From Candidatus Bathyarchaeia archaeon (GTDB lineage: Archaea; Thermoproteota; Bathyarchaeia; Bathyarchaeales; Bathycorpusculaceae): a stretch of DNA of 64,000 bases. Within the stretch, counting starts at the first letter, position 1. Each line of letters begins with the position of its first letter. Below the pieces are notes generated by a model. The model searched no databases. It was not told where the DNA came from and saw only the letters and a list, made by a program, of their open reading frames with translations. The translations under genes were made by a program, and so were the position numbers. Location: contig JBEKTQ010000006.1 of NCBI GenBank assembly GCA_049515895.1, forward strand, positions 32,001 through 96,000, read 5' to 3'. Positions 1-64,000 of this stretch are shown here, piece after piece.

Positions 1-1013
1 ACGTCGGCGTTGGTTCTCTGTACAACGCTCTCCTTCACATCAAAGTCGAATACCTTCTTCTTGCCTTTCTAATGTATTTTGGAATAAACCTCCTTTTCAC
101 AGTGCGGCTGAGACGGGTCTTAAGTAAAAACGGCGTAAAAACATCTTTTGGCAAAACTTTACTCGCCCAATATGGTGGCATGCTAACAAGCGACGTCACA
201 CCGGGACGATCAGGATATATTCTTACACCGGTTTATTTACTTGATCAGAAAGTTCCAACATCAAAAAGTCTTTCAAGTGTGCTGGGGATTCAAACTTTCG
301 AATTTCTAATTAAAGTAGTCGGTGGAATTGGCGCCGTAATTTACCTTGTGAAGTTTGTGCCAACAAGCGTATGGAATCAACTTTTTCCCACCCAGATTGC
401 TGGAATTAACGTGGCGTTGCTAATTGCGGCGCTTGGCATCGCTTTAATGATGACTGGGGCAATCGTTCTTGCACTTTTTACATGGTCCAAGAGAGCTATC
501 TCAATATTTGATCGAATCGCAAACTCCCGATTTCTGAAAAGGTTCACTGGCGGCTTAATGGGAAAGCTTGAAGAATACAAAGGAAGCGCTTCCAGTACGA
601 GTAAGGCAATCCCGGAAATAGTTATTTTGACCGTAGCATGCTGGATTTTAAAAGGGTTTGAGTGGTACTTTTTAGGCTACGCTTTAGGGATTACGCAGAT
701 ACCGTGGATAGCCTACTTCCTAGTTCACCCATTGGTAACGGCTCTAGCATTTGTTCCTATAACTCCCGCCGGAATTGGGGTGCAAGAATTTGGAATTATC
801 GGCATTTTCGGATTGTTGCTTAACGTTCCGGCTCATCCAGAACTGATACCGACAATCGCCGCTTTCGCTCTACTTGCCCGAGGTTTGCTCATATTTGAGG
901 ACTTAGCAGGTGTACCCCAAATCGTAAGGTCGACAAGCCTTATCTTTTCCCATCGAAAGTCTGATGACCAACTTGAGCCGAAACCTGGCACTTCACCCGT
1001 GAACCCGGTTTAA
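1..1013 (+). CDS. Lysylphosphatidylglycerol synthase-like / flippase-like membrane protein (UPF0104 family), 5'-truncated by window edge
   Basis: Frame is open from the window start (VGVGSLYNALL...). Multiple TM segments; TPGRSG and PITPAGIGVQE motifs typical of the family. Confidence 0.8.
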   Translation, partial: VGVGSLYNALLHIKVEYLLLAFLMYFGINLLFTVRLRRVLSKNGVKTSFGKTLLAQYGGMLTSDVTPGRSGYILTPVYLLDQKVPTSKSLSSVLGIQTFEFLIKVVGGIGAVIYLVKFVPTSVWNQLFPTQIAGINVALLIAALGIALMMTGAIVLALFTWSKRAISIFDRIANSRFLKRFTGGLMGKLEEYKGSASSTSKAIPEIVILTVACWILKGFEWYFLGYALGITQIPWIAYFLVHPLVTALAFVPITPAGIGVQEFGIIGIFGLLLNVPAHPELIPTIAAFALLARGLLIFEDLAGVPQIVRSTSLIFSHRKSDDQLEPKPGTSPVNPV

Positions 1014-1066
1014 GTAAAAAGATTTTACGTTGAATTTTCTTTAGCTTTGTTGCTGCGAGGTTAGAT

Positions 1067-1555
1067 ATGACTGCTGAGTTCTCCTTAAGGCAAATGCTGC
1101 CAACTGATGAGAGCAGGCTTAAGGAAATAGCGGCTTTGTCTTTTTCAAGGTTGATGGGGTTCTTTGCTGTCCACAGTTTGTTTTCGGAAGCGGGTCAAGT
1201 GCTTGTTATGGAGGTGCATGGAACAGTTGTTGGGTTTGCAAAACTGATCGACTTCCAAGTAGTTGGCTCTAAGTTCGGCTGCGTACTTTGGATTGCTGTT
1301 CACCCAGATTTTCGACGAAAAGGCGTCGCGAATGCACTTACCACCGGGGGGATTCGACGTCTCAAACATGATAGTGCTAAAGCAGTGTTTGCTTCTGCGC
1401 AAAGACAAAATACTGTTGTCTTGACTGTTTTGAGCCGAAGCGGTTTCAGAAGAATAGGTTTCTTGGAGCTTCGACAGCTTTTCGGATGGCGGGTCTTCCA
1501 GTTTTACAGGAGCATTTGGCTTGCTCCCGGCGAAGTCGTCTTAATACATTACTGA
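1067..1555 (+). CDS. GNAT family N-acetyltransferase
   Basis: Acetyl-CoA motif A (IAVHPDFRRKGVA) and downstream N...GF motif. Confidence 0.85.
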   Translation: MTAEFSLRQMLPTDESRLKEIAALSFSRLMGFFAVHSLFSEAGQVLVMEVHGTVVGFAKLIDFQVVGSKFGCVLWIAVHPDFRRKGVANALTTGGIRRLKHDSAKAVFASAQRQNTVVLTVLSRSGFRRIGFLELRQLFGWRVFQFYRSIWLAPGEVVLIHY

Positions 1556-1869
1556 TAAACAACGAGTGCGGCAAGTCGTTAGGATAATTCTAAGGTCCTT
1601 AACTCCCACTCGTTCGTTTTGAGGAGACACACAGAGGATACCACTTACCCAACTGCAACTGCATATTATTCTATTTATTTCAAAGAAATTTGCTTGAATT
1701 AAGGCAAGATGAAAATGAAAGAAGGTTAAACTTTGGGGATTAGTCTTTCTCCAGTTTTTACTTCTGGACCCGCTACGATTGGTGTTAACTTGGAATCTAC
1801 ATTTTCCGAGTTTTCACGATTAAATATTTAAACCCAAAGGCTCCTTTAAGTAGGCAAGGAGTTGCGGGT

Positions 1870-3381
1870 ATGGTTGAATCAGTAGACAATCCTCTTATTG
1901 CTTACAATGTTCTAGAGAAAAAGATCCTTAAGGCTGGCCTTTGCACGGCATGCGGAGCCTGCGAAGTTGCCTGTCCTGTGCAGGCATTGCAGGTTGAAGG
2001 CGAAAAGGTTAAACGGTTGTGTGATTGTTCAAAGGAACTTGACCTTTGCCCTATCTGCTACGAGATTTGTCCTCACTCTGACAGACTTCTTCTAAGGAGT
2101 TTGCGTCCGGTTTCAGATGCGCCTTTCAGAAATGAAGCATTAGGGTACTATAGGAAAATGCTTCTTGCACAAGGGGCAGACAAGAAGTTGAGAGAACATA
2201 GCCATGGTGCCGCTGTGGTCACTTCACTCTTGAAGTACGGGATTGAGGAGAAGATTTTTGATAGCGCAATTGTTTCGGAAGGCGAGGCCGAGAATCCGTC
2301 CAAACCAAAGCCTTCAGTCGCGACTGTCCCTGACGATATTCTTTCAGCTACTGGCTCGAAGTTTTTCCCTTCAGCGGTTGCAAGAGCATTTGGAAGTGCC
2401 GTGACCGGATATGGAAAAACAAAGATAGCATTTGTGGGTGTACCCTGTCATATTTTGGCGCTTCGCAAGATGGAAGCGTGGCAACATAAGTTCAGTGCGA
2501 ACCTGAAAATAGCGATTGGGCTCTTTTGTTTCGGATCCTTTTCGTTGACTCCGATTCTGGAATATATAACAAAAACTTACAAAATCAAGCCCACTCAAAT
2601 TAGGTCCATGCACCTTTCGAAAGAGTTTGTCCTAGAAACAGAAAAAGGTGAAATAAGGATACCGATGGAAGAAGTCGAGCAGCATATTCTGCAAAGTTGC
2701 CGGACGTGTACGGATTTCGCTTCTGAGGTGGCTGACATCTCAGTCGGAGGCGCTTATCCATTAACAGATTGGTCAATTGTCATTATCAGAACTAAAGCGG
2801 GCGAAGACTTCTTCTATGGCGCTGTTGAAAAGGGCATAATCAATACGTGGGCCATAGAAGGAGAGCCGAGAGTCTTTGAGCGCGTGGTCAAAGCCGCATT
2901 AACTAAGAGAACCAATGCTCTCAAAGCAGTCAAAAAATTGGAGAAACAATATGGCTTCCTCCCTGTCCGGCTCTTGAGAGATACAGAAACACTTGCCAAA
3001 GTGAAAGTCAAAGACATAATGAAACCCCATGTCAAAACGGTCCCAAGCAATATGACAGTCACTCAACTTCTTGAGTTGATGGCAAAACATCAATACACTG
3101 GATATCCAGTCACAAATGAAAGCGGCGAACTTACTGGCACAGTGACAATTGAAGAAGCGTACACAGTGGACAAGAAAGACAGAGACAAAACCCTTGTAAG
3201 TGCTATAGCCAGACCAAACCTCGACGTTGTTTATCCAGAAGAAACGGCTCTCGACGCATTAAGGAAAATGAGTAAGCAAGAAACTGGAAGAGTTATAGTG
3301 CTTGATCCATCGGACCCAAAGAAACTGATAGGTATAGTCACTAAAGCGGATCTAATGCATGCACTCGTGAGCTGCAGCTAG
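1870..3381 (+). CDS. Coenzyme F420 hydrogenase/dehydrogenase beta subunit (FrhB/FpoF family) with N-terminal ferredoxin domain and C-terminal CBS pair
   Basis: CTACGACEVACP and CPICYEICP ferredoxin motifs; GVPCHI, GLFC, CRTCTDF and DISVGG FrhB motifs; C-terminal KVKDIM...YTGYPV...LIGIVTKADL is a CBS pair. Confidence 0.88.
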   Translation: MVESVDNPLIAYNVLEKKILKAGLCTACGACEVACPVQALQVEGEKVKRLCDCSKELDLCPICYEICPHSDRLLLRSLRPVSDAPFRNEALGYYRKMLLAQGADKKLREHSHGAAVVTSLLKYGIEEKIFDSAIVSEGEAENPSKPKPSVATVPDDILSATGSKFFPSAVARAFGSAVTGYGKTKIAFVGVPCHILALRKMEAWQHKFSANLKIAIGLFCFGSFSLTPILEYITKTYKIKPTQIRSMHLSKEFVLETEKGEIRIPMEEVEQHILQSCRTCTDFASEVADISVGGAYPLTDWSIVIIRTKAGEDFFYGAVEKGIINTWAIEGEPRVFERVVKAALTKRTNALKAVKKLEKQYGFLPVRLLRDTETLAKVKVKDIMKPHVKTVPSNMTVTQLLELMAKHQYTGYPVTNESGELTGTVTIEEAYTVDKKDRDKTLVSAIARPNLDVVYPEETALDALRKMSKQETGRVIVLDPSDPKKLIGIVTKADLMHALVSCS

Positions 3382-3607
3382 TGGTCGGCTAAGAGAATCA
3401 AGGATTCTTGGCAGCGTAAAGTGCGATTGCATTATTGGGAAAAGGCTGTGGCGCAGAAGATTTACGGTGGACCTAACCCTCGACTTAGTGACAAGACTGC
3501 CCTCGAGTGTTCGGTTATCAATCAAGCCGACAGCAATTGCGTGGTAAACGGAGCCTTCCACTAAATTCAACTTTATTTGATTGTTTCGGCGGTTTTGGGT
3601 AGATAAA

Positions 3608-3614
3608 CTTATAT
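3608..3614 (+). promoter_or_regulatory. Putative TATA box of the hydrogenase operon
   Basis: AAACTTATAT about 100 nt upstream of the nuoA-like start in an AT-rich spacer. Confidence 0.35.
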
Positions 3615-3713
3615 GCATTTAGCACGCCGCATGGATATAATAAATGCAAATTTAACGCTATCTTGGGGAGTAGTTGGTGTTAAGGAACAATATCATGAAT
3701 GGAGAGATGCCGC

Positions 3714-4058
3714 ATGTTTGAAGAAGCCCTCGAAGAAGCAGTCATCGCATTTGTTTTAATATTCATATCAACATTCGTGATTTACAGTTTAGGCAAAAGA
3801 TCAGCGCCTAAGACCGCTATAAGCGAAAATGAGCAGGCATCTTACGCGTGTGGAGAGAAGGCTTCGTTCTTCGGGTTAAAAATCAACGTATCCTTGTACA
3901 AATATCTGATTTATTTTGTTATCTTTGACGCTTCCGTTTTGTTGATTGCTTTTGCTTCTTTTTCTCTGACGGGCACTAGTCCGCTTTACCTTTTCCTATA
4001 TCTCAGTATAATTCTAGCTGCGCTCTTTATTCTTTTAGAAGGAGGAAGCGGAGATTGA
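3714..4058 (+). CDS. nuoA: Complex I-like membrane subunit A (NuoA/FpoA-like)
   Basis: Three TM segments, YACGE motif, YFVIFD. ATG at 3714 preferred over 3699. Confidence 0.85.
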   Translation: MFEEALEEAVIAFVLIFISTFVIYSLGKRSAPKTAISENEQASYACGEKASFFGLKINVSLYKYLIYFVIFDASVLLIAFASFSLTGTSPLYLFLYLSIILAALFILLEGGSGD

Positions 4059-4600
4059 TTGCTAACGCAGTTACATGGGCACGTGTAAAATCCCCCTGGG
4101 TTTTACACTTCAACTCAGGCGCCTGCAACGGATGCGATATAGAAATAGTCGCACTGCTCACACCAAAATATGATGTTGAACGCTTCGGAATAAAACTTGA
4201 GCCTTCGCCACGCCACGCCGACGTTCTGCTAGTGACAGGCTGTGTCACCCAGCAATGTGCAGAACGGCTAAAACGAATATATGATCAGATGCCGCAGCCC
4301 AAATTCGTGGTAGCCATCGGTGCATGCGCATGCTCAGGCGGAGTCTTTGAAGGAAATTACAACGTGGTCGGCGGCGCAGATAAGGTGATTCCAGTTACAG
4401 CTTACATACCTGGATGCCCCCCGCGTCCAGAAGCACTAATGGACGGAGTGGTTAAGCTTCTAAATGCGCTAAGTCCGCCTAAACCGAAGAAGCAGCCCAA
4501 GCAGCCGAAGCAGCCTAAACAAGAAGAACCTGTTGAAACACCAACTCCGGTTGAGATTAAACCAATAATTGAGGAGTCAAAAGTAGATGCCAAAAAGTAA
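4055..4600 (+). CDS. nuoB: Group 4 [NiFe]-hydrogenase small subunit (NuoB-like) with Pro/Lys/Gln-rich tail
   Basis: GACNGCDIEI, SPRHADVLLVTG, GACACSGG and IPGCPPRPE motifs; TTG start; PKQ repeated at the C-terminus. Confidence 0.92.
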   Translation: MIANAVTWARVKSPWVLHFNSGACNGCDIEIVALLTPKYDVERFGIKLEPSPRHADVLLVTGCVTQQCAERLKRIYDQMPQPKFVVAIGACACSGGVFEGNYNVVGGADKVIPVTAYIPGCPPRPEALMDGVVKLLNALSPPKPKKQPKQPKQPKQEEPVETPTPVEIKPIIEESKVDAKK

Positions 4601-6161
4601 AATAGATATTATTAAAGTAATCGAAAGCAAGCTTGAAAATAAAGTCCAAATTCAACTAGGCCAACTCGGCAAGGCCGTTGTAGTCACAAACAATGGTTTC
4701 CACAGAGACGTTATGAAAGCCATGGTAGATGCTGATGAGTATACTGCCATTTCAGCCATCACAGGTTTAGACCTAGGAGCAAACTTAGGCGTCTTATATC
4801 ATGTTCGCACTTCAAACTCTTTCGTAACCCTACGCGCAGAAGTGCCCAAGGATAACCCTAAAATTCAAACCTTAACCGATATTGCTCCCAGCGCAACCTT
4901 TCATGAACTGGAAGTAACAGACCTTTTGGGTGTGGTTTTCGAAGGTAACCCTCTTCCCGGGCATTTCGTCTTGTCGGAATATTGGCCTCAAGGTGTGTAT
5001 CCGTTAAGAAAAGATGTCAAAGCAAGCGAAGTAAAACTTAACCCGCCACCGGCCGAAGATACGGAAGAACCTGACATGGGAAGAGTCGTAAAAATCATCG
5101 TAGGACCCCAGCATCCAGCGTTGCTTGAGCCAGAAAAATTCGCAGTGACAGTTGATGGAGAAACAGTAACAAAAGTTGAGCCCCGAATCGGCTATGTTCA
5201 CAGAGGCATTGAGAAGGCAGCTGAGTCACGTACTTACCTGCAGGATGTTTACTTGGTTGAGCGCATCTGCGGAATATGCAACGTGATACACGGTTGTAAC
5301 TTTGTCGAAACCGTCGAAAAGATATTAAAAACAGAAGTACCTTCAAGAGCCAAGTACCTTCGAGTAATAGCTTTAGAACTTAACAGGTTGCACAGTCACC
5401 TTTTGACCTTGGGTCACGCAGGTCTAGAAATTGGTTACGAGACTCTTTTCCAATATTTCTGGCGAGACCGTGAACCGATCATGGATCTCATCGAATTAAC
5501 CAGCGGCAACCGAGTTTACTCATCACTTATGACTATAGGCGGCGTAAGACGGGACATCAGAGAAAGCGACATTCCCAAAATCAAAACAACCTTGGTAGAT
5601 TTGAGAAAGAAGCTCCCGTTCTACAGGAAAATCTACGAAGAAGAGCCTTCAATCAGAGCGCGCATGAAAAACGTAGGCGTGCTCAAACGCGAAGACGCTT
5701 TAAAACTCGGCGTTGTCGGTCCAGTTGCCCGTGGATCAGGCGTAGATATTGACGTACGCAAGGATGAGCCTTATGAAGCATATGCTGAGATTCCGTTCAA
5801 AGAGATAGTTTACACCGCCGGCGACACTTGGGCAAGGATGAACGTTCGCATGGACGAAGTTGAAGAAAGCATCAACATAATCGAGTACGCGCTTGACCAC
5901 TTGCCAGCAGGTCCCTTCAGGGTAAAAGCGCCGAGGGCTGTTCCTGCAGGCGAAGCGTGCAACCGTGTTGAAGCACCAAGAGGCGAACTATTCGCTTACG
6001 TTAGAAGCAACGGCACAGCTTTTCCTGAACGTGTCAAAGTTCGCACACCAACCTACGCTAACATTCCCGCATTCCTTAAGACGGCAATAGGTGAAAGCAT
6101 TGCTGACGTTCCTCCAAACTTTGTTAGCTTAGACCCCTGCTTCTCATGTACAGATAGGTGA
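4587..6161 (+). CDS. Fused NuoC + NuoD-like [NiFe]-hydrogenase large subunit
   Basis: N-terminal NuoC domain (ELEVTDLLGVVFEG...YPLRKD); GPQHP and GYVHRGIEK; L1 RICGIC and L2 DPCFSCTDR Ni-binding motifs. Confidence 0.92.
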   Translation: MPKSKIDIIKVIESKLENKVQIQLGQLGKAVVVTNNGFHRDVMKAMVDADEYTAISAITGLDLGANLGVLYHVRTSNSFVTLRAEVPKDNPKIQTLTDIAPSATFHELEVTDLLGVVFEGNPLPGHFVLSEYWPQGVYPLRKDVKASEVKLNPPPAEDTEEPDMGRVVKIIVGPQHPALLEPEKFAVTVDGETVTKVEPRIGYVHRGIEKAAESRTYLQDVYLVERICGICNVIHGCNFVETVEKILKTEVPSRAKYLRVIALELNRLHSHLLTLGHAGLEIGYETLFQYFWRDREPIMDLIELTSGNRVYSSLMTIGGVRRDIRESDIPKIKTTLVDLRKKLPFYRKIYEEEPSIRARMKNVGVLKREDALKLGVVGPVARGSGVDIDVRKDEPYEAYAEIPFKEIVYTAGDTWARMNVRMDEVEESINIIEYALDHLPAGPFRVKAPRAVPAGEACNRVEAPRGELFAYVRSNGTAFPERVKVRTPTYANIPAFLKTAIGESIADVPPNFVSLDPCFSCTDR

Positions 6162-6165
6162 CCTG

Positions 6166-7152
6166 ATGATTGACTTTTGGCTGATCTTAAGAATACTAAT
6201 CTTTCCAGGCTTTGCGTTCATCTTGCTTCTAACTTTATTCTGCGATTGGATTGAGCGAAAATTAGAAGCTCGCATTCAGAATCGTGTAGGTCCGATGGTT
6301 GCAGGCCCAGCTGGGATTCTTCAACCGTTTGCCGATTTCATTAAGCTGTTGACAAAAGAAGACATCGAACCGAAGAATTCTAAGAGAGTTGTTTTCACGT
6401 TTGCCCCACTCGTAGCCTTTACCATCATGGTTTTCGCCATGTGCTTCCTGCCTGTGGACGGTTCAAGTGTGCTTTCAAGCACAGGATTCAATGGCGACTT
6501 GATTGTTATTTTAGCGTTTGTTACAATCGCAAACTTTCTCTTGTTTCTTTCCGGATGGGCATCATGCAATCCTTATGGCACCATCGGCTCAGCAAGAGTT
6601 CTAACTCAGTTCCTCGGTTACGACATACCGCTTTTTCTAATTGCCCTGACACCCGCCTTTATCGCTGGGAGCTTAGGGATATTCGCAATTGCCGCAAGTC
6701 AATCCATTCCATACATCATATTGGCGCCGTGGGCTTTCGTGCTTTTCATCGTAGCTTTGCAAGCAGAGCTCGAAAAAGACCCCTTCGATGTTCCTCATGC
6801 AGAAAGCGAAGTAGTTGGCGGATTGGAGACTGAGTACACAGGGGGCAAACTGGCTTTTCTTCATTTGACACGCGATGTTCAGATTGTTTTCGGCTCAGCC
6901 TTGGTGGTTGAATTGTTCCTTGGCGGACCATATGGTCCAGTGTTCTTTGGATTGCCAGCGTTCTGGTACTCGTTGTGGTTTGTAATCAAACTGCTAGCGG
7001 TTGTGGTGGTTACCGAGTACGTGACAACTCTTTTTGCAAGGTTGCGCATCGACCAGGTTTTGTCAGCTAACTGGAAGATAGTCCTGCCGGCAGCCGTTTT
7101 GTCGCTAATGCTTACAGTAGTAATGGTTACTTGGGTGTACCCCTTGGTGTGA
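6166..7152 (+). CDS. nuoH: Complex I-like membrane subunit H (NuoH/FpoH-like)
   Basis: ERKLEARIQNRVGP, QPFADFIKLLTKE and PFDVPHAESE motifs. Confidence 0.92.
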   Translation: MIDFWLILRILIFPGFAFILLLTLFCDWIERKLEARIQNRVGPMVAGPAGILQPFADFIKLLTKEDIEPKNSKRVVFTFAPLVAFTIMVFAMCFLPVDGSSVLSSTGFNGDLIVILAFVTIANFLLFLSGWASCNPYGTIGSARVLTQFLGYDIPLFLIALTPAFIAGSLGIFAIAASQSIPYIILAPWAFVLFIVALQAELEKDPFDVPHAESEVVGGLETEYTGGKLAFLHLTRDVQIVFGSALVVELFLGGPYGPVFFGLPAFWYSLWFVIKLLAVVVVTEYVTTLFARLRIDQVLSANWKIVLPAAVLSLMLTVVMVTWVYPLV

Positions 7153-7158
7153 TAAAGA

Positions 7159-7542
7159 ATGGTCAAAAAATCACGAATATCTCCGATGTGGAAAAGAACC
7201 GTTTCGCACATATTTACGAAACCTGCAACAACCAAATACCCGTTTGTTAAGCCGCAGCTTGCTGAAGATTTCCGAGGTAGGCAAGTATTCGACATCAATT
7301 TATGCGTTAGTTGCGGTCTGTGCAGCAGGGATTGTCCAGCCAAAGCGATTGAAATGGTTGAAGTCGAGGGTAAGAAACGCCCTCAGTTCCTTCTTGACAG
7401 GTGTATCTTCTGTTACCAATGTGCCGAAAGTTGCCCTAGAAACGCGATAAAAAGCTCAGTTTTCTACGAGTTGGCTACCACTGACAAATCATCATTGACT
7501 ATGAAGCCTCAAGCAACTTGTGAGAAGGATGCTCCTCAATGA
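7159..7542 (+). CDS. nuoI: 2x[4Fe-4S] subunit I (NuoI/FpoI-like)
   Basis: T-x-x-YP...FRG; CVSCGLCSRDCP and CIFCYQCAESCP. Confidence 0.92.
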   Translation: MVKKSRISPMWKRTVSHIFTKPATTKYPFVKPQLAEDFRGRQVFDINLCVSCGLCSRDCPAKAIEMVEVEGKKRPQFLLDRCIFCYQCAESCPRNAIKSSVFYELATTDKSSLTMKPQATCEKDAPQ

Positions 7543-8000
7543 TACTTGAAATCCTCTCGGTTGGCTTGCTTGTTTCCGCTTGCTTGGCTCTGTTCCTTGA
7601 CGAAGTCATATACTCTGTTGCTGCTCTATCTGGGACTTTTCTTTTCACAGCATTACTCTACGCTGTAAACGGCGCGGTTTACGCGGCGATTTTCCAGTTC
7701 GCCGTCGGTGTAGGCACATTAGCAATCTTGTTTTTGTCAGGAGAAATGTTAAGCAATAAATCCACAAAGAAAACACCGCCTGCAAAGACTTTCGCCTTGA
7801 TTGGCGCAGGAGTCGTTTTATCATTACCCGCGATCTTTCTGTCAATTTCCAGTTCATCAGGAAACTATTCGCCGGTGTCTTTTGGGGAGGCCCTTTGGAA
7901 TTTTAATGGACTGGACGTTGTCCTACAAGCCTTAGTCATCTTGACTGTCACGCTTGGAATCGCTATCGTTCTATATGAGCAAAGGAACGGTGGGAAATAA
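7539..8000 (+). CDS. nuoJ: Complex I-like membrane subunit J (NuoJ-like)
   Basis: Hydrophobic, AIFQFAVGVG motif, located between I and K. Confidence 0.75.
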   Translation: MILEILSVGLLVSACLALFLDEVIYSVAALSGTFLFTALLYAVNGAVYAAIFQFAVGVGTLAILFLSGEMLSNKSTKKTPPAKTFALIGAGVVLSLPAIFLSISSSSGNYSPVSFGEALWNFNGLDVVLQALVILTVTLGIAIVLYEQRNGGK

Positions 8001-8314
8001 TGGACTTTGTCATACTATCAATTGCAATGCTGGCAATCGGAATCTACGGGTTATTAACTAATCGCCAACTCTTGAAAGTCTTCATTTCAATAGAGCTGAT
8101 CGCCACTGCCGCAACACTGAATTTTGTAATGCTTGCCTCTTCTGCAGGTCAAGGTTTAGGACAAGCCCTTCTGATACTAGCGTTTTCAACCGACACCGCA
8201 GTCAGCGCAGTAATTTTGGCGTTGCTAGTCATCGTAACGAAAAAGTATGGGACAAGTAACATCAATGAAATACTAAAAACGCAGGAAAAAACTGAAGTGG
8301 AGGCTGAAACATAA
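8000..8314 (+). CDS. nuoK: Complex I-like membrane subunit K (NuoK-like)
   Basis: GIYGLL...ISIELI...LNFV; 104 aa with three TM segments. Confidence 0.85.
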   Translation: MDFVILSIAMLAIGIYGLLTNRQLLKVFISIELIATAATLNFVMLASSAGQGLGQALLILAFSTDTAVSAVILALLVIVTKKYGTSNINEILKTQEKTEVEAET

Positions 8315-10251
8315 TGGCGTTTGGTATTACTATCTCTGCATGGCTAGTTTGGATAGTACCACTTATTGCATGCGTCTTCGTTCCATTGATCGCAAAAAAA
8401 GGCGACAAAATTCGAAACTACTTTGTGATTGCCGTCTCAGTTGTAACAGCAGCCTTGGCGTTATCCCTTGTCCCAAGCGTCTTTTTCGGCAATGGGCAAG
8501 CTACGGAATCAACAATCGCTTGGATTTCAGGCATCAACGCTGGAGTGTACATTGATCCGCTGTCGGTTTTGTTCACGTGCCTTGTTGCCTTCTTCGGGTT
8601 AATTATCGCCATTTACTCTTGGGGTTACATGAAAGGCGAAGAAGGATTGTCACGTTACTACTTCCTGATTCTGCTTTTCATAGGCTCAATGATTGGCCTT
8701 GTGATCACAGACAACTTGCTTCAAATGTTTATTTTCTGGGAAATGGTAGGCTTATGCTCTTATGCTTTAGTTGCTTTCTGGTTTAAACGGCCTCCATCGG
8801 TTAGTGCAGGCAACAAAGTTTTTATTATGACGCGTATCGGCGACGTATCCTTGCTTGCTGCAATAGGCATACTTTACGCGGGTCCTTTAGTTGGCGGGCA
8901 GGCAATTGGCTCATTCAGCTTCCGTGGAATAATCGCTGCTCTTACATCCGCCGCGGGCGCTGGAACTTTGAATACGGGACTCTTGGTTGTTGTGTTCTTT
9001 TTGGTTTTAGGCGGTGCTATCGCAAAATCAGCCCAGCTTCCGTTGTTCACTTGGCTCTACAGCGCAATGGAGGCTCCAACTTCAGTCAGCGCTCTATTGC
9101 ATGCTGCCACAATGGTCAAGGCAGGTGTCTATCTTCTTGCAAGGTTCATACTCATAGCTACAGTAGCTACACCGCTAATTGTTGCGCTTCAACCGCTCTG
9201 GTTCCCAACTGTCGCTTGGATAGGTGTTTTAACGGCGTTAGTTGGCGCCACACTCGCAATCACTACAACCGACATCAAAGGAGTACTAGCATACTCAACT
9301 GTTAGCCAAATCGGTTTCATGATGGCTGGCTTAGGCGCAGCTGTTGCGGGAGCAGCGACAGTCGGCTGGTTTGCAAGCTTATTCCACATGGTAAGCCATG
9401 CTTTCTTCGAAGGCCTTGGATTCCTCCTTGCGGGAGGCATCATCCACGCACTTGGGACAAGAGACATGCGATTAATGGGCGGCTTAAGGAAAGCTATGCC
9501 TGTAACCTTCATTTTGATGCTCATAATGGTCATAACGACAAGCGGTCTGCCACCGTTCGCCGCTTTCTTCAGCAAAGGCTTAATCATCTCAAGCGTAACC
9601 AACATCGGAACCTACGCCAGCCTGATACAGGCAATTCTGCTTTATGCCACCGCTGCGATTACGTTCGCTTACGTGATCCGGATGTTAAGCTTGGTTTTCA
9701 TGGGTAAAGAATCAGAGCATTTAGAAAAGCAGCATCCCCATGAAGCTCCACAAGTCATGCTGATTCCAGGTGCAATCCTCGCAGGGTTATGCGTTATTTG
9801 GGGGTTAGGGATGCCCTTAGTTGTGAACTTTATGCATTTAAACAGCCTTGGAATCTCGCTGCTTGGCTCATTCACTGACATAGAAACACCAATCTTCTTG
9901 GCGCTGCTGGTTCCGACAGGTTTGCTTGTGTACTGGGCTTACTACAAGAACGTCATGGGAATAAGAAGTGTTGGTGGCGGTTCAAATCCAATTGCTACGA
10001 TGCTGAAACACGGTTTCTTCTTTGATGACCTATACTACGCCGTAGCCAAGGGAATCGGAAAGTTTTCTGACGGCCTCAAATATGTCGACGATTCAGCGAG
10101 TCTGGCGTTAGACTCCTTTGCAGGTGGGTTTGTGCGTCTCTCTTTAAAGCTGAAAAAAGTGCCATCTACGACGGTTCAAAATTATATCGCCGCCGGAATA
10201 ATTGGTTTCATACTAATTGTAGTCCTGATAATATTAACGGTAGGGGTGTAA
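8314..10251 (+). CDS. nuoL: Antiporter-like subunit L (NuoL)
   Basis: FWEMVGLCSY, KSAQLPLFTWL, AMEAPTSVSALLHAATMVKAG, LAYSTVSQ and HAFF motifs. Confidence 0.93.
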   Translation: MAFGITISAWLVWIVPLIACVFVPLIAKKGDKIRNYFVIAVSVVTAALALSLVPSVFFGNGQATESTIAWISGINAGVYIDPLSVLFTCLVAFFGLIIAIYSWGYMKGEEGLSRYYFLILLFIGSMIGLVITDNLLQMFIFWEMVGLCSYALVAFWFKRPPSVSAGNKVFIMTRIGDVSLLAAIGILYAGPLVGGQAIGSFSFRGIIAALTSAAGAGTLNTGLLVVVFFLVLGGAIAKSAQLPLFTWLYSAMEAPTSVSALLHAATMVKAGVYLLARFILIATVATPLIVALQPLWFPTVAWIGVLTALVGATLAITTTDIKGVLAYSTVSQIGFMMAGLGAAVAGAATVGWFASLFHMVSHAFFEGLGFLLAGGIIHALGTRDMRLMGGLRKAMPVTFILMLIMVITTSGLPPFAAFFSKGLIISSVTNIGTYASLIQAILLYATAAITFAYVIRMLSLVFMGKESEHLEKQHPHEAPQVMLIPGAILAGLCVIWGLGMPLVVNFMHLNSLGISLLGSFTDIETPIFLALLVPTGLLVYWAYYKNVMGIRSVGGGSNPIATMLKHGFFFDDLYYAVAKGIGKFSDGLKYVDDSASLALDSFAGGFVRLSLKLKKVPSTTVQNYIAAGIIGFILIVVLIILTVGV

Positions 10252-10255
10252 TGAA

Positions 10256-11803
10256 ATGACGTTTGCTCTTCTGGCAGTATTTGCAATTCCAACTCTAAGC
10301 ATACCATTTGTATACTTCACTGGAAAGAAATCCCCTAAAGCGGCAGCGATCTTCATCGCTTTAATTGCCCTAGTTAACATAATGTTACTCTTGACAACCG
10401 TTCCAACGATTCTAAACAGTTCAAGTCACCAGTACGTTGAACCCTACACGTGGATTTCTGTAATTTCAACGTCATTCTCACTTTTCGCGGATGGCATAAG
10501 CGTTTCAATAGCCATAGTAAGCCTCATTCTTATTCTCGTCGCGGCTGTGTTCTCAATCTCTTACATGGCTGGAAAAAAGAACTTGCAGGTCTTCTATGCG
10601 TTGCTATGCATGCTTACAGTAGGGTCTGTGGGCGTCTTCCTAACTTCTAACCTTATCCTATTCTACTTCTGCTGGGAACTAATGCTTGTCCCCGCGTACT
10701 TCATAGTGGGCGAATGGGGTTACAAAGACTCATACAAGAAAGCATTCAAATTCTTCATATACACGCATGCAGGCGCCGTCTTCGTGCTCTTAGGCATCGG
10801 AGCAACTTACATAGCGACTGGAACCACGGATATGATAGTGGCTCAACACGCTTTATTGACAGCTAGTCCAGTTCTCATCAAATGGATTCTCATTGCCTTA
10901 ACCATAGGATTCGCCGTCAAAATGGCTGTTATACCGGTCCACATGTGGCTGCCCGATGTTTACTCAGAAGCTCCAGCACCAATGTCAGCGCTATTAGGCG
11001 GTGTTATGATAAGTGCAGGAGCTTACGCAATGCTTAGACTTTCACTTGGAATGGTTTTTCCAGCAGTCGGATTAACATTTGGAACCAATTTTCTGCATGC
11101 GCTAGCCATTGTCGGCGTACTTTCCGCCTTCTTTGGGTCACTCGTATCGTTAGTTTCAACAGACATTAAACGGCTTATTGCCTACTCAAGTATCGCCCAT
11201 ATGGGTTACATAATGTTCGGGCTTTCACTCTTCCCTGCAAACGCCGCCGCTGGAGTAGCTGTACTTCTGGCCTCATCCATCGCGATAACCGGAACTGTCC
11301 TTCACATTATCAGTCATGCACTAAGCAAAGGCCTCCTCTTCCTCACCGCAGGAGGAGTCATGAAGAAAACTGAAGAAAGAGACATCCGCAAAATGGGTGG
11401 ATTAGCATCCAAGATGCCGTTCACAGCGGTGTCATCAATAATAGCAGCGTTAAGCATCGGTGGAGCGCCGCCTTTCGCATGCTTCATCAGTGAATTTCTA
11501 ATATTTGTAGGCGCTTTCCAAATAATAAAGGGAGATTCATTTTACATCATACCCACCGCTCTCATGCTTATAGCGACGGTGCTTTCGCTTGCATACGTAC
11601 TCAGATTCACCTCAAACGTTTTCCTTGGTCAATCCAAGGACGAGACAGACAAAATAATCGAAGAGGACAAAGCGAAAAAGAAAACCTTTGAGGTTTCAAA
11701 CTACATGAAAATATCTTTCGCCATCTTGGTGGTTTTAATTGTCCTTGTAGGGATCTACCCGACATTCTTCCTGAACCTAATCCAGACGGTGAGACTTAAC
11801 TGA
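10256..11803 (+). CDS. nuoM: Antiporter-like subunit M (NuoM)
   Basis: WELMLVP, VKMAVIPVHMWLPD and IAYSSIAHMG motifs. Confidence 0.9.
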   Translation: MTFALLAVFAIPTLSIPFVYFTGKKSPKAAAIFIALIALVNIMLLLTTVPTILNSSSHQYVEPYTWISVISTSFSLFADGISVSIAIVSLILILVAAVFSISYMAGKKNLQVFYALLCMLTVGSVGVFLTSNLILFYFCWELMLVPAYFIVGEWGYKDSYKKAFKFFIYTHAGAVFVLLGIGATYIATGTTDMIVAQHALLTASPVLIKWILIALTIGFAVKMAVIPVHMWLPDVYSEAPAPMSALLGGVMISAGAYAMLRLSLGMVFPAVGLTFGTNFLHALAIVGVLSAFFGSLVSLVSTDIKRLIAYSSIAHMGYIMFGLSLFPANAAAGVAVLLASSIAITGTVLHIISHALSKGLLFLTAGGVMKKTEERDIRKMGGLASKMPFTAVSSIIAALSIGGAPPFACFISEFLIFVGAFQIIKGDSFYIIPTALMLIATVLSLAYVLRFTSNVFLGQSKDETDKIIEEDKAKKKTFEVSNYMKISFAILVVLIVLVGIYPTFFLNLIQTVRLN

Positions 11804-11815
11804 AGGTGACTTGCG

Positions 11816-13333
11816 ATGGTTGAAATTATAGATGTCGTATTGCCGATATTCACTTTAGTAATAGCTGCATTGCTGACTATTCCAGTGTTTAGGCTAATAA
11901 GAAAGAGCAATTACCAGACAGCCTTGACCTTAGGCTGGTTCATATCCGTGTTTGCAGTTGCGGGCGCAACAGTGGCTAACTTGGCGCTTAACTATTACAG
12001 TACACCTTCGCCAGGCATTGTTAGTTTAGGCTTAGGTGGCAGTTCCTCAGCGATTTTCTCCAGCGCCTTCTTGGTGGACGCCATATCAATTTTCATGGCA
12101 ATAATCATTGTCGCAATAAGCGCTGTAGTCGTGATTTACACTGTGTTCGCTGTTGACTCTACCGCCCGACCGACGGAACGGTACTTTGCCGTTATGCTAA
12201 TGACGGTTGCGGGCTTGCTGGGCGCTGTCTTGGCAGGCGACCTCTTAACCCTTTTCATTTTCTGGGAAGCCGCAACTGCAGGTGCAGCTTTCTTAATGTT
12301 ATTCAAGAAAAACGTATTTTCCATCAATGCGACACTGAAATATCTAATTGTGGTTATCATTGCGTCGGCTTTCGTGGTCTTTGGGCTTTCCTTAGTTTAT
12401 GTTTTAACTGGAACGCTGAACTACATGGCAGTTGGCCAAGCTTTAACAACTTTAAGCAATAACCACTTGCTGATCATAGCGTTCATCTTTATAGCAGCTG
12501 GCTACGCTATTGAGGCTGCAATTGTGCCTTTTCACTTCTGGCTTCCCGATGCTTACACCGCCGCTCCGGCGTCGTCGGCGGCTTTCCTCTCAGCCCTTGT
12601 TGACCAAGGCAGCTATTACATCCTGATACGAGTACTCTTGTATATTATGGTTCCAAAAGGTCCAAATGCAGTGTTAGACTGGACTGTAATGTTAGCGTTC
12701 ATGGCAGCCTTAGCCATGATTGTCGGCAACTTGTTTGCACTAATACAAACCGATGTAAAACGCTTAATTGCATACATCTGTGTTGCCGACGTAGGCTACA
12801 ACCTGGTAGCCATAACAAGCGTATCTTCACTAGGCATACTTGGCAACCTTTACTTCTTCTTAATCGGCGGCATCACGACAGCCCTCGCTTTCATGACAGT
12901 AGGCATTATAAACAAACATGGATTCAGAAGCATGGATGACTTCTCAGGGCTAGGCAAGAAAATGCCGCTTGTATGTTTAGCCTTGGTGATGGCTGGGCTA
13001 TCATTTGCTGGTGTTCCTCCATTCGGTGGGTTCATAGGTAAATATTTGGTATTCTCCGCCGCAATAGAAGCCAACTTAAGCTGGCTAGCAGTGATAGGTG
13101 TTTTGACAAGTGTCCTTCAAACCGCGTTCTTGTTCAGATTAATCTACGTCATGTACGGAAAGAAAGCCAAAGACGAAACATCCGTAAAAGAATCAAAACG
13201 CATACTCGTCCCAATCTTCATCCTCGCAGGCACACTAATAGTCGTAGGCCTATACCCGCAAATCGTCCTCAGCTTAATCCACCCAGTCGTTAACCAGCTC
13301 AAAACAATAATACCAACACTACCCACAATCTAA
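11816..13333 (+). CDS. nuoN: Antiporter-like subunit N (NuoN)
   Basis: VPFHFWLPDAY, GNLFALIQTDVKRLIAY and GVPPFGGFIGK motifs. Confidence 0.88.
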   Translation: MVEIIDVVLPIFTLVIAALLTIPVFRLIRKSNYQTALTLGWFISVFAVAGATVANLALNYYSTPSPGIVSLGLGGSSSAIFSSAFLVDAISIFMAIIIVAISAVVVIYTVFAVDSTARPTERYFAVMLMTVAGLLGAVLAGDLLTLFIFWEAATAGAAFLMLFKKNVFSINATLKYLIVVIIASAFVVFGLSLVYVLTGTLNYMAVGQALTTLSNNHLLIIAFIFIAAGYAIEAAIVPFHFWLPDAYTAAPASSAAFLSALVDQGSYYILIRVLLYIMVPKGPNAVLDWTVMLAFMAALAMIVGNLFALIQTDVKRLIAYICVADVGYNLVAITSVSSLGILGNLYFFLIGGITTALAFMTVGIINKHGFRSMDDFSGLGKKMPLVCLALVMAGLSFAGVPPFGGFIGKYLVFSAAIEANLSWLAVIGVLTSVLQTAFLFRLIYVMYGKKAKDETSVKESKRILVPIFILAGTLIVVGLYPQIVLSLIHPVVNQLKTIIPTLPTI

Positions 13334-13373
13334 GACAAGCAGTCCCCACAGTTCCAGATGGAATGTTTCTCTA

Positions 13374-14615
13374 TTATTTTCTTATTTGTCCGTTGCCTAA
13401 AACAACGTATTTTGTGGTTGTCAAGTGTTGTACGCTCATGGGTCCCCTTGCGTGAAGTTTCTGGGTGCTGATGCCGATTTCCGCACCTAAACCGAACTGG
13501 TTACCATCGGTGAACCTTGTAGAAGCGTTCCAGTAGACGGCTGCTGAGTCGATTTCGCGTATGAACCGCATGGCTTTATCGAAGTCTGCTGTGAGTATGG
13601 AGTCTGAGTGGTGCGTTCCGTACTTGTTGATGTGCGCTATGGCTTCGTCGAGGTCTTTGACGACTTTTACGCCTATAATGAGGTCTAAGTATTCGGTGTA
13701 CCAGTCCTTCTCAGTTGTCGCTTTCACATCGGGAACGATGATGCGGGTTTCCTCGTCGCCCCTAACTTCCACGCCTTTTTCCCTGAGCGCCGCAATCGCA
13801 ATGGGCAGGTACCTCTTGGCGATTTTGCTGTGGACCAGAAGCTTCTCGGCAGCGTTGCATGTTCCGGGTCTTTGGCATTTTGCGTTTATTACGATGGGTG
13901 TTGCTTTTTCGAGGTCCGCGTCTTCTTCAACATAAACGTGACAGTTGCCCGTTCCCGTTTCAATAACGGGGATACGCGAAGTCTCAACTACCGTTTTTAT
14001 TAATTCTGCGCCGCCTCTGGGAATAAGAACGTCAATGTACTCGCGCATCCGCATCAGCTCCTCAGCCAATTGGCGGTCAGCTGACTTCACCACCTGCACT
14101 GCATCAACAGGCACGCTGGTTCCTAATAGCGCGTCTCTTAGAACCTCGCCTATAGTCACGTTTGAGTTCAGCGCATCTGATCCGCCTCTCAGGATAACGG
14201 CGTTTCCGGACTTAATGCAGATTCCAGCCGCATCGGAAGTCACATCAGGCCGCGACTCGTAAATGATCCCAATAACGCCCAGGGGAACTCGAACCTGGCT
14301 GATTATCAACCCATTGGGTCGTATCCAAGTGTTGATTATTGTGCCGATCGGGTCAGGCAAAGCTGAAACTTCACGAAGACCATTAGCCATGGCTTGAATT
14401 TTACGTTGGTCAAGAGCTAAACGGTCGATCAAAGCGGTTTTGAGCCCTCTATGCACCGCAGCGTCAACATCAGCCAAGTTGGCAGTCAAAATCTTCTCAG
14501 TGTTCGCTTCCAAAGCGTTTGCCATTCTGCAAAGCGCAGTGTTCTTAGCTTCCGATGTAAGCTTAGCCATTTCAACTGAGGCAGCTTTGGCTTTTTTGCA
14601 CAGTTCAATTATCAT
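13374..14615 (-). CDS. proA: Gamma-glutamyl phosphate reductase
   Basis: IYESRP, CNAAE, NASTRFTDG and GISTQKLHARGP motifs. Confidence 0.96.
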   Translation of the reverse strand: MIIELCKKAKAASVEMAKLTSEAKNTALCRMANALEANTEKILTANLADVDAAVHRGLKTALIDRLALDQRKIQAMANGLREVSALPDPIGTIINTWIRPNGLIISQVRVPLGVIGIIYESRPDVTSDAAGICIKSGNAVILRGGSDALNSNVTIGEVLRDALLGTSVPVDAVQVVKSADRQLAEELMRMREYIDVLIPRGGAELIKTVVETSRIPVIETGTGNCHVYVEEDADLEKATPIVINAKCQRPGTCNAAEKLLVHSKIAKRYLPIAIAALREKGVEVRGDEETRIIVPDVKATTEKDWYTEYLDLIIGVKVVKDLDEAIAHINKYGTHHSDSILTADFDKAMRFIREIDSAAVYWNASTRFTDGNQFGLGAEIGISTQKLHARGPMSVQHLTTTKYVVLGNGQIRK

Positions 14616-15739
14616 TTTTCTTCCCCGATCAAATGGATATTTCTATGCTCCACTGCCTCTTTAGGTTTATCTGCCCCAAGCTTCTTTTGTACTTCAGTTA
14701 CCTGACAGCCTTTAATCAGGTTTAAGTCGCCGCTGGAAAAGTTGGGATTTCCTTTGGCGAATTCAACCTTGCACTCATCCCTGATGCTGACAACGTCGCC
14801 AACGTTAAACTGTCCCACCACACGGGTTATGCCCACAGGCAAAAGGCTTGAGCCCTCAAGAATAGCTTTTTTTGCGCCCGCGTTAACGTAGATTTCCCCT
14901 TTGACAGCGGCGCCGTAAGCTATCCAACGTTTAACAGCTGACATTGGGTTCTGAGGTTTGAAGAAGGTGCCCACGTCTTTTCCCGCAAGAATGTCAACTA
15001 TGACATTTTCTCTTCGGCTGTTAGCTATGACCACGGGTATGCCGCATGAAGTTGCGATTTCAGCAGCTTTGATTTTGCTTTGGATGCCGCCTTTGCCCAG
15101 CTTGCTTTTACCGCTGAGTGAACTTTTGAGTTCAGGCGTTATTGCTTCAACCGTTTTAATTAGCTGTGCACCGGGTTCCCGTGGGTGCGCTGTGAATAAG
15201 CCGTCAACGTCTGAGAGTATAATGGTCATATCGGCGCCGATCGCGTTTGCCAGCAAAACTGAGAGGATGTCGTTGTCGCTGAAATTTTCTTTGTAGCCTT
15301 CCTTCTGACGAAGTTCAGCCACTGAGGTTACGTCGTTCTCGTTGATTATCGGGATAACTCCTGTTTTCAGAAGCATGTTAAGCACATTGCACATGTGCAC
15401 ATACGACGCTCTGTTGGAAAGGTCCTCCGCTGTAAGCAGTATTTGCGCAGCCTTCAAACCATTAGCCTTGAAAAGTTCACGGTACTTCGCCATCAGAACA
15501 CTTTGACCCATCGCAGCTGCAGCCTGCTGAAAAACTACATCGTTGGGTTTAGGTGGAATGCCGAGCTCCGCTATTCCTGCAGCCACTGCCCCTGAAGTAA
15601 CAAGAACCACCTTGTCGCCTTGCTTGGTTACAGCTGCAATTTGGCTGGTTAGTTTCTTCATTTCTTCATCGTCAAGGTTTCCTCCGTCGGCCGTTATGCC
15701 GCTAGTTCCAACCTTAACAACTATCAATCTTGAAGGCAT
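14612..15739 (-). CDS. proB: Glutamate 5-kinase with PUA domain
   Basis: VVKVGTS, VTSGAVAAG, INEND and DND motifs; C-terminal PUA (SLLPVGI). True start is probably ATG 15739. Confidence 0.95.
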   Translation of the reverse strand: MPSRLIVVKVGTSGITADGGNLDDEEMKKLTSQIAAVTKQGDKVVLVTSGAVAAGIAELGIPPKPNDVVFQQAAAAMGQSVLMAKYRELFKANGLKAAQILLTAEDLSNRASYVHMCNVLNMLLKTGVIPIINENDVTSVAELRQKEGYKENFSDNDILSVLLANAIGADMTIILSDVDGLFTAHPREPGAQLIKTVEAITPELKSSLSGKSKLGKGGIQSKIKAAEIATSCGIPVVIANSRRENVIVDILAGKDVGTFFKPQNPMSAVKRWIAYGAAVKGEIYVNAGAKKAILEGSSLLPVGITRVVGQFNVGDVVSIRDECKVEFAKGNPNFSSGDLNLIKGCQVTEVQKKLGADKPKEAVEHRNIHLIGEEK

Positions 15740-15911
15740 CAGATAATCCCTTTTAAAGGTTAGAATTGAGATACGCGGCGGTTGCTTAAAAATGCAACCA
15801 AAAAAAACTGAATACTTTTTTGACTGGTTTGTTAAAATTTCTAATTTAATCATACCGTTGCCAAAACGTATTAGAAAAACATATAAGGAAAATGGTCATG
15901 GCTTTTAGAAC

Positions 15912-18146
15912 ATGCTCGTACCCATTCAAGCATTAGTAACATCCAGTGCTAATTCACCATCCCCTCTGGTATTTTGGATTGCTCCATTCGCCGGTGTTAT
16001 CGCCGTGCTCGCTTCACTTTTGCTCATGCGCCATATCGGCAGAATGAGCGCCGGTGGCCCAAAAGCTCAAGAAGTTGGAAATGCAATCCGTGAAGGCGCA
16101 TATGCCTTTTTAAAAAGGCAATACACGACAATCGCTATCATCACGGCAGTAGTATTCGTACTTCTTTGGCTAGCCTTACCAAGTGGACCCTTTAACAAGC
16201 CACCTTATGGTATAGGCACAGCGGCCGCCTTTTTAATCGGAGCAGTTGCTTCGTTGGCTGCTGGCTACATTGCCATGGACAACGCAACCAAAGCAAACGT
16301 CCGCACCGTCGCAGCGGCAAAAGAAGGCGCTGAGAAAGCACTTAAAACAGCTTTTTACGGCGGAGCAACAATGGGTATGGCAGTTGTCGGTTTATCACTT
16401 CTAGGCGTAAGTTTTCTATTCTTGTTATATGGCGGCTACAATGCCATGTTTGGCACGCTGAGTGTTTCCGCCGCTGCAACATTAGGCAGGTCAGCTGCAA
16501 GCGGTATTGTCGGTATGGGTTTTGGTGCCTCATTAATCGCTTTATTCGCCCAGCTTGGAGGCGGAATATACACTAAAGCCGCGGATGTCGGCGCAGACTT
16601 GGTCGGTAAAGTTGAAGCAGGCATACCTGAAGATGACCCACGCAACCCCGCAGTAATCGCCGATAACGTTGGCGACAACGTCGGTGACTCTGCTGGAAGA
16701 GGCGCAGACTTATTTGAATCAGCAACTGGGGAGAACATAGGCGGAATGATTATCGGCGGGTTAATCAGCATCGCGACTGGAAACCTGTTATTTCTGGTTT
16801 TTCCGCTTATTGCTCGAGCTCTAGGAATCTTTGCAACATTAATCGGCATGCCCTTCGTGAAACTCAACGAAGCAGAAGCTAAGCATCCAATGAAAGCTTT
16901 AAGAAAAGGCCTCATGGTAACCACGATAGTCTCGGGCGTTCTATTCCTGTTTGCGACAATTTTCCTCTTAGGCAACGGCGACTTCTCAATGACTTTCTTC
17001 TATCTATACTTCTGCCTGCTCTCAGGCTTAGCTGCAAGCGTGGCAATCGACTACATCACAGACTACTACACAGGAAGTGACCGAGGTCCGGTCGGACGAA
17101 TTGCTAAAGCCAGCCAAACAGGAGCCGCAACAAACATAATCACAGGCTTCGCAGTAGGACTCGAAACAACTGCATTACCCATTGTTTCTCTAGTTATTGC
17201 TCTCGTAACATCCTACTACTTCGGCACACAATTCGCCGTTTCGTGGAACGCTACTCACGCAGCTCATATTACACCCTTTATAGGCGGAATCTATGGAACC
17301 ACACTTGCCACCATGGGTATGCTTGCAGTCATGGGCATGGTTCTAGCCTTAGACGGCTTTGGCCCAATCGCGGATAATGCAGCAGGCATAGCTGAAATGT
17401 CAGGCGAAGGTGGCGCAGAATCAACTATGGAAGCGTTAGACGCAGTTGGAAACACAACAAAAGCCTTAACCAAAGGATTTGCGCTTGGCTCAGCCCTTCT
17501 TGCAGCGCAGTTGCTATTCCAAACATACGCTTCAGAAGTTTCTTCAACAGCAGCTTACGCCGGCAAAACCTTTGTTGTAGACATTTCAAATCCAGCCGTG
17601 CTAATCGCCGGGTTCATCGGGGCGATGCTGCCGTTCTTCTTCTCCTCTCAGGCAATTAGTGCTGTGGGCAAAGCAGCTGCTGAGATGGTGGAAGAAGTCA
17701 GACGGCAATTCAGAGAAATTCCAGGAATCATGGAGGGAACAGGCAAACCTGACTACGGTAAAGCTGTGGACATCAGTACAAAAGCTGCGTTAAAAGGCAT
17801 GGTGCTTCCGGGATTAATCCTTGTGATTGTTCCAATAATCGTAGGTGTCCTTCTGGGGCCTGAAGCTGTAGGGGCATTCGTAATCGGCGCAACCATCTCA
17901 GCTGTTCCTCTAGCGTTGTTCATGAATACTGGCGGTGGAGCATGGGATAATGCAAAGAAATTCATTGAAACCGGCAAATACGGCGGCAAAGGCTCCCCAG
18001 CTCACGCAGCAGCAGTAGTAGGCGACACAGTCGGCGACCCATTAAAAGACACAGCGGGACCAAGCCTTCATGTACTAATAAAACTGCTCAGCACACTTTC
18101 AATCGTGTTCATTCCGCTGTTCATAAACCTGCTACACCTCATATAG
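15912..18146 (+). CDS. hppA: Membrane-bound pyrophosphatase, K+-independent H+-translocating type
   Basis: GGIYTKAADVGADLVGKVE, DNVGDNVGD and GDTVGDPLKD motifs; GNTTKA (Lys) signature marks K+-independence. Confidence 0.95.
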   Translation: MLVPIQALVTSSANSPSPLVFWIAPFAGVIAVLASLLLMRHIGRMSAGGPKAQEVGNAIREGAYAFLKRQYTTIAIITAVVFVLLWLALPSGPFNKPPYGIGTAAAFLIGAVASLAAGYIAMDNATKANVRTVAAAKEGAEKALKTAFYGGATMGMAVVGLSLLGVSFLFLLYGGYNAMFGTLSVSAAATLGRSAASGIVGMGFGASLIALFAQLGGGIYTKAADVGADLVGKVEAGIPEDDPRNPAVIADNVGDNVGDSAGRGADLFESATGENIGGMIIGGLISIATGNLLFLVFPLIARALGIFATLIGMPFVKLNEAEAKHPMKALRKGLMVTTIVSGVLFLFATIFLLGNGDFSMTFFYLYFCLLSGLAASVAIDYITDYYTGSDRGPVGRIAKASQTGAATNIITGFAVGLETTALPIVSLVIALVTSYYFGTQFAVSWNATHAAHITPFIGGIYGTTLATMGMLAVMGMVLALDGFGPIADNAAGIAEMSGEGGAESTMEALDAVGNTTKALTKGFALGSALLAAQLLFQTYASEVSSTAAYAGKTFVVDISNPAVLIAGFIGAMLPFFFSSQAISAVGKAAAEMVEEVRRQFREIPGIMEGTGKPDYGKAVDISTKAALKGMVLPGLILVIVPIIVGVLLGPEAVGAFVIGATISAVPLALFMNTGGGAWDNAKKFIETGKYGGKGSPAHAAAVVGDTVGDPLKDTAGPSLHVLIKLLSTLSIVFIPLFINLLHLI

Positions 18147-18222
18147 GCAAGCAGAAAACTGGGAATATTTTTCCCCAAAAAAAACTTTTTCTTTTTCTGA
18201 ATTCGCACTCGCTAGTTTTTCT

Positions 18223-18585
18223 TCAATGCGGTAGTTTAGCTTGTTCGGGTGCAGACCCTGCAATTTGGAGGCTTTGAGGCAAATCGTCTGTGTAGTTTTG
18301 TTCTTTTATTTTTTCCACCATTTCCATGCCTAAATCAGTCAGGCAAAACAGCTTGTAACGGTTGCGGCCATCCCTCGTAACTTTGACTTCTTCACAGAAA
18401 AGTCCGGCTTCAGTCAGCAACTCGCAGTTCTTTATATCAATCGACGGAAGAGGCGTGCCTAAACTCATATCCAAATAGCAAAGATTCTTGTCTTGGCTAT
18501 CCAACGCCGCTAAAAGATACCTTTTGAAAACCGCTGTTTGACCTCGAATATATTTACACATGAAATCTTCAAACGTTTCAGACAT
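18223..18585 (-). CDS. Hypothetical protein with winged-helix-like C-terminal half
   Basis: LTEAGLF...GRNRYKLFCLTDLG resembles a wHTH wing. Confidence 0.55.
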   Translation of the reverse strand: MSETFEDFMCKYIRGQTAVFKRYLLAALDSQDKNLCYLDMSLGTPLPSIDIKNCELLTEAGLFCEEVKVTRDGRNRYKLFCLTDLGMEMVEKIKEQNYTDDLPQSLQIAGSAPEQAKLPH

Positions 18586-18746
18586 AAAACACACCTAGAA
18601 ACAGTTGACATTTAAAACTAGAGAAGCGAAAGAATTTAAATTTTGCCCAAACATGTTACCCGTTGTCTCCTAGATTCCCTTCAAAGTGTCATAGTGGTAT
18701 GTTTTTATTCCTTCGTGTCGCAATAGCTAAACGAGAAGTGCGGATT

Positions 18747-19832
18747 GTGAAGATCATTGAGAAAAACCTGCGCCAAGGCTTCGTTAAAGTAGTTCCCGAC
18801 TCGCCAGATGACCTATGGCACCTCTACAACGTCATCTACAAAGGCGACGAAGTTTACGCTTACAGTTCAAGAGCCATAAAAAGTGATACGGAGACAAGCC
18901 GACCGAAAAGCGCCGAACGCGTGTCCGCCTTCATGGGAGTTAAAGTAGAATCCGTCAGCTGGGACAAGTTCCTCGGCAGACTGAGGGTCCACGGGCTAAT
19001 CTGTCACGCACCTGACATCATTCCGACTGGAGCCCACCATACCCTGAGCATTTCTTTGGATAAGCCAGTTACAATTGTCAAGACCGAATGGCCTAGTCAC
19101 CTGCTTGACAGACTCGAGAAAGCAAGTCAAACCGAGAAGCCTATGCTCATAATCTCCATAGACGACGAAGGCTTTGCCATAGCGGAAACTAAACAGTACG
19201 GGTACGAAACCCGAGTTGAACAGCGCATGCGACTGCCTGGAAAGCACGAGGCTGACAAACGGGTTGAAGCAACAAAAGCGTATTTCCGTCTTGCAGTAAC
19301 CAGCCTTGACAAGCTTTGGAGCCCAAATCATAATCCAATCGTCATCATCGGCGCTGGCTACGTCAAAACTGACTTCGTGCGATACCTCAATGAAGAAGCT
19401 GCAGAAATGGCCAAGTCCGTCGCTGACATCAAAAGCGTCAACAACGGCGGTACAGCAGGCATCGACGAAGCCCTCCGCAGCGGCGTCCTGTTAAAGGCTT
19501 CTCATCAACTTCGTGTCGTGGAAGAAACGGAAACCATCGAGGAAGTCATGAAGCGGCTTGGGAAAGGTGAAGGTAACGTAACTTACGGGTTGGATTCAGT
19601 GGACAACGCGGTCAAGTTGGGCGCGGTTGAGAAACTTGTAATAGCAGATACAGCAATTCGCGACGCGGACGAGTTGCAGCGGGTGAAGCTAGAGGGACTC
19701 ATGCGGGAAGCGGAGAGACGTCGTGCAAGTGTCACAGTGATCAGCACGGAACATGAAGCAGGCGCGAAACTCTTATCGCTAGGCGGGATCGCGGCGTTGC
19801 TGCGGTTTCCACTTTACCGAGAAACTGCATAG
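18747..19832 (+). CDS. pelA: Pelota (Dom34) ribosome rescue factor
   Basis: DDLWHLYNVI, HHTL, PGK and EHEAGAKLLSLGGIAALLRF motifs; GTG start at 18747 likely. Confidence 0.95.
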   Translation: MKIIEKNLRQGFVKVVPDSPDDLWHLYNVIYKGDEVYAYSSRAIKSDTETSRPKSAERVSAFMGVKVESVSWDKFLGRLRVHGLICHAPDIIPTGAHHTLSISLDKPVTIVKTEWPSHLLDRLEKASQTEKPMLIISIDDEGFAIAETKQYGYETRVEQRMRLPGKHEADKRVEATKAYFRLAVTSLDKLWSPNHNPIVIIGAGYVKTDFVRYLNEEAAEMAKSVADIKSVNNGGTAGIDEALRSGVLLKASHQLRVVEETETIEEVMKRLGKGEGNVTYGLDSVDNAVKLGAVEKLVIADTAIRDADELQRVKLEGLMREAERRRASVTVISTEHEAGAKLLSLGGIAALLRFPLYRETA

Positions 19833-19955
19833 GGACAGGTTTAATCAAGAAACATGAACTAAATTTAGCTTTATTTATAGTCTATATGTTTCATGAAGGT
19901 TTAACCTAAGAGTGTCAAGGTAATACATATTTTTGAAGGTAACGTGAGGGAAAAA

Positions 19956-20096
19956 ATGTTACCGCGAATTCATCGAACCAAGTTTGCTGTGATCTTGATA
20001 TTTTCTATTGCTGTTTTCTTTGGTGCATTGGCTGGGGCATATGCTGGCTGGATTCTAGAAGGACAATTGTACTTGCGCAAAAACGTCAAAATCTGA
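19956..20096 (+). CDS. Small single-TM protein (46 aa), not in ORF track
   Basis: MLPRIHRTKFAVILIFSIAVFFGALAGAYAGWILEG..., preceded by GAGG. Confidence 0.45.
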   Translation: MLPRIHRTKFAVILIFSIAVFFGALAGAYAGWILEGQLYLRKNVKI

Positions 20097-20396
20097 CAAG
20101 GAACTCTAACAGTGACCTCTTGTTTCTAGCCAACTGGCAAAGCGAAACTGACCAGGATGATTTTTCTTTTGAGGTTAACTAGATTTTTAGTTATAATTGA
20201 AAAAGAGGTTCTAGCTATGGTGCTTTCATGGGTTTTACCTCTTTCCGCAGATGTTCGGTCTGCAATAGGGGTTAACCATTTTTTTTGTGTTTAATCATTA
20301 TTCCTCCTCTTCGAAAGGGGTTTTGCCGTCCAAGGCAGACGAGAAGTTGACAGAACCCAAAAGAAAAATGGATTTAAAATAAGGTAAGTAGGTTAC

Positions 20397-20529
20397 TCAC
20401 TTTTTTGTATGCTTCTCTTCACAGTGCTTCTCATAATCTTTCTCAGTGGCATAAACTTTCTTTATCAGTTGGGCATTGATACTTTCCTTCTTTAGTCTTA
20501 ATTGGTTTGGGATGGCTTTTCTTTGACAA
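20397..20529 (-). pseudogene. Frameshifted small C2H2-like zinc finger protein
   Basis: GGGGTGA SD plus TTG; YQCPTDK in one frame continues as KVYATEKDYEKHCEEKH in the +1 frame. Confidence 0.6.
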
Positions 20530-20708
20530 ATAATCACCCCCAAAAAAGAGAGAGATTCAGAGAAGGATTGCCCAAACAGCATTTTATATCTATGCGATTG
20601 TACTAAGCATATAATTTGAGTACCATTGTTTCTGTTTATTTAACGTCACCTACCTAAAAATTAGTTAATTCCTGCCTTTTTGTGAAAAAAAGGCATCTAA
20701 ACATTGCA

Positions 20709-21125
20709 GATACTGTTAAGTTACCCAGCATAAAAAAAGGTGGGTTAGAATTTTATTCAAAGTATTTAGTAAGGACTTTTTGCCCTAGTGTCGTAAGCTT
20801 CCAACCCGTTCCAGTGTATTCGATAGCACCTGACCTTTCCAAATATCCTAACATTTCACCTGTCTTAGCATCTTGGTGTCCTATGATTTTAGCAATTTCC
20901 TTAGCTGTTTTTGGGGACGTCTGAATTGCGCGAGCTATGGAAAGATAAGCTGCTGTCTGAAACCAATCAAGTACGTCTTTTTCACTCATTTGTGTTTTCA
21001 CCTTACAACCTATATGGCTAGGTTTCAATTTAATTCTTGTGAAAGAAGTAGGAATAATAAGTTTTAATGTTGGGTAACTTAACTTAACAGTATCAACATT
21101 GGATAAAAATTATACTGTTAAGTTA
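20709..21125. repeat. Three copies of ATACTGTTAAGTTA (20710-20723 +, 21080-21093 -, 21112-21125 +)
   Basis: Exact 14-bp matches seen directly. Confidence 0.8.
20753..20989 (-). CDS. Small winged helix-turn-helix protein
   Basis: SPKTAKEIAKIIG...LGYLERSGAIEY...WKLTTLG; AAGGTGA SD before ATG 20989. Confidence 0.75.
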   Translation of the reverse strand: MSEKDVLDWFQTAAYLSIARAIQTSPKTAKEIAKIIGHQDAKTGEMLGYLERSGAIEYTGTGWKLTTLGQKVLTKYFE

Positions 21126-21177
21126 TTTGACCCAAGGATCCTGGGGATAATTTATCCTTTTTGCGTCTGTATTCGTT

Positions 21178-21417
21178 TTAGGATTTTTCTTCATCTATTT
21201 CGTGGAAAATTATTTCTTTAATAACGCATTCAGGTAGTGTGACTTTAGTTCCTTCAAATACTGTCTGCGTTTTTGTTTTTGTTATTTCTAATTGTGGTTC
21301 AAATGTTATGAATGCCCCCTGAATTTCGTAACTTCGTGCAATGTAGATTTTTTCATCCAGTTTAGAATCTGTAAAAATTGTGTAGCCTAAACTGTACTTT
21401 TTTGGTTTAATTGCCAT
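21178..21417 (-). CDS. Small hypothetical protein
   Basis: 79-aa ORF with an AGG/TATA-like upstream region in an AT-rich island. Confidence 0.55.
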   Translation of the reverse strand: MAIKPKKYSLGYTIFTDSKLDEKIYIARSYEIQGAFITFEPQLEITKTKTQTVFEGTKVTLPECVIKEIIFHEIDEEKS

Positions 21418-21511
21418 AAACCTACTTCCAATATTTTAGATTAACAATGAGCTATATAGCGGTTAAGGTGGCTACGACCATTACCGAGCAAATTTATGGG
21501 CTTACCTTTTT

Positions 21512-21784
21512 TTACATAATATTTACTTTGTTTTGTTTGGCGAACTCTTTCATTATATCATGAATTTTACTTATATCCTCAAGGGAAAGACAGTCACTTA
21601 CTACTTGGCTAGTACAGATTCCCTTACAAGCTATATGCAGTTTTAGTTTAAGTTTTGGTAGTTCGCATTCATCAAATATATGTTCTAAACAATAATCGAT
21701 GCATTCACCTTTAGTTTCTTTTAGTTTTCCTTTTATAATCAACATTATCCTTTGAGAAGTTAGGTTAACAACATCTTCTTTCAT
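21512..21784 (-). CDS. Small Cys-containing hypothetical protein
   Basis: 90-aa ORF co-oriented with its neighbours. Confidence 0.5.
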   Translation of the reverse strand: MKEDVVNLTSQRIMLIIKGKLKETKGECIDYCLEHIFDECELPKLKLKLHIACKGICTSQVVSDCLSLEDISKIHDIMKEFAKQNKVNIM

Positions 21785-21993
21785 AGACAGCTATTGTAGG
21801 ATAATTGTTTTTAAGAGCTTGGTCAATGCTCTCAGTGTATACATAGTGGAACAAGTGAGCAGACGAAAATTTACAGAAAAAACGACCTGACAAAGATTTT
21901 ACAGAACCACAGCTTGCCATTTATAAAGGCTTTATAAATAGATGATGTTATATACTCCCTGTATCATTTAAATACTCAAGCCCGTGAAAAATC

Positions 21994-22557
21994 ATGAGCA
22001 AACGAAAACCAATTATTAACATACAAAACATCGTTGCTTCTGTATCACTTAACCAGAAAATCGACTTACAGAAAATCGTGGAAAAGTTTCCGCAGACAGA
22101 GTATAACCCAAGCGTTTTCCCAGGCTTAGTTTTCAGACTTAAAAAACCGAAAACCGCCACATTAATTTTCGGCACCGGCAAAATGGTTTGCACAGGCGCT
22201 AAATCCGAAAAAGAATCCCGTAGCGCCGTCGAAAAAGTCGTCAAAGAACTTCGCGGCGAAGGCATCCAAATCACTGAGAAACCAATCGTGAACATCCAAA
22301 ACATCGTTGCCTCTGCAGAGCTAGGCGGCGAAATTGACCTTGAAAGTCTCGTCTACAAGCTTAGCAAAGTCATGTACGAGCCCGAGCAGTTCCCAGGTGC
22401 AGTTTACAGAATGGATGAGCCCAAAGTTGTGTTCCTAATATTCTCAGCTGGCAAACTTGTCTGCGTTGGAGCCAAGAAAGAAGAGCAGGTTTACGAGGCA
22501 GTCGACAAAATTCAGGCGTTACTTGAAGAGAAAGAACTCATCTACTACCCCTCTTAA
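21994..22557 (+). CDS. tbp: TATA-box binding protein
   Basis: Two repeats of NIQNIVAS...YxP..FPG..R...LIF..GK.VC.GAK. Confidence 0.97.
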   Translation: MSKRKPIINIQNIVASVSLNQKIDLQKIVEKFPQTEYNPSVFPGLVFRLKKPKTATLIFGTGKMVCTGAKSEKESRSAVEKVVKELRGEGIQITEKPIVNIQNIVASAELGGEIDLESLVYKLSKVMYEPEQFPGAVYRMDEPKVVFLIFSAGKLVCVGAKKEEQVYEAVDKIQALLEEKELIYYPS

Positions 22558-23264
22558 GCCTGTTTTTTCATTCTGCGTCTAACGGCAGGGTTCAAATCTG
22601 CCAATTTCTTGAGCGCCAACTCGAAGGTTTCATCTGGCATAAGCTCTCTTTTAACAAAGACTCCTGTTCTTCCTGATGTGTCTCGTTTTACAAGGGTGTG
22701 AACCCTGTCCAGCACTGTCTCTGCGGAAACGCCTAGAACTTTGGCGGCGGACTGTTCCCTGCCGATGATGCTGTTCTCCATATGGCCCGCCTCTGTAGGT
22801 TCAATAAGCATCAGCCGTTTATCTACCCCTGGAACACGAGCATCCGCGTTAAGCTGCTTGAGGCTCACCTCGCCGCCAAAACGGTAAAATTCCCTCTCAA
22901 CCGTGCGCATCTCCATCAGCGGGAATGAAACGGTGATTCGCTCACCAACTTCAATATGAGCCTTCATAGCATATCTAGGGGTTGCTTGAACAATTAATCT
23001 GGCGTTAATGGGCACGCCTGCTTTTTCCAGCGCGGTTTCAACAAGGAAACTGTTCTGCACTTCGCCGATGAAGATGTCAACATCGCTTCCCTTCTTGACG
23101 TCGCCCCGGGCTATGCTTCCATGGGTAATCGACTGTAAATGAAATGTTTCCAAGGCTACCATGATCTTAACTGCTTCGCCTCTGAGTTCGTGCAGCAGCG
23201 CCCAACGTGTCGTCGTGTACATTACTTCTTTGTAGTCTGCGGGTTTGGTCGGCTTTACAGCCAT
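22554..23264 (-). CDS. Archaeal nucleotidyltransferase-domain protein (COG2413-like)
   Basis: HGSIARGDVKKGSDVD motif; EREFYRFGG and RVPGVDKRL. Confidence 0.85.
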   Translation of the reverse strand: MAVKPTKPADYKEVMYTTTRWALLHELRGEAVKIMVALETFHLQSITHGSIARGDVKKGSDVDIFIGEVQNSFLVETALEKAGVPINARLIVQATPRYAMKAHIEVGERITVSFPLMEMRTVEREFYRFGGEVSLKQLNADARVPGVDKRLMLIEPTEAGHMENSIIGREQSAAKVLGVSAETVLDRVHTLVKRDTSGRTGVFVKRELMPDETFELALKKLADLNPAVRRRMKKQA

Positions 23265-23355
23265 GTTTCTCCTGCCTTTCATAGGTTTAAGACTGCATTG
23301 TTTATTTACCTTAACGGTTAATCAACAGTGATTAGCGATAAGCTGAGGAAAATCA

Positions 23356-24294
23356 TTGACTTCCCCGCTCTGTAGTGCCTGCAAAACCCGTGCAGCCTTC
23401 TTTCACAGGCAGTACTCAGGGGAAACACTGTGCAAAAAATGCTTCACCCAATCCATCGAAAACAAAGTACGTGCAACCATCACACACTACCACATGCTCA
23501 ATTTCAACGACCACCTGGCAGTCGCTGTTTCAGGCGGCAAAGACAGCCTAAGTCTACTGCACATTTTGGCTAAGATGAAGCAGTACCGCTCCAAAACCAC
23601 GCTCACCGCCGTAACTGTTGACGAGGGCATCGCTGGTTACAGAAACGAAGCTTTAGAGATCGCAGCAGAAAACTGTCTGAAACTAGAAATTCCGCATCAC
23701 ATCGTCTCTTTCAAGGATCTTTTCGGGTATACGCTCGACGAAATAGTACAGAAAACCCGCGTCAAAGGGCACATGGAGCTGACGGCATGCGCGTACTGTG
23801 GGGTCCTTCGGCGGAAAGCCATCAATATCGGCGCAAGACAGGTCCACGCGAACAAAGTTGCAACAGCCCACACTCTTGACGACGAAGCCCAAACCGTGCT
23901 CATGAACATTTTCCGCGGCGACATCACACGGCTTGCGAAGGAGAAACCCGTCACAAGCGAAGTGCATCCGCTGTTAGTGCAGAAGATCAAACCTTTCTGC
24001 CAGATTCCAGAGAACGAAAGCGCCCTATACGCTTATGTGAAAAAAATCAGTTTCCAAGATACGCCTTGCCCGTACGCTTCTGAAGCGTTGCGCAACGACA
24101 TGCGTTGGATGCTTAACCGGCTCGAAGCGAAGCATGCTGGAACCAAATTCACAGTGCTCCGAGCTATGGAACGGCTGAGACCGGCGTTGGAAGAAACCGC
24201 ATCCAAGGAAGGATTCATGACTTGTGTTGAGTGTGGTGAGCCGTCAGCAGCGGATTTGTGCAAGACCTGTGAGATGCTGCGGCAGATACGTTGA
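23356..24294 (+). CDS. tRNA 2-thiolation protein (TtuA/NcsA/Ctu1 family)
   Basis: N- and C-terminal Zn fingers, SGGKDS PP-loop, CxxCGVLRR, H-x-LDD and CPY. Confidence 0.9.
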   Translation: MTSPLCSACKTRAAFFHRQYSGETLCKKCFTQSIENKVRATITHYHMLNFNDHLAVAVSGGKDSLSLLHILAKMKQYRSKTTLTAVTVDEGIAGYRNEALEIAAENCLKLEIPHHIVSFKDLFGYTLDEIVQKTRVKGHMELTACAYCGVLRRKAINIGARQVHANKVATAHTLDDEAQTVLMNIFRGDITRLAKEKPVTSEVHPLLVQKIKPFCQIPENESALYAYVKKISFQDTPCPYASEALRNDMRWMLNRLEAKHAGTKFTVLRAMERLRPALEETASKEGFMTCVECGEPSAADLCKTCEMLRQIR

Positions 24295-24302
24295 CCCGTT
24301 TT

Positions 24303-24500
24303 CTATTTGAGTCCTTTTTCACTTTTCAGTTTTCGAAGTAAGGTCGAAGCTTCGAAGGGGTTCTTTGCCGAAGCGACTTTCTGTGCCCTTAAAAGTTCTA
24401 CTCGTGTGCCGCAGTACGGGCAGATTTTGGTTTTCTGTGCTTTTGTGGTCAACATTAAACCTTGGCATTGTGGGCATTTCACGATTTGAGTTGGCTTCAT
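24303..24500 (-). CDS. Small zinc-ribbon protein (DUF1922-like)
   Basis: CPQC...CPYCG; ATG at 24500. Confidence 0.75.
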   Translation of the reverse strand: MKPTQIVKCPQCQGLMLTTKAQKTKICPYCGTRVELLRAQKVASAKNPFEASTLLRKLKSEKGLK

Positions 24501-24570
24501 TTGCGTGTCGCTTCCGAAAGCCTTTTCCACGTACGGGTTGATAAGGGTATGCAGGGAAAAGGCGCGAGCT

Positions 24571-24933
24571 ATGAGCAAGGATAAAGAACCGCTGAAATCT
24601 AGAGTACATATGATAGAGTTGGCGGTCAAGTACTTCAAGAAGGAAGGTTACAAAGTTAACAAGGAAAATGCTTGGCTGGACGGATACAGCGGTGCAACCC
24701 GTCATTTCGACCTTATCGTGCAAAAAGGGCGCATTGAGCAGGGTGTCTGGGTCAGGGATTGGAACCGAACCGTGGGCGTAAACTTGATTATTGGGTTGGA
24801 CACTGCTTCAGAAGATGTTGGCTTAGGCAGCCCAATTATGATAGCCGACAAATTCAGCGATCATGCAAAATCCTACAGCAACCGCCGAAAAATCACTTTG
24901 CTCACCAAACAGAAAATGGGCCACTTCATGTAG
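24571..24933 (+). CDS. Restriction endonuclease-like (Mrr-cat, PD-(D/E)xK fold) protein
   Basis: YFKKEGYKV...GYSGATRHFDLIV...FSDHAKSY pattern. Confidence 0.65.
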   Translation: MSKDKEPLKSRVHMIELAVKYFKKEGYKVNKENAWLDGYSGATRHFDLIVQKGRIEQGVWVRDWNRTVGVNLIIGLDTASEDVGLGSPIMIADKFSDHAKSYSNRRKITLLTKQKMGHFM

Positions 24934-24996
24934 ACGGCTACATTGACTATGCAACGCTCTAGAGTTGGGGTTTAACACAAAAGCGTGGGCTATGAC

Positions 24997-25581
24997 CTAA
25001 AGTTTGAGGTACTGGTCTGTTAAGCCTTCCCGTTCAAGCATGCCAAGCCAATCCACTACGCCAACAAAGCAGCTCTTTCGTTTCTCCAAAACATCCAAAA
25101 TATCGTTGACTACTTCTCCAACCGGTTTGCCCGTAATATCTAATTCGCATACCCTTCCCGCATGTGCCACGATAGCCTCGCCTAGACAAACATCGATAAT
25201 TTCGGCTTGAAGGTTCTCCCAAAGTTTGCTTCCCGTGTAACCGCATTTCTCCATGAAAAGCTTAAGTTCCTTCGGGTTTCGTCGCAAAACGAAAACCAGA
25301 GCCACATGCTTGGTTGGGGTCACTGCGCTGGCGTAATGTCCGTCGATGATTATGTTGGCGTTGTCAGTTGCATCTATTGTTTTTGCGAGTTTCTCTTGCA
25401 TTTTCTCTTCATCGATTATGAAGGTATTTCTCTCTTTGTCTTCGCCCAGTGTGAGGTTGTTGGCTTTGGCGTAGTCGGTGAGGTTAATGTAAGCGGCGTT
25501 GAGTTTGGCGGCTAGGGCTTTGGCGGTTGTTGTTTTACCTGTGCATGGTGTTCCCGTTATGAGGATGACTCGTTTGTCCAT
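24997..25581 (-). CDS. Atypical adenylate kinase (AK6/Fap7 family)
   Basis: GTPCTGKTT P-loop, IDGH and KLWENLQAE. Confidence 0.88.
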   Translation of the reverse strand: MDKRVILITGTPCTGKTTTAKALAAKLNAAYINLTDYAKANNLTLGEDKERNTFIIDEEKMQEKLAKTIDATDNANIIIDGHYASAVTPTKHVALVFVLRRNPKELKLFMEKCGYTGSKLWENLQAEIIDVCLGEAIVAHAGRVCELDITGKPVGEVVNDILDVLEKRKSCFVGVVDWLGMLEREGLTDQYLKL

Positions 25582-25661
25582 GTTTAGAGTTGTGTCTGAG
25601 GAAAGTTTTATCCGTTCCTCTTACAAACGCTTCCTTGTATGCCACAGGGCGGGCGGTTTAG

Positions 25662-26543
25662 ATAAGCGGGTTAACGTTTTATTTAGTTGACGTGTTCACA
25701 CAGGAAAAGTACGCAGGCAACCAGCTTGCAGTCTTCACTGACACAGGCGATTTGCCGGCTGAGGATATGCAGAAGATCGCGAATGAAATGCATTTTTCCG
25801 AAACAACCTTCATACGCTCAAACGAAAAGAGGGACGGTGGATATGACGTGCGCATCTTTACACCTAACTCGGAGGTGCCTTTCGCTGGACATCCAACTCT
25901 GGGAACGGCATGGGTGATCAATCATTTCATAGCTGGTGGCAAAGATGGCAAGGTTGTGCTTAACTTGAAAGTTGGGCAGATCATCGTCATCTTCAAAAAA
26001 GAGGATGATCAAGAGACGTTGTGGATGAAGCAGGCTTCACCTGTTTTCGGCGAATCTTTCACGGCGGGTCGTCTAGCTAAAGTCCTGCAGCTTAATGAAT
26101 CGGATTTTGACGAACGGATTCCGGTTCAGGAAGTTTCTACGGGTTTGCCATTCATCATTGTCGCCCTCAAAACTTTGGACGCTGCTAAAAGGGCAGCCAT
26201 AAGCATCGGTTCTCTCCGTGAAATGGCGAGTGAAGTTCGCGGCGGAATCTTGATTTTCTCCCCTCAAACCGTTGATAAACGCAATGATTTGCATGTCCGT
26301 GTTTTCGTAGATTTGTTAGGCATCCCGGAGGATCCAGCGACGGGCTCAGGGAACGGCTGCCTTGCAGGTTACTTGTCCCGCTACCACTACTTCGGCACTG
26401 AGGTGGTTAACGTCAGGGTTGAGCAGGGCATTGAGTTGGGGCGTCCCTCGCTGCTTCTGCTTAAAGCCCGCAAAGTAGGCGATGATTTGCAAGTGGAGGT
26501 TGGCGGCCAAGTCTTCCTGGTCGCGAAGGGCCAGCTTGCTTGA
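25662..26543 (+). CDS. PhzF family isomerase
   Basis: FYLVDVFT...GNQLAV, SETTF, EVPFAGHPTLG and EDPATGSG. The conserved N-terminus requires a start upstream of GTG 25692 (ATA at 25662). Confidence 0.9.
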   Translation: MSGLTFYLVDVFTQEKYAGNQLAVFTDTGDLPAEDMQKIANEMHFSETTFIRSNEKRDGGYDVRIFTPNSEVPFAGHPTLGTAWVINHFIAGGKDGKVVLNLKVGQIIVIFKKEDDQETLWMKQASPVFGESFTAGRLAKVLQLNESDFDERIPVQEVSTGLPFIIVALKTLDAAKRAAISIGSLREMASEVRGGILIFSPQTVDKRNDLHVRVFVDLLGIPEDPATGSGNGCLAGYLSRYHYFGTEVVNVRVEQGIELGRPSLLLLKARKVGDDLQVEVGGQVFLVAKGQLA

Positions 26544-26586
26544 ATTTGACTCGAAATTCTTATTGCTTGCCAACGCGCATTGTTGA

Positions 26587-26905
26587 GTGGGCTGGCGAGT
26601 TGGTGTGTGGCTTTCGGACCCAAAAATGCTGGGTCTGAGGAAACTCCGCCCACGTGTAGAATTGCAGCTCCATGATGGGGCAACGCGAGAGCGTTGGCAA
26701 CGGAGCAGAAACGAAACGTCCAATTGGACTTGTCGATGACGCCTTTGTGAGGTCGAGTGCGCCAACTTGGAAGCGGTGAAACGGCCGTCCTGCAAGTGGA
26801 AAGGGCAAACAGTCGCCGATGCGGAATCTACCCAAGGCGCGGGTAGCCCGATTAGCCGAATGCCACAATAACAGAAGGCGGGTTACAACCAGCACACCAG
26901 CCCAC
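26587..26905 (+). ncRNA. rnpB: RNase P RNA
   Basis: CR-I GAGGAAACTCCGCCC and CR-V AACAGAAGGCGGGTTA pair to form P4; P1 GTGGGCTGG/CCAGCCCAC; P3 GGACCCA/TGGGTCT; GCAGAAACG CR-II-like element. Confidence 0.92.
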
Positions 26906-26924
26906 ACAATAACAGAAGGTAATC

Positions 26925-27327
26925 TACAACAACAAATAGAATCTCCAGCGTTAAGGTATCGGCACGATGAATTAAAGACAAAAGGGGAAGCAACAAAAGA
27001 TAGGTATGAGAAATATTTTCAAGAGTTTTTGCAATTCATAAACAAAAATCCTGATGAACTAATCGTTCAAAGACAATAAGACCTACTAAACAAAGACCTT
27101 AAAATACAGAGAAAACAGAAAGCCAATTTTTAGCGTTCATGGCTAAGAAAAAACAAGAAGGCTATGCAATAGCAACCCTTCAAATAATATTTGCTTCTAT
27201 TCGCTCATTTTTTGAAATACACTATTTCCCTCTAAGAATGCGAATAGGAGATTACCCGAAAGGAGACGGCAATGGCGTAAAACGGGCATCCAAAAGAAGC
27301 CATACAAGCAGGAAGAATTACAGTTAA
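26925..27327 (+). pseudogene. Tyrosine integrase N-terminal fragment (stop codon, frameshift, truncated)
   Basis: ATKDRYEKYFQEFLQFINKNPDELI.QRQ*DL...ESQFLAFMAKKKQEGYAIATLQIIFASIRSFF resembles the core-binding domain of archaeal integrases; no catalytic domain is visible. Confidence 0.7.
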
Positions 27328-27420
27328 GATTGTTACGTTACTTTTTCCAACTCTGAACCAAAAGAAGCCGCTAATAACATTTTGTTGAATTCTCTTTAGA
27401 CTAAGATTAATCTATATAGC

Positions 27421-27546
27421 CTATCTTGACTTTTGTCTTTCCACTCTGTCAAGTTTCTTCTTCTTGCGGGCATCTTCTCGCTCTTTCTTTTTCCGAGGCT
27501 GAGGTTTTCCCCGATCTCGTTCTCCTGTGTCTCCCTTCTTACTCAT
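27421..27546 (-). CDS. Small Lys/Arg-rich protein (41 aa), not in ORF track
   Basis: MSKKGDTGERDRGKPQPRKKKEREDARKKKKLDRVERQKSR with AAGGAG SD. Confidence 0.6.
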   Translation of the reverse strand: MSKKGDTGERDRGKPQPRKKKEREDARKKKKLDRVERQKSR

Positions 27547-27704
27547 CTGATAATCTCCTTATGATGAAAAAACGGCTGTAAGCTTCGCAAAGCCGTTCCT
27601 TGCCTTAATAATTAAGTAAATACAGTTTTTTATGAGTTGTGGGGCCAAAAGAATCCACAAAGAGCTCTGAAAAACCAAAAAAGAACGTGCAAAACAAAAG
27701 AAAG

Positions 27705-28664
27705 CTAAAAATAAGTTCTTTGATCTGGCAATTCGAGATTTAGTTGCATTTTCAGCAGCTTGTATCTATTTCTAACAGTAACTTCGGTGACTCCAGCAGC
27801 GTCCGCCATCTCTTTTTGTGTTATCTTTTCATTATTCTGAAGACAAGCTATGTAGAGTGCCGCTGCAGCCAGGCCCGTGGGATCTTTTCCTGCCGAAAAT
27901 CGTTTTCGTCTAGCCTCGGCAAGTATTGTTATCGCTGCGCCCTGTGTTTTGCCTGAAATCCCGTTTTTCTCGGCAATTTTTGAGACGTATGTCAGCGGAT
28001 CAGCAATTGGCATGTGAAAATCGAGCACTTGCAGTAGCAGTCTATAGCAGCGTGCGACATCTTTCTCGTCAACAAGGCTTGCTTCAGCGATTTCGTGAAG
28101 GCTTCTGGATGCTCCGCTCTTGCGACAAGCTGCATAAATTGAAGCCGCGATGATAGAGTTAATTGATCTTCCTCTGATTAGGCCTTTTTCTAACGCTTTG
28201 CGGTAAATAATAGCCGATTTTTCTTTGGTCGATCGTGAGATGGAAACTTTGCTTGATAAACGTTCAAGTTCAGACATGGCTTGTGCAAGGTTTCGGTCGC
28301 TGGATGAGTGTACTCGGCTGCGTATTTGCCATTTCCTGAGACGCCACATCTGCAATCTAGTGGAAAGGGGCAATTTCCTTCCGAATGCATCTCTGTCAAT
28401 TTGGCTGATTGAGGTGGATAATCCTTTATCATGGACATAATAGGAGGTTGGCATACCGACGCGGCTTCTTGATGTTTTTTCTTCTTGTGTAAAAGCGCGC
28501 CATTCGGGGCCTTTATCTAACATCTGCTCGTACAAAACAAGACCGCAGTCACCGCAGATGGTTTCGCCTGTGCCGCAGTCGTGGACAAGTTTTTTGCTTG
28601 TGCATTCAGGGCACTTTTCAGCTAAGTGAATATGCACTTTGGGGACTTCTAGGGTTAGACTCAT
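27705..28664 (-). CDS. tfb: Transcription initiation factor IIB
   Basis: Zn ribbon CPEC...CGDCG, GPEWRAF, two cyclin repeats and GVTEVTVRNRY. Confidence 0.95.
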   Translation of the reverse strand: MSLTLEVPKVHIHLAEKCPECTSKKLVHDCGTGETICGDCGLVLYEQMLDKGPEWRAFTQEEKTSRSRVGMPTSYYVHDKGLSTSISQIDRDAFGRKLPLSTRLQMWRLRKWQIRSRVHSSSDRNLAQAMSELERLSSKVSISRSTKEKSAIIYRKALEKGLIRGRSINSIIAASIYAACRKSGASRSLHEIAEASLVDEKDVARCYRLLLQVLDFHMPIADPLTYVSKIAEKNGISGKTQGAAITILAEARRKRFSAGKDPTGLAAAALYIACLQNNEKITQKEMADAAGVTEVTVRNRYKLLKMQLNLELPDQRTYF

Positions 28665-29184
28665 GTTTTAATCTCTGTTTATTTGCCCAGAATCGTCACT
28701 AAATCACTTAATGCTATTAAAGGTTAGAAAAGTGATAATGCGATCCTCGCATTCTAACTACGTGTACGTGCATCTATTATAAAGGACTTTGCTATCAAAT
28801 AACTAGATTTGGCATCCCACTACTAGCATTCCCGCTTATAGTGCGCGCGTTTAATAAATTGGCAATCAATTTTGGTAAGGTTGTTTTCCTTTCTTCACCT
28901 TAACACAATGTGTTATCATATTCAGGGGCTACTGGATTGGCAATGATAGTTACTCCTAATGACACTTCCTGAGCAGAAAAAACTTTGAGAACATCCAATT
29001 CTTCATAAAGATAAGACTCAAATCTGCATACCGTAGAATAGAATCTAGCGCGAGCTCCGCTTTGTGCCCAACAGCAACACGCAAAAGCCAAAGGAACCGC
29101 AAAAACCAAACAAAAAAGAAACTGAGACTATATAACGAAGTGTTATTAGTCTTGTACGCACACCTGTAGCTTGAGTGGAGACGT

Positions 29185-29415
29185 ATTAAAAGAGTAGAGG
29201 CAGTTGCTCTTCTAAAAGAGCTAAGCTCGGGGATGTTAATTCAACCCGCTTTTGTGCTTCTTGAACGAAGATTCCCAGATATTTCTCAGTTATACCCAGA
29301 TAATTACCAGTTGAAAATTAAAGGCATTTACGACCTTCAAGAAATTGTGGTATTTCTTAATAACAGGTTCTTAATAGAAGAGAACGAAAACTTCCTAACT
29401 ATTTCAACACTTTAA
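29185..29415 (+). CDS. Small hypothetical protein, possible paralogue of 42164..42409
   Basis: In-frame extension IKRVEAVALLKEL upstream of ATG 29233, following a GGAG. Confidence 0.5.
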   Translation: MKRVEAVALLKELSSGMLIQPAFVLLERRFPDISQLYPDNYQLKIKGIYDLQEIVVFLNNRFLIEENENFLTISTL

Positions 29416-29728
29416 AACAGCTATTACAATTTTTGCAAGTGTAAACTTCGATGCGAAAGACACAGGTCGCTAATGATTTATCAGGTTTTGCAACATCTTG
29501 GTTGCAGTGTGGACATTTTGCCATACAAAGCCATTTCTTTTGGTTTACAAACACCATTCATCAAGTTTTAAATTTATGTGGTTACGTGAAGATACAACAA
29601 ACTATCAGCACCAGAAAAAACTAGTGTTGTATAGGCACAAAAGAAAGATAGAAGCAAGCGCAATAACAATTGAGGGTCAGAATAAATGGAAAACTCTACA
29701 AAACGCTTGCCTGCCTGTTAAATCCGTC

Positions 29729-30250
29729 TTAAAGCCGCATCATGTGGCTTAAAATATGAATTGTCAGGATGAGATAGAATGCTGTGGTCATGCTAACGTG
29801 TACGAATCTGATGTACTTTTTTAAACTTTGCATTATGTTGAACCTGTAAAAAAGACCTGTCACTACGAGCGTAAGCGTGGCAACAAATAATGCAAATCCC
29901 GTTCCAATGAAGGACACCCTCGTTATCCAATATGTGAAGTGAACAGAAATAAGCGTGAAGGCAACCAAATTTCCTAATATGTGCACTCTTACCCACGCTT
30001 TGATTCTCGTGGGACGACGATGTTTCAAGACAACGTATATAGGCGTAACAACTGCGATCCAGAAGCCTCCTATCAAGACAGCCCAATGGGTAAACAGCAA
30101 GGAACCTACAGAAAAACTGAACAAAGACCTGTAAACAATTATAAGGGCTGATAGACATATCGTGAAAAGAACTATGACCAATGTTCCCCATTGGTCTGGA
30201 TTCTTTAAACGTTCCATATCCTTAACCAGTTTTACCTTTGATGCCCACAT
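29729..30250 (-). CDS. Multi-TM membrane protein with paired His residues (cytochrome b / ferric reductase-like)
   Basis: WVRVHILG...VHF and FVHVS...IHILSH pairs in hydrophobic helices. Confidence 0.55.
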   Translation of the reverse strand: MWASKVKLVKDMERLKNPDQWGTLVIVLFTICLSALIIVYRSLFSFSVGSLLFTHWAVLIGGFWIAVVTPIYVVLKHRRPTRIKAWVRVHILGNLVAFTLISVHFTYWITRVSFIGTGFALFVATLTLVVTGLFYRFNIMQSLKKYIRFVHVSMTTAFYLILTIHILSHMMRL

Positions 30251-30300
30251 GCACCGTATTATGACACCGTTATATCCTACTTATGAAGTTATGTCCAAAA

Positions 30301-30342
30301 TCTGAATTAATGAAGAAAAATTCTGAATTAATGAAGAAAAAT
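30301..30342. repeat. Perfect 21-bp tandem duplication
   Basis: TCTGAATTAATGAAGAAAAAT x2. Confidence 0.85.
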
Positions 30343-30745
30343 CTACTTGAGCAATATTCTAACAAATCAGCGCACGCTAATGGTTAGTTGTTCCAACACT
30401 GACGGTGATATAACAGATTTGTTCGGGGCATCCAAGAATTTTTTAGCTATATACGTCGGGCGCGCTAAACCCAACAAACTAAAGCAGATTCAACAATCCA
30501 ATTTTGAATGACCTTGTTCCAGTTTGGGCTGCTCCAACCGCTGCGGTTTTTCAGTTGATGTGTTGTACAACTCCATTTAAGCCAAATATGTCGATTTTTA
30601 AGAGATATTTTACGTATTGACCTGTTTTTGTGTTCGACAATTAGGTCTCTCAGCCCGTTTTGATATGCTTGCATTATGTACGAGGGTTTATTTGATGGTT
30701 TAGGCACTATTAAGATATATGAAAGCAACAGGAGAAAAGTAGAAC

Positions 30746-31153
30746 ATGATCAACAACTACCAAAAAGAAGTCCAAACAAAACTCACCAAAGGGCTCTTAG
30801 ACATGATTATTCTTCAATATCTCGACCAAGAATCCATGCATGGATACCAACTCATCACCAAAATCCGAAAAAGCTACGGCGTCTACTTCGGACCAAGCAC
30901 CATCTACCCATTACTAGGGCTATTAGAGAAAAAAGGCTACTTAAAGAGCGCCTGGAAAATGGATGCAGAAAGGCCACGAAAAGTGTTCAATCTCACTAAC
31001 GATGGGAAAAATTTCTTGAATTTTACCGAAAACTCACTCAACCTCCTCTGTAAAAATATGGTAGCCGATAGCAAAATCCAAATACAATCAGCCTCGCTAA
31101 TTTCGTCGAGATCAACGCTTCAAAGAGGAATCCCGCCTTTGACAGTCTGCTGA
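30746..31153 (+). CDS. PadR family transcriptional regulator
   Basis: KGLLDMIIL...MHGYQLI...GPSTIYPLL..LEKKG...RPRKVF.LT..G. Confidence 0.9.
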   Translation: MINNYQKEVQTKLTKGLLDMIILQYLDQESMHGYQLITKIRKSYGVYFGPSTIYPLLGLLEKKGYLKSAWKMDAERPRKVFNLTNDGKNFLNFTENSLNLLCKNMVADSKIQIQSASLISSRSTLQRGIPPLTVC

Positions 31154-31815
31154 GAAAATCCCTTTTAGCCAGGTTTAGCGGCCAATCACGATCCTTCCGA
31201 GAATTTGAGTTTTGCCATCCTTCAGACCTGCCAAATGAATATGATAAGGCATTTTGAAAGAGGAGCTTGTCTTATATATTTTGAAACTGTAAAAAAACTG
31301 CCGGGGTTAGATGATCCATGTCAACGACAAAGATTTTGTTAGGCTGTTCGTATTCCTCGTTTTTGCTAAATTTCCGTGTCAAGCACATAAGATCAGTTAG
31401 CCGTTTGAATTGTTGCTTCTATAGGAAGCGCTGCGAGAGCTGTTTCTAATTACTGTTGCTTCTGTTCATCTAACAAGTAATATTTTTTGCGAATTTCACC
31501 GACTAAATAACGGCGCACCCTATAAATGTGCAAATAGAGAAGCCTAAAGAGACAAAAAGACTTTCATACGCAACCATTATAACCAAAACAAGAACTTCTG
31601 CCAAAATATATGCCACAGTTAGCACGCCTCATAAAAAAAGGACAAAACCATCCGCGCGCGCAAAACCAACATCATTAACACTACCGCCTAAGCGTGCGTG
31701 CGCTAAGAAAAACAAAGAGCTTTATTCGTTGATGGTAGCTCCGCTCCCGCTTGCGCCGACCGCCAAACTATTTGAGGAACAACCTGCTCATTGATTATCA
31801 AGAGGGAAGAAAGAA

Positions 31816-32037
31816 ATGTCCAAGGGGTATGGAACAATTGTTGGTAGAGTAGGCATCATTTTACTGCTTACTGGAATAGTTATCATGCTAGTTGGTTACT
31901 TAAGATCTCCAGCGCACACCAACCGCATACCAAGTAACTTGGTAACCTATCTTGGAGTAGGTTTAGCGGTTGTTGGAGCTATTTTGTTCCTCATATTTGT
32001 TATTGAATTTGTAACAAACGAGAGAAAACACTTGTAA
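31816..32037 (+). CDS. Small two-TM membrane protein
   Basis: Two hydrophobic helices; GAGGG upstream. Confidence 0.65.
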   Translation: MSKGYGTIVGRVGIILLLTGIVIMLVGYLRSPAHTNRIPSNLVTYLGVGLAVVGAILFLIFVIEFVTNERKHL

Positions 32038-32529
32038 ATGTCCTCAAGAGATTTAGACTTCAGCGCTTCGCTCCCGATTTCGCTCTCTTTATCAACTATT
32101 TTTGTTGGTCGCTCTTGTCGCTTCGCTCCGAACCGCTCCACGGCCAACAAAAACAATTAGAAAAACGAGAGGGCACCAAGAAAAAAACCTTAAACAAAAC
32201 TTATTCCAAACTTACAGCAACCAAAACAGCATCTAAACAATCATTAGCGGGTAAATCAACCCTGATTAAGACGCCCCAGCAAAGCTCGAATCCTCAAGCC
32301 AACGTTCCGTTAGAATAACCGTCTAAAAAGAAGCTCAAACGGGGCCATGGCATTTGCCCTCGTTCCACCGCCTCAGAAACTTCAAACGCTCGCTTCATAC
32401 CCCTCTTGCTCCGCTCAATCGTGAAAAACTGTCGCAATTCAGGGAAGCTCGTGCCTCGTTTCCTCACTCGTGCGAAATGATTAAGGAAATAAGTAGTAAA
32501 AAGTTACTGAGGCCAAAATATAATCAGTA

Positions 32530-32970
32530 TTATGAACCGAGTTTCCGCTCATCCAAAACTGCGCCATCGCCTCTCAAAACAGCCGTAAAACTCTGATTTG
32601 ATTTCATGCTGTCATCAAACCCAATTAATAGGTTGATTTGATCTTGCAGTGTTTCTCCTGCATGAAGCGTAAAGCTTTCAGGGCGATAGTCATATGCGCC
32701 AGTTTCGCTGATGTTTCCGTTGACCATTCTTTCAATCGTTAGATTTCCATTCTTGATTTCAGCCGTCCCCGTGTTTTCTACAGTTACATTGAACGTGATA
32801 ATCATCTCCATCCCAACGATCGGGGAGGGCCCTTCAGCAATGAAGGCTGTTATCTTTGCTTGGAGGCTCGGTTGAGGAGAAAAATAACCAGAATAGAAAA
32901 GCAGCGTAGTTACCGACGCAAAAACGATAACGACCGTAACTATTACTAGAATAAGTTTTCTTTTGATCAT
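32530..32970 (-). CDS. Membrane-anchored Ig-like (CARDB-like) protein
   Basis: N-terminal TM; FNVTVENTG...L.AGET motif. Confidence 0.65.
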   Translation of the reverse strand: MIKRKLILVIVTVVIVFASVTTLLFYSGYFSPQPSLQAKITAFIAEGPSPIVGMEMIITFNVTVENTGTAEIKNGNLTIERMVNGNISETGAYDYRPESFTLHAGETLQDQINLLIGFDDSMKSNQSFTAVLRGDGAVLDERKLGS

Positions 32971-33200
32971 TAATTCAAGTATCCCCTTTTTAGCCAGATA
33001 GCTATTTTTTCGTTCTCGATAATTTAGTTTTTTTCCGTTTAAAATCCTTTTTTGTCAAGGTTTATTAACCAACCAATTATTTCTTAGTCCAGATTTCTTG
33101 ACTAAGGCGAACTTCTAGAGGCTTATAACTAGAAAGTGATCATAACAATATTGGGATATAAAATGAGTTAGGAACCTAAAAAATTACTAAGGCTAAGGGT

Positions 33201-33223
33201 GGGTTACGTCCAGCACACCAGCC
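33201..33223 (+). repeat. att-like copy of the rnpB 3' end
   Basis: GGGTTACgtCCAGCACACCAGCC versus rnpB GGGTTACaaCCAGCACACCAGCC. Confidence 0.7.
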
Positions 33224-33327
33224 TATTTCGCTAACACACCGCACTTTTATGGTCCCTGCTAACAAGGTGCTCCATTAAGAAAGACTCACAAAAAAAATGG
33301 AAAGTTGTTTTTGCTTTGCTTCTTTGG

Positions 33328-35949
33328 CTATGGACGTTTTCGTGTGACAAGAATTGCTAGTACAGCGCCGATTATGACGATTACGATAATGATTGCTATT
33401 CCTACGTACATGATGTCGTTTTGAGTGGTTGCTTGGCTAAGTGGTGATGCGGTTGGTGCAACTGTTGGTGCTGCGGCGCTAGCGTAGAAAGCTGCTTGAC
33501 TTGAAGAGCCATAGTATGATTGTGTGCCTGCAAAAGTGGCGGTGACAGTGTAGTTGCCTGTGATGTCAGGTTTCCAATTGAAGCTGTAGAAGCCGCTGGC
33601 AGTGGTTGTGGTTGCGCCGATTGTTCTGTAGTTGCCGTTGCTGTCCAAGACTGATAATGTAACTGGGACTCCAGTTATGTTGGTTGGCATTGGCTGCTGC
33701 ATGTAAACGGATTCCATGAACTGCGTCATGCTTGCGTCGGAAACGCATGGTAGACCGTTGGGGAAGTTTGCTGCACCTACGTCCTGGTTTGCGCCTGCGG
33801 AGATGTCAGTCACTCTGCCAGAGATGGTTATTGGAGCTGCGGTCGTGACGCCAACGTCGGGTGCTGTGACGGTGGTTTTGCTTGGCCCAATGCCGAAGCC
33901 GTATATCTGTCCGTCGTAGCCGTTCCATCCGATCAGTTCTCCGTCAGCGATAGGTGATACGTCTCTCTGGAAAGCGCCATTTATTTCCCAAACTTCGTTG
34001 CCGTTGGCGCAGTTCAATGCAATTTTCTCTCCACCTGGAAAGAGCGGCGGATCGTAGCAGCGTCCTTCGGAGAGGAATAGCATTCCATCGGCGATGCTTT
34101 GCGTATCAAAGACCCAATTGGGATATATACCGTAAGGCGTGTTGTATCCAGCACTTCCTCTGGTCCACGTCCAATCAATTTTTCCAGTTGTAAGGTTGAG
34201 AGCGTTTACGTAGCCACCGATGTCCCAGATGTAGACTTGACCGTAGGCGATAGCTCCACCTGCGAAGAGGGTGCTCAGTCCATTTCCTACTAGTTGAGTT
34301 GGACCCCAGAGTTTACTGCCAGTTGACAGCGAATAGCCGTATGCTTGATCTGTGTCTTTGTCCAGTCTCACGTATATGCCGTTGCCTGATGCCTCAAGGT
34401 TGTAATTATGCGCGTTTTGCAATGTCTGGTTTGTTGGTCCGAAAAGAAGCGCGCCAGTCATGGGATTGTACGCTATATCTGTAACATAAGATCCACCATA
34501 CTGTGAGAACGATGCGAACACGCCGGCGCTAATAAGGGTCGTGGCTGAGGTCAAAAGTATTCCTTGGGTGGTTTCTGAAGAGATGCCAAAGCTTGGATTC
34601 GCCATCGGAACTGGCACTGACCACTGGATGCCTGTTGTGAAGTTGTAGGTTCCTGTTGGTTTAAAGTCACCTGTGTAGATTTCAGCCGAAAGGCCATTTG
34701 CTCCTGGACCACCAACAAGGCAAAGTGATGAATTCCACATAGTCAGCGATTCCGCGACAACGGGGCTGAAGGGGTTGCCAGGTACGGCATTAGTGGTATT
34801 GGTGTAGTAGAGTAGTATTGATCCTGCGCAGTTAGGTTCGTTGGAATCTATCAGTGCGTTTGTTGATGTTGAAAAGAGGTTAGCTATGCTTCCTGGTACG
34901 CTGTTTACAGTTGCCATGTAGTTTCCTGTGAACGGATCTAATATGTCATAGTTTGCAGTTGAAGGATTGTACACCCACAGGAGTGCTTGAGAGCCGAATT
35001 CCTCAACTGTGTGGAATGTGATCACTTGACCATACACCAGTGTGTCAGTGGTATTCTTTACCCATAACGTTTGTCCGTTGAAGAGGTCAACTGCAACGAT
35101 GCCTGCGTAGTCGGTTTGAGCGGGATACCAGCTGTAGAAAAGAATTCCATCCAGAATTATCGGTTCAAAGGTGTGGTAGAGTGGCGAGTTTGCGGCGAAT
35201 GAGCTCATTTCGTTAGCTGGGGTTTCGCCTCCAGGTTGGCCTCCAGTTGTGATTAGTTTCGTCCACAGTACGTGCGCCGTCGTTGGTGCTGTGCTGTAGG
35301 GTTGGAAGTTGTTTCCTGAGCCGTCGTATCCACCTGTATTGTCGAATCCTGGTCTACCCAGTCCGTACCAGTTTCCACCGACCGCTTGCGCCCACCAATA
35401 GTTTGATGCGTAAATTGGTGTTGTCCAGTAGCTCGTTGGAAGAGGAGTACTAGAAAAGTATGATACCGGAGTTGCTTGCACAACAATTGAGACTGCTGGG
35501 CTTATTGAGGGATTCACATTATAGGTTATTCCGCTCGTAAGGTCCTTTCCTAATGATTGCCCAGGAAACACCGCTTGGAATGTGTAGTTTCCCACCGCTG
35601 TGGGCACGAAGTTAATTGCTGGGACGCCTCCCGTGGTGTCTGTTGTGTATGGTCCGAGGGTCTGGTTGGTTCCGTCTGGTTTAATGATGTTGACTTTCAG
35701 GTTTGTGAGTGCTGATCCGGCGTTGATGAAGTTGTTGTAGTTAAGTAATGTTACGGGTTTGGTGAAGAAGAGGGTTATGTACACGGTTTGGCCGACGCCG
35801 ACGGGGCTGGGTGCTGCGTTGACGTACAGAAATGTTGGAAGGTTTACAGGCGACGATGTTTGGGCAGATGCTTGTCCTATCATCATTATCATTGGAGCTG
35901 TTAATACTATCATAAGAACCAAAGCAATCAAACGTCTTTTGGTTTGCAT
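33328..35949 (-). CDS. Secreted, C-terminally anchored PQQ-like beta-propeller surface protein
   Basis: Signal peptide; repeated A.dl.tG...W motifs; Ig-like domain; C-terminal TM plus RKRP. Confidence 0.8.
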   Translation of the reverse strand: MQTKRRLIALVLMIVLTAPMIMMIGQASAQTSSPVNLPTFLYVNAAPSPVGVGQTVYITLFFTKPVTLLNYNNFINAGSALTNLKVNIIKPDGTNQTLGPYTTDTTGGVPAINFVPTAVGNYTFQAVFPGQSLGKDLTSGITYNVNPSISPAVSIVVQATPVSYFSSTPLPTSYWTTPIYASNYWWAQAVGGNWYGLGRPGFDNTGGYDGSGNNFQPYSTAPTTAHVLWTKLITTGGQPGGETPANEMSSFAANSPLYHTFEPIILDGILFYSWYPAQTDYAGIVAVDLFNGQTLWVKNTTDTLVYGQVITFHTVEEFGSQALLWVYNPSTANYDILDPFTGNYMATVNSVPGSIANLFSTSTNALIDSNEPNCAGSILLYYTNTTNAVPGNPFSPVVAESLTMWNSSLCLVGGPGANGLSAEIYTGDFKPTGTYNFTTGIQWSVPVPMANPSFGISSETTQGILLTSATTLISAGVFASFSQYGGSYVTDIAYNPMTGALLFGPTNQTLQNAHNYNLEASGNGIYVRLDKDTDQAYGYSLSTGSKLWGPTQLVGNGLSTLFAGGAIAYGQVYIWDIGGYVNALNLTTGKIDWTWTRGSAGYNTPYGIYPNWVFDTQSIADGMLFLSEGRCYDPPLFPGGEKIALNCANGNEVWEINGAFQRDVSPIADGELIGWNGYDGQIYGFGIGPSKTTVTAPDVGVTTAAPITISGRVTDISAGANQDVGAANFPNGLPCVSDASMTQFMESVYMQQPMPTNITGVPVTLSVLDSNGNYRTIGATTTTASGFYSFNWKPDITGNYTVTATFAGTQSYYGSSSQAAFYASAAAPTVAPTASPLSQATTQNDIMYVGIAIIIVIVIIGAVLAILVTRKRP

Positions 35950-35976
35950 TTTTGTTTTTCTCCTTTAATATTATTT

Positions 35977-36013
35977 GTGCTGAGAAGAAGCAGAGAAGAC
36001 GCCTCTTCTCCAC
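35977..36013 (-). promoter_or_regulatory. 5'-leader hairpin (copy 1) downstream of TATA at 36036-36041
   Basis: GTG GAGAAG AGGC [gtcttctct] GCTT CTTCTC ag CAC. Confidence 0.55.
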
Positions 36014-36211
36014 GTAGCCCCTCTCTGTCCAACTCATATAAGTAATTTGCGCAAAACTCTTAGAGGATAAAGCAAATAAATGCATTTTTTCATTTAAAAG
36101 GATGAAAAATTAAACGAAAAGCAGTGGTTGTACTTCAAGAAAATACGTTTGCCAACCTAATTCTAACGACCGAAGGAAGAAAGGGGGTGTGGCAATTTCG
36201 CCAATCTTGAT

Positions 36212-36236
36212 GTGTTACGTCCAACACAACCAGCCC
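36212..36236 (+). repeat. Second, more degenerate att-like copy of the rnpB 3' end
   Basis: GTGTTACGTCCAACACAACCAGCCC. Confidence 0.5.
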
Positions 36237-36560
36237 CCAAAATGACCTGGGAACCAGTGTAAATAACATAAGCCCCTGAAACCCAAAAATAGCGAAACCA
36301 ACTAAGGAACTTAGCCAATCGGTTAGAATCAGTTATCCAATCTCACACACATTCTCAACCGTCACCTCAGTAACGTCATCATCAAAACAAACTCCGCAAA
36401 GACGTGAATCAATTGACCGATTATTCTTAGTCGAACAGCAACCACAACGAACACGCGTGCCCAATGTTGTTTATAATTCATTTTATAGATTCATAATTAT
36501 TATTAGACAAGTTTTTCTACAATAGATAAGGTCAACCTTCCCATTGAGAGTTCTACCATT

Positions 36561-37373
36561 ATGGCCGAAGCTACGACTGAACAGACGATTATGGATTACG
36601 CGGTGATAGCAAGAGGACACGTTCTCTCAGCTTGTACGGACAAAATAGTCCCGAGGAAGACCGTGGTTTTCACAACTCTTGTAGACCCAACCGTCATAAA
36701 AGTAGCCGGGGAAAGACTAAAACGACGGCTATTTACCAAGTTTGGGATTCGGAAGCCCAGCCTTGCAACCATCCAATTAGCTTCTCTGCAAAAATACTAC
36801 GAACCATACATAGTGATTAGCGCCAGATATTTTCTAGATTACTACCGCATGTGCGCTTACACTGTTTCAATCGATAGCGAAGTACGCGAGTTCGTCATGC
36901 AAAACAGAACATTCTATCCGGAGAAAAGTCAGAATTCAACCGCAAGCATAAAGTTTGAGGGCGAAGAACGGCTTGTTGTTGAGAAGAAATCCTTCTTCAT
37001 GCTATTAAAGAATGGTCAAGAAGCGAATCCTGAAACGTTACCTAGCGGGCCCCCGGAGAAGAAGCCCAAGGAGTCAATAAGGGCACAATGCATTAAGGAA
37101 ATCGATCCGGAAGCGGACGTTGACTTTGCTCGGAAAAGGCTAGTTCATCGACCGGAAAACCTGAGCCGTATAGTCGATGAGGTTTTTGAAATCAGCGAAA
37201 GAGTCGTAATTTACGCCCCCAGATTCAAGCTTACGTACGTTAATGCGAGCAATTACGAGGAAAAATCAATTGAGTTTGACGGAATTACATCAAAAAGAAT
37301 CCTCGACGAGAACCTTCCTTCTCGTGCAGTCCGAGCCATTAAGTCCACCTTGAGCGCGACTTTCAAGAAGTAG
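36561..37373 (+). CDS. Hypothetical protein
   Basis: 270-aa ORF with protein-like composition; no family recognised. Confidence 0.7.
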   Translation: MAEATTEQTIMDYAVIARGHVLSACTDKIVPRKTVVFTTLVDPTVIKVAGERLKRRLFTKFGIRKPSLATIQLASLQKYYEPYIVISARYFLDYYRMCAYTVSIDSEVREFVMQNRTFYPEKSQNSTASIKFEGEERLVVEKKSFFMLLKNGQEANPETLPSGPPEKKPKESIRAQCIKEIDPEADVDFARKRLVHRPENLSRIVDEVFEISERVVIYAPRFKLTYVNASNYEEKSIEFDGITSKRILDENLPSRAVRAIKSTLSATFKK

Positions 37374-37401
37374 AAAAGTGCGCCGGCGCGCGCGTTACTC
37401 T

Positions 37402-37632
37402 TTAATTGCGGACATTGAACCCACGTAATCTCAACACGAACCATACAACGCACACTAATAGGAATAGGCTGTCGCCGAGGTTCGGCCACAACGGGAAGTA
37501 AACCCAGTTGTTAAAGAAGGTCGGAAGTTTTAAAGCATAACCGGCGATTCCGAAGAGGCACATGATATCGACACACCTTATGAACAATTGTTTTCCTGTT
37601 CTAGGAATCCATGAGTAGGATGCCCCTTGCAT
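37402..37632 (-). CDS. Small membrane protein
   Basis: Two hydrophobic stretches; GAGG upstream. Confidence 0.45.
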   Translation of the reverse strand: MQGASYSWIPRTGKQLFIRCVDIMCLFGIAGYALKLPTFFNNWVYFPLWPNLGDSLFLLVCVVWFVLRLRGFNVRN

Positions 37633-37970
37633 TTGCCTTCGTCCTCTTAATGGATTGAGTTGCTCAACTTAATTTATTTTTACCAACCTCAAATCTTAAT
37701 ATTACAAGTATCCTTTCTTTCAATCTTGCGTGAGCGCGCGTGCTTGTTCCCAAATTATGAAGTAAGCAGCATTTTTTTCTAACTCCATAGGATGTGCCAC
37801 CGGCAGCTTCGACCCTGCATTTGATGATGAAAAGAATCAACAACCTTCAAGTGGCGTAATAAGTTGTCTGGCCTGGCCAACAAAATTTCGAAAACGGTTG
37901 GGTTAGCGGCATGCTTAATTCTTCTCTTTGTTGACTATTTCAGCTATATAGCATAGGACCTCGGATTTTG

Positions 37971-38116
37971 GGGAGATTTAAGGAGATTTCGGGAGAATTG
38001 GGGAGATTTGGGGAGATTTTTAGACGCAACCTGCAGCCGATCCAAGACCTAAATCAAAAAAGCAACCCAAATCACAAACAACAAATTTGCCGGTTTCCCA
38101 CGGCGCCAAAATAACT
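37971..38116. repeat. Dispersed repeat copy 1 with 5x10-bp GGGAGATTTN array
   Basis: Homologous to 55361-55513. Confidence 0.8.
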
Positions 38117-38300
38117 CACAAAACCATTCCAACCTAAACGAACAACTTTTAGCGGCAATGTTGCAGTATTCTTTCATATTAGTGCAGAAAAATGTGACCA
38201 AACGCGCGGCGTGCTAATCTTGTGCGAAATGTTATGACATTTTCTTAATGCTGTCTTGATTTAAAAAATAAAAAAAGAAAAAGGGGTTTTGACTATTTGT

Positions 38301-41021
38301 TTACACTCGTTTTCTTGTGACTAAGATTGCGAGTACTGCGCCGATTATGATTATGACGATTATTACCGCTATGAGTCCGTACATGACTGTGTTGTTTGAA
38401 GCTAAGCCGCTGGCTGGTGATGCTGTTGGTGCTTGTGTTGCTGGGGGTGCACCTGCGTGGACGGCTGCTTCAGCTGATGAACCGTAGTATCCGTTTGTGC
38501 CAGCGAATACTGCATAGATCGTGTAGTCGCCGGTAATGTCTGGTTTCCACGTGAAGCTGTAGAATCCGCTTCCATCTGAGGTTGTTGTTCCGATTTGTCG
38601 ATAGTTGTGGTTGCTGTCCAGGACATATAATGTCACTGGGACTCCTGTAAGGTTGGTCGGTAGTGGCTGCTGCTCGTATGCGAATTCCATTAAGCCTTTC
38701 ATACTGTCATCGGATACGCATGGTAGTCCGTTGGGGAAGTTCGCCTTAACTGCTTCTTGTGATGCACCTGCGCAGACATCGGTTACTGTGCCGCTTATGA
38801 CGACTGGTGTGTCTGTTGTTACTCCGACAGAAGGTGCGCTAACGGTTGTTTTGCTTGGTCCCTGTGCGTACGCGTAGACTTGTCCGTCGTAGGCGTTGAA
38901 TGTGGTTAATACGCCGTCTGTCACTTCGGTTCCTGTGTCGTCGAAGCCCAAGTTGCTCCACACGAGTTTTCCACTTGTTGCGTTCAGTGCCAACTCTAGT
39001 GCTCCGTGGAATAGCGGTGGGTTGTATTCGTGTCCTTCAGATAGGTACAGGATTGTATTAGTTCCTGTTCCAGCCATGGCGTGGTCTGCGAAGACCCAGA
39101 TTGGGTAGACCCCGTATGGTGACTCTGTTCCGGCTGGTCCGTTAATCTGGTATGTGCTCCACGTCCAGAGAATGTTGCCGTTGGCCATGTTTACTGCCCA
39201 TACGTCTCCTCCTAAGCCCCAAACGTACATTGTGTTCAGTAATGAGTCAGGAAGAGTGACGAGGCCGTAGGCGTCGTAGGTGTTCAGTGAATTGCCGTCT
39301 GCCATTTTTACGTTGAGGTTGCTTGTCCATACTTGCTGGCCTGTGGTGTCTGAGTATGCTGCCATCTGGAAGGTGTTCTGGTTTGTTTCAACGTAGATTC
39401 CGTTTGCTGCTGCACTATAAGCTAATCTAGTGTAGGGTGTGTATATGCCGCCGGTGCGGTTGGTTATCCACATTAGGTTGCCGTCTGTTGCGCTGTAGCC
39501 GGCTTCAACCATGTACCCAGTGGTTTCTGAAACTGAGACGGAGCCTTGTTCGAATACTAGGGTGTTTCCTGCCCATAATGTCGAGCCTAGAGCTGTGCCG
39601 AGTCCTGCCACGAGTTGTCCGTTGAGAACCGGGTTCATTGAAACAGCCCAGACCAATGCGTAGTTTGCATCGAATACAGTGTTAGGTGCAATGTTCCAGT
39701 CGAATAAGCCGCCGAAAGCTGACATTTGGCCGCTTGCTATGAAAGCGTTGGTTAGGTTGTAGAATTCCAGTACTGGTCCTTTGGATGCGGGGAAGACGAC
39801 TTTTGTCGTGGGGATTGGGCCAAACATCGGTGGACCACCCGGGGACATGTGTGGAATTGTGACGGTCAGATCAGTGGCTGGAGTTGGGGGTCCGAAGAAG
39901 TTGATGGTGGCGTTTTGAGCGGCTTGCCAGCCGATTATGTTTCCATTAGCGTCTTGCCCGAGGAATCCCAATGAAGGCATGTTGATGATTGAAGCGACCA
40001 AATTTCCCGTCATAGCATCCCACATATACCATGTGGCTGGTCCAGAGGAGAAGAATCCGCCGCCGGTTTGAGTGAAGATGTATGGTCCGACAATGCCGTA
40101 TTGGTCAATTGTTGGGAAGTTAAGCTCCATGCCACATCTTAAGATTGTCGTGGTGTTGATTACCCATTCAGTCTGTCCGTTATACAGGTTTACCGCTATG
40201 ATGCCTTGCGAGGCGGCGGTTTGTGTTGTGTACCAGGTTGAATAGAGTACTCCGTTCATGATAACTGGCGCGTATTTTGGATCGTATTGTGAGGTTGTCC
40301 AGAAGCTGCTGTACTGCTCGGTGTTGCCCAGTGGTGCTCCAGCTGCTCCTCCGACGCACCATGGTTTGGTCCAGAGGATGTGCGCAGAAGCTGGCGCAGC
40401 GGAGAACGGGTTGTAGTTGCCAGTGGCGTTGTAGCCTCCTGTGTTCGCAAATGTGACGGAGGAATATCCCATCCAGCCTCCGTTTAATGCTGCCCAGTTA
40501 AAGATGTTTTCAGAGTTTACTGGAGTTTCCCAGTAGGCTGTTGGGAGTGGAGTGTTTGGTAAGCCTCCCCTTGGCTCTGATGTCACAACAAGCGTCTGTG
40601 GTGCACTTTGACTTGGGTCATTGTAATAATTCGTGTAGCCGAATCCCGTGAAGGGTTGTCCGCCGTAGAACATTTGGAATGTGTAGTTGCCGACTGATGT
40701 TGGAGTGTAGGTTGTGAATGTGCCGCCGGTTGTGTCAGTGGTGAATGTTCCTAGTGAGGATTTTACTCCGGCTGGATTGGTAACGTAGACGGTCATGTTT
40801 TTGGCGACTTCTGTATCAAAAATTGGCACAGCAAGCCAAAAATCAACGGTAACTATTTGACCAACACCGCATGGGTTAGGAGCGACGTTGCAAAAGGATA
40901 TTGTTGGGACATGGACGATGCTTTGCCCGAACGCTGATTTCGATACTGTTAAAGCGCCTGCTAAAGATACCATAAGCATGCATAGTATTATCGCAGCAAT
41001 TTTGTTTTTCAATAAATGCAT
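38301..41021 (-). CDS. Secreted, C-terminally anchored PQQ-like beta-propeller surface protein (paralogue of 33328..35949)
   Basis: Shares LSEG..Y.PPLF, GPSKTTV.AP.VGVTT, NFPNGLPCVSD and WKPDITG; ATG 41021 with GGAG SD. Confidence 0.8.
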   Translation of the reverse strand: MHLLKNKIAAIILCMLMVSLAGALTVSKSAFGQSIVHVPTISFCNVAPNPCGVGQIVTVDFWLAVPIFDTEVAKNMTVYVTNPAGVKSSLGTFTTDTTGGTFTTYTPTSVGNYTFQMFYGGQPFTGFGYTNYYNDPSQSAPQTLVVTSEPRGGLPNTPLPTAYWETPVNSENIFNWAALNGGWMGYSSVTFANTGGYNATGNYNPFSAAPASAHILWTKPWCVGGAAGAPLGNTEQYSSFWTTSQYDPKYAPVIMNGVLYSTWYTTQTAASQGIIAVNLYNGQTEWVINTTTILRCGMELNFPTIDQYGIVGPYIFTQTGGGFFSSGPATWYMWDAMTGNLVASIINMPSLGFLGQDANGNIIGWQAAQNATINFFGPPTPATDLTVTIPHMSPGGPPMFGPIPTTKVVFPASKGPVLEFYNLTNAFIASGQMSAFGGLFDWNIAPNTVFDANYALVWAVSMNPVLNGQLVAGLGTALGSTLWAGNTLVFEQGSVSVSETTGYMVEAGYSATDGNLMWITNRTGGIYTPYTRLAYSAAANGIYVETNQNTFQMAAYSDTTGQQVWTSNLNVKMADGNSLNTYDAYGLVTLPDSLLNTMYVWGLGGDVWAVNMANGNILWTWSTYQINGPAGTESPYGVYPIWVFADHAMAGTGTNTILYLSEGHEYNPPLFHGALELALNATSGKLVWSNLGFDDTGTEVTDGVLTTFNAYDGQVYAYAQGPSKTTVSAPSVGVTTDTPVVISGTVTDVCAGASQEAVKANFPNGLPCVSDDSMKGLMEFAYEQQPLPTNLTGVPVTLYVLDSNHNYRQIGTTTSDGSGFYSFTWKPDITGDYTIYAVFAGTNGYYGSSAEAAVHAGAPPATQAPTASPASGLASNNTVMYGLIAVIIVIIIIGAVLAILVTRKRV

Positions 41022-41051
41022 TTTTTCTTTTCTCCATTTAATTTTGTCTTT

Positions 41052-41085
41052 GTTGAGCAACAAGCAGAAAAGCCAATTGCCCAAC
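41052..41085 (-). promoter_or_regulatory. 5'-leader hairpin (copy 2) downstream of TATA at 41109-41117
   Basis: GTTGGGCAAT TGGC [ttttct] GCTT GTTGCTCAAC. Confidence 0.55.
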
Positions 41086-41325
41086 GAATCCTCTTTCGAC
41101 TCACTTTGTATTTAAAACTTGCGATGACCCTGTATAGCGCCATTTTTGAGATTCCACGCTATTTCACTTCTTTCTTAAAGAAAAACGCAAAAATCGAGTT
41201 TCAATCTCTTGCCTGCTTGAATGAACAAACAGAAGCCTCCTTTTGTCAATTTGGAGAGGAATCGTTATGAGGTACGATTGCTCTTTTTGTTATTTGCGTG
41301 CACGTTGTTAGGAGATGGACTTTTT

Positions 41326-41484
41326 TTGCCGACTAAGACTTTGGTTTGCGGTTGTGTTTATGAGGAAAATGAGTGGATGCTTGTCCGAATAAAAGAATGT
41401 GAAAAGCATCACAAACTGCGAACTAGAAAAGTTGAGTACAGGCCAAAAGCGGAATGCAACCGAAACGATACGAGAGGCGAGTAA
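41326..41484 (+). CDS. Small putative Zn-binding protein (CGC...CxxH)
   Basis: TTG start after GGAGA; MPTKTLVCGCVYEE...ECEKHH. Confidence 0.45.
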   Translation: MPTKTLVCGCVYEENEWMLVRIKECEKHHKLRTRKVEYRPKAECNRNDTRGE

Positions 41485-41585
41485 GCCTTCGAGCTTTCGT
41501 CAACGGATAGACTTTATAATAAGTTCAGTATTAGGCAAGCGTGCAAAGAGATTTGCAAAGAACGTAATAGGAAGTGAAAAAACAA

Positions 41586-41729
41586 ATGTCATACGGTAAC
41601 AAAGAGATGCACAAGGCAACCTGCGCTGACTGCGGAAAAGAATGCGAAGTTCCCTTCAAGCCAGACGGTAGCAGGCCAGTATATTGTCGTGAGTGCTATT
41701 CAAAACGAAGACCACCAAGACGATATTAA
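41586..41729 (+). CDS. CxxC-x17-CxxC zinc-ribbon protein (47 aa), not in ORF track
   Basis: MHKATCADCGKECEVPFKPDGSRPVYCRECY is the family signature. Confidence 0.92.
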   Translation: MSYGNKEMHKATCADCGKECEVPFKPDGSRPVYCRECYSKRRPPRRY

Positions 41730-41916
41730 GCTTGTACGCTAAAATCTTTACCTATTTGGTAATATTCTTTTTTCTTTAATTTAACCCTGAATTAAATTCT
41801 AAACAATGGTAAACCTGATCTCCAAAAACGGGCTCGCAAGATTCCAGTGCGAAGCATATTGATGCGAAAAATGTTTTAACTTGGATGCTGTTCTTAACTT
41901 CTTATTGGGTGACTTT

Positions 41917-42045
41917 ATGCCTAGTGTAGCAAAACGAAAAGCAAAAAACACACAGATTGAACAAAGAAAAAAATTGGAACGCGAAAAAGAAGCAAAAAAG
42001 AAACAGATGAGGCAGCAGCTTCCGACTAAAGGCCAGAAACGTTAG
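41917..42045 (+). CDS. Small Lys/Arg-rich protein (42 aa)
   Basis: GGGTGA SD; MPSVAKRKAKNTQIEQRKKLEREKEAKKKQMRQQLPTKGQKR. Confidence 0.65.
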   Translation: MPSVAKRKAKNTQIEQRKKLEREKEAKKKQMRQQLPTKGQKR

Positions 42046-42163
42046 GCCTAAAAATAAGTAATTCACGATTGACCTCGTCGCGGCTGATTTAATTAATGCT
42101 TTTTTCGTGGCATTCTACTGAAAGTTTTTTATTAATTGCCCGTGTAATAAGTAGCGATCATTC

Positions 42164-42409
42164 ATGAAATTAGCCGAAATCGCTATTTTGCTTAGGGAAA
42201 TCGTTGACAGGTGCCCTAATTTAGAAGGAAGCACTTTTACGTTGATCCCGCAGAGGGCTATGTACCCATTATTTAATGGATACCATATAAATATTAAAAC
42301 AAACATTACGAAGGAAAACGTAGGTTGCTTAAGGAAAATAGTGGAAGGGCACGACTTGGTAATGCAGATTAAACCTGATTCAGTAATAGTTTATGAAACT
42401 AGAGGTTAA
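42164..42409 (+). CDS. Small hypothetical protein
   Basis: 81-aa ORF with a TATA-like element upstream. Confidence 0.65.
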   Translation: MKLAEIAILLREIVDRCPNLEGSTFTLIPQRAMYPLFNGYHINIKTNITKENVGCLRKIVEGHDLVMQIKPDSVIVYETRG

Positions 42410-42552
42410 AAGCTAAACCGCGTTGATTGCCGCCCACATTTCAATTAAGGAAAAGGCCGGGATACACTGCATTTTTCTCGATCTTGAAAGACTGCAGGGC
42501 ACAGCAAAGTTTTTGAGGGCCTATTCCAATGAGCTTGCAAGGTTGACAAATC

Positions 42553-42681
42553 TTGTCTAGAAGAGAAAAGAAAGCTGAGGGTCTGGAGAAACACAAGAAA
42601 CTGCAACGCGAAAAAGACCAAAAGCGAAAAGAACGAAAACAAATAGCACTCCCAGCAAAGCACTCAAAAGGTAAAAAATAA
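42553..42681 (+). CDS. Small Lys/Arg-rich protein (42 aa), paralogue of 41917..42045
   Basis: TTG start; MSRREKKAEGLEKHKKLQREKDQKRKERKQIALPAKHSKGKK. Confidence 0.6.
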   Translation: MSRREKKAEGLEKHKKLQREKDQKRKERKQIALPAKHSKGKK

Positions 42682-42864
42682 TCAAATCGCGTTTACCGCG
42701 TTTTTCCCTTTTTTGATTGAATACAATTTTGCAGATTTCTCTGATTAACACAAAAGGATACCGAGCCAATTGTTTTCTCTTTGCTGCATTCTGCGTTTTT
42801 GGCTTTTTTCGAAAATTATTAAAGCACTAACCTGCATAAAGTATCATTCGGAGAATAAACAAAT

Positions 42865-42954
42865 ATGCCGAAGAAAGAAAAACCTTTAACTAAAAAAGAA
42901 CGAGACGAGAAAAGAAAGAAACGTAAAGAAAAAAAGAGCAAAACCCAGACTTAA
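42865..42954 (+). CDS. Very small Lys-rich peptide (29 aa)
   Basis: TATA-like TTATTAA, GGAG SD; MPKKEKPLTKKERDEKRKKRKEKKSKTQT. Confidence 0.55.
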   Translation: MPKKEKPLTKKERDEKRKKRKEKKSKTQT

Positions 42955-43282
42955 AACTTCAAGTGAAGAAAAAACGGGTCCTTTTTTTAACCCTTGATTT
43001 TTGTCTTTGAAACCAAGAAGAAACGGGCTTCTTCGTCGAATTCTCGTTTACAAATGTATTCAACCGCCTCCCGCTTTCTACATTTTGCTTTTTCTTCATA
43101 CTTTAGGTGTTTAACCTGAAAAGGGAACTGATTTTAGCGTTGAAACTGCAAAAAGCGAGGGGCAGAAAATATTGCAACTGACAGCGCGGTTGCTGAAAAA
43201 GTTGTTTCTGGAATAAGATATAAAAAGAAATGTCGATTTATTTACGTATCAGTGTTACGTTTTGGCAAGAGGCGAAGGTTGA

Positions 43283-45085
43283 ATGGGCGCAAAAAAGGTT
43301 GTAAGCAGGAAGACTGCTTTGGGAAGCATAGCTTTATGCATTGTTTTGTCCGCCGTTGTTATTGGCGTTCTGATACAGAATTCCAATACGAATCTTAAGA
43401 ATCAAGCTGCAGCAAAAGACTTGGTGATTAATTCCCTAAACTCGACTGTCAGCTCCCTGAATGCAACAGTTGGAAACTTGAACTCAACCGTCAACTCCTT
43501 AAACGCTCAAATAACAAGCCTTCAAAAACAAGTTAAATCAGAGAATTCAACCAACATAATTCTTGAAAACCAACTTGCGTCAAAATCTTCTTCATTAAAC
43601 ACAGCTGACAATGAGATATCATCGCTTCAAAACGAAATTGTTTCAAATCCTCAGGTGACGGCCCTTCAAAACCAGCTTGCTGCCTCGCAAGCACAGGTGG
43701 TGACCCTTCAGAACCAAGCCACCTCATATCAAACAACAATCACCTCGTTGAACTCTCAGGTTGCAAACTTGGAATCAACTATAGCTAATTGGGATAACCC
43801 AGTCAGCAACGCGTTCAGCCTGATTCAAATTACAGACACTCAGTTTTTAAGCGAATCAAACCCGGCCTTGTTCAACACTTTGACTAGCTGGATTGTAAAC
43901 AACACTAATGCATTAAATGTTTCAATGGTTGTCAACACAGGCGACATCATCAACGTTCCCGGTAACGTCACACAATGGCAAAACGCCAATATTGCAATGA
44001 TGCAGCTCTACAACAACGGCGTTCCATACAGTTGGTGCGCGGGAAACCACGATATCATCGGTGAGTCTCTTCCTCAAGGGAACGCTAATGGTGTTTGGCT
44101 TGGCGGGAGCGGTGACTCAGCCTTTGACGTTTCAGTCATGCAGCACGAGCCATATTGGGTTGCAAGCATTTTCAACGGGTCAAGCACGGCAGTGCAGTTC
44201 AGCTATGGCAACTACCGCTTCATGATTATTAACGTAGCTTATGACGCTAATGCCACGGTGCTGGACTGGATGCAGACTCTTTTGAAATGTAACCCCAACG
44301 ATAACGTGATTGTAACAACCCATAACTTTCTGACTGGATTGGGCACGTATGGATATACGCCGAGCTCTCAGGATATCGCTTGGGCAGCCAACTTTAATAA
44401 CACGTTGAGTAACTACCCGAACGTCTTTATGACGTTAAGCGGACACGACATCAGTGAAGGCACCGCAGCTAACCTAAGGAATGGAAACAGGGAAGACATT
44501 TTCTTTAACCGGCAACAAGAAGACAGCCTCCAAGGTGGGGCAACTGCGAGAATCTACACCTTTAACATGAGCAACCCTGCAAACCCTGTTGTAAGCGTTT
44601 ACACCTATGAAACATACGCCAATGGAACTGGAGGAATACCTCAATACTTAACGGACCGGTTGGATCAATTCCGCTTCACAACCAACTTAACTGCATATGC
44701 ACCTTCGCCTGTGGGCTCTATAAGCGCTGTTTTCTGGGGCTCAAGCGGCTTCAGCACAAATTTTGCAACTCCGATAACTTTGACGGGCTACAACCAGACA
44801 GGTGACCTGCTCAGATTCTACAATTTGACTTTCAACGGCGTTACATCTAACTTGACAATAAGTTCTGTCGGTGCCAACATGGTGATAAACAACTATAATT
44901 CAACGGGCATTTCCTATACTGTTAACGGGGGCGTCGGCACTCAAACCTTCCTAACGAACGCGCTTCCAACTTCAGTGATCGTCGACAACGCAACACAAAC
45001 TCCTCCAGGCAACAACTGGAACTATCAAAACGGAACAGTTACAGTTACGGGCGCAACTCAATCAGTGACAATAAACTTCACCTAA
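43283..45085 (+). CDS. Membrane-anchored metallophosphoesterase with coiled-coil stalk
   Basis: N-terminal TM, heptad region, DTQ / TGD / GNHD / TTH / SGHD motifs. Confidence 0.82.
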   Translation: MGAKKVVSRKTALGSIALCIVLSAVVIGVLIQNSNTNLKNQAAAKDLVINSLNSTVSSLNATVGNLNSTVNSLNAQITSLQKQVKSENSTNIILENQLASKSSSLNTADNEISSLQNEIVSNPQVTALQNQLAASQAQVVTLQNQATSYQTTITSLNSQVANLESTIANWDNPVSNAFSLIQITDTQFLSESNPALFNTLTSWIVNNTNALNVSMVVNTGDIINVPGNVTQWQNANIAMMQLYNNGVPYSWCAGNHDIIGESLPQGNANGVWLGGSGDSAFDVSVMQHEPYWVASIFNGSSTAVQFSYGNYRFMIINVAYDANATVLDWMQTLLKCNPNDNVIVTTHNFLTGLGTYGYTPSSQDIAWAANFNNTLSNYPNVFMTLSGHDISEGTAANLRNGNREDIFFNRQQEDSLQGGATARIYTFNMSNPANPVVSVYTYETYANGTGGIPQYLTDRLDQFRFTTNLTAYAPSPVGSISAVFWGSSGFSTNFATPITLTGYNQTGDLLRFYNLTFNGVTSNLTISSVGANMVINNYNSTGISYTVNGGVGTQTFLTNALPTSVIVDNATQTPPGNNWNYQNGTVTVTGATQSVTINFT

Positions 45086-45117
45086 ATTTCTACTAGAAAA
45101 TATTTCTACTAGAAAAT
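45086..45117. repeat. Tandem 16-bp palindromic repeat between convergent genes
   Basis: ATTTCTACTAGAAAAT x2. Confidence 0.75.
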
Positions 45118-45143
45118 TGAACTACAAAGACGTTATAGTGTCT

Positions 45144-45485
45144 CTAAGAGTACTCCCTGAAGGTGTGACCGCACTTTGTACAGCGCATAAACTGGGTTGA
45201 CGCTTCGTCGCCGCCGCGCGTTTGCACTTGCCAAACGTAAACCAGGTTGTTTTCGCATTTCTCACATTTCATGCGTATTGTCGGCATTGTTTTGACTTTC
45301 TGTTCTTCTTCACTTATGACGGTCATGAAAGGCTGGCATTTAGGTTGGATTAACTTCACCACTTTGGCTTGCTCCCTGTTGCATGAAGCCTGCTTGGTGA
45401 AACCGCATTTTGAGCAAACAAGCACTGCGGCGCCTTCAGATTTTTTAGGTTCGAGACGAACGCCGCACGTTGGGCAAAACTCCAT
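45144..45485 (-). CDS. tfs: Transcription factor S (TFS/RpoM family)
   Basis: MEFCPTCG...CSKCG; CEKC...QTRGGDE.STQFMRCTKCG. Confidence 0.9.
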   Translation of the reverse strand: MEFCPTCGVRLEPKKSEGAAVLVCSKCGFTKQASCNREQAKVVKLIQPKCQPFMTVISEEEQKVKTMPTIRMKCEKCENNLVYVWQVQTRGGDEASTQFMRCTKCGHTFREYS

Positions 45486-45666
45486 TAACAGAAATCCCTC
45501 TTGATATTCCTTCACTCAAAGGAAGCCACGCCATATAAGGGTTCTTAACTAAAGAATAAAAATTTCAAGCTGAAAAAGCGTTTTGCCGCCCAACTTAATC
45601 AATTCTTCAACGTACGAAACGCAAATTAAAAATATCCTTGCGCTTGTAACAGGACAGGGATTAACC

Positions 45667-46314
45667 TTGGAAAAAGAAGGCAAACCCAAGAGCGTATGGC
45701 AAACAATTGACCATGTATTGGCATACTTGGCCAGAGCAGATAAACTTCCGCACAGGACAGAAGGTGAGAGAGTGCTTCTTGAACAAATTCCCAAGCACAC
45801 CAAACGCATTTTAGACTTGGGAACGGGCGACGGCAGACTGATGGCGTTGGTTAAACTTAACCGGCCAGAAGCTGAAGGTGTAGCGCTGGATTTTTCTGAG
45901 CCCATGCTCGAATGCGTGAGAAAACGTTTTGCGCAAGACGAGAAAGTAACGGTAGTTAAGCATGATTTTAGTTTGCCCCTTCCAACTGAGCGATTGGGCT
46001 TCTTTGACGCTGTAGTGTCAAGTTTGGCGATCCACCATTTGGACCATAAAAGGAAAAGGCAGCTATACAAAGAAGTATTTGGCATGTTAAATTCCGAAGG
46101 AGTTTTCTGCAATCTTGATCGTGTTGCTTCTCCGACTGAGAATCTTCATGTAAAGTTTATGGAAGCGTCAGGAACTCCAAAGACTGAGGACCCATCGAAC
46201 AAGCTTTTGGATGTTGAGACGCAGCTTAAGTGGCTGAGACAAATCAGATTTTCTGATGTTGATTGCTACTGGAAATGGTTGGAAATGGCACTCCTAGCAG
46301 GTTTCAAAATTTAA
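45667..46314 (+). CDS. Class I SAM-dependent methyltransferase
   Basis: [16 protein letters not shown] and [13 protein letters not shown]; TTG 45667 is the likely start. Confidence 0.9.
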
Positions 46315-46396
46315 AACATACCGTTTTTGGCGGTTAATCGACAAATAGAAAACGATAATAAGGGCTTATACAACGATCTAGTTAAGGTTTGTAGCA

Positions 46397-46906
46397 ATGA
46401 CAGCAAACAGTAGTGTACAGATTGATTTTAATCATTGGCTTGCACGATTAGTCGCTTACATCATTGACGCTGTAATAATTATCGTTGTCTCGGTCATATT
46501 AGGCATAATTGTCGCTGCCGCAATCGTTTTAACAGGAGCATTTTTCCTGTTCGTGGGATATTATCTCTTCTTTTTGACCTTTGGATTACTTTCGTTGCTG
46601 TACTTCATAATTTTAGACGTCGTTTGGGAAGGAACCATTGGCAAAAGGGCCATGGGCTTACAAGTGCAGATGGAAAAAGGTGGAAAAATATCGATTGGCC
46701 AATCATTCATTCGCAATATAAGCAAAATCTTCTGGCTTTTCCTCTTTCTCGACTGGTTGATAGCAGTTGTAACAGCTGGAAATGACAAACGCCAAAAACT
46801 GACAGACCGCTGGGCAGGAACTACCGTCGCCCAAACAAAACAAGTATTACAATTCCAATCCAATCCCCCATCTTCAGCACCGCCGACACCGCCGCCTTCT
46901 ACATAA
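46397..46906 (+). CDS. RDD family membrane protein
   Basis: RLVAYIID, GTIGKRAMGL and QKLTDRWAGT. Confidence 0.9.
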   Translation: MTANSSVQIDFNHWLARLVAYIIDAVIIIVVSVILGIIVAAAIVLTGAFFLFVGYYLFFLTFGLLSLLYFIILDVVWEGTIGKRAMGLQVQMEKGGKISIGQSFIRNISKIFWLFLFLDWLIAVVTAGNDKRQKLTDRWAGTTVAQTKQVLQFQSNPPSSAPPTPPPST

Positions 46907-47023
46907 ATCCAAAATCCCTTCTTTTTTTCTCTTTTCAAAAAACATTCTTAAGCGGACAGCAGATTAGTAAATGATCTTGGTGCTTTTGATAGCTGGGTGT
47001 CCAGAATAGGTTGAAAGGTTTTA

Positions 47024-47599
47024 TCATTTCGGCATAACTATTCCGTCATTGGGGGCTCCATAAGTTACGGCTTTTCCTTCCAAAAAAAGTTTACCAACGT
47101 ACGCGCAGGTTACAGCGTCAAGTTCATGATCGCTTAATTCACTTTTCAATCCTTTTATGCCATAGCCCTCGAGACCCGCCTTCAGCTTTTCGAGCCCCAT
47201 CTGCTTTCTGGGTATTCCCAAGACATCTTGAGCGCCGCCTGGATAAGCCTCAATTACAACCCGCCCTTCTGCTTCTAACAAATGCCTCAGGTTTATTCCA
47301 CGTTGAGTCAGTTTTCTCATCGGTCCTAGCGTGACGGGAAAAAACTTTATGCGTCTTTTCAAAAGCTCCTTATCGCAATCCCTGAGGTGAATGTTTGTTC
47401 TTTCTTCGAGGGATTTCCTTCCAGGAGGCAGACTTAAAGGGGCATCAATTGCGACAAGGGCTGGTTGGGTTTCCGTGATTTTCATAAGGATTTCCGCGTC
47501 TGTGTATGTCAAGCTTGTTAGCGCTTTTATTCCTGTAAGAATGCAGAAACCTGTGGGTCTACGCTCGACGCCTGCCAAATCTAGGCCGATAACAATCAT
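47024..47599 (-). CDS. DUF429 family (RNase H-like) protein
   Basis: IGLDLAG, AIDAPL, IEAYPG and HELDAV. Confidence 0.85.
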   Translation of the reverse strand: MIVIGLDLAGVERRPTGFCILTGIKALTSLTYTDAEILMKITETQPALVAIDAPLSLPPGRKSLEERTNIHLRDCDKELLKRRIKFFPVTLGPMRKLTQRGINLRHLLEAEGRVVIEAYPGGAQDVLGIPRKQMGLEKLKAGLEGYGIKGLKSELSDHELDAVTCAYVGKLFLEGKAVTYGAPNDGIVMPK

Positions 47600-47866
47600 T
47601 CGTTACCAAACTTAAGCTTCGTCAGTTTAAACTAAAATTCTTTTTCCTTAATTTTTCCTTAATTCAGTTTTTCTAGCGCCTGCTTAAGCTTAATGACCGC
47701 CACTTGCTCCCCGCAATCTAACGAGTTACCGCTGATTTTACAAATAAAATGATAATATTCGCCATGTTTTCAACCCTAAAAGAACCTTTTTTACGCACTT
47801 TTGCGTGCATCAACCGCAAGTGTTTTATGCTGATGCATATGATAACATCCAAGATTAGGGATAACC

Positions 47867-48031
47867 ATGGCAAAATGCCCAACCTGTGGAAAAGAAGTTA
47901 AAAACCCAACAAAAACTTGGAAGATGGCTGGCAAACCAGACAAGAAAGGCAAACGCACACAACTCACAATAGCTCTCTATAAATGCTGCGACAAAACCTT
48001 CCGAGAAGTCGTAGATAAGAAAAAGATCTAA
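47867..48031 (+). CDS. Cren7-like chromatin protein (Cys-containing), not in ORF track
   Basis: MAKCPTCGKEVKNPTKTWKMAGKPDKKGKRTQLTIALYKCCDKTFR follows the P-x-K-x-W...G...I-x-L-F/Y...FR pattern of Cren7; U-rich terminator follows. Confidence 0.75.
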   Translation: MAKCPTCGKEVKNPTKTWKMAGKPDKKGKRTQLTIALYKCCDKTFREVVDKKKI

Positions 48032-48238
48032 ACGGCAACTTCCAAATTTCCTTTTTTTATTTTTCTTTTTTATTCATCGCTCAGGTTAACACAATTTATC
48101 AAGTGAGCAAATCGGTTCCCGTGTTCCTTAGACTTTGGCATGCTTGATGCTCTCATCTGTTACTGACAAAAATCACGGCAAGTAATCTAAAGATTTGCTG
48201 CCTCCCTAGCCAAAATTGTCTTGGCCAGGGAAGACTTA

Positions 48239-48922
48239 CTAATTATTGGGATTGCCATTTATGAGCGTGCAAATCGTCTTTTTCCCGTTTAAGATTGCCT
48301 CGACGCGTTGCGGCTGCAGCCCGTTAACAACAAAACATTCAACCTTAAACTGCAGAAGCAGTTTAGGCAGAAACCTGTCCACACTCGTCCGCTTTTCCAT
48401 TTCTAAAAGGTCACAAGCAGACAACCTTCTAATCAATCTAGCATCTGAAAACTTTTTAGGGTCGCAATTGTAGACGCCATCAACATCTGTTACCAAAACG
48501 ACTCTGGGCACATGCAGTCGGCCTGCAACATAAAGAGCTATGGAGTCAGAGGTCACGTCCCAAGAGTTCTCAAGGTCATCTTCCGAAAATAGAAGAGCAG
48601 AAGGCAAAAAGACGGGAAGCCTACCTGAATCCAAGATTTCTTGCACATCCTCAAGTTTGCAAGTGAGAAATGAGTTGGCCAGAAGTTGAGATAGAAGCAA
48701 CCCATATTGATCCGTACCCAAAATTGCCATACGATGAGAAATTTGAGGCGACAAACTGAAACGCGAATCAACCTTTCTCACCGTATCCGCAAATTCTCCG
48801 CCTCCCGGCACAACTATTAATCTGTGCTCTTTTGCTGACTTCGCCAATTTAGCGCATAAGCTTCTTAGCTTTTCAGGATGTATGGCAAGGCTGCCGCCAA
48901 CTTTAACGATTACCGCATCCAA
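48239..48922 (-). CDS. mfnE: Aminomethyl-furanmethanol phosphate kinase (amino acid kinase family)
   Basis: VKVGGSL, PGGGEFAD, H-x-MAI and SWDVTSDSIA; operon context. Confidence 0.85.
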   Translation of the reverse strand: MDAVIVKVGGSLAIHPEKLRSLCAKLAKSAKEHRLIVVPGGGEFADTVRKVDSRFSLSPQISHRMAILGTDQYGLLLSQLLANSFLTCKLEDVQEILDSGRLPVFLPSALLFSEDDLENSWDVTSDSIALYVAGRLHVPRVVLVTDVDGVYNCDPKKFSDARLIRRLSACDLLEMEKRTSVDRFLPKLLLQFKVECFVVNGLQPQRVEAILNGKKTICTLINGNPNN

Positions 48923-49980
48923 TTGATTGTTTCCCCCTCAAACTTGCTAGCAGTCATCAAAGCGACAGCAAACGCAGGAGTAGCCATGGAAACCTCATCA
49001 GGAAGAAACGTTCCCAAATCAACAATAGGTTCTGCGCCGATTTTTTCAGCTGCTTTTCTTGCGATAAAATCCTTGCCGAGACCAGTAACCACCACGGAAA
49101 CTTCATTGTTCGTCTGTTTTTTCACATAAGAGTAGACTTTGAGTAAGCCTTCAGCAACCTGCGTAACTTGCCTGTCGTAAATGTACTTTGCCATGCCAAC
49201 AATTTCTTGCGTGGTTAACATCTCAGTGTCAGCGCAGACCACTCGGGCCAACCGTGCAAGGGATTCAGGCACGGTTTTTCCTCTTCCATCCGCTGTCTCG
49301 TAATCGTATTGCCTCTCAGTAATGTTGCCCAAAATCAGATGGACATCGGCTGACAACGCGAACAATTCAGAAGCGACGCCTGCCACTCCGGATTTAACTG
49401 GAATCGACTGGACGATTGCAGCAACATTGGTCCTTAAACTTCCAGTGTAAACCAACTCACCGCAAATAAGCTTATCCAAATCCGTTTTGCCCTTAGCAGC
49501 CACTTTTCCCGCCAAAATTGGAATTATGCTAGCACTAGTACTTCCGACATCAACCACCACGCCGTCCACAATCGACAGGCCGACCAACCAGCCTGTTGCA
49601 GCCCAATTGGCAGCAGCCACCAGAAGCGGCGCCAATTCCGCCTTGTCGATGGACTCTAATTTCGTATCGCTGTTCAAAACCTGAATAGGCAAGTTGGGAA
49701 AAGCTTTTTTTACGCTGGTTAAAACCTGATGTACCCCTTCGCGCTTGGTTTGGTAGGCGTCGGATAATTCGGCGGTCATCGTTACGCCTAAATCGTCAAG
49801 CCTATCTGCGCCCAACCTCTCCTTGAGTTTCAAGAGGACGCTGGTGAGTTTTTCAGGGTGCTTCCAAACTGGGAAGTATTCGACCGCCAGCTTTACTTCT
49901 TTCAGGTTGCCTTTTTTCGTCCGTACAAAAGCAGCTTTGGTATTGGCGCCGCCGATGTCGTACCCTAACACGTTTGCCAA
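48910..49980 (-). CDS. mfnF: Hydantoinase/oxoprolinase-like methanofuran synthase
   Basis: DIGGANTK, TMTAELSD and DVGST motifs; operon context. Confidence 0.85.
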   Translation of the reverse strand: MANVLGYDIGGANTKAAFVRTKKGNLKEVKLAVEYFPVWKHPEKLTSVLLKLKERLGADRLDDLGVTMTAELSDAYQTKREGVHQVLTSVKKAFPNLPIQVLNSDTKLESIDKAELAPLLVAAANWAATGWLVGLSIVDGVVVDVGSTSASIIPILAGKVAAKGKTDLDKLICGELVYTGSLRTNVAAIVQSIPVKSGVAGVASELFALSADVHLILGNITERQYDYETADGRGKTVPESLARLARVVCADTEMLTTQEIVGMAKYIYDRQVTQVAEGLLKVYSYVKKQTNNEVSVVVTGLGKDFIARKAAEKIGAEPIVDLGTFLPDEVSMATPAFAVALMTASKFEGETINWMR

Positions 49981-49981
49981 G

Positions 49982-51217
49982 CTATTTTCCCCTTTTTATG
50001 ATGTTTAGTAGGCGCTTTTTAGCTTCTTCGAAACGCAACTGAGCATCAAGCGGGGATCCGTCTTGTCCGGTCACAAGCGTAATCGCTTCTGAATTGCCGT
50101 CTAGCGGGAAAGGAGGCGAGACAACTCCGTCTATTTGAGTTGCCTTCTGGAAAGCTCCTATTGATGGCTTGGCAGCTCTCACTTTTGAAAAATAAACGAA
50201 ACCTGCAGTTTCTTGCTTTGAAGGAAGCTTATTCTTCAGTCGGGCGTCAACTATTGCCTCAGCGACGTTAAAGCCGGCAACTTCTCTTAACCCAACGTAA
50301 GATGTTGTTAACCGAGGATTAACATCCAACACAAACGGTTTGTCTCGAGCTAAAACTAGGTCAACTCCGACATAACCACCCAACCCAGAAAAAGACAGTG
50401 CAACCTCTTCCGCTGTCCTAAACACTTCATGTTTAAGTGCATGGTCGAATGGAACGATTCCGCCTTCATAACATGAAACTCCTTCCGGCTGGGTTATCTT
50501 GACGTTTTGCTTGTTTAAGCTAATCGCCGAGGCTTTAGCTCCCGCGCAAAGTAGGCTGACGCTTACTGGTTCGCCGCGAACGAACTCTTGTACTATGAAG
50601 CTTTTTCGAGATGATACGGACCTTATTCTCGCGACGGCATTCTTTATTTGCCTATCTTCTTGGACGATGCTGGATCCCCCGCAGCTGACACCATCTAATG
50701 GCTTGAAAACCACAGGGTATTCCATCTTGCTTTTGATTTCTCCCTTAATTTCAGAAAAGTCGATATCCATATCAAAAATCATCGTTTCAGGCGTAAATAA
50801 ACCGCTGTTTTTCAAGGTTTCATAAAGAACCGCTTTGTCAGCGACCTCTTGGATGGCATTGGCTTCACAATTAAGCGAAAGTTTGCCGGTCTTCTCAACC
50901 AGACTAACGAGTGATTGGAGAGTATTTCCCGTTTCAGGAGCAATAATGTAGACAGCATCATTGATTTTGGAGGCGTTGGCAAGGAATTTCTTAGCTTCTG
51001 GGGCGTACAAAACGGGGGCGGTGCAATCAGCAACTATAGGCGGATTCAGTTTTGAAATACGCGCGTCAAGTAAAACAGTTACCTCGTGTCCTGCAGATCT
51101 AAAATCTTGGGCAAGACAGCGAAGCATACCAAACCCTTCGGACAAAACACTCGGATTCAAAGGTTGCCCTGCATATCCACCTCCTGAAACATGCTCGTAA
51201 ACTAAAATCTTCAGCAA
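49982..51217 (-). CDS. mfnD: ATP-grasp tyramine-glutamate ligase
   Basis: EG.GML, IAPE, KPLDGVS, GYVGVD and VNPRLTTS. Confidence 0.85.
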   Translation of the reverse strand: MLKILVYEHVSGGGYAGQPLNPSVLSEGFGMLRCLAQDFRSAGHEVTVLLDARISKLNPPIVADCTAPVLYAPEAKKFLANASKINDAVYIIAPETGNTLQSLVSLVEKTGKLSLNCEANAIQEVADKAVLYETLKNSGLFTPETMIFDMDIDFSEIKGEIKSKMEYPVVFKPLDGVSCGGSSIVQEDRQIKNAVARIRSVSSRKSFIVQEFVRGEPVSVSLLCAGAKASAISLNKQNVKITQPEGVSCYEGGIVPFDHALKHEVFRTAEEVALSFSGLGGYVGVDLVLARDKPFVLDVNPRLTTSYVGLREVAGFNVAEAIVDARLKNKLPSKQETAGFVYFSKVRAAKPSIGAFQKATQIDGVVSPPFPLDGNSEAITLVTGQDGSPLDAQLRFEEAKKRLLNIIKRGK

Positions 51218-51287
51218 AGGTCACTTTTAGAATCGATGGAACCAAGCGTACCTTAAAGCTTTTCTCTTTTACCTGAACTCTAAGGTA

Positions 51288-52421
51288 TTATTTTAACTCG
51301 CGGATATCTTTCAAGAATGAAATGGCGTGTCTCTTCTTTACGTGTGGCATAATTACGATTCTTATGCAGTCGTAGCGTGGCACGTAGGAGATAAACCAAC
51401 CTTGCTGCCTAAGCTTTTCAGCCAAGCGTTTGGTGTCGCTATTGTTGCGGAAAGCTAAAATGTTAAGCATTGGCTCCACGACAAGTTTGCAGCCTGCATC
51501 TGTTAGACCGTTGGCGAGAAAGCGAGTGGTCTTCATGCATTTACCCACTACTCTCTTGTATCCGTTCATGCCGAGCGACTTGAAAGCTGCCCATGCGGAA
51601 GCGGCGGCGGCGCCTGTCCGAGTTCCAACAAAAGTGTACTGGTAACGATCGGTTAAGTAGGGTGTTTCTGTCCCGAGGCAATTCAATGATTCGCCGTGTC
51701 TGAAGATGATTCCACCCGCTGGGATCGCCGCCATGCCCATCTTGTGTGGGTCAACAGTTATGGAGTTCACTGCCTCCAGCTCGAAGTCAAATTTAGGTTT
51801 GGCGTCGGCGAGAAATGGGATGACTAAACCTCCGAAGGCTGCATCAACATGCAACCAAACCTTACGTTGGAACGCAATCTGGGAAAGTTCCTCGATAGGG
51901 TCGACAACGCCCAATTCTGAAGTCCCCGCTGTCCCGATAATTGCTATTGTTTTCTTACTTACAACTTTCTCAACCTGGAGAGGGTCAACTCTAAAAGAGC
52001 TGTCCAACCCAGCGTAAACTGGCTTCAGGTTTAGGACGTTGCAGATTTTGGTGAATGAGAAATGTGACGATTCTGGCAATACCACTTCAGGAACGTTAAC
52101 GTGCACTGTGTTTCTCGCCGCCAAAAGCGCCATCAGATTAGCTTCTGTCCCCCCTGAAACAACATGTCCAACGCAATTTTCGCCGTGGAGAAGCTCTGTC
52201 AATTCATCTATGACTTCTTCTTCAAGCTTGACGCTTCCTGGAAAGAGCCCTGGGTCGCCCAAGTTGGAACTCAAAAAGAGCTTGTATGCTTTTTCCGCTG
52301 CCGGATGCGGTTTTGTGCACATTGAACATAAAATCTTGCCTTCATCATAGCGATGGTCCAATCTGCGGATTTTTTTGATTTCATCTAGCACTAATTTCCT
52401 GCTCAAGCCGTTAGCAAGCAA
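51288..52421 (-). CDS. mfnA: PLP-dependent tyrosine (aspartate) decarboxylase
   Basis: SMCTKPHP, NLGDPGLF, SGGTEAN, HVDAAFGG and DPHK. Confidence 0.93.
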   Translation of the reverse strand: MLANGLSRKLVLDEIKKIRRLDHRYDEGKILCSMCTKPHPAAEKAYKLFLSSNLGDPGLFPGSVKLEEEVIDELTELLHGENCVGHVVSGGTEANLMALLAARNTVHVNVPEVVLPESSHFSFTKICNVLNLKPVYAGLDSSFRVDPLQVEKVVSKKTIAIIGTAGTSELGVVDPIEELSQIAFQRKVWLHVDAAFGGLVIPFLADAKPKFDFELEAVNSITVDPHKMGMAAIPAGGIIFRHGESLNCLGTETPYLTDRYQYTFVGTRTGAAAASAWAAFKSLGMNGYKRVVGKCMKTTRFLANGLTDAGCKLVVEPMLNILAFRNNSDTKRLAEKLRQQGWFISYVPRYDCIRIVIMPHVKKRHAISFLKDIRELK

Positions 52422-52423
52422 GA

Positions 52424-53164
52424 TTAAACCCTCACTTTGCCGGCTTGCCCTTCAGCCTGTTTGATGGTCTCCACAAGTTCCTCAACGAGAGCTCTTTTTA
52501 TTTCGCCCCGAACACGGTCGCTGTTTGTACAGGCAGCTCCGCGTAAACCAGCAATGTCAGCGCCAAAGCGATAGATGACAGGTAAATCTTGCTTACGCAG
52601 CGACCCAGCCAATGCAACCTCGAGACCAAATTGATGGCTGCAATCAACGAATTCCTCGAGTTGCGTGTCTTTTAGGTAACTGAAGAGGTTTTTTCCGTCT
52701 TTGACGCCCGTGTCAAGCATAGCAACCTCCACACGGGCTTTAAACGCTATTGAAGGAATCTGCATCGGGTCCAACGAGTCAATTCTCTGTGTATCAGCCA
52801 ACCCGACAGCAGCCACCTTGATTTTAGGATTGCATCCTTTAGCGGCTTTGTTGACGTTCCGCAACAAGTAGACTGCTTCCCCTGCCGTGTTGCACCCACA
52901 CAACCCAACCTTAATGTAATCGACACCTAGCGTTGCCGCGCCTAAAGCTGCCAAGGAAACGGAGCCTGGAAGGTTCGGGACATCGCCCAAAGCACAACTC
53001 ACTCGAACGTTCTTCGGCGCGAGTTCTCTTATCTGTTTGATAACCCATGGGAAATTGGCTCCTAAAGCGCCTTCCTGCGGGTTTTTGACGTCTATTATGT
53101 CAGCGCCTCCGGCTATGGCTTCAGCAGCTTCTTTTACGTTTGCGGGACTTATGAGTAGCTTCAA
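52424..53164 (-). CDS. mfnB: (5-formylfuran-3-yl)methyl phosphate synthase
   Basis: LLISP, DVKNPQEGALGANFPW, YIKVG, MLDT..KDG and ALAGS. Confidence 0.93.
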   Translation of the reverse strand: MKLLISPANVKEAAEAIAGGADIIDVKNPQEGALGANFPWVIKQIRELAPKNVRVSCALGDVPNLPGSVSLAALGAATLGVDYIKVGLCGCNTAGEAVYLLRNVNKAAKGCNPKIKVAAVGLADTQRIDSLDPMQIPSIAFKARVEVAMLDTGVKDGKNLFSYLKDTQLEEFVDCSHQFGLEVALAGSLRKQDLPVIYRFGADIAGLRGAACTNSDRVRGEIKRALVEELVETIKQAEGQAGKVRV

Positions 53165-53269
53165 CCTTGTGTCAGTATCAAGCGCAGTAATTAACCCTTT
53201 AAAAGTTTTGCTCAGCGACGGCTAAGTTTTTCTATTCGTTAATAATCATTCCAAAGTGGCGAAACAAGG

Positions 53270-54001
53270 TTGAGAATTATACCTGTGATCGACATTCTAA
53301 ACGGCATCGTGGTTCATGCGGTCAGAGGCAAAAGAAGCGAGTACCGACCCCTGCAAAGCGTTCTATCCGATTCGTTTGCACCACTTGAAGTTGCGAAAAC
53401 ATTCAAAACGCTTGGTTTCCGCGAGTTGTACGTGGCTGATTTGGATGCGATTATTGATTGCTCAGCCGATTTTCATATTTTCAGAAAAATCGCTGATGGA
53501 ACAGGACTTAAGTTGATGGTTGATGCAGGAGTGACGTCGACGGAGAGGGCTGCACGTTTGCTTGAGAATGGGGTTTCTAAACTTGTTATCGGGACCGAAA
53601 CTCTGCAAAACGCCAGTTTCATCGGTGAAGCAGTAAATGAGTTTGGAAACGCGCGAGTCATTGTTAGCTTGGATTTGAAAGGCGACCAGGTTCTGACTAA
53701 GCCGGGGTTTGACGGCAGTCTGGATCCTCAGCACCTTCTGAGAAGATTCAAGGAGATGGGCGTTTCACAAGTTATTGTTTTGGATTTGACCCGGGTAGGG
53801 AGTGGTGAAGGAGTTAATATTGGTTTTTTGAGGAAAGTGCTTGATGAGCCGCCGTTGGATCTTTATGTTGGGGGCGGAGTTAGAGACATAAAGGATTTAG
53901 TTGAGTTAAGGGATGCGGGTGTGTCAGGTGCTTTGGTGGCCTCTTCTTTGCATTCTGGCATAATTTCTGTTGACGAATTGAAGAAGAATCAGATGCTTTA
54001 A
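53270..54001 (+). CDS. HisA/HisF-related TIM barrel protein associated with C1-cofactor genes
   Basis: IIPVID...VVHA..G.RSEY.P, YVADLD and GGGVR; divergent from mfnB. Confidence 0.82.
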   Translation: MRIIPVIDILNGIVVHAVRGKRSEYRPLQSVLSDSFAPLEVAKTFKTLGFRELYVADLDAIIDCSADFHIFRKIADGTGLKLMVDAGVTSTERAARLLENGVSKLVIGTETLQNASFIGEAVNEFGNARVIVSLDLKGDQVLTKPGFDGSLDPQHLLRRFKEMGVSQVIVLDLTRVGSGEGVNIGFLRKVLDEPPLDLYVGGGVRDIKDLVELRDAGVSGALVASSLHSGIISVDELKKNQML

Positions 54002-54007
54002 GAGGCT

Positions 54008-54730
54008 TTATTGGCGTTTTGCAAGGCAGACAATCCCGCCAAGCTGTGTGAGACGTTTTCCAGCGGTTGATTCAGCGTTTATTACTCTTGTTTTTACTCC
54101 TTTGTTTGCGGCGACTTGCATGAGTTTTTGAAGGCGGTATTTTTGTCGGCTTTTTGCTAGGTACTCTTCTGTAAACATGAGGTATTCCGGCTTAGGTTTT
54201 CCCTCCGCTTGTGTGTCAAAGATAAAGTGTTCTGCTTCTTGCATAGAAAAAATGACCAGATTGTCGGCTGAATTTAGCTTTTTTTCCAGGATTTCGAGAA
54301 GGTTTTCTGCTTCTTCAGCCGTGGTTTCACTGATTAACTTTTTGAAGCCAGCTGTCTTTGTTAGGGCGGCAACTTGCGGTGGAGCACTGGCTGAACCTGT
54401 TATTGTGGAAAACGCGGCTTTGTTGGTTCCTTGAAGAAGCCAGCTGTGGTGGGCCTTGATATGGTTTTGGAATTCTTGTGCATAATTTGTTCTCGGCGGG
54501 GTAGCTATTACGATGCTTCTTACCCCTTCTTTCAACGTTTGCCTCAGCGCGTTCACGATGGCTTCGTGAAAGTTGTAGAGTGCTTTTGGGTCTTTTCTGT
54601 TTCCGCTTAAGGAAATGGTCTGCTGTTGCTTGGCAACTTGGCTGAAAACTTGCCATAAAGCAGCGTGGTCACACTCTATTCCCACCAAAACCGCTACTGG
54701 GTATCCTCTTCTGTAAGCCTTCCGCGACAT
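54008..54730 (-). CDS. Pelota/eRF1 domain 2-3-only paralogue
   Basis: C-terminus VINAESTAGKRLTQLGGIVCL aligns with pelota VISTEHEAGAKLLSLGGIAAL; no N-terminal Sm-like domain. Confidence 0.7.
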   Translation of the reverse strand: MSRKAYRRGYPVAVLVGIECDHAALWQVFSQVAKQQQTISLSGNRKDPKALYNFHEAIVNALRQTLKEGVRSIVIATPPRTNYAQEFQNHIKAHHSWLLQGTNKAAFSTITGSASAPPQVAALTKTAGFKKLISETTAEEAENLLEILEKKLNSADNLVIFSMQEAEHFIFDTQAEGKPKPEYLMFTEEYLAKSRQKYRLQKLMQVAANKGVKTRVINAESTAGKRLTQLGGIVCLAKRQ

Positions 54731-54839
54731 TGTGTTCAACTATTTGATTGAAGCTACCCTATTTAGCCTTCCTTCAACTACCCAGAATTTGGAACGGTAC
54801 GTTTATGAACATCGTAAAACCGATTTAGAATGATGCCGC

Positions 54840-55163
54840 ATGATTAAAGTCGACGATAAACAAGGCCTTAATGAAGAATTGAAAAAGGATGAGAAAATTC
54901 TTGCACTATTTTATGCTTCATGGTGCCCTTACTGCATCCGTTTTGTCCCAGTTTTCCAAAAGAAAACAGGCGGCTTCAATGGCGCTGCGGTTATTCATGT
55001 CATGCTTGATGATTACGACAATCCATTATGGGATGACTATGACGTAAAGGCTGTTCCAACCATAATATTCTTTGAAAAAGGCGTCGTCTCTAAACGTCTC
55101 GACGGAAAATTCGGCGTCGGCTTGACTGAAAAACAGCTTGACAACTGGCTGAAGCAACTTTAA
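54840..55163 (+). CDS. Thioredoxin family protein
   Basis: FYASWCPYC and VPTI. Confidence 0.9.
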   Translation: MIKVDDKQGLNEELKKDEKILALFYASWCPYCIRFVPVFQKKTGGFNGAAVIHVMLDDYDNPLWDDYDVKAVPTIIFFEKGVVSKRLDGKFGVGLTEKQLDNWLKQL

Positions 55164-55360
55164 GAGGCAGCGAAACGGAGCAACACGCAATTTTAAAGGT
55201 TGCCTCCTATTTTTGGGAGAAACGAGAAATTGCGTAGAACTCTAATTGCGCAAAGGCAACTTAGTTAATTGCCTGCTCCACGGCCAGATAAAAACAGCGG
55301 ATTGATACGCGTTTACTTCTTTTTCCATTTCGATTTTTTTCAGGTTACCAAGGATTAAAC

Positions 55361-55513
55361 GGGAGATTTTTAGATGTTTCTAGATTAATTTAGATTTTTA
55401 TAGATCTTTTTAGATGTTTTTAGATTACAGTTGCAACCAATCCAAACCCCAAATCAAGAAAGCAACCCAAAACACAAACAACAAATTTGCCGGCTTTTCC
55501 ACACGAAATAACT
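55361..55513. repeat. Dispersed repeat copy 2 with 6x10-bp TAGATNNNNN array
   Basis: Homologous to 37971-38116. Confidence 0.8.
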
Positions 55514-58500
55514 TATACATCTTTGTGGTTTTCGGGTTTCTTGTTTCTCGATAACCGGTAGGGCCACCAGTTGAAACTCTGCGCTAGCCCCATCAGCGAC
55601 GGCACAAAGAAGAGGATGACGACGGTTACATCGATAACGATGGCGGCGGCGACCGCAAGGGCGATTTCTTCGAGAACGGCAATATTGGTTACCAGCAGCG
55701 ACAAAAAGACGGTGGCCAGAACGAGACCTAAGCCGAGGATTGTTACCCAAACTTTGTCGATGGCGGTTACTATTGCTTCATCATCTGTTTTTCCATTTAG
55801 GACTTCTTCTCTGATGCGAGTTATGAAGAATATGTCGTAGTCAATTCCGACGCCAAGCATGGTTACGACAACAAAAAGAGGCGCGAAATCCAAGATAGGC
55901 AGGTTAAGGGCATAGTAGAAGACGAAGGAAATGATTGCTAACGAGCACACAACACTGCAAAGAATCGTGACAATCAAACGAACCGGCGTGAAAGCTGACT
56001 TTAACTGGAAGAACAGGATCACGTAGACCGCAGCCGCCAGAATAGCAACGACCTCGGGAATCAAGTTTGCCATGAACGCTTGACTATCGGTGGTCGCCTG
56101 GGTTTCTCCGCCATAGTAAACCTTTACACCTTCTGCAAGTGAGAGCTTGCTGCTGATGTTCTTTTCAATTCCCTTCAACGAATTGATGGCGGCGGAGCTC
56201 CAGCCCGAATCCACCAGGTTAACGGTGATAACTGCGGTTTTGTTGTCTTTGCCGATGGTTGAAAACATCTGGCTCTCATACTGCTGCTGAATTGGCAAGG
56301 ACATTTTTTCGATTAAGGCGTATTCGAATGAGCTCCCGTATGGTCTAGTTGTTCCAGTGACCGTCGAGACTCCTTTGGAACCCGCAGCGACTGCCGTGAC
56401 TGCCTCGATTTGGTTAAGCAGAGTCTGGTTAAACTGGTTGTCTCCGTACGTTATAGGCGTGGGGGTCGTGATAATGATAGATGTTGGTGAAAGGGTTCCG
56501 CTTCCAAAATCGTTCGCTAAGGCGGTGAATCCCTGGTTGCTTGGGAAGTTCGGAATCAACTTCAGAAACTCCTCGCTCGTCGGCGTACTATACATCACTA
56601 TGAAGGCGCTCAACGCTACAATGCTGATGATCACCACAACCGGTACTTTTCTTTTAAGCGTGCTGTGCCCAAGGCGTCTTAGAGCGTTTTTGTTTGGGTC
56701 AGAGTTTTCATTTCTCTTCTTATTTAGTCCCGGCCAGAAAATTCTGTCGCCTAAAGCAATCTCCAAAGCCGGCAACAACGTCAAAGACGCCGTCAGCAAA
56801 ATAGCAACGCCGAGGGCTATTGCAGTTCCAACGTCGCTGAAGATAGGAACGTTAGCGACGGCCATAACAATGTAAGCAACAATAACAGTTATGCCTGCTG
56901 TCAAAACTGCTTGGCCTGCCCATTTAATCGAGATGCCTACGCTTTCCTCGAGCGATTTGCCTTTCAACCGTTCTTCCCTTGTTCGCCTAAGCTGCAAAAC
57001 TGAGTAGTCCACTGCTAGACCAAGCATCAAGAGTATGGTTAATGTAGGGGTAAGAAAAGTTAGGTTTCCATGACCGATCTTCACGAAACCTTCGTAAATC
57101 GAGGCGAGCGCGACAGAAATAGAAATCCCACCTAACAGAACTGGGATTAAAGCAGCCATCGGCGCCAAAAAGAGAAGCCCAACAATTAAAAGCGAGATAG
57201 CGACGCCTGGGCCTACGGTTACTTCTAAGGCTGGCACGAACGCTTTTGCGACATCAGATGTCAAAACTGGGCCGCCGGTCACGTAGACAGTTCCGTAGTT
57301 TTGCAGTCCCGAGTTTTGCACAGCGGACTTCACGTACGCGATAGTTTTGTCGTCTAGGTTGGAAGAGAAACTGAAAACAATCATCATGGTGTTGTTTTGT
57401 GAGTTGATGAAGTTGCCTGTTAACGCGGAGGTTGGAGCAAACGGGTAGTTTGTGTATGGTTGAGTTGCAATTTCGGTGTCGATGGCTCTGTTTATGTCGC
57501 TGATTGTTGCATTCGGCGAAAGGGATGTGAGAAGACTCGCGAGAGAGGCGCTGTTTACTTTGAAGAGAGGCGACTCGTTAAAGGCGCTTTGGGTAGCGTT
57601 AGATGTCAATGCGCAGGCAAGATTCCATTTTTGCGTGCTATTAGGTGCTGAACCAAGGTCATACGAGGAGTGCATAAGGTCAGAAACTGAAAAGCCTGAG
57701 TCAGAAACTGTCAAGTTGCTGTAGCTTTCTTCCAAGAGGCCAATAGCGTAGTTTTCAACGGTGACGTTTGAAGGCGACTGCCCGAAACTGTAAAGCTCGT
57801 TCACGACACTTATTGGTGAAGCGCCAAGTGAGGATGCAAGGCTTGATGGAATGCTTGAAGCCATGTTTGTAATCGTCAAATTCTCAATTGCTGCAGGCTG
57901 ATTCCAAGTTTCAAAGTTTAAACTTGAAGTAACGAGACTCACCATTTGACTTGTTTGGGCATCAATCTGCGAATTTCCCAGAAACCCAGCGACTGCTTGC
58001 CCAATCGCGTAAGCCTCCCGATTAGACACTGACGTGCTGGCTGGAAGTGTCAAGTAGCTTGCATTCCATGCTTTAAAGAAAGCCGTGAAGTAACCGATAG
58101 ATTCGGCGGCGCCTCCGAAATTGCCTGTTACGCTGAAGGTAGTTGAATTAGCTTGCGCATTAGCGTCAAAGGGGTTTGTGTCGTCGTATCCGCTGAGCTG
58201 CTGTGACACGCCTTGCCAAACATTAACGAACGCCGCTGGAACTCCCCATACAAGTTGTGCTGTTTGGTTAATGCCGTCCTGCATCTGGAACAGGTTTTCG
58301 CTAAGCGAGGAAAGATTCCCCGTGAAAGAATACAATCCTTGGTTGATTACAAGTATGCTTGCTTGAAGCATCGCTGTTTGATTGATGATCGCTGGCAAGG
58401 AACCGTTAAGGACATTGGCTTCACTCGCGTAAAGGCTCTGCTCACCTGTGTAATTGCCGACGTTTGAACTCTCAAACAACGTTTGATTAAGGGCCAAAAC

Positions 58501-58788
58501 AACCTGCCTTAGAGCATCCGAATACACTGAGGCGTTCTGAACGACAACAAGAATGCTGGTGTCACTGCTGTTCCTCGCAGGAAACTGTGCTCGAATTATA
58601 CTAGCGGCTCTATCCGACATCGTGTTGGAAGGAGCCCCAAACCCACCCGTCAGATCATAGGAGACAGACGAGAAAAAGCTTGGGATGAGAAAAAGCGAGA
58701 GCACCACTGCAATTACCCAAGCTGCTATAACCCACCTGTAACGTCTTCGAATGAAATGATTCAGTGAATCAAAGAAAGACCTTGCCAT
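55513..58788 (-). CDS. MMPL (RND superfamily) transporter
   Basis: GLAVDYS and GVGIDYDIF TM motifs; two TM modules with large extracytoplasmic loops. Confidence 0.9.
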   Translation of the reverse strand: MARSFFDSLNHFIRRRYRWVIAAWVIAVVLSLFLIPSFFSSVSYDLTGGFGAPSNTMSDRAASIIRAQFPARNSSDTSILVVVQNASVYSDALRQVVLALNQTLFESSNVGNYTGEQSLYASEANVLNGSLPAIINQTAMLQASILVINQGLYSFTGNLSSLSENLFQMQDGINQTAQLVWGVPAAFVNVWQGVSQQLSGYDDTNPFDANAQANSTTFSVTGNFGGAAESIGYFTAFFKAWNASYLTLPASTSVSNREAYAIGQAVAGFLGNSQIDAQTSQMVSLVTSSLNFETWNQPAAIENLTITNMASSIPSSLASSLGASPISVVNELYSFGQSPSNVTVENYAIGLLEESYSNLTVSDSGFSVSDLMHSSYDLGSAPNSTQKWNLACALTSNATQSAFNESPLFKVNSASLASLLTSLSPNATISDINRAIDTEIATQPYTNYPFAPTSALTGNFINSQNNTMMIVFSFSSNLDDKTIAYVKSAVQNSGLQNYGTVYVTGGPVLTSDVAKAFVPALEVTVGPGVAISLLIVGLLFLAPMAALIPVLLGGISISVALASIYEGFVKIGHGNLTFLTPTLTILLMLGLAVDYSVLQLRRTREERLKGKSLEESVGISIKWAGQAVLTAGITVIVAYIVMAVANVPIFSDVGTAIALGVAILLTASLTLLPALEIALGDRIFWPGLNKKRNENSDPNKNALRRLGHSTLKRKVPVVVIISIVALSAFIVMYSTPTSEEFLKLIPNFPSNQGFTALANDFGSGTLSPTSIIITTPTPITYGDNQFNQTLLNQIEAVTAVAAGSKGVSTVTGTTRPYGSSFEYALIEKMSLPIQQQYESQMFSTIGKDNKTAVITVNLVDSGWSSAAINSLKGIEKNISSKLSLAEGVKVYYGGETQATTDSQAFMANLIPEVVAILAAAVYVILFFQLKSAFTPVRLIVTILCSVVCSLAIISFVFYYALNLPILDFAPLFVVVTMLGVGIDYDIFFITRIREEVLNGKTDDEAIVTAIDKVWVTILGLGLVLATVFLSLLVTNIAVLEEIALAVAAAIVIDVTVVILFFVPSLMGLAQSFNWWPYRLSRNKKPENHKDV

Positions 58789-59175
58789 TCAACCCAGCCC
58801 TAAACAAACCGCTCGAAACTACATTTCATGGATAATCATAGCATTTGCCGTCTGCGTCGCCTTTCTTAAGGATTTCCCACAATATGTCCCTAAACCAACA
58901 AGAGACAGCTCCCAAAGCAAAGGTAGCAGAAACTTAAAGTTTGGATTATTCAAAGTAGAAATGCAACAATGCAAAGATGCTTGTTGTTCTTCTAAGTCTG
59001 AGTTGCTCAATGAGCTGCCAAGTGTTGAAAAGGGCACGCATGAAAATTCTAAGCTATTACTCAAAGGCGGCAATGACTAACAAGGCCTAGAACGTGTTTG
59101 TACCTCTGAAGATCTCAGGTTTTTTAGAAAGCGAAAACAGACTTGTCTTGGGCTTATCCAAAAATGACGAACGAG

Positions 59176-59249
59176 TGCCGAGGGCAGGGTTTGAACCTGC
59201 GACGACTCGGTCTTCAGCCGAGCGCTCTCCCAGGCTGAGCTACCTCGGC
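59176..59249 (-). tRNA. tRNA-Phe(GAA)
   Basis: GCCGAGG acceptor stem, CTCGG-CTGAAGA-CCGAG anticodon arm, GGTTCAAAC T loop. Confidence 0.95.
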
Positions 59250-59647
59250 ATATTTTGGGCAACCTTGGGATATTGGAGAGCCTAATCATTTACGTTTCCT
59301 CAGAAATATTAAGTTATCTTTTTGGCAGAATGACTAAAAATCGAACAAGAAGAGCCGCTTCCGTTTAGTTTTTCAAAACTTTACGCCGACGTGAGGTTGA
59401 ATCATTCTGGAGCTAAGATCTTACTTTTGGTTGTTAACTTCAAGGAATGAAGCTCATGAAATGCATCAAGAAGTAACCTATAAGTCCGCTCGTTAGGAAA
59501 CATACAAAGATTAGAGTTCCTTCATGTTCATCAACGAGGTCATTTAACTTTCTTTTCAAGCGTTTGGCACCTGCTAAATGATTGTTTTCTTGAGAGGAAA
59601 GGTTTTATGAAGGGAGAATACGTAGTTTGAATTCAGCTTACGTCTGT

Positions 59648-59724
59648 GGGCCGTTAGTCTAGCTGGCTAGGACGTCGCCCTCACGCGGCGAAGATCACCG
59701 GTTCAAATCCGGTACGGCCCACCA
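59648..59724 (+). tRNA. tRNA-Val(CAC), CCA encoded
   Basis: GGGCCGT/ACGGCCC acceptor stem, TCGCC-CTCACGC-GGCGA anticodon arm, GGTTCAAATCC. Confidence 0.95.
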
Positions 59725-60175
59725 ATCTATAATTCCGTCCGAAAAGGGAGCCAAGCAACCGTCTAATAATAAACCGCGATTTTTTTTGAATCTGTTCTCA
59801 AACATGTAGTAAATTGGTTCGCCGCCGACAAGCAATGAGCCCACCAAGCAGCCTGCGCCCAGCCCGCGGTACATGATCATTGTCAAGAGGACTACGTAAA
59901 GAAGCGGCATGTGAAAAGCGTACGAAAACAAGAATCCGCCTACCGCGTAGATTACAAGTTCATCTGGGGTTGGAAGCATAATATACAACTATACAGGTAG
60001 CAAAAAGGCTGAAACCCCGACTCTTCTTAAAGTCATACTAATCTATGCTGATGTCGTTTTGCCTAATAGAAATTTTCCAAATCACTCGCGCCTTCAAGAA
60101 CGTGATGCTGAGATCAAACCAACTTACTTCTTAACACTTATTACCTTGAACAATAATTGTAATTATGGGATTTTT

Positions 60176-60463
60176 ATGCATAGAAAACGTGTTTTCACAA
60201 TCGCAGCAGTCTTTCTTGTTATAGCCATAGTTGTGCCTCCAGTCATCGTTATCTTAGAAGCGAATAATTCAATATACAAATACATAATTCCAGGCACCAC
60301 CCCCACCCAAGGATCACCAACCATTCAAATTACACTCACCAATCAAGAACGCGCAAACTTCAACACAGCAATAATCATCGCAGCCACCATCGAAGTCATT
60401 TTCTTAGCTCTGTTCATAATAACGCTTTACAACGGCATAAACCACACACACCCAGAACACTAA
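60176..60463 (+). CDS. Small two-TM membrane protein
   Basis: Two hydrophobic helices; ATG at 60176. Confidence 0.6.
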   Translation: MHRKRVFTIAAVFLVIAIVVPPVIVILEANNSIYKYIIPGTTPTQGSPTIQITLTNQERANFNTAIIIAATIEVIFLALFIITLYNGINHTHPEH

Positions 60464-60712
60464 GCACAAAAACGTGTTTTAGCAACTTTTTCCAAACCAA
60501 ATCGAAGAGGCTGCGATGGTGCAATTTCAGAGCCTTAGTAAAGCCTATGCTCGAGAAACCCTGCTGAACATACAAAGCTGCTTCCTGTTAGCTTTGCCTT
60601 TAGAAGAAGGCGCCATCTTTTGCTGCTGTGGCTGCACAACCACAAATTTTTAAAAGCAGTTAACGCTCAATGCCTTTAGCACTACCCTACTGTTTTTTGG
60701 GAGGTGTAATTT

Positions 60713-60913
60713 ATGCCTGAAACATCCATTAACATAACCGAAAAACTACAGAAGATTGGTCAAACAGCCCAGGAATATAAAGATGCCATTGTTAATCAAT
60801 TCAAGGATATGGAAGTCGACGTGAAAGATTGGAATTTTGCCGTTGGAAAAGCAGACAAGGAATACACGGTTGAAGTTAACGTTAAGCTCGGAATTCGGCC
60901 AAAAAAAACTTAA
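60713..60913 (+). CDS. Small hypothetical protein
   Basis: Strong GGAGGTG SD; TTTTAAA upstream. Confidence 0.75.
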   Translation: MPETSINITEKLQKIGQTAQEYKDAIVNQFKDMEVDVKDWNFAVGKADKEYTVEVNVKLGIRPKKT

Positions 60914-61048
60914 GCAAGAGTGCTTGCCTAAGCAAAACCCCCTTTCTTTAAGAGGCATTCTGCCTACATCTTACGGGTGGCGATTTCCCGACCAAAACAG
61001 ATAAAAACGTGACTTTGCATCCTCAAAGCTACTGTAGAGGAAAAGCGT

Positions 61049-61249
61049 ATGCCAACCGAAATTACTGATGTCGATAAGTTTGTAGCAATGAGCGCCAAAG
61101 CAAAGTACTGTTCAGTGCAAAGGCTCAAAGACAAGGTTAAACTGAAACTGCGCACGCCGCGACAACTTTACACGCTTAAGATTGAGCCTATGAGAGTCGA
61201 CGAAATCATAAAGAAGCTCCAATGCGAAATCCAAGAAAAAGAAAAATAA
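61049..61249 (+). CDS. rpl38e: Ribosomal protein eL38-like
   Basis: MP.EI.D...F...VKLKLRT.R.LYTL matches the L38e pattern. Confidence 0.8.
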   Translation: MPTEITDVDKFVAMSAKAKYCSVQRLKDKVKLKLRTPRQLYTLKIEPMRVDEIIKKLQCEIQEKEK

Positions 61250-62064
61250 GACAATTTAACCAAAACTGTAACCTTTCTATTTCTAATCCTCCTTAAAGAT
61301 CAAAATACTCATCTTTCACTATCTTTGCGTTCTCCGTATACAAAAGCATCACCAAAACCCAGTTTTCCAACTCCCAACACGGTTTTTAACTTCAAGAATG
61401 CTAGAACCTTTCGAAAACGAACGAACCTTAAATATACATGGAAACTGAAAAACCGAAAGGGGAAAAGAATGGCACTAAAAGGTTGCAAATCGACCTTTTC
61501 ATATTTGAAATCAAACACTAGAGTCAAAAAAGCATGGGAAACTGGACCTTAAGAGTTGCCAAAGTTAGCATTTCGGGGCACGTCAGAATTTTTTTGGGGG
61601 CAGGCAATGGCTTAGCTCGGTCCTCTGTTTGATCAAATCTATTAATTATGTTCGTCCAAGCTTTTTTTCATGACCGAAAATTAAACGAATAATCATTTTT
61701 TACATAATAAAGTTTAAAAAACTTCTTAGGCGCTTGTGAAATAAACAATAATTAATCAATCACTCCATACACGTATTCCTGCTTTACGATTCGTACGGCG
61801 AAGGTTGGTTTGATTGGAGTTTGGCAAAGATAAAGAAGGTATTTCAGTCAGGCAGGATAATTCTGCAGCAATGTAAATAGGGAGAAAACTTGAATTTGAG
61901 CGGTCAAGGAGTTGGTGTGTTTGAGGCGCTGGAAGTTGATGCGTGGTCGGAAAGTGAAAGTTGATGATGCTTCGTATCCAATTTAAAAAATGCGCAAGTG
62001 CTTCAGCTGTTCTAGGCAATTCACTTTTTTACCTATTTGATGCCAATTGTGTTAGGGGTTAGCT

Positions 62065-62778
62065 ATGAGTGTTGAGCGTAATCTGATAATTTCTCTCCTA
62101 AAATTGACAAAAGAAGGGCCTGTTTTAACTGAACTTGTCAAAAGAGAAGCACACTTGCCTTCAACCGTCACGATAAAATTGCTAGGTAAACTCCAAAACG
62201 AAGGCCTCGTTTATCTGAAACAGGGCAGCGTTGAACCCGAACTCGGCAGCAGGCTTAAAATGGCAGTCAAAGCCCTCTCTCTAGGTGCAGATGTTGAGGA
62301 TATCAGCAACCTGCTTTGTTGGCAAGAATTCGAAGAAATTGCATGTTACGCGTTAAAGAAGAACGGGTACACCGTTTCAAATAACGTTCATTTCAAAGGT
62401 TCAGGTCGAAGATGGGAAATGGACGTCGTAGGCTGCAAGAAACCCTTGGTAGTCTGCATCGACTGCAAACATTGGCAACACGCAATCGCGACTTCGGCTC
62501 TGAAGAGAATCGTTGATTTGCAGATTGATCGCACCCGCGCGTTGGCAGATTCATTGCCTAACCCCGCGTTGAAACTTGAATGTGGACGTTGGAGCGAAGC
62601 AAAATTTATGCCTGCGGTCTTGTCGCTTGTGCTTAGCGCATTCAAATTTTACTATGACGTCCCGATAATTCCCATATTGCAGCTGCAAAACTTCCTAAAC
62701 CAACTATCCGCATACACAGAAAACGTCAAGCTCTTCCACAGAACCTTCCAAAAGCTAGGTGATAATCTTCAAAACTGA
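62065..62778 (+). CDS. wHTH plus restriction endonuclease-like (Mrr-cat/NERD) protein
   Basis: WQEFEE...GY...EMDVV...IDCKHW, a PD-(D/E)xK motif. Confidence 0.8.
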   Translation: MSVERNLIISLLKLTKEGPVLTELVKREAHLPSTVTIKLLGKLQNEGLVYLKQGSVEPELGSRLKMAVKALSLGADVEDISNLLCWQEFEEIACYALKKNGYTVSNNVHFKGSGRRWEMDVVGCKKPLVVCIDCKHWQHAIATSALKRIVDLQIDRTRALADSLPNPALKLECGRWSEAKFMPAVLSLVLSAFKFYYDVPIIPILQLQNFLNQLSAYTENVKLFHRTFQKLGDNLQN

Positions 62779-64000
62779 GGCTCTCGCCAACTTAAACGCC
62801 GGGTAAAGGCTCAAGAGCAGGATTCCTGCCAGCGCGACGAAAAGTAGTCCGGCTATTTCCAGGATCGTGAAACTTGTGACTATGGGCTGCTGTATCAAAA
62901 TAAGCATAGTTATGATAGTTCCAAGAGATATTCCAATTCCGAAGCTTGAAAGAAGCAAGACTGCACTTTGAAGCGCCAAAACCGACACAACGAAGCGTGG
63001 TTTGGCACCGACAGCCCGTAAAACTCCGAATTCTTGGTGTTGTTCATCTGCGGCAAGCATCATGTAGCTTACCATGCAGAGCGCTGCCGCACCCAAAGCA
63101 AAGAACGGCATGATCATTATTGTTTGCCAATTTGAAGCAAGAAAATTCGTGTCTTTTTCTACAATATTACTTAACTGAAAGACGCCCAAGCTCGGATCTG
63201 CATTTTGAAGTAGACTTTTAATTTGCGCAACGGCGGCTGCCTGGTCAGCTGAGTTCTTAAAAGTAACTAGGAGCAGGTTTGGGCTTGAAATCCCAGATGA
63301 GTTTTCAAGGGTTTGAATGGGCACAAAGGTTACGAAGCCGTTGTTTAAAGGGTCAACGCAGACTCCAACAATGTTAAATGAGGAGTTTTCGAAGATCATG
63401 TCTTCAACAAGCGGGTTTGCATCCGATATTCCCTGGCCCGGATCAGGCGAGTAGATTGTTTGGGCGACCGAATCGCCGACGACAGCTTGGTATTGGTCCC
63501 CGCTGTTCAGGAATCGGCCAATAAGGTTCCATTTGCCTGCAAGCTCTGCGCTGTTTATGCCAACAACTAACGCCTTTGTTGTCCTGTTTCCGCCTAAGTA
63601 ACTGATTGAACCCGTGTCGCTATAACTGAAGTTAGCAACCTCCTGAATCTGTCCGCTCAAAACTAAGCGGGAGTCAACCAGAGTTACGCTTGGCAAAGCA
63701 CTTAATTGGGTTATGATTGAGCTGAGAATCGCTAGATTTGGGTTTGAATAGTCAAAGCTGCCTTTACTTGAGGTTCCTGAAAACTGTGACAGAAGCTTGA
63801 GATATTGGTTTCCCATGTTGTTTGAGGCGATGGCGATTGTGTTTTTGCCGACGCTGTCTTGAACCCATGTTGTGGTTGTGTTGCTTGCGATGATGCCTCC
63901 GCCGATGCAAACCGTTAGTAGGATGAAGGCTATTGAAAGCAAAATCACTATCCGAAAAGTTGCTGATTGCCTTCGAAGTAGACTTCTGCTGGCGATGCTC
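62755..64000 (-). CDS. ABC transporter permease (FtsX/MacB-like), truncated by window end
   Basis: EFGVLRAVGA motif; large extracellular domain plus three C-terminal TM segments. Confidence 0.85.
   Translation of the reverse strand, partial: SIASRSLLRRQSATFRIVILLSIAFILLTVCIGGGIIASNTTTTWVQDSVGKNTIAIASNNMGNQYLKLLSQFSGTSSKGSFDYSNPNLAILSSIITQLSALPSVTLVDSRLVLSGQIQEVANFSYSDTGSISYLGGNRTTKALVVGINSAELAGKWNLIGRFLNSGDQYQAVVGDSVAQTIYSPDPGQGISDANPLVEDMIFENSSFNIVGVCVDPLNNGFVTFVPIQTLENSSGISSPNLLLVTFKNSADQAAAVAQIKSLLQNADPSLGVFQLSNIVEKDTNFLASNWQTIMIMPFFALGAAALCMVSYMMLAADEQHQEFGVLRAVGAKPRFVVSVLALQSAVLLLSSFGIGISLGTIITMLILIQQPIVTSFTILEIAGLLFVALAGILLLSLYPAFKLARASVLKIIT

Follow-up and report, generated by a model that had tools for sequence, protein, structure and literature searches.

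The FrhB-CBS gene and the adjoining hydrogenase operon

The analysed window, a 64-kb stretch of the genome of a Bathyarchaeia archaeon, contains an open ORF on the forward strand (1870..3381, + strand) encoding a protein of 503 amino acids (P0001), referred to here as FrhB-CBS and characterized from its ORF and translation, Pfam, an AF2 model (pLDDT 91.9, pTM 0.91) and Foldseek. The gene encodes, all on the + strand, an N-terminal 2x[4Fe-4S] ferredoxin domain (1924..2079; residues ~19-70, with a Pfam Fer4 match at residues 23-40), an FrhB_N plus FrhB_C region (2158..2856; residues 97-329, with FrhB_FdhB_N at residues 97-172, 1.6e-12, and FrhB_FdhB_C at residues 184-329, 5.9e-37), and, after a long helix (residues 333-361) that leads to it, a CBS pair or Bateman module (2983..3369; residues ~372-500), which Pfam matched in two stretches from residue 380 (1.9e-25). 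This four-domain architecture is common to more than 120 orthologues, which places the gene far from a chance ORF, and it agrees with the ferredoxin, FrhB and CBS-pair protein that the first-pass annotation of this DNA had recognized here.

Twelve Cys residues are invariant among 28-29 family members and account for two ferredoxin-type clusters (C25/28/31/35 and C53/60/63/67) and for the FrhB cluster (C193/220/277/280). The C53-x6-C60 spacing in the second ferredoxin motif is family-specific, as is the motif EAW[QEH]HK at residues 202-207, inside the FrhB region. Based on Pfam, the invariant Cys, sequence and fold matches in the PDB and motif analysis, the FrhB_N and FrhB_C domains are assigned a [4Fe-4S] cluster, FAD and a putative F420 site.

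The CBS module is comprised of two tandem motifs according to both Pfam and the model, in which residues 372-503 are folded as a CBS pair (TM 0.79-0.88 against solved pairs); the Foldseek matches include pairs solved with AMP, ATP or SAM. G423, G488, K492, D494 and L495 are invariant in the CBS pair of the family, and CBS2 conserves G488-x-x-T-K-x-D494, presumably an adenosyl-ligand motif, with an acidic residue at the corresponding CBS1 position. A C-terminal CBS pair with the conserved G-h-h-T-x-x-D signature in CBS2 (G488...D494) is shared with enzymes regulated through Bateman modules, such as IMP dehydrogenase and CBS-domain pyrophosphatase. No FrhB-family enzyme carrying a CBS pair is known to us, and a search of the full-text literature returned no paper pairing FrhB with a CBS domain.

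Downstream of FrhB-CBS and co-oriented with it lies an operon of an 11-subunit Fpo-like [NiFe] hydrogenase (3699..13333, + strand), composed of nuoA (3699-4058), nuoB (4055-4600), nuoCD (4587-6161), nuoH (6166-7152), nuoI (7159-7542), nuoJ (7539-8000), nuoK (8000-8314), nuoL (8314-10251), nuoM (10256-11803) and nuoN (11816-13333), all on the + strand and assigned by Pfam and NCBIfam. NuoI (127 aa, 2x[4Fe-4S]) is the predicted docking partner of the FrhB-CBS module (see section below). NuoCD retains both [NiFe] ligand motifs, RICGIC and the C-terminal DPCFSCTDR, and both are invariant in 20/20 NuoCD orthologues, which justifies the name complex I-like NiFe hydrogenase given to the operon in the first-pass annotation. 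Under the name Hfo, a group 4g Fpo-like 11-subunit [NiFe] hydrogenase of Bathyarchaeia was described by Loh, Herve and Brune 2021 (PMC7886697); the window operon, placed by gene set and motifs, carries the nuoABCDHIJKLMN genes and the L1/L2 motifs in subunit D by which Hfo is defined in that paper, with the same gene order and both motifs conserved as in its description.

The intergenic gap (3382..3698, + strand) measures 317 bp, close to the 330 bp first estimated, and displays T-runs and a TATA-like stretch upstream of nuoA (~3606-3616), where a box had been noted at about 3608. About 150 bp upstream of nuoA, the TATA-like stretch within them, are still alignable with close relatives (L003 and L006), and compared with its close kin the window gap lacks about 800 bp that hold a DUF1622 gene; this gene is found in 23/27 type-A loci and has no match in the window. 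A minus-strand ORF inside the gap (3352-3618, 88 aa) was treated as spurious. The neighbours of FrhB-CBS in the window are, based on Pfam, an acetyltransferase gene and nuoA-N.

Comparison with known F420 enzymes

The closest solved relatives of FrhB-CBS, both in the PDB sequence search and in Foldseek, are 8RIU_B and 8RJA_E, of which 8RIU_B (sequence E 1.1e-39) is also the best Foldseek match (E 6.6e-30, TM(target) 0.85, rmsd 2.1 A over 352 columns). According to the description by Lemaire et al. 2024 (PMC11493965), these are the CODH zeta subunit and FwdI of Ca. Ethanoperedens thermophilum, F420-reductase subunits held on CODH and on formylmethanofuran dehydrogenase (Fwd) by their N-terminal ferredoxin domain, for which F420 reduction was measured and which rewire otherwise ferredoxin-dependent enzymes to F420. 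FrhB-CBS, at ~28% identity, shares their layout, with a 2x[4Fe-4S] ferredoxin domain at the N terminus and an FrhB-type [4Fe-4S]/FAD domain behind it, and it differs in carrying the CBS pair in place of a short C-terminal dimerisation extension, and in its proposed partner, a membrane-bound group 4 [NiFe] hydrogenase rather than CODH or Fwd. The activity of the two solved subunits was measured, whereas FrhB-CBS is known from its sequence and predicted structure.

FrhB-CBS resembles FpoF/FqoF in being a ferredoxin, FrhB_N and FrhB_C protein that would serve a complex I-like 11-subunit membrane complex. True FpoF identity was rejected on model scores (NF040616, 102.4 bits against a cut-off of 475; PRK09326, 108.4 against 444), and among the 123 nearest representatives scanned there was no match to an FpoF model at E<=1e-75. 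The FrhB/FpoF-like label of the first-pass annotation thus stood for the ferredoxin-FrhB architecture, with best matches to F420-reductase plug-in subunits and to FrhB, and failed for FpoF equivalence. FpoF, the gene of which can lie apart from or within the operon (Methanosarcina, Archaeoglobus), is not known to carry a CBS pair. Moreover, the NuoD/FpoD subunit of the FpoF/FqoF complexes has lost the NiFe ligands and these complexes reduce methanophenazine or quinone, whereas the Hfo NuoCD keeps RICGIC and DPCFSCTDR, for which reason the other substrate of Hfo would be H+/H2, not quinone or phenazine.

The FrhB models were likewise undershot (TIGR03289, frhB, 165.3 bits against a cut-off of 331.5; PRK09325, FrhB subfamily, 185.9 against 269), with fold matches to FrhB at TM 0.88-0.91 (9r51_B, 6qii_B and 4ci0_C), and Fsr was also among the PDB matches. 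FrhB of the soluble FrhABG (group 3a) shares the FrhB_N/FrhB_C fold and would share the net reaction, H2 <-> F420; its neighbours are FrhA/FrhG, in contrast to the group 4/complex I-type subunits next to FrhB-CBS in the window. FrhB has no fused ferredoxin domain, a role taken by FrhG in Frh. FdhB chains matched only distantly (E 4e-13 and 1.4e-11 in the PDB sequence search) and there was no glutamate synthase neighbour in the loci scanned, including the 34 flanking genes at unlinked loci; an FdhB or glutamate synthase-type identity, which the first-pass annotation had set against its own reading, was rejected.

Scores below all curated F420-enzyme cut-offs would also fit a redox module, of Hfo or of another partner, whose acceptor is not F420 but, for instance, NAD(P), a small redox protein or a different flavin or deazaflavin, "F420-binding" being then a family label only. 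FrhB-family proteins with other substrates exist, as illustrated by HCAR (5dqr), and a Thermococcus Frh is reported to reduce rubredoxin (PMC13333549). Against this, all of the solved structures closest in sequence and in fold belong to proteins that reduce or oxidise F420; together with the cofactor genes of the host (see section below), this makes a non-F420 acceptor rather improbable in our judgement.

Gene linkage across Bathyarchaeia

The conservation of the gene pair was scrutinized at 80 genome loci, of which 64 were decidable and 16 undecidable. FrhB-CBS adjoins the Hfo cluster at 47 of the 64 decidable loci: it lies upstream of the nuo cluster and co-oriented with it at 27 of the 80 loci, divergent from it at four, and 64-228 bp after nuoN at 16, while being unlinked at 17 (17/64 of those decidable). 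In G043 and G026 the order is nuoB-C-D-(H)-I-FrhB-CBS, with FrhB-CBS directly after nuoI, and in G043 hypA/E/D/F flank the cluster. Distant family members contributed 33 metagenome loci, of which 28 were linked to the nuo cluster (16 after nuoN, 10 after nuoI and two in odd yet linked positions) and five were undecidable. At least nine changes of gene arrangement were counted on the family tree. The adjacency, on which the first-pass annotation had made its reading depend, is conserved in several gene orders. Three CBS-less copies, all from one genus, were found beside a rearranged nuo cluster. A NuoI-FrhB gene fusion was sought at two loci (L126 and L129) and not found; both copies are truncated at the N terminus and have H in place of C193.

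The linkage is a property of the FrhB-CBS clade and not of all Fer4-FrhB proteins, since nuo genes were found within ~10 kb at 0/7 loci of the CBS-less sister clade (P0132 type). The sister clade includes a cluster member named Ca. Methanomethylicus. The linkage of FrhB-CBS with Hfo is a new finding, Hfo itself having already been published (PMC7886697); no description of it was found in the texts searched on Bathyarchaeia hydrogenase, FpoF and F420, the supplementary tables of which may list the gene.

A NuoD/NuoCD match at E<=1e-90 was present in 22/23 sampled genomes with a full-length FrhB-CBS. Conversely, of 38 sampled genomes that encode a fused NuoCD of the Hfo kind, 19 lack FrhB-CBS, among the window's own genus 6/12, and the module is accessory to Hfo, not universal. 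These absences, the unlinked copies and, in the window, the gene's own promoter-like region and the 317-bp gap would fit a stand-alone soluble ferredoxin:F420 oxidoreductase that equilibrates both pools. Such an enzyme would not dock stably on Hfo, and its gene would be a neighbour merely through co-regulation of two enzymes that share the ferredoxin pool. Papers on Bathyarchaeia and Korarchaeia cite a soluble Fd:F420 activity of FpoF/FqoF as a model (PMC8407382, PMC10667645). Positions inside the operon, immediately behind nuoI or nuoN at a distance of ~60-230 bp, occur in many lineages and are more typical of a subunit, and in combination with the predicted interface and its clade-specific motifs described below they lead us to regard a free soluble enzyme as unlikely.

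The unlinked copies could also indicate that the main partner is another enzyme, either an aconitase-family protein or an indolepyruvate/2-oxoacid:ferredoxin oxidoreductase (IOR) encoded beside them, or HdrABC. An aconitase-family gene lies directly downstream in 8 of 16 unlinked loci (16 of the 17 had a downstream gene scanned), IOR-like genes are located beyond it at L009 and L011 and upstream of FrhB-CBS at L063, and a link to Hdr was proposed for a lone FrhB by Loh et al. (PMC7886697). However, aconitase is not a redox partner, and the Pfam scan of the 34 flanking genes of the 17 unlinked loci found no hdr genes. Furthermore, the unlinked copies keep the motifs of the predicted Hfo interface, and genomes that carry them (G138, G150, G078, G099, G144 and G186) still possess, on another contig, an Hfo with module-type interface residues. 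A main partner other than Hfo is for these reasons highly improbable.

Predicted docking on the hydrogenase

A complex of NuoCD and NuoI with residues 1-345 of FrhB-CBS was predicted from custom alignments, giving an ipSAE of 0.64 against 0.23 for the best control, with a calibration based on pairs of chains, in which the score mark was reached by 116/157 solved complexes and 2/215 mismatched pairs. The runs agreed in at least 98% of contacts, with partner pLDDT of at least 78. As the model comprises only NuoCD, NuoI and these residues, the predicted pose may clash with NuoB, the membrane arm or the CBS pair. An interface with the hydrogenase subunits, sought since the first-pass annotation, is thus predicted with NuoI/NuoD above the controls.

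The predicted interface is formed on the module side by the ferredoxin domain (residues 34, 36-39, 50-51 and 55-62) and on the NuoI side by residues 48, 50-54, 57, 66, 73 and 91-95; NuoD residues 446, 449 and 478 also belong to it. The NuoI loops C49-C55 and C92-P93 lie opposite C35-P36 and C60 of the module, so that the Fe-S loops of NuoI and FrhB-CBS are predicted to be face to face. EAW[QEH]HK and the C53-x6-C60 insert at the predicted interface are clade-specific and absent from 78 other Fer4-FrhB representatives.

On the hydrogenase side, NuoI C-x-S/G-C-G/S-L together with NuoD K/R449 and A/V478 were found in 20/20 A5/A6 rows and in 12 of 13 further module-bearing genomes, among which only part of NuoI was visible in one and only NuoD in another. 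Six module-less genomes of the same genus display NuoI C-x-x-C-[RHT]-V and NuoD D/E449. The correlation could stem from a split of Hfo into two sub-lineages and not from the interface; kin are not independent, and one genome (G062, 85% complete) has the module-type residues despite having no detected module. Docking on the hydrogenase, as first suggested, is consistent with both the linkage and the predicted interface, and it applies to an accessory module, given the Hfo genomes that have none and the unlinked loci.

F420 in the host and the proposed role of the module

The genome of the window encodes CofD and CofE above cut-offs, and CofE is above its cut-off in 185/201 genomes of the class, including all 23 with the FrhB-CBS module, which makes F420 handling by these hosts plausible on gene content. 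In G026 a luciferase-like gene (PF00296, a family that includes F420-dependent enzymes) directly follows FrhB-CBS. Both points speak against a non-F420 acceptor. On its side, Fo synthase (CofG, CofH) was not found in the window's genome, nor was Mer above its cut-off.

Taken as a whole, the domain architecture, the cofactor Cys, the gene linkage, the fold similarity and the predicted interface favour, with a probability of roughly 0.6, FrhB-CBS being a peripheral iron-sulfur flavoprotein that acts as an accessory, F420-linked and detachable electron input/output module of the Bathyarchaeial Hfo. Its ferredoxin domain would dock on NuoI and NuoD, completing a wire that may run from the NiFe site (NuoD) over the N2-type cluster (NuoB), the two NuoI clusters, the two ferredoxin-domain clusters and the FrhB [4Fe-4S] cluster to FAD and F420. 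F420 would be the substrate; in either direction of electron flow, Hfo and FrhB-CBS together would catalyse H2 + F420 <-> F420H2 on the membrane, perhaps with coupled ion translocation, and this reaction would replace or accompany the ferredoxin:H+ reaction that has been put forward for Hfo. The first-pass annotation favoured a flow from F420H2 into the complex, with the CBS pair as a putative sensor of energy charge. An adenosyl compound is the probable ligand of the CBS pair, through which activity or assembly would be modulated. A point against this reading is the H2/F420 gap of only ~60-70 mV at standard conditions, a small span for a complex that has three antiporter-like subunits.

In a more specific and tentative version, which we consider possible but somewhat doubtful, Hfo with FrhB-CBS would be a membrane-bound, ion-translocating F420-dependent hydrogenase (F420H2:H+ oxidoreductase). 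Serving the archaeal Wood-Ljungdahl pathway of Bathyarchaeia, it would supply F420H2 or consume it, and adenylate status would gate the module via the CBS pair. To our knowledge, such an enzyme has not been described so far: the F420-reducing hydrogenase known to date is soluble, and the NiFe site has been lost in the known complex I relatives that are linked to F420.

In peat and anoxic sediments, Bathyarchaeia rank with the most abundant archaea, and their energy metabolism has been inferred from genomes only. In the account of Loh et al. 2021 (PMC7886697), the Fpo-like complex is presented without FpoFO-type modules, the source of F420H2 is called unclear and a lone FrhB homologue is treated separately, with a possible link to Hdr; another published reconstruction concluded that F420H2 reoxidation was impossible (PMC8407382). 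A conserved F420-type module genetically tied to Hfo would change these models, and could explain how Bathyarchaeia link hydrogen to F420. It would add a case to the emerging picture of FrhB-type modules as plug-ins that rewire ferredoxin-dependent enzymes, and provide a concrete candidate for biochemistry in existing enrichment cultures, the CBS pair being a point at which regulation of a respiratory-type complex could be tested. If true, an F420-dependent Hfo would be a living model of an energy-converting hydrogenase gaining a cofactor-specific input module en route to Fpo/complex I.

Some lineages of the G043 type may possess a soluble five-gene derivative, nuoB-C-D-I-FrhB-CBS.

The hydrogenase operon and its upstream gene

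The FrhB-CBS gene (1870-3381, plus strand) encodes a protein of 503 aa, in which Pfam recognizes a ferredoxin domain (Fer4, residues 23-40), FrhB_FdhB_N (residues 97-172), FrhB_FdhB_C (residues 184-329) and two CBS stretches from residue 380 onwards. It is followed, after a gap of 317 bp, by the co-oriented genes nuoA, B, CD, H, I, J, K, L, M and N (3699-13333, plus strand), whose NuoCD carries the motifs RICGIC and, C-terminally, DPCFSCTDR, both invariant in 20 of 20 orthologues. The first-pass annotation had described an FrhB-like subunit with a CBS pair in front of a complex I-like [NiFe] hydrogenase, and the ORF, Pfam matches and motifs bear this out on all points that could be checked.

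This operon encodes Hfo, the group 4g "Fpo-like hydrogenase" with 11 subunits (Loh, Herve and Brune 2021, PMC7886697); the hydrogenase itself is already known. That paper states that the FpoFO module is absent, notes a lone FrhB homologue for which a link with HdrABC is suggested, and calls the origin of F420H2 unclear. Likewise, Qi et al. 2021 (PMC8407382) report bathyarchaeial fpo genes without fpoFO and infer an inability to reoxidise F420H2. In a 2024 paper (PMC11697101) a figure legend calls a distant gene "FpoF", with no discussion of its linkage. The article passages covered by full-text literature searches contain no account of an FrhB-CBS protein associated with an Hfo-type complex. 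New with respect to this literature are that a group 4 [NiFe] hydrogenase has a conserved association with an FrhB-type module, that this module carries a CBS pair, and that its gene can sit within the operon after nuoI.

The gap in the window (3382-3698) aligns with the two ends of a 1.1-kb gap in loci L003 (11470-12640) and L006 (2840-4000), and approximately 800 bp seem to have been deleted from it. The last ~150 bp before nuoA remain alignable with both loci and include the TATA-like stretch from which separate transcription of the two units had been proposed; this agrees with a putative promoter of its own for the nuo operon. In 23 of the 27 loci arranged as in the window, but not in the window, a DUF1622 membrane-protein gene lies between FrhB-CBS and nuoA. 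Such a gene also directly precedes nuoA in L031, L050, L052 and L056, four loci of the divergent type, and in L062, where the module follows nuoN. It may be the first gene of the Hfo operon, so far overlooked; another DUF1622 match of the window's genome is located on contig 15. Elsewhere in the window, a low-GC stretch (0.35; 20001-22000) precedes a TBP gene, and three long ORFs of 873, 927 and 600 aa (33328-45085) have no Pfam match at E<=1e-10.

Family and fold of the FrhB-CBS protein

Twelve cysteines are invariant in alignments of 28-29 orthologues: C25/28/31/35 and C53/60/63/67 match the pattern of a pair of ferredoxin-type [4Fe-4S] clusters, and C193/220/277/280 that of the FrhB cluster. 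A word-indexed search found at least 827 relatives, the best 120 of which are all of about 500 aa with the same domains; organism names, where given among these 120, are Bathyarchaeota or Bathyarchaeia, with a single exception labelled 'Candidatus Li...'. When residues 1-365 were searched exhaustively (3663 matches at E<=1e-3), the CBS tail was present among the best 150 matches in only three full-length cluster representatives and four fragments. The family and nine near representatives form one clade with 100% local support in a FastTree phylogeny (167 rows, 350 columns, two rows shorter than 380 aa removed), and outside this clade fall 78 other ferredoxin-FrhB proteins, including the second FrhB homologue of the window's genome. 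The protein scores below the cut-offs of the curated models for the FrhB subfamily (186 vs 269 bits), frhB (165 vs 331.5 bits) and FpoF (102 vs 475 bits), and none of the 123 near representatives scanned matches an FpoF model at E<=1e-75.

The AlphaFold2 model (78-sequence alignment; pLDDT 91.9, pTM 0.91) has as its top Foldseek match 8riu_B (E 6.6e-30, TM to target 0.85, rmsd 2.1 A over 352 columns), followed by 8rja_E, FrhB chains (TM 0.87-0.91), Fsr, HCAR and FdhB/Elp. Its C-terminal third resembles CBS pairs solved with AMP, ATP or SAM; by analogy with its family, the pair would be a putative binding site for an adenosyl ligand that tunes activity or assembly. According to PMC11493965, 8RIU_B and 8RJA_E are F420-reductase subunits of Ca. 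Ethanoperedens that sit on CO dehydrogenase and formylmethanofuran dehydrogenase, the N-terminal ferredoxin domain making the attachment, and both complexes reduce F420 in vitro. These subunits are the nearest mechanistic precedent for FrhB-CBS, as FrhB-type plug-ins that rewire a ferredoxin-type enzyme. CODH, Fwd, Fsr, Fdh and Fpo all have known plug-ins of this type.

Conserved linkage with nuo clusters

Eighty FrhB-CBS loci from species-representative genomes were scored by tblastn with the window's proteins. The gene is upstream of and co-oriented with nuoA, as in the window, in 27 loci, divergent from nuoA in four, located 64-228 bp downstream of nuoN in 16, and free of nuo genes for 3 kb or more to either side in 17, the flanks of the other 16 being too short for a decision. 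The adjacency from which the first-pass annotation started is thus kept, in several gene orders, in 47 of the 64 decidable genome loci. In two more distant genomes the gene directly follows nuoI, in the orders nuoB-C-D-I-FrhB-CBS (G043) and nuoA-B-C-D-H-I-FrhB-CBS (G026), and both NuoD proteins keep ERICGIC and DPCFACMDR and have a C-terminal extension. Metagenomes contributed 33 loci of distant family members, which share 43-55% identity with the window's protein: the gene comes after nuoN in 16 and after nuoI in 10, two carry odd, truncated copies next to nuoCD or nuoB, and five have too little upstream sequence. Three CBS-less copies from one genus adjoin a rearranged nuo cluster; in contrast to FrhB-CBS, none of the seven loci of the CBS-less sister clade, of which one cluster member is named Ca. 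Methanomethylicus, has a nuo gene nearby. On the family tree the arrangement switched at least nine times and the linked or unlinked state at least seven times. The genome and metagenome sets share lineages, and kin are not independent. Even so, a linkage preserved across this many changes of order is difficult to account for unless the genes share a function.

In G043 (L083:6844-10805, minus strand; L096:1274-3034), the five-gene cluster lies just downstream of hypA, hypE, hypD, hypF and a Mrp/NUBPL-type ATPase gene, with no nuoH or antiporter-like genes found by tblastn within ~10 kb, and may encode a soluble derivative of a group 4 hydrogenase; a second nuoD-nuoB-nuoI cluster of this genome is 11 kb off. 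The two truncated metagenome copies (L126:5822-7114 and L129:2083-2796) have partly or wholly lost the ferredoxin domain, carry His instead of C193 of the FrhB cluster, and may be decaying or functionally altered variants. Eight unlinked copies (L008, L009, L011, L020, L022, L030, L039 and L077) share a second neighbourhood with an aconitase-family gene (~650 aa) directly downstream, accompanied by a NUBPL/Mrp-type P-loop ATPase gene two genes upstream in L008, L022, L030, L039 and L077; in L009 and L011 the aconitase gene is followed by an indolepyruvate/2-oxoacid:ferredoxin oxidoreductase-like gene. Some genomes possess both an aconitase-linked copy and another after nuoN. In the window, nuoN is followed by proA/proB and an H+-pyrophosphatase gene (13374-18146). 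An H+-pyrophosphatase gene also follows a CBS-less copy (L094:14715-16757), four Methanomethylicus-like loci (L087-L089, L091) have proA/proB at a distance of ~6 kb from the CBS-less sister gene, and these surroundings may be an old shared neighbourhood.

Co-occurrence and predicted interface residues

Full-length FrhB-CBS occurs in 23 of 201 sampled class genomes with at least 80% completeness, and 22 of these 23 have a NuoD/NuoCD match at E<=1e-90, vs 128 of 201 overall. Since only 19 of the 38 genomes with a fused Hfo-type NuoCD have FrhB-CBS, and six genomes of the window's genus have Hfo (NuoCD 68-76% identical) without it, FrhB-CBS is an accessory module.

Two motifs set the clade apart, EAW[QEH]HK (202-207) and the C53-x6-C60 insertion of the module: none of the 78 other ferredoxin-FrhB representatives has them, and linked and unlinked copies alike keep them. 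The partner's residues at the predicted interface described below track the presence of the module: NuoI C-x-S/G-C-G/S-L together with NuoD F/Y/L446, K/R449 and A/V478 is found in all 20 A5/A6 rows and in 12 of 13 further module-bearing genomes (partial evidence for G078, with an incomplete NuoI, and G186, NuoD only), including six whose FrhB-CBS sits on another contig, while six same-genus module-less genomes have NuoI C-x-x-C-[RHT]-V and NuoD I446 and D/E449. The main Hfo of the module-bearing genome G177 has residues of the module-less type; in this genome a second, broken piece of NuoCD is located 10 kb away from FrhB-CBS. This fragment (G177:C6:628266-629063), with an internal stop and 500 kb away from the intact Hfo, looks like a decayed second Hfo locus. 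A counter-case is G062, module-less at 85% completeness, which has module-type residues, and the pattern may reflect two Hfo sub-lineages rather than co-evolution.

Predicted docking and electron transfer

A complex of NuoCD (524 aa), NuoI (127 aa) and FrhB-CBS residues 1-345 was predicted from 20-row alignments in matched locus order, NuoB, the CBS pair and the membrane arm being omitted because of size. In line with the docking proposed by the first-pass annotation, the complex scored 0.64 (runs 0.65, 0.64 and 0.63) vs 0.23 for the best control; 116 of 157 solved complexes reach the score mark, as do 2 of 215 mismatched pairs, counts that are only rough for custom alignments and a three-chain prediction. 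Contacts agreed between runs to at least 98%, with a partner pLDDT of at least 78. The predicted interface comprises NuoI residues 48, 50-54, 57 and 91-95 (loops around C49/C52/C55 and C92-P93) and FrhB-CBS residues 34, 36-39, 55-62 (around C35-P36 and C60) and 205-207, with NuoD 441-451 placed against FrhB-CBS 176-182. Because it joins cysteine loops of both proteins, the model places their Fe-S loops opposite each other, as an electron wire would need. To our knowledge NuoI has not been solved together with an FrhB-type protein, so that reproduction of a known structure by the predictor seems less likely.

Set beside this predicted interface, the chief rival explanation, that FrhB-CBS is a soluble ferredoxin:F420 oxidoreductase merely co-regulated with Hfo, appears rather improbable. 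We favour, with a probability of roughly 0.6, FrhB-CBS as an accessory electron module of Hfo, linking the NuoI clusters to a putative flavin site for F420. Electrons would pass in either direction between the NuoI clusters, this flavin site and F420; their direction may be set by the H2 partial pressure, or the module may operate in parallel with ferredoxin. By our own thermodynamic estimate the potentials of H2 and F420 differ by only ~60-70 mV, which argues against strong ion pumping by the H2/F420 reaction alone.

F420 and C1 metabolism

CofD (360 bits) and CofE (304 bits) score above their cut-offs in the window's genome, and CofE does so in 185 of the 201 class genomes, including all 23 with FrhB-CBS, which makes F420 handling by the window organism plausible at the level of gene content. 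CofG, CofH and Mer were not found in this genome, rated 100% complete; Fo may be salvaged, or a different route may serve. CofE adjoins the second FrhB homologue, a 361-aa open frame without CBS (CofE, CofD and this homologue occupy, in no stated order, C29:14825-15568, C29:16629-17639 and C1:127222-128127 of the window's genome). The window also contains a methanofuran-biosynthesis-like cluster (48239-53164, minus strand) with genes for 4-HFC-P synthase (PF04476), a PLP-dependent decarboxylase, and ATP-grasp, hydantoinase_A-like and amino-acid-kinase-like proteins, which suggests that the organism's archaeal C1 pathway includes a formylmethanofuran step.

Follow-up and report, generated by a model that had tools for sequence, protein, structure and literature searches.

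Probable remnant of an integrative element with a partitioned integrase at the RNase P RNA gene of a Bathyarchaeia archaeon

We analysed a 64,000-nt stretch of a Bathyarchaeia genome (the window, numbered from its first letter) that carries rnpB, the gene for the RNA of RNase P. The gene is intact (RF00373 match at 26595–26897, 188.6 bits) and single-copy in the 3.18-Mb assembly. Its surroundings are free of tRNA genes, of which the window has two, at about 59.2 and 59.6 kb. The features of the locus, in which int(C) and int(N) denote the two proposed pieces of an integrase gene, are as follows.

26595–26902, plus strand: rnpB, intact RNase P RNA gene (RF00373, 188.6 bits, model positions 1–288)
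26875–26902, plus strand: putative attL core, 28 nt, AAGGC GGGTTAC AA CCAGCACACCAGCC, the identity block common to copy 2
26903–27392, plus strand: int(C) relic, remainder of the N-terminal region of a tyrosine recombinase (residues 43–162 of the G008 integrase matched at 48% and 62% identity)
26905–26919, plus strand: second, exact copy of the rnpB 15-mer CACAATAACAGAAGG, member of the AACARAAG repeat and candidate integrase-binding site
27705–28664, minus strand: cargo, transcription factor B (TFB) paralogue (PF00382, PF08271; NF001658, 413 bits)
29729–30250, minus strand: cargo, 173-aa membrane protein, no family match in the profile search
30746–31153, plus strand: cargo, PadR-family regulator (PF03551, 61 bits)
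33120–33195, plus strand: putative int(N) arm, ending in AAATTACTAAGGCTAAGGG, aligned with 13 other arms
33196–33223, plus strand: putative attR core (copy 2), direct repeat of the rnpB end, GT allele
33224–33245, plus strand: native-type flank, TATTTCGCTAACACACC..., by alignment to the rnpB flanks of relatives
33328–35949, minus strand: 873-aa PQQ-like/Ig surface protein (PF13360), host or older element
36212–36235, plus strand: copy 3, degenerate 24-nt core GTGTTACGTCCAACACAACCAGCC, direct repeat with no arm upstream
45144–45515, minus strand: TFS gene, first conserved downstream anchor and end of the variable region

The last 23 nt of rnpB (26880–26902) recur on the same strand at 33201–33223 with 21 of 23 positions identical, the two mismatches forming an AA-to-GT change, and a degenerate third copy at 36212–36235 has the sequence of copy 2 with two substitutions and one inserted base; these repeats, and the GT change common to copies 2 and 3, are as described in a first-pass annotation made from the letters alone. 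No match to the 23-mer at ≤3 mismatches arose in 100 dinucleotide shuffles. When both strands of the genome were scanned at ≤4 differences including ≤1 indel, only five sites were recovered (the rnpB end, copies 2 and 3, C40:401–423 and C15:85547–85569), and the reversed-genome control of the same scan gave none; that the 23-mer is a repeat commonly dispersed in the genome, the case which the first-pass annotation had set against its own proposal, is thereby rejected. The attL core forms the 3′ strand of rnpB helix P1, and the same core ends rnpB in 20 congeners; the 5′ strand of P1 is invariant in 14 of the 15 congeners compared, and its 3′ strand shows many alleles. We read the last ~22–28 nt of rnpB as supplied by an element (attL), and the attR core with its GT allele would be the displaced original 3′ end of the gene. 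The 15-mer CACAATAACAGAAGG occurs first at 26865–26879, within rnpB, and again directly behind the core, a duplication on which the first-pass annotation is silent. Having considered this second copy as a truncated extra att site, we dropped that reading for a family-wide AACARAAG repeat; of 29 loci, 13 have this motif ≤60 nt behind the core, the background frequency being 0.02 per 60 nt.

Copies 1 and 2 enclose 6.3 kb of DNA with a G+C content of 0.39–0.43, against 0.48–0.53 on both sides, and the accessory content reported for this interval (TFB, PadR and small membrane ORFs) is indeed present. The TFB gene has an 82%-identical paralogue at C8:5815–6723 and the PadR gene three ~65%-identical paralogues in the genome; the 173-aa membrane protein has a weak relative in the G001 locus. 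Directly behind rnpB lies the integrase relic that had also been noticed at first pass: tblastn with the intact integrase of a congener (G008) matches 26942–27130 (48% identity, residues 43–105) and 27112–27300 (62% identity, residues 100–162) in different frames, with a stop codon at 27077–27079 and a frameshift near 27115–27130. The relic spans residues ~43–162, the N-terminal domain, and lacks the catalytic domain, making it a pseudogene of the PF00589 family. Its ORFs gave no Pfam match, the homology being visible only against the integrases of relatives; tblastn of the relic against its own genome gave weak N-terminal matches only, and a genome-wide search found no intact integrase of its clade.

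The intact G008 protein (P0001), by comparison, is a tyrosine recombinase of 422 aa; its frame runs on through the 3′ end of rnpB, and it has the PF00589 catalytic domain (57.7 bits) missing from the window's own copy. Aligned with Pyrococcus abyssi XerA (4a8e, E = 9e-7), it matches the Arg, His-x-x-Arg, His and Tyr residues, with the motifs GLRRS, PHSLRK and LGH. A second, unrelated integrase type is represented by P0002 of G003 (PF00589, 62.5 bits). A phmmer search of PDB chains at E ≤ 0.01 returned XerA-like chains and phage Gp33 only, and no chain of the SSV1 integrase, whose structures we take to be present in the PDB.

The first-pass annotation had proposed that rnpB loci of relatives, and the neighbours of intact integrase homologues, be inspected, and both comparisons agree with it. 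Among 20 congeneric rnpB loci, 10 carry one to four downstream duplicates of their own rnpB 3′ end and nine have an integrase or relic ≤1 kb behind rnpB. Tandem arrays of two to four copies occur in G003, G008, G031, G084, G080 and G024, and G073 holds a compact intact element of 2.9 kb. Starting from the integrase instead, cmscan found rnpB adjoining the match in eight of nine loci on genome contigs, and at the ninth a truncated 3′ part of rnpB stands at the contig start, so that all nine adjoin the gene. On metagenome contigs, rnpB (complete or cut by the contig end) lies directly upstream of 11 of the 23 relatives; eight of the 23 form a sister clade (≤51% identical) found away from rnpB and without the core. 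All named records are Bathyarchaeia or Thermoproteota MAGs.

The sequence that follows copy 2 directly follows rnpB in G012, G014, G015 and G030, and follows the distal copy in G077. Beyond this native-type flank, G+C is 0.48–0.52 up to copy 3, and the interval is occupied by one large gene, whose 873-aa product has a 39%-identical homologue behind rnpB in G014 and belongs to a multi-copy family of PQQ-like surface proteins with a paralogue at 38301–41084. The first-pass annotation had proposed at least two successive insertions; copy 3 would then mark an older second insertion and 33224–36211 the older element, whereas otherwise it would be a stray fragment or local duplication and the 873-aa gene host DNA. 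The copy itself is statistically real, being among only three genome sites at ≤4 differences from the 23-mer of copy 2, and it has the GT allele and is found 3.0 kb downstream on the same strand; relatives carry the tandem arrays named above, and the distance from rnpB to TFS varies among congeners from 5.2 kb (G007) to 18.2 kb (this genome). Against this, copy 3 has no arm before it, a search of 33224–50000 found neither an integrase relic nor further att copies, the DNA between copies 2 and 3 is host-like in G+C, the G014 homologue follows rnpB with no distal repeat found, and surface proteins of this kind are multi-copy. We find a second insertion in this window plausible, with the balance tipping slightly towards it; tandem arrays as such are clearly seen in relatives.

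The partitioned integrase is a refinement of the first-pass annotation: the copy at 33201 ends an 85-nt arm. Fourteen arms from 11 genomes, two more sites of this genome included, align over ~85 nt and share a TATA-like box, an ATG and ~10 codons in frame into the core, with the conserved box, TTATAA-CTAGA, ~35 nt upstream of the ATG. In the window, the box (cTTATAA) is at 33122–33128 and the ATG at 33163–33165, but codon 3 is TAG (33169–33171), and the arm is therefore decayed. The frame from start codon through core is open in nine of the 14 arms, the broken five including all three of this genome, and the frame with which the open arms enter the core is exactly that of int(C) on its other side. 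In G008 this frame reads ..KQKAGYIQHT.. through the rnpB end, and GTG-SKKLLSPKAGYIQHT, before the distal copy, keeps to it; the G003-type integrase has a different arm of its own (MTETTIEIITTEPTKERTIKAGYNQHT), again in that frame. In at least 12 relatives, tblastn similarity reaches the rnpB-encoded residues 1–13. On G024:C144, arm, core and int(C) residues 13–67 are contiguous on one DNA, albeit frameshifted, which we read as the internal junction of a tandem array, equivalent to attP. Because the arm's codons continue into the core without a change of frame, the integrase gene contains the attachment site and is split on integration; both halves are present in the window in decayed form (26903–27392 and 33120–33195). 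Arm-plus-core remnants away from rnpB, at C40 and C15 in this genome and singly in G028, G030 and G035, are unexplained by this simple model and possibly reflect rearrangement, secondary sites or strain mixture in the MAG; ORFs next to the C40, C15 and C9 sites belong to no informative families.

It is improbable that the element was instead of the classical, non-partitioned kind, with an integrase starting downstream of the core and an 85-nt arm that is protein-binding or regulatory DNA with an incidental ATG and frame. Nine arms with a start codon and a frame into the core, exactly that of int(C), are hard to reconcile with such an arm, as are the TATA-like box at a fixed distance upstream of the start, the same frame in the dissimilar arm of the G003 type and the similarity extending into rnpB-encoded residues. 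The five closed arms would fit it, and so would the results from IMG/VR, where a protein scan and a pattern scan for a free, unintegrated element with an uninterrupted arm–core–int gene each gave zero. In G008, moreover, the ORF of the integrated form has a start within rnpB itself, the ATG of GAATGCC, and does not strictly need one from the arm; in others, however, this ATG is either in another frame or closed (G000, by TAA; L077).

The first-pass annotation had also suggested looking for an empty site or circular junction. Over 25500–37500, the contigs of four peat and wetland runs reproduced only the integrated form of this element, with no joint removing 26903–33200, no circular junction and no empty site, and they thus contain no sign of an active element; the missing excision product is weak evidence, since rare variants are lost from contigs and this element is dead. 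One relative's contig in run X4 diverges exactly at 26903, and empty-site-like arrangements were seen only in other species. Both junctions were reproduced without difference in contigs of three other runs, which are independent peat and wetland assemblies. That no mobile element was ever involved, the repeat being a dispersed sequence or assembly artefact and the low-G+C stretch ordinary variable DNA, might be argued from a source MAG of 53 contigs with 4.87% contamination and from the two further copies on other contigs, but it is barely conceivable against five sites genome-wide with a control of zero, identical junctions in those three runs and the comparative evidence from relatives.

The repeats, the homology of the relic, the conserved and in-frame arm, the native-type flank and the association of the integrase clade with rnpB all point to the same reading: 26903–33195 is very probably the decayed remnant of a 6.3-kb integrative element with a partitioned (SSV-type, 'suicidal') integrase at rnpB. 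The comparison with relatives, in which integrase homologues, the sister clade aside, stand at rnpB wherever the contig reaches far enough to show it, and the native-type flank behind copy 2 support, as proposed at first pass, an archaeal element family that targets the rnpB 3′ end. Truncation and frameshift of its integrase, with a stop as the third codon of the arm, mark the element as dead in this genome. In the free element, the attachment site (~28 nt, equal to the P1 3′ strand) would lie inside the 5′ end of the integrase gene, covering about codons 10–20 and encoding ..KAGY(N/I)QHT... Integration would rebuild a complete rnpB whose last ~22 nt are element-derived (AA allele) and leave int(C) fused in frame to the rnpB end, separated from promoter and start codon. 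Int(N), which comprises the first ~10 codons with their start codon and promoter, would move to the far end, next to the native flank and to the displaced 3′ end (GT allele) that rnpB had originally. The crossover probably falls 5′ of the AA/GT dinucleotide, within AAGGCGGGTTAC; the TATA-like box of the arm is a putative promoter, and the AACARAAG repeats are predicted binding sites of the integrase.

That elements integrate site-specifically into stable RNA genes is textbook knowledge, but in practice the genes meant are those for tRNA and tmRNA, and genomic islands in such genes were reportedly treated by Williams in 2002. The present locus has the hallmarks of such an island, with a regenerated RNA gene, a displaced direct 3′ fragment and an integrase inside (here as a relic only), rnpB taking the place of the tRNA or tmRNA gene. 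The 3′ part of a stable RNA gene is targeted, as outlined for Islander (PMC4383910), and the gene is regenerated by element DNA with the displaced 3′ fragment at the far end and tandem arrays (PMC12424338). The TIGER/Islander resource classes integration sites as tRNA/tmRNA, coding or intergenic only, so that an rnpB island would be filed as intergenic or missed (PMC12424338); more broadly, the island-mapping tools and archaeal integrase reviews consulted consider only tRNA/tmRNA genes, protein genes and intergenic sites (PMC12424338, PMC8371274).

The architecture resembles that of the 'suicidal' integrases of SSV1 and the pT26-2 family as sketched in two accounts (PMC8371274, PMC7253208), tyrosine recombinases whose own ORF contains the recombination site: on integration the gene is broken into an N- and a C-piece, one at each end of the element, with att translated, and decayed pieces accumulate at the target, arms meeting the bodies of other elements in tandem arrays. 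Here, too, attP lies inside the integrase ORF, with int(N) and int(C) at opposite ends and in a common frame. Unlike in those systems, as there described, the target is rnpB rather than a tRNA gene and the hosts are peat and wetland Bathyarchaeia rather than hyperthermophiles. The split also falls very near the 5′ end, so that only the promoter and ~10 codons are separated, and the nearest solved relatives are XerA-like by sequence, the likeness to SSV1 being one of architecture.

Phage phiEf11 of Enterococcus faecalis likewise has a tyrosine integrase whose attB lies in a stable RNA gene other than a tRNA gene, namely ffs (4.5S/SRP RNA), a site that a 2025 report presented as novel, but, going by the main lines of that report, the phage is bacterial, has a classical integrase with attP outside the gene and targets another RNA (PMC12540744). 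Integrated elements of Thaumarchaeota are similarly small and cryptic, carry tyrosine integrases in mesophilic archaea and are sometimes in tandem; the targets given in the main text of their survey are tRNA genes, intergenic regions and protein-gene 3′ ends, and 'RNase P' and 'rnpB' are absent from that text, supplementary tables aside (PMC6563490). The first-pass annotation knew of no described archaeal example, and our search of open-access papers and preprints likewise turned up no account of integration into rnpB, although supplementary tables might list such sites.

The presence of the same kind of element at rnpB in many relatives adds a second kind of stable RNA gene, besides tRNA genes, as an archaeal landing site: a single-copy, essential rnpB can serve as integration site as tRNA and tmRNA genes do. 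Partitioned integrases are thereby extended to Bathyarchaeia from peat and wetland samples. Elements that target rnpB explain the 5–18 kb variation behind the gene within one genus and may account for the frequent position of rnpB at the ends of contigs in these MAGs; island finding in archaeal MAGs can take rnpB 3′ ends as seeds. We know of no genetic tools for this lineage, and an integrase whose chromosomal site is defined and conserved is offered by compact intact elements such as the 2.9-kb one of G073. More speculatively, and with rather low confidence, at least two families of partitioned integrases in Bathyarchaeia may have rnpB as their dedicated landing site, the tie being functional as well as positional. 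The integrase body would then sit in frame on a strongly transcribed RNA gene, as where the rnpB-internal ATG of G008 opens the integrase ORF, and rnpB read-through could supply integrase for excision. With repeated integration, alleles brought in by elements would again and again take over the 3′ strand of helix P1, mobile elements would shape the evolution of the RNase P ribozyme, and the rnpB–TFS interval would be the main hot spot of gene flux in these genomes.

The window contains a single archaeal RNase P RNA gene, rnpB (26595-26897; 188.6 bits over the full model in cmscan), which is also the only copy in the whole assembly (53 contigs, 3.18 Mb). As the first-pass annotation had claimed, its 3′ end recurs downstream in att-like fashion: the stretch at 26880-26902 (the last 23 nt of rnpB plus flank) is repeated at 33201-33223 with two substitutions (AA>GT), and a weaker copy at 36212-36235 differs from the second by two substitutions and one extra base, with the GT common to both; shuffled sequences gave 0 matches. 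We refer to the 28-nt rnpB 3′ end as the core, and to its occurrences as copy 1 (at rnpB), copy 2 (33196-33223) and copy 3. Scanning both strands of the genome at a tolerance of at most four differences, including one indel, returned five sites (the rnpB end, copies 2 and 3, C40:401-423 and C15:85547-85569, on two other contigs), and the reversed genome, used as control, returned 0 at the same tolerance. Because there are only five sites genome-wide and none in the reversed genome, the objection that the 23-mer is a common dispersed repeat fails.

The DNA between copies 1 and 2 has a G+C content of 0.39-0.43, as against 0.48-0.53 on both sides, and encodes a bona fide TFB, a PadR regulator and small membrane ORFs:

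27705-28664, minus strand: TFB, complete gene (NF001658, 413 bits)

A second TFB, 82% identical to this one, lies on contig C8, and a third (43% identical) on C10. A general transcription factor travels here as mobile-element cargo. Paralogous genes for surface proteins of about 900 aa each occupy 33328-35949 and 38301-41084, both on the minus strand; both products combine a PQQ-like beta-propeller and Ig-like domains with a C-terminal membrane anchor. The pair belongs to the variable region that follows rnpB; five relatives (G008, G010, G014, G029 and G031) have homologues behind their rnpB.

The flank TATTTCGCTAACACACC lies directly behind copy 2 in the window; in alignment A1 it lies directly behind rnpB in four relatives (G012, G014, G015 and G030) and behind the distal copy in another (G077). 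Because the same flank directly follows rnpB in relatives, copy 2 and its flank represent the rnpB end as it was originally, and the insert is the 6.3 kb. Beyond this flank, G014 encodes a protein homologous to the 873-aa surface protein of the window. The present rnpB end has the AA allele and the displaced end GT, which suggests a crossover 5′ of this dinucleotide, within AAGGCGGGTTAC. Of the 15 congeneric rnpB sequences displayed, 14 share the same 5′ strand of helix P1; in the 3′ strand, many alleles occur at the dinucleotide that follows GGGTTAC (AA, AG, TG, GT, GG and others) and further on, a variety consistent with element-borne copies having replaced the 3′ end repeatedly.

Alignment of the distal copies of this genome and its relatives revealed that copy 2 is the end of a conserved arm of about 85 nt, in which a TATA-like box (gcTTATAActaga) is followed after about 35 nt by an ATG (GTG or TTG in two cases) and about ten codons leading into the core. 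These codons read MSEE.S.KKLLSPK and continue directly into the core as AGY(N/I)QHT. In the relative G008, the integrase body exits the rnpB end in the frame of the arm codons (..KQKAGYIQHTKPTTT..). A second, unrelated integrase in G003 (306 aa; PF00589, 62.5 bits) reads through the core in the same frame; the arm at its own distal copy is a different one. Because arm and integrase body share a frame through the core, the attachment site lies inside the integrase gene, which integration splits, an architecture termed SSV-type or 'suicidal' (PMC7253208; PMC8371274). The frame from start codon to core is open in 9 of 14 arms; the 5 broken ones include all three of this genome:

33120-33195: arm with the integrase N-terminal codons, int(N); the third codon is a stop
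C40:391-515 (locus L001): decayed int(N)-arm and core remnant, beside a radical-SAM/SPASM gene fragment at the contig start
C15:85547-85660 (locus L002): decayed int(N)-arm and core remnant, 160 nt upstream of a proteasome beta-subunit gene

In G024, arm, core and integrase residues 13-67 are contiguous on one contig, as expected for the internal junction of a tandem array, although this copy is frameshifted.

The core is also flanked by short repeats. An exact 15-mer repeat in the window (26865-79 and 26905-19) is a member of a family-wide feature: in rnpB, AACARAAG immediately precedes the core on its 5′ side, and 13 of 29 loci have it again within 60 nt behind the core (background, 0.02 per 60 nt), often as two or three units spaced by about 21 nt. 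We regard these repeats as candidate integrase-binding sites.

Directly behind the window's rnpB lie integrase pieces in two reading frames, which Pfam did not recognise. Their identity to residues 43-162 of a G008 tyrosine recombinase (422 aa) is 48% and 62%, which bears out the integrase relic first read there; similar relics behind rnpB in G010, G019, G021 and G028 match as well. The G008 protein scores 57.7 bits against PF00589 and, aligned to Pyrococcus abyssi XerA, has the catalytic Arg, His-x-x-Arg, His and Tyr all in place. The window relic retains the N-terminal domain only, with one stop and one frameshift, and its catalytic domain is gone; the window's copy of the element is a fossil.

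The earlier reading of at least two successive insertions stands in part: copy 3 is statistically real but has neither arm nor integrase relic, and the odds that it marks a second insertion in the window are about even. A search of IMG/VR for a free, unintegrated element found none; contigs of four peat/wetland runs reproduce both junctions exactly and yielded no excision product or empty site. The simple model does not account for the arm-core remnants located away from rnpB, of which this genome has two (C40 and C15) and G028, G030 and G035 one each, that of G035 adjoining a 106-nt rnpB 3′ fragment; they may stem from rearrangement, secondary sites or strain mixture.

Other fragments of rnpB were seen in this genome. 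The 20 nt at C9:85395-85414 (locus L003 7396-7415, minus strand) match the rnpB interior (window 26841-26860) exactly, or at about 33/36 positions when extended; they sit within the 3′ end of a 393-aa ORF without known family and may have been left behind by a displaced rnpB fragment. Right at the beginning of another contig (C21:16-39, L004), a 24-nt match with 2 mismatches to rnpB 26862-26885 departs from it right after GTTA, within the core, which may be a crossover mark or a secondary site. The same contig carries an integrase N-terminal relic at C21:42688-43035.

We searched this genome together with 36 relatives of the same genus and 24 genomes from other families of the order, 61 in all, and 52 gave an rnpB match. 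Downstream DNA of up to 18 kb was taken for the 19 same-genus genomes whose contigs allowed it, making 20 loci with this genome; 12 further same-genus genomes with rnpB near a contig end or in fragments only were excluded, and G023a, which ends at rnpB, was dropped. The locus's own rnpB 3′ end is repeated 1-4 times downstream in 10 of the 20, and an integrase or relic lies within 1 kb behind rnpB in 9 (G000, this genome; G003, G008, G010, G014, G015, G019, G021 and G028). The first conserved downstream gene, TFS, is 5.2-18.2 kb from rnpB, this genome having the longest interval. Within the genus, 18 of 61 genomes contain the arm-core motif, with 24 occurrences in all (control pattern, 0). Further loci retrieved were those of G084 (two arm-core copies plus a 109-nt rnpB fragment), G077 and G081 (a single copy in each, at 0.7 and 2.2 kb from rnpB on its downstream side, respectively), G080 (three copies) and G073 (a compact element of 2.9 kb whose integrase is nearly full-length). 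In many MAGs of the genus no more than about 1 kb separates rnpB from a contig end (for example, G009, G017, G018, G022, G026, G032, G034, G038, G054 and G057), which would fit with assemblies breaking in the variable DNA with repeats that follows the gene.

With the G008 integrase as query, public genomes yielded 9 loci, whose titles all name Bathyarchaeia/Bathyarchaeota or Thermoproteota MAGs; the match adjoins rnpB in 8, and the ninth contig is cut inside rnpB. One Bathyarchaeota MAG contig end (L069) has full-length rnpB matches at 176-473 (+) and 2861-3161 (-), of 163 and 181 bits, inverted and 2.4 kb apart, with an integrase of the rnpB-associated clade between them. Among 23 metagenome loci, rnpB, complete or cut by the contig end, lies directly upstream in 11, one (L085) has only an rnpB-like 55-nt piece before an intact gene, and 3 were uninformative. 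The other 8 (L086-L089, L091, L092, L095 and L096) form a sister clade at 45-51% identity with a different N-terminus (..PLYKGAFG..NNNR..), no core and no rnpB upstream. Because this N-terminal stretch differs and the rnpB core is missing, the sister clade must have a target other than rnpB. One member, L092, has a tRNA gene about 80 nt upstream on the opposite strand.

The accessible part of a 2021 review of archaeal tyrosine recombinases lists intergenic sites and protein genes as the only non-tRNA targets and does not contain 'RNase P' or 'rnpB' (PMC8371274); neither term occurs in the accessible main text of a survey of integrated elements in Thaumarchaeota (PMC6563490), and the Bathyarchaeia papers examined make no mention of rnpB integration. 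In bacteria, a phage attachment site in ffs was described as novel in a 2025 paper (PMC12540744). Full-text searches of the main texts of open-access papers and preprints found no case of rnpB integration, in agreement with the first-pass view that no archaeal example had been described. The mechanism is that of an SSV-type partitioned integrase combined with the classic island design that regenerates an RNA gene and displaces its 3′ end, both already known. Unlike in those systems, the target here is rnpB, the split is extremely 5′-proximal and the host archaea, Bathyarchaeia, come from peat and wetland samples; at the level of the family the targeting of rnpB is well supported.
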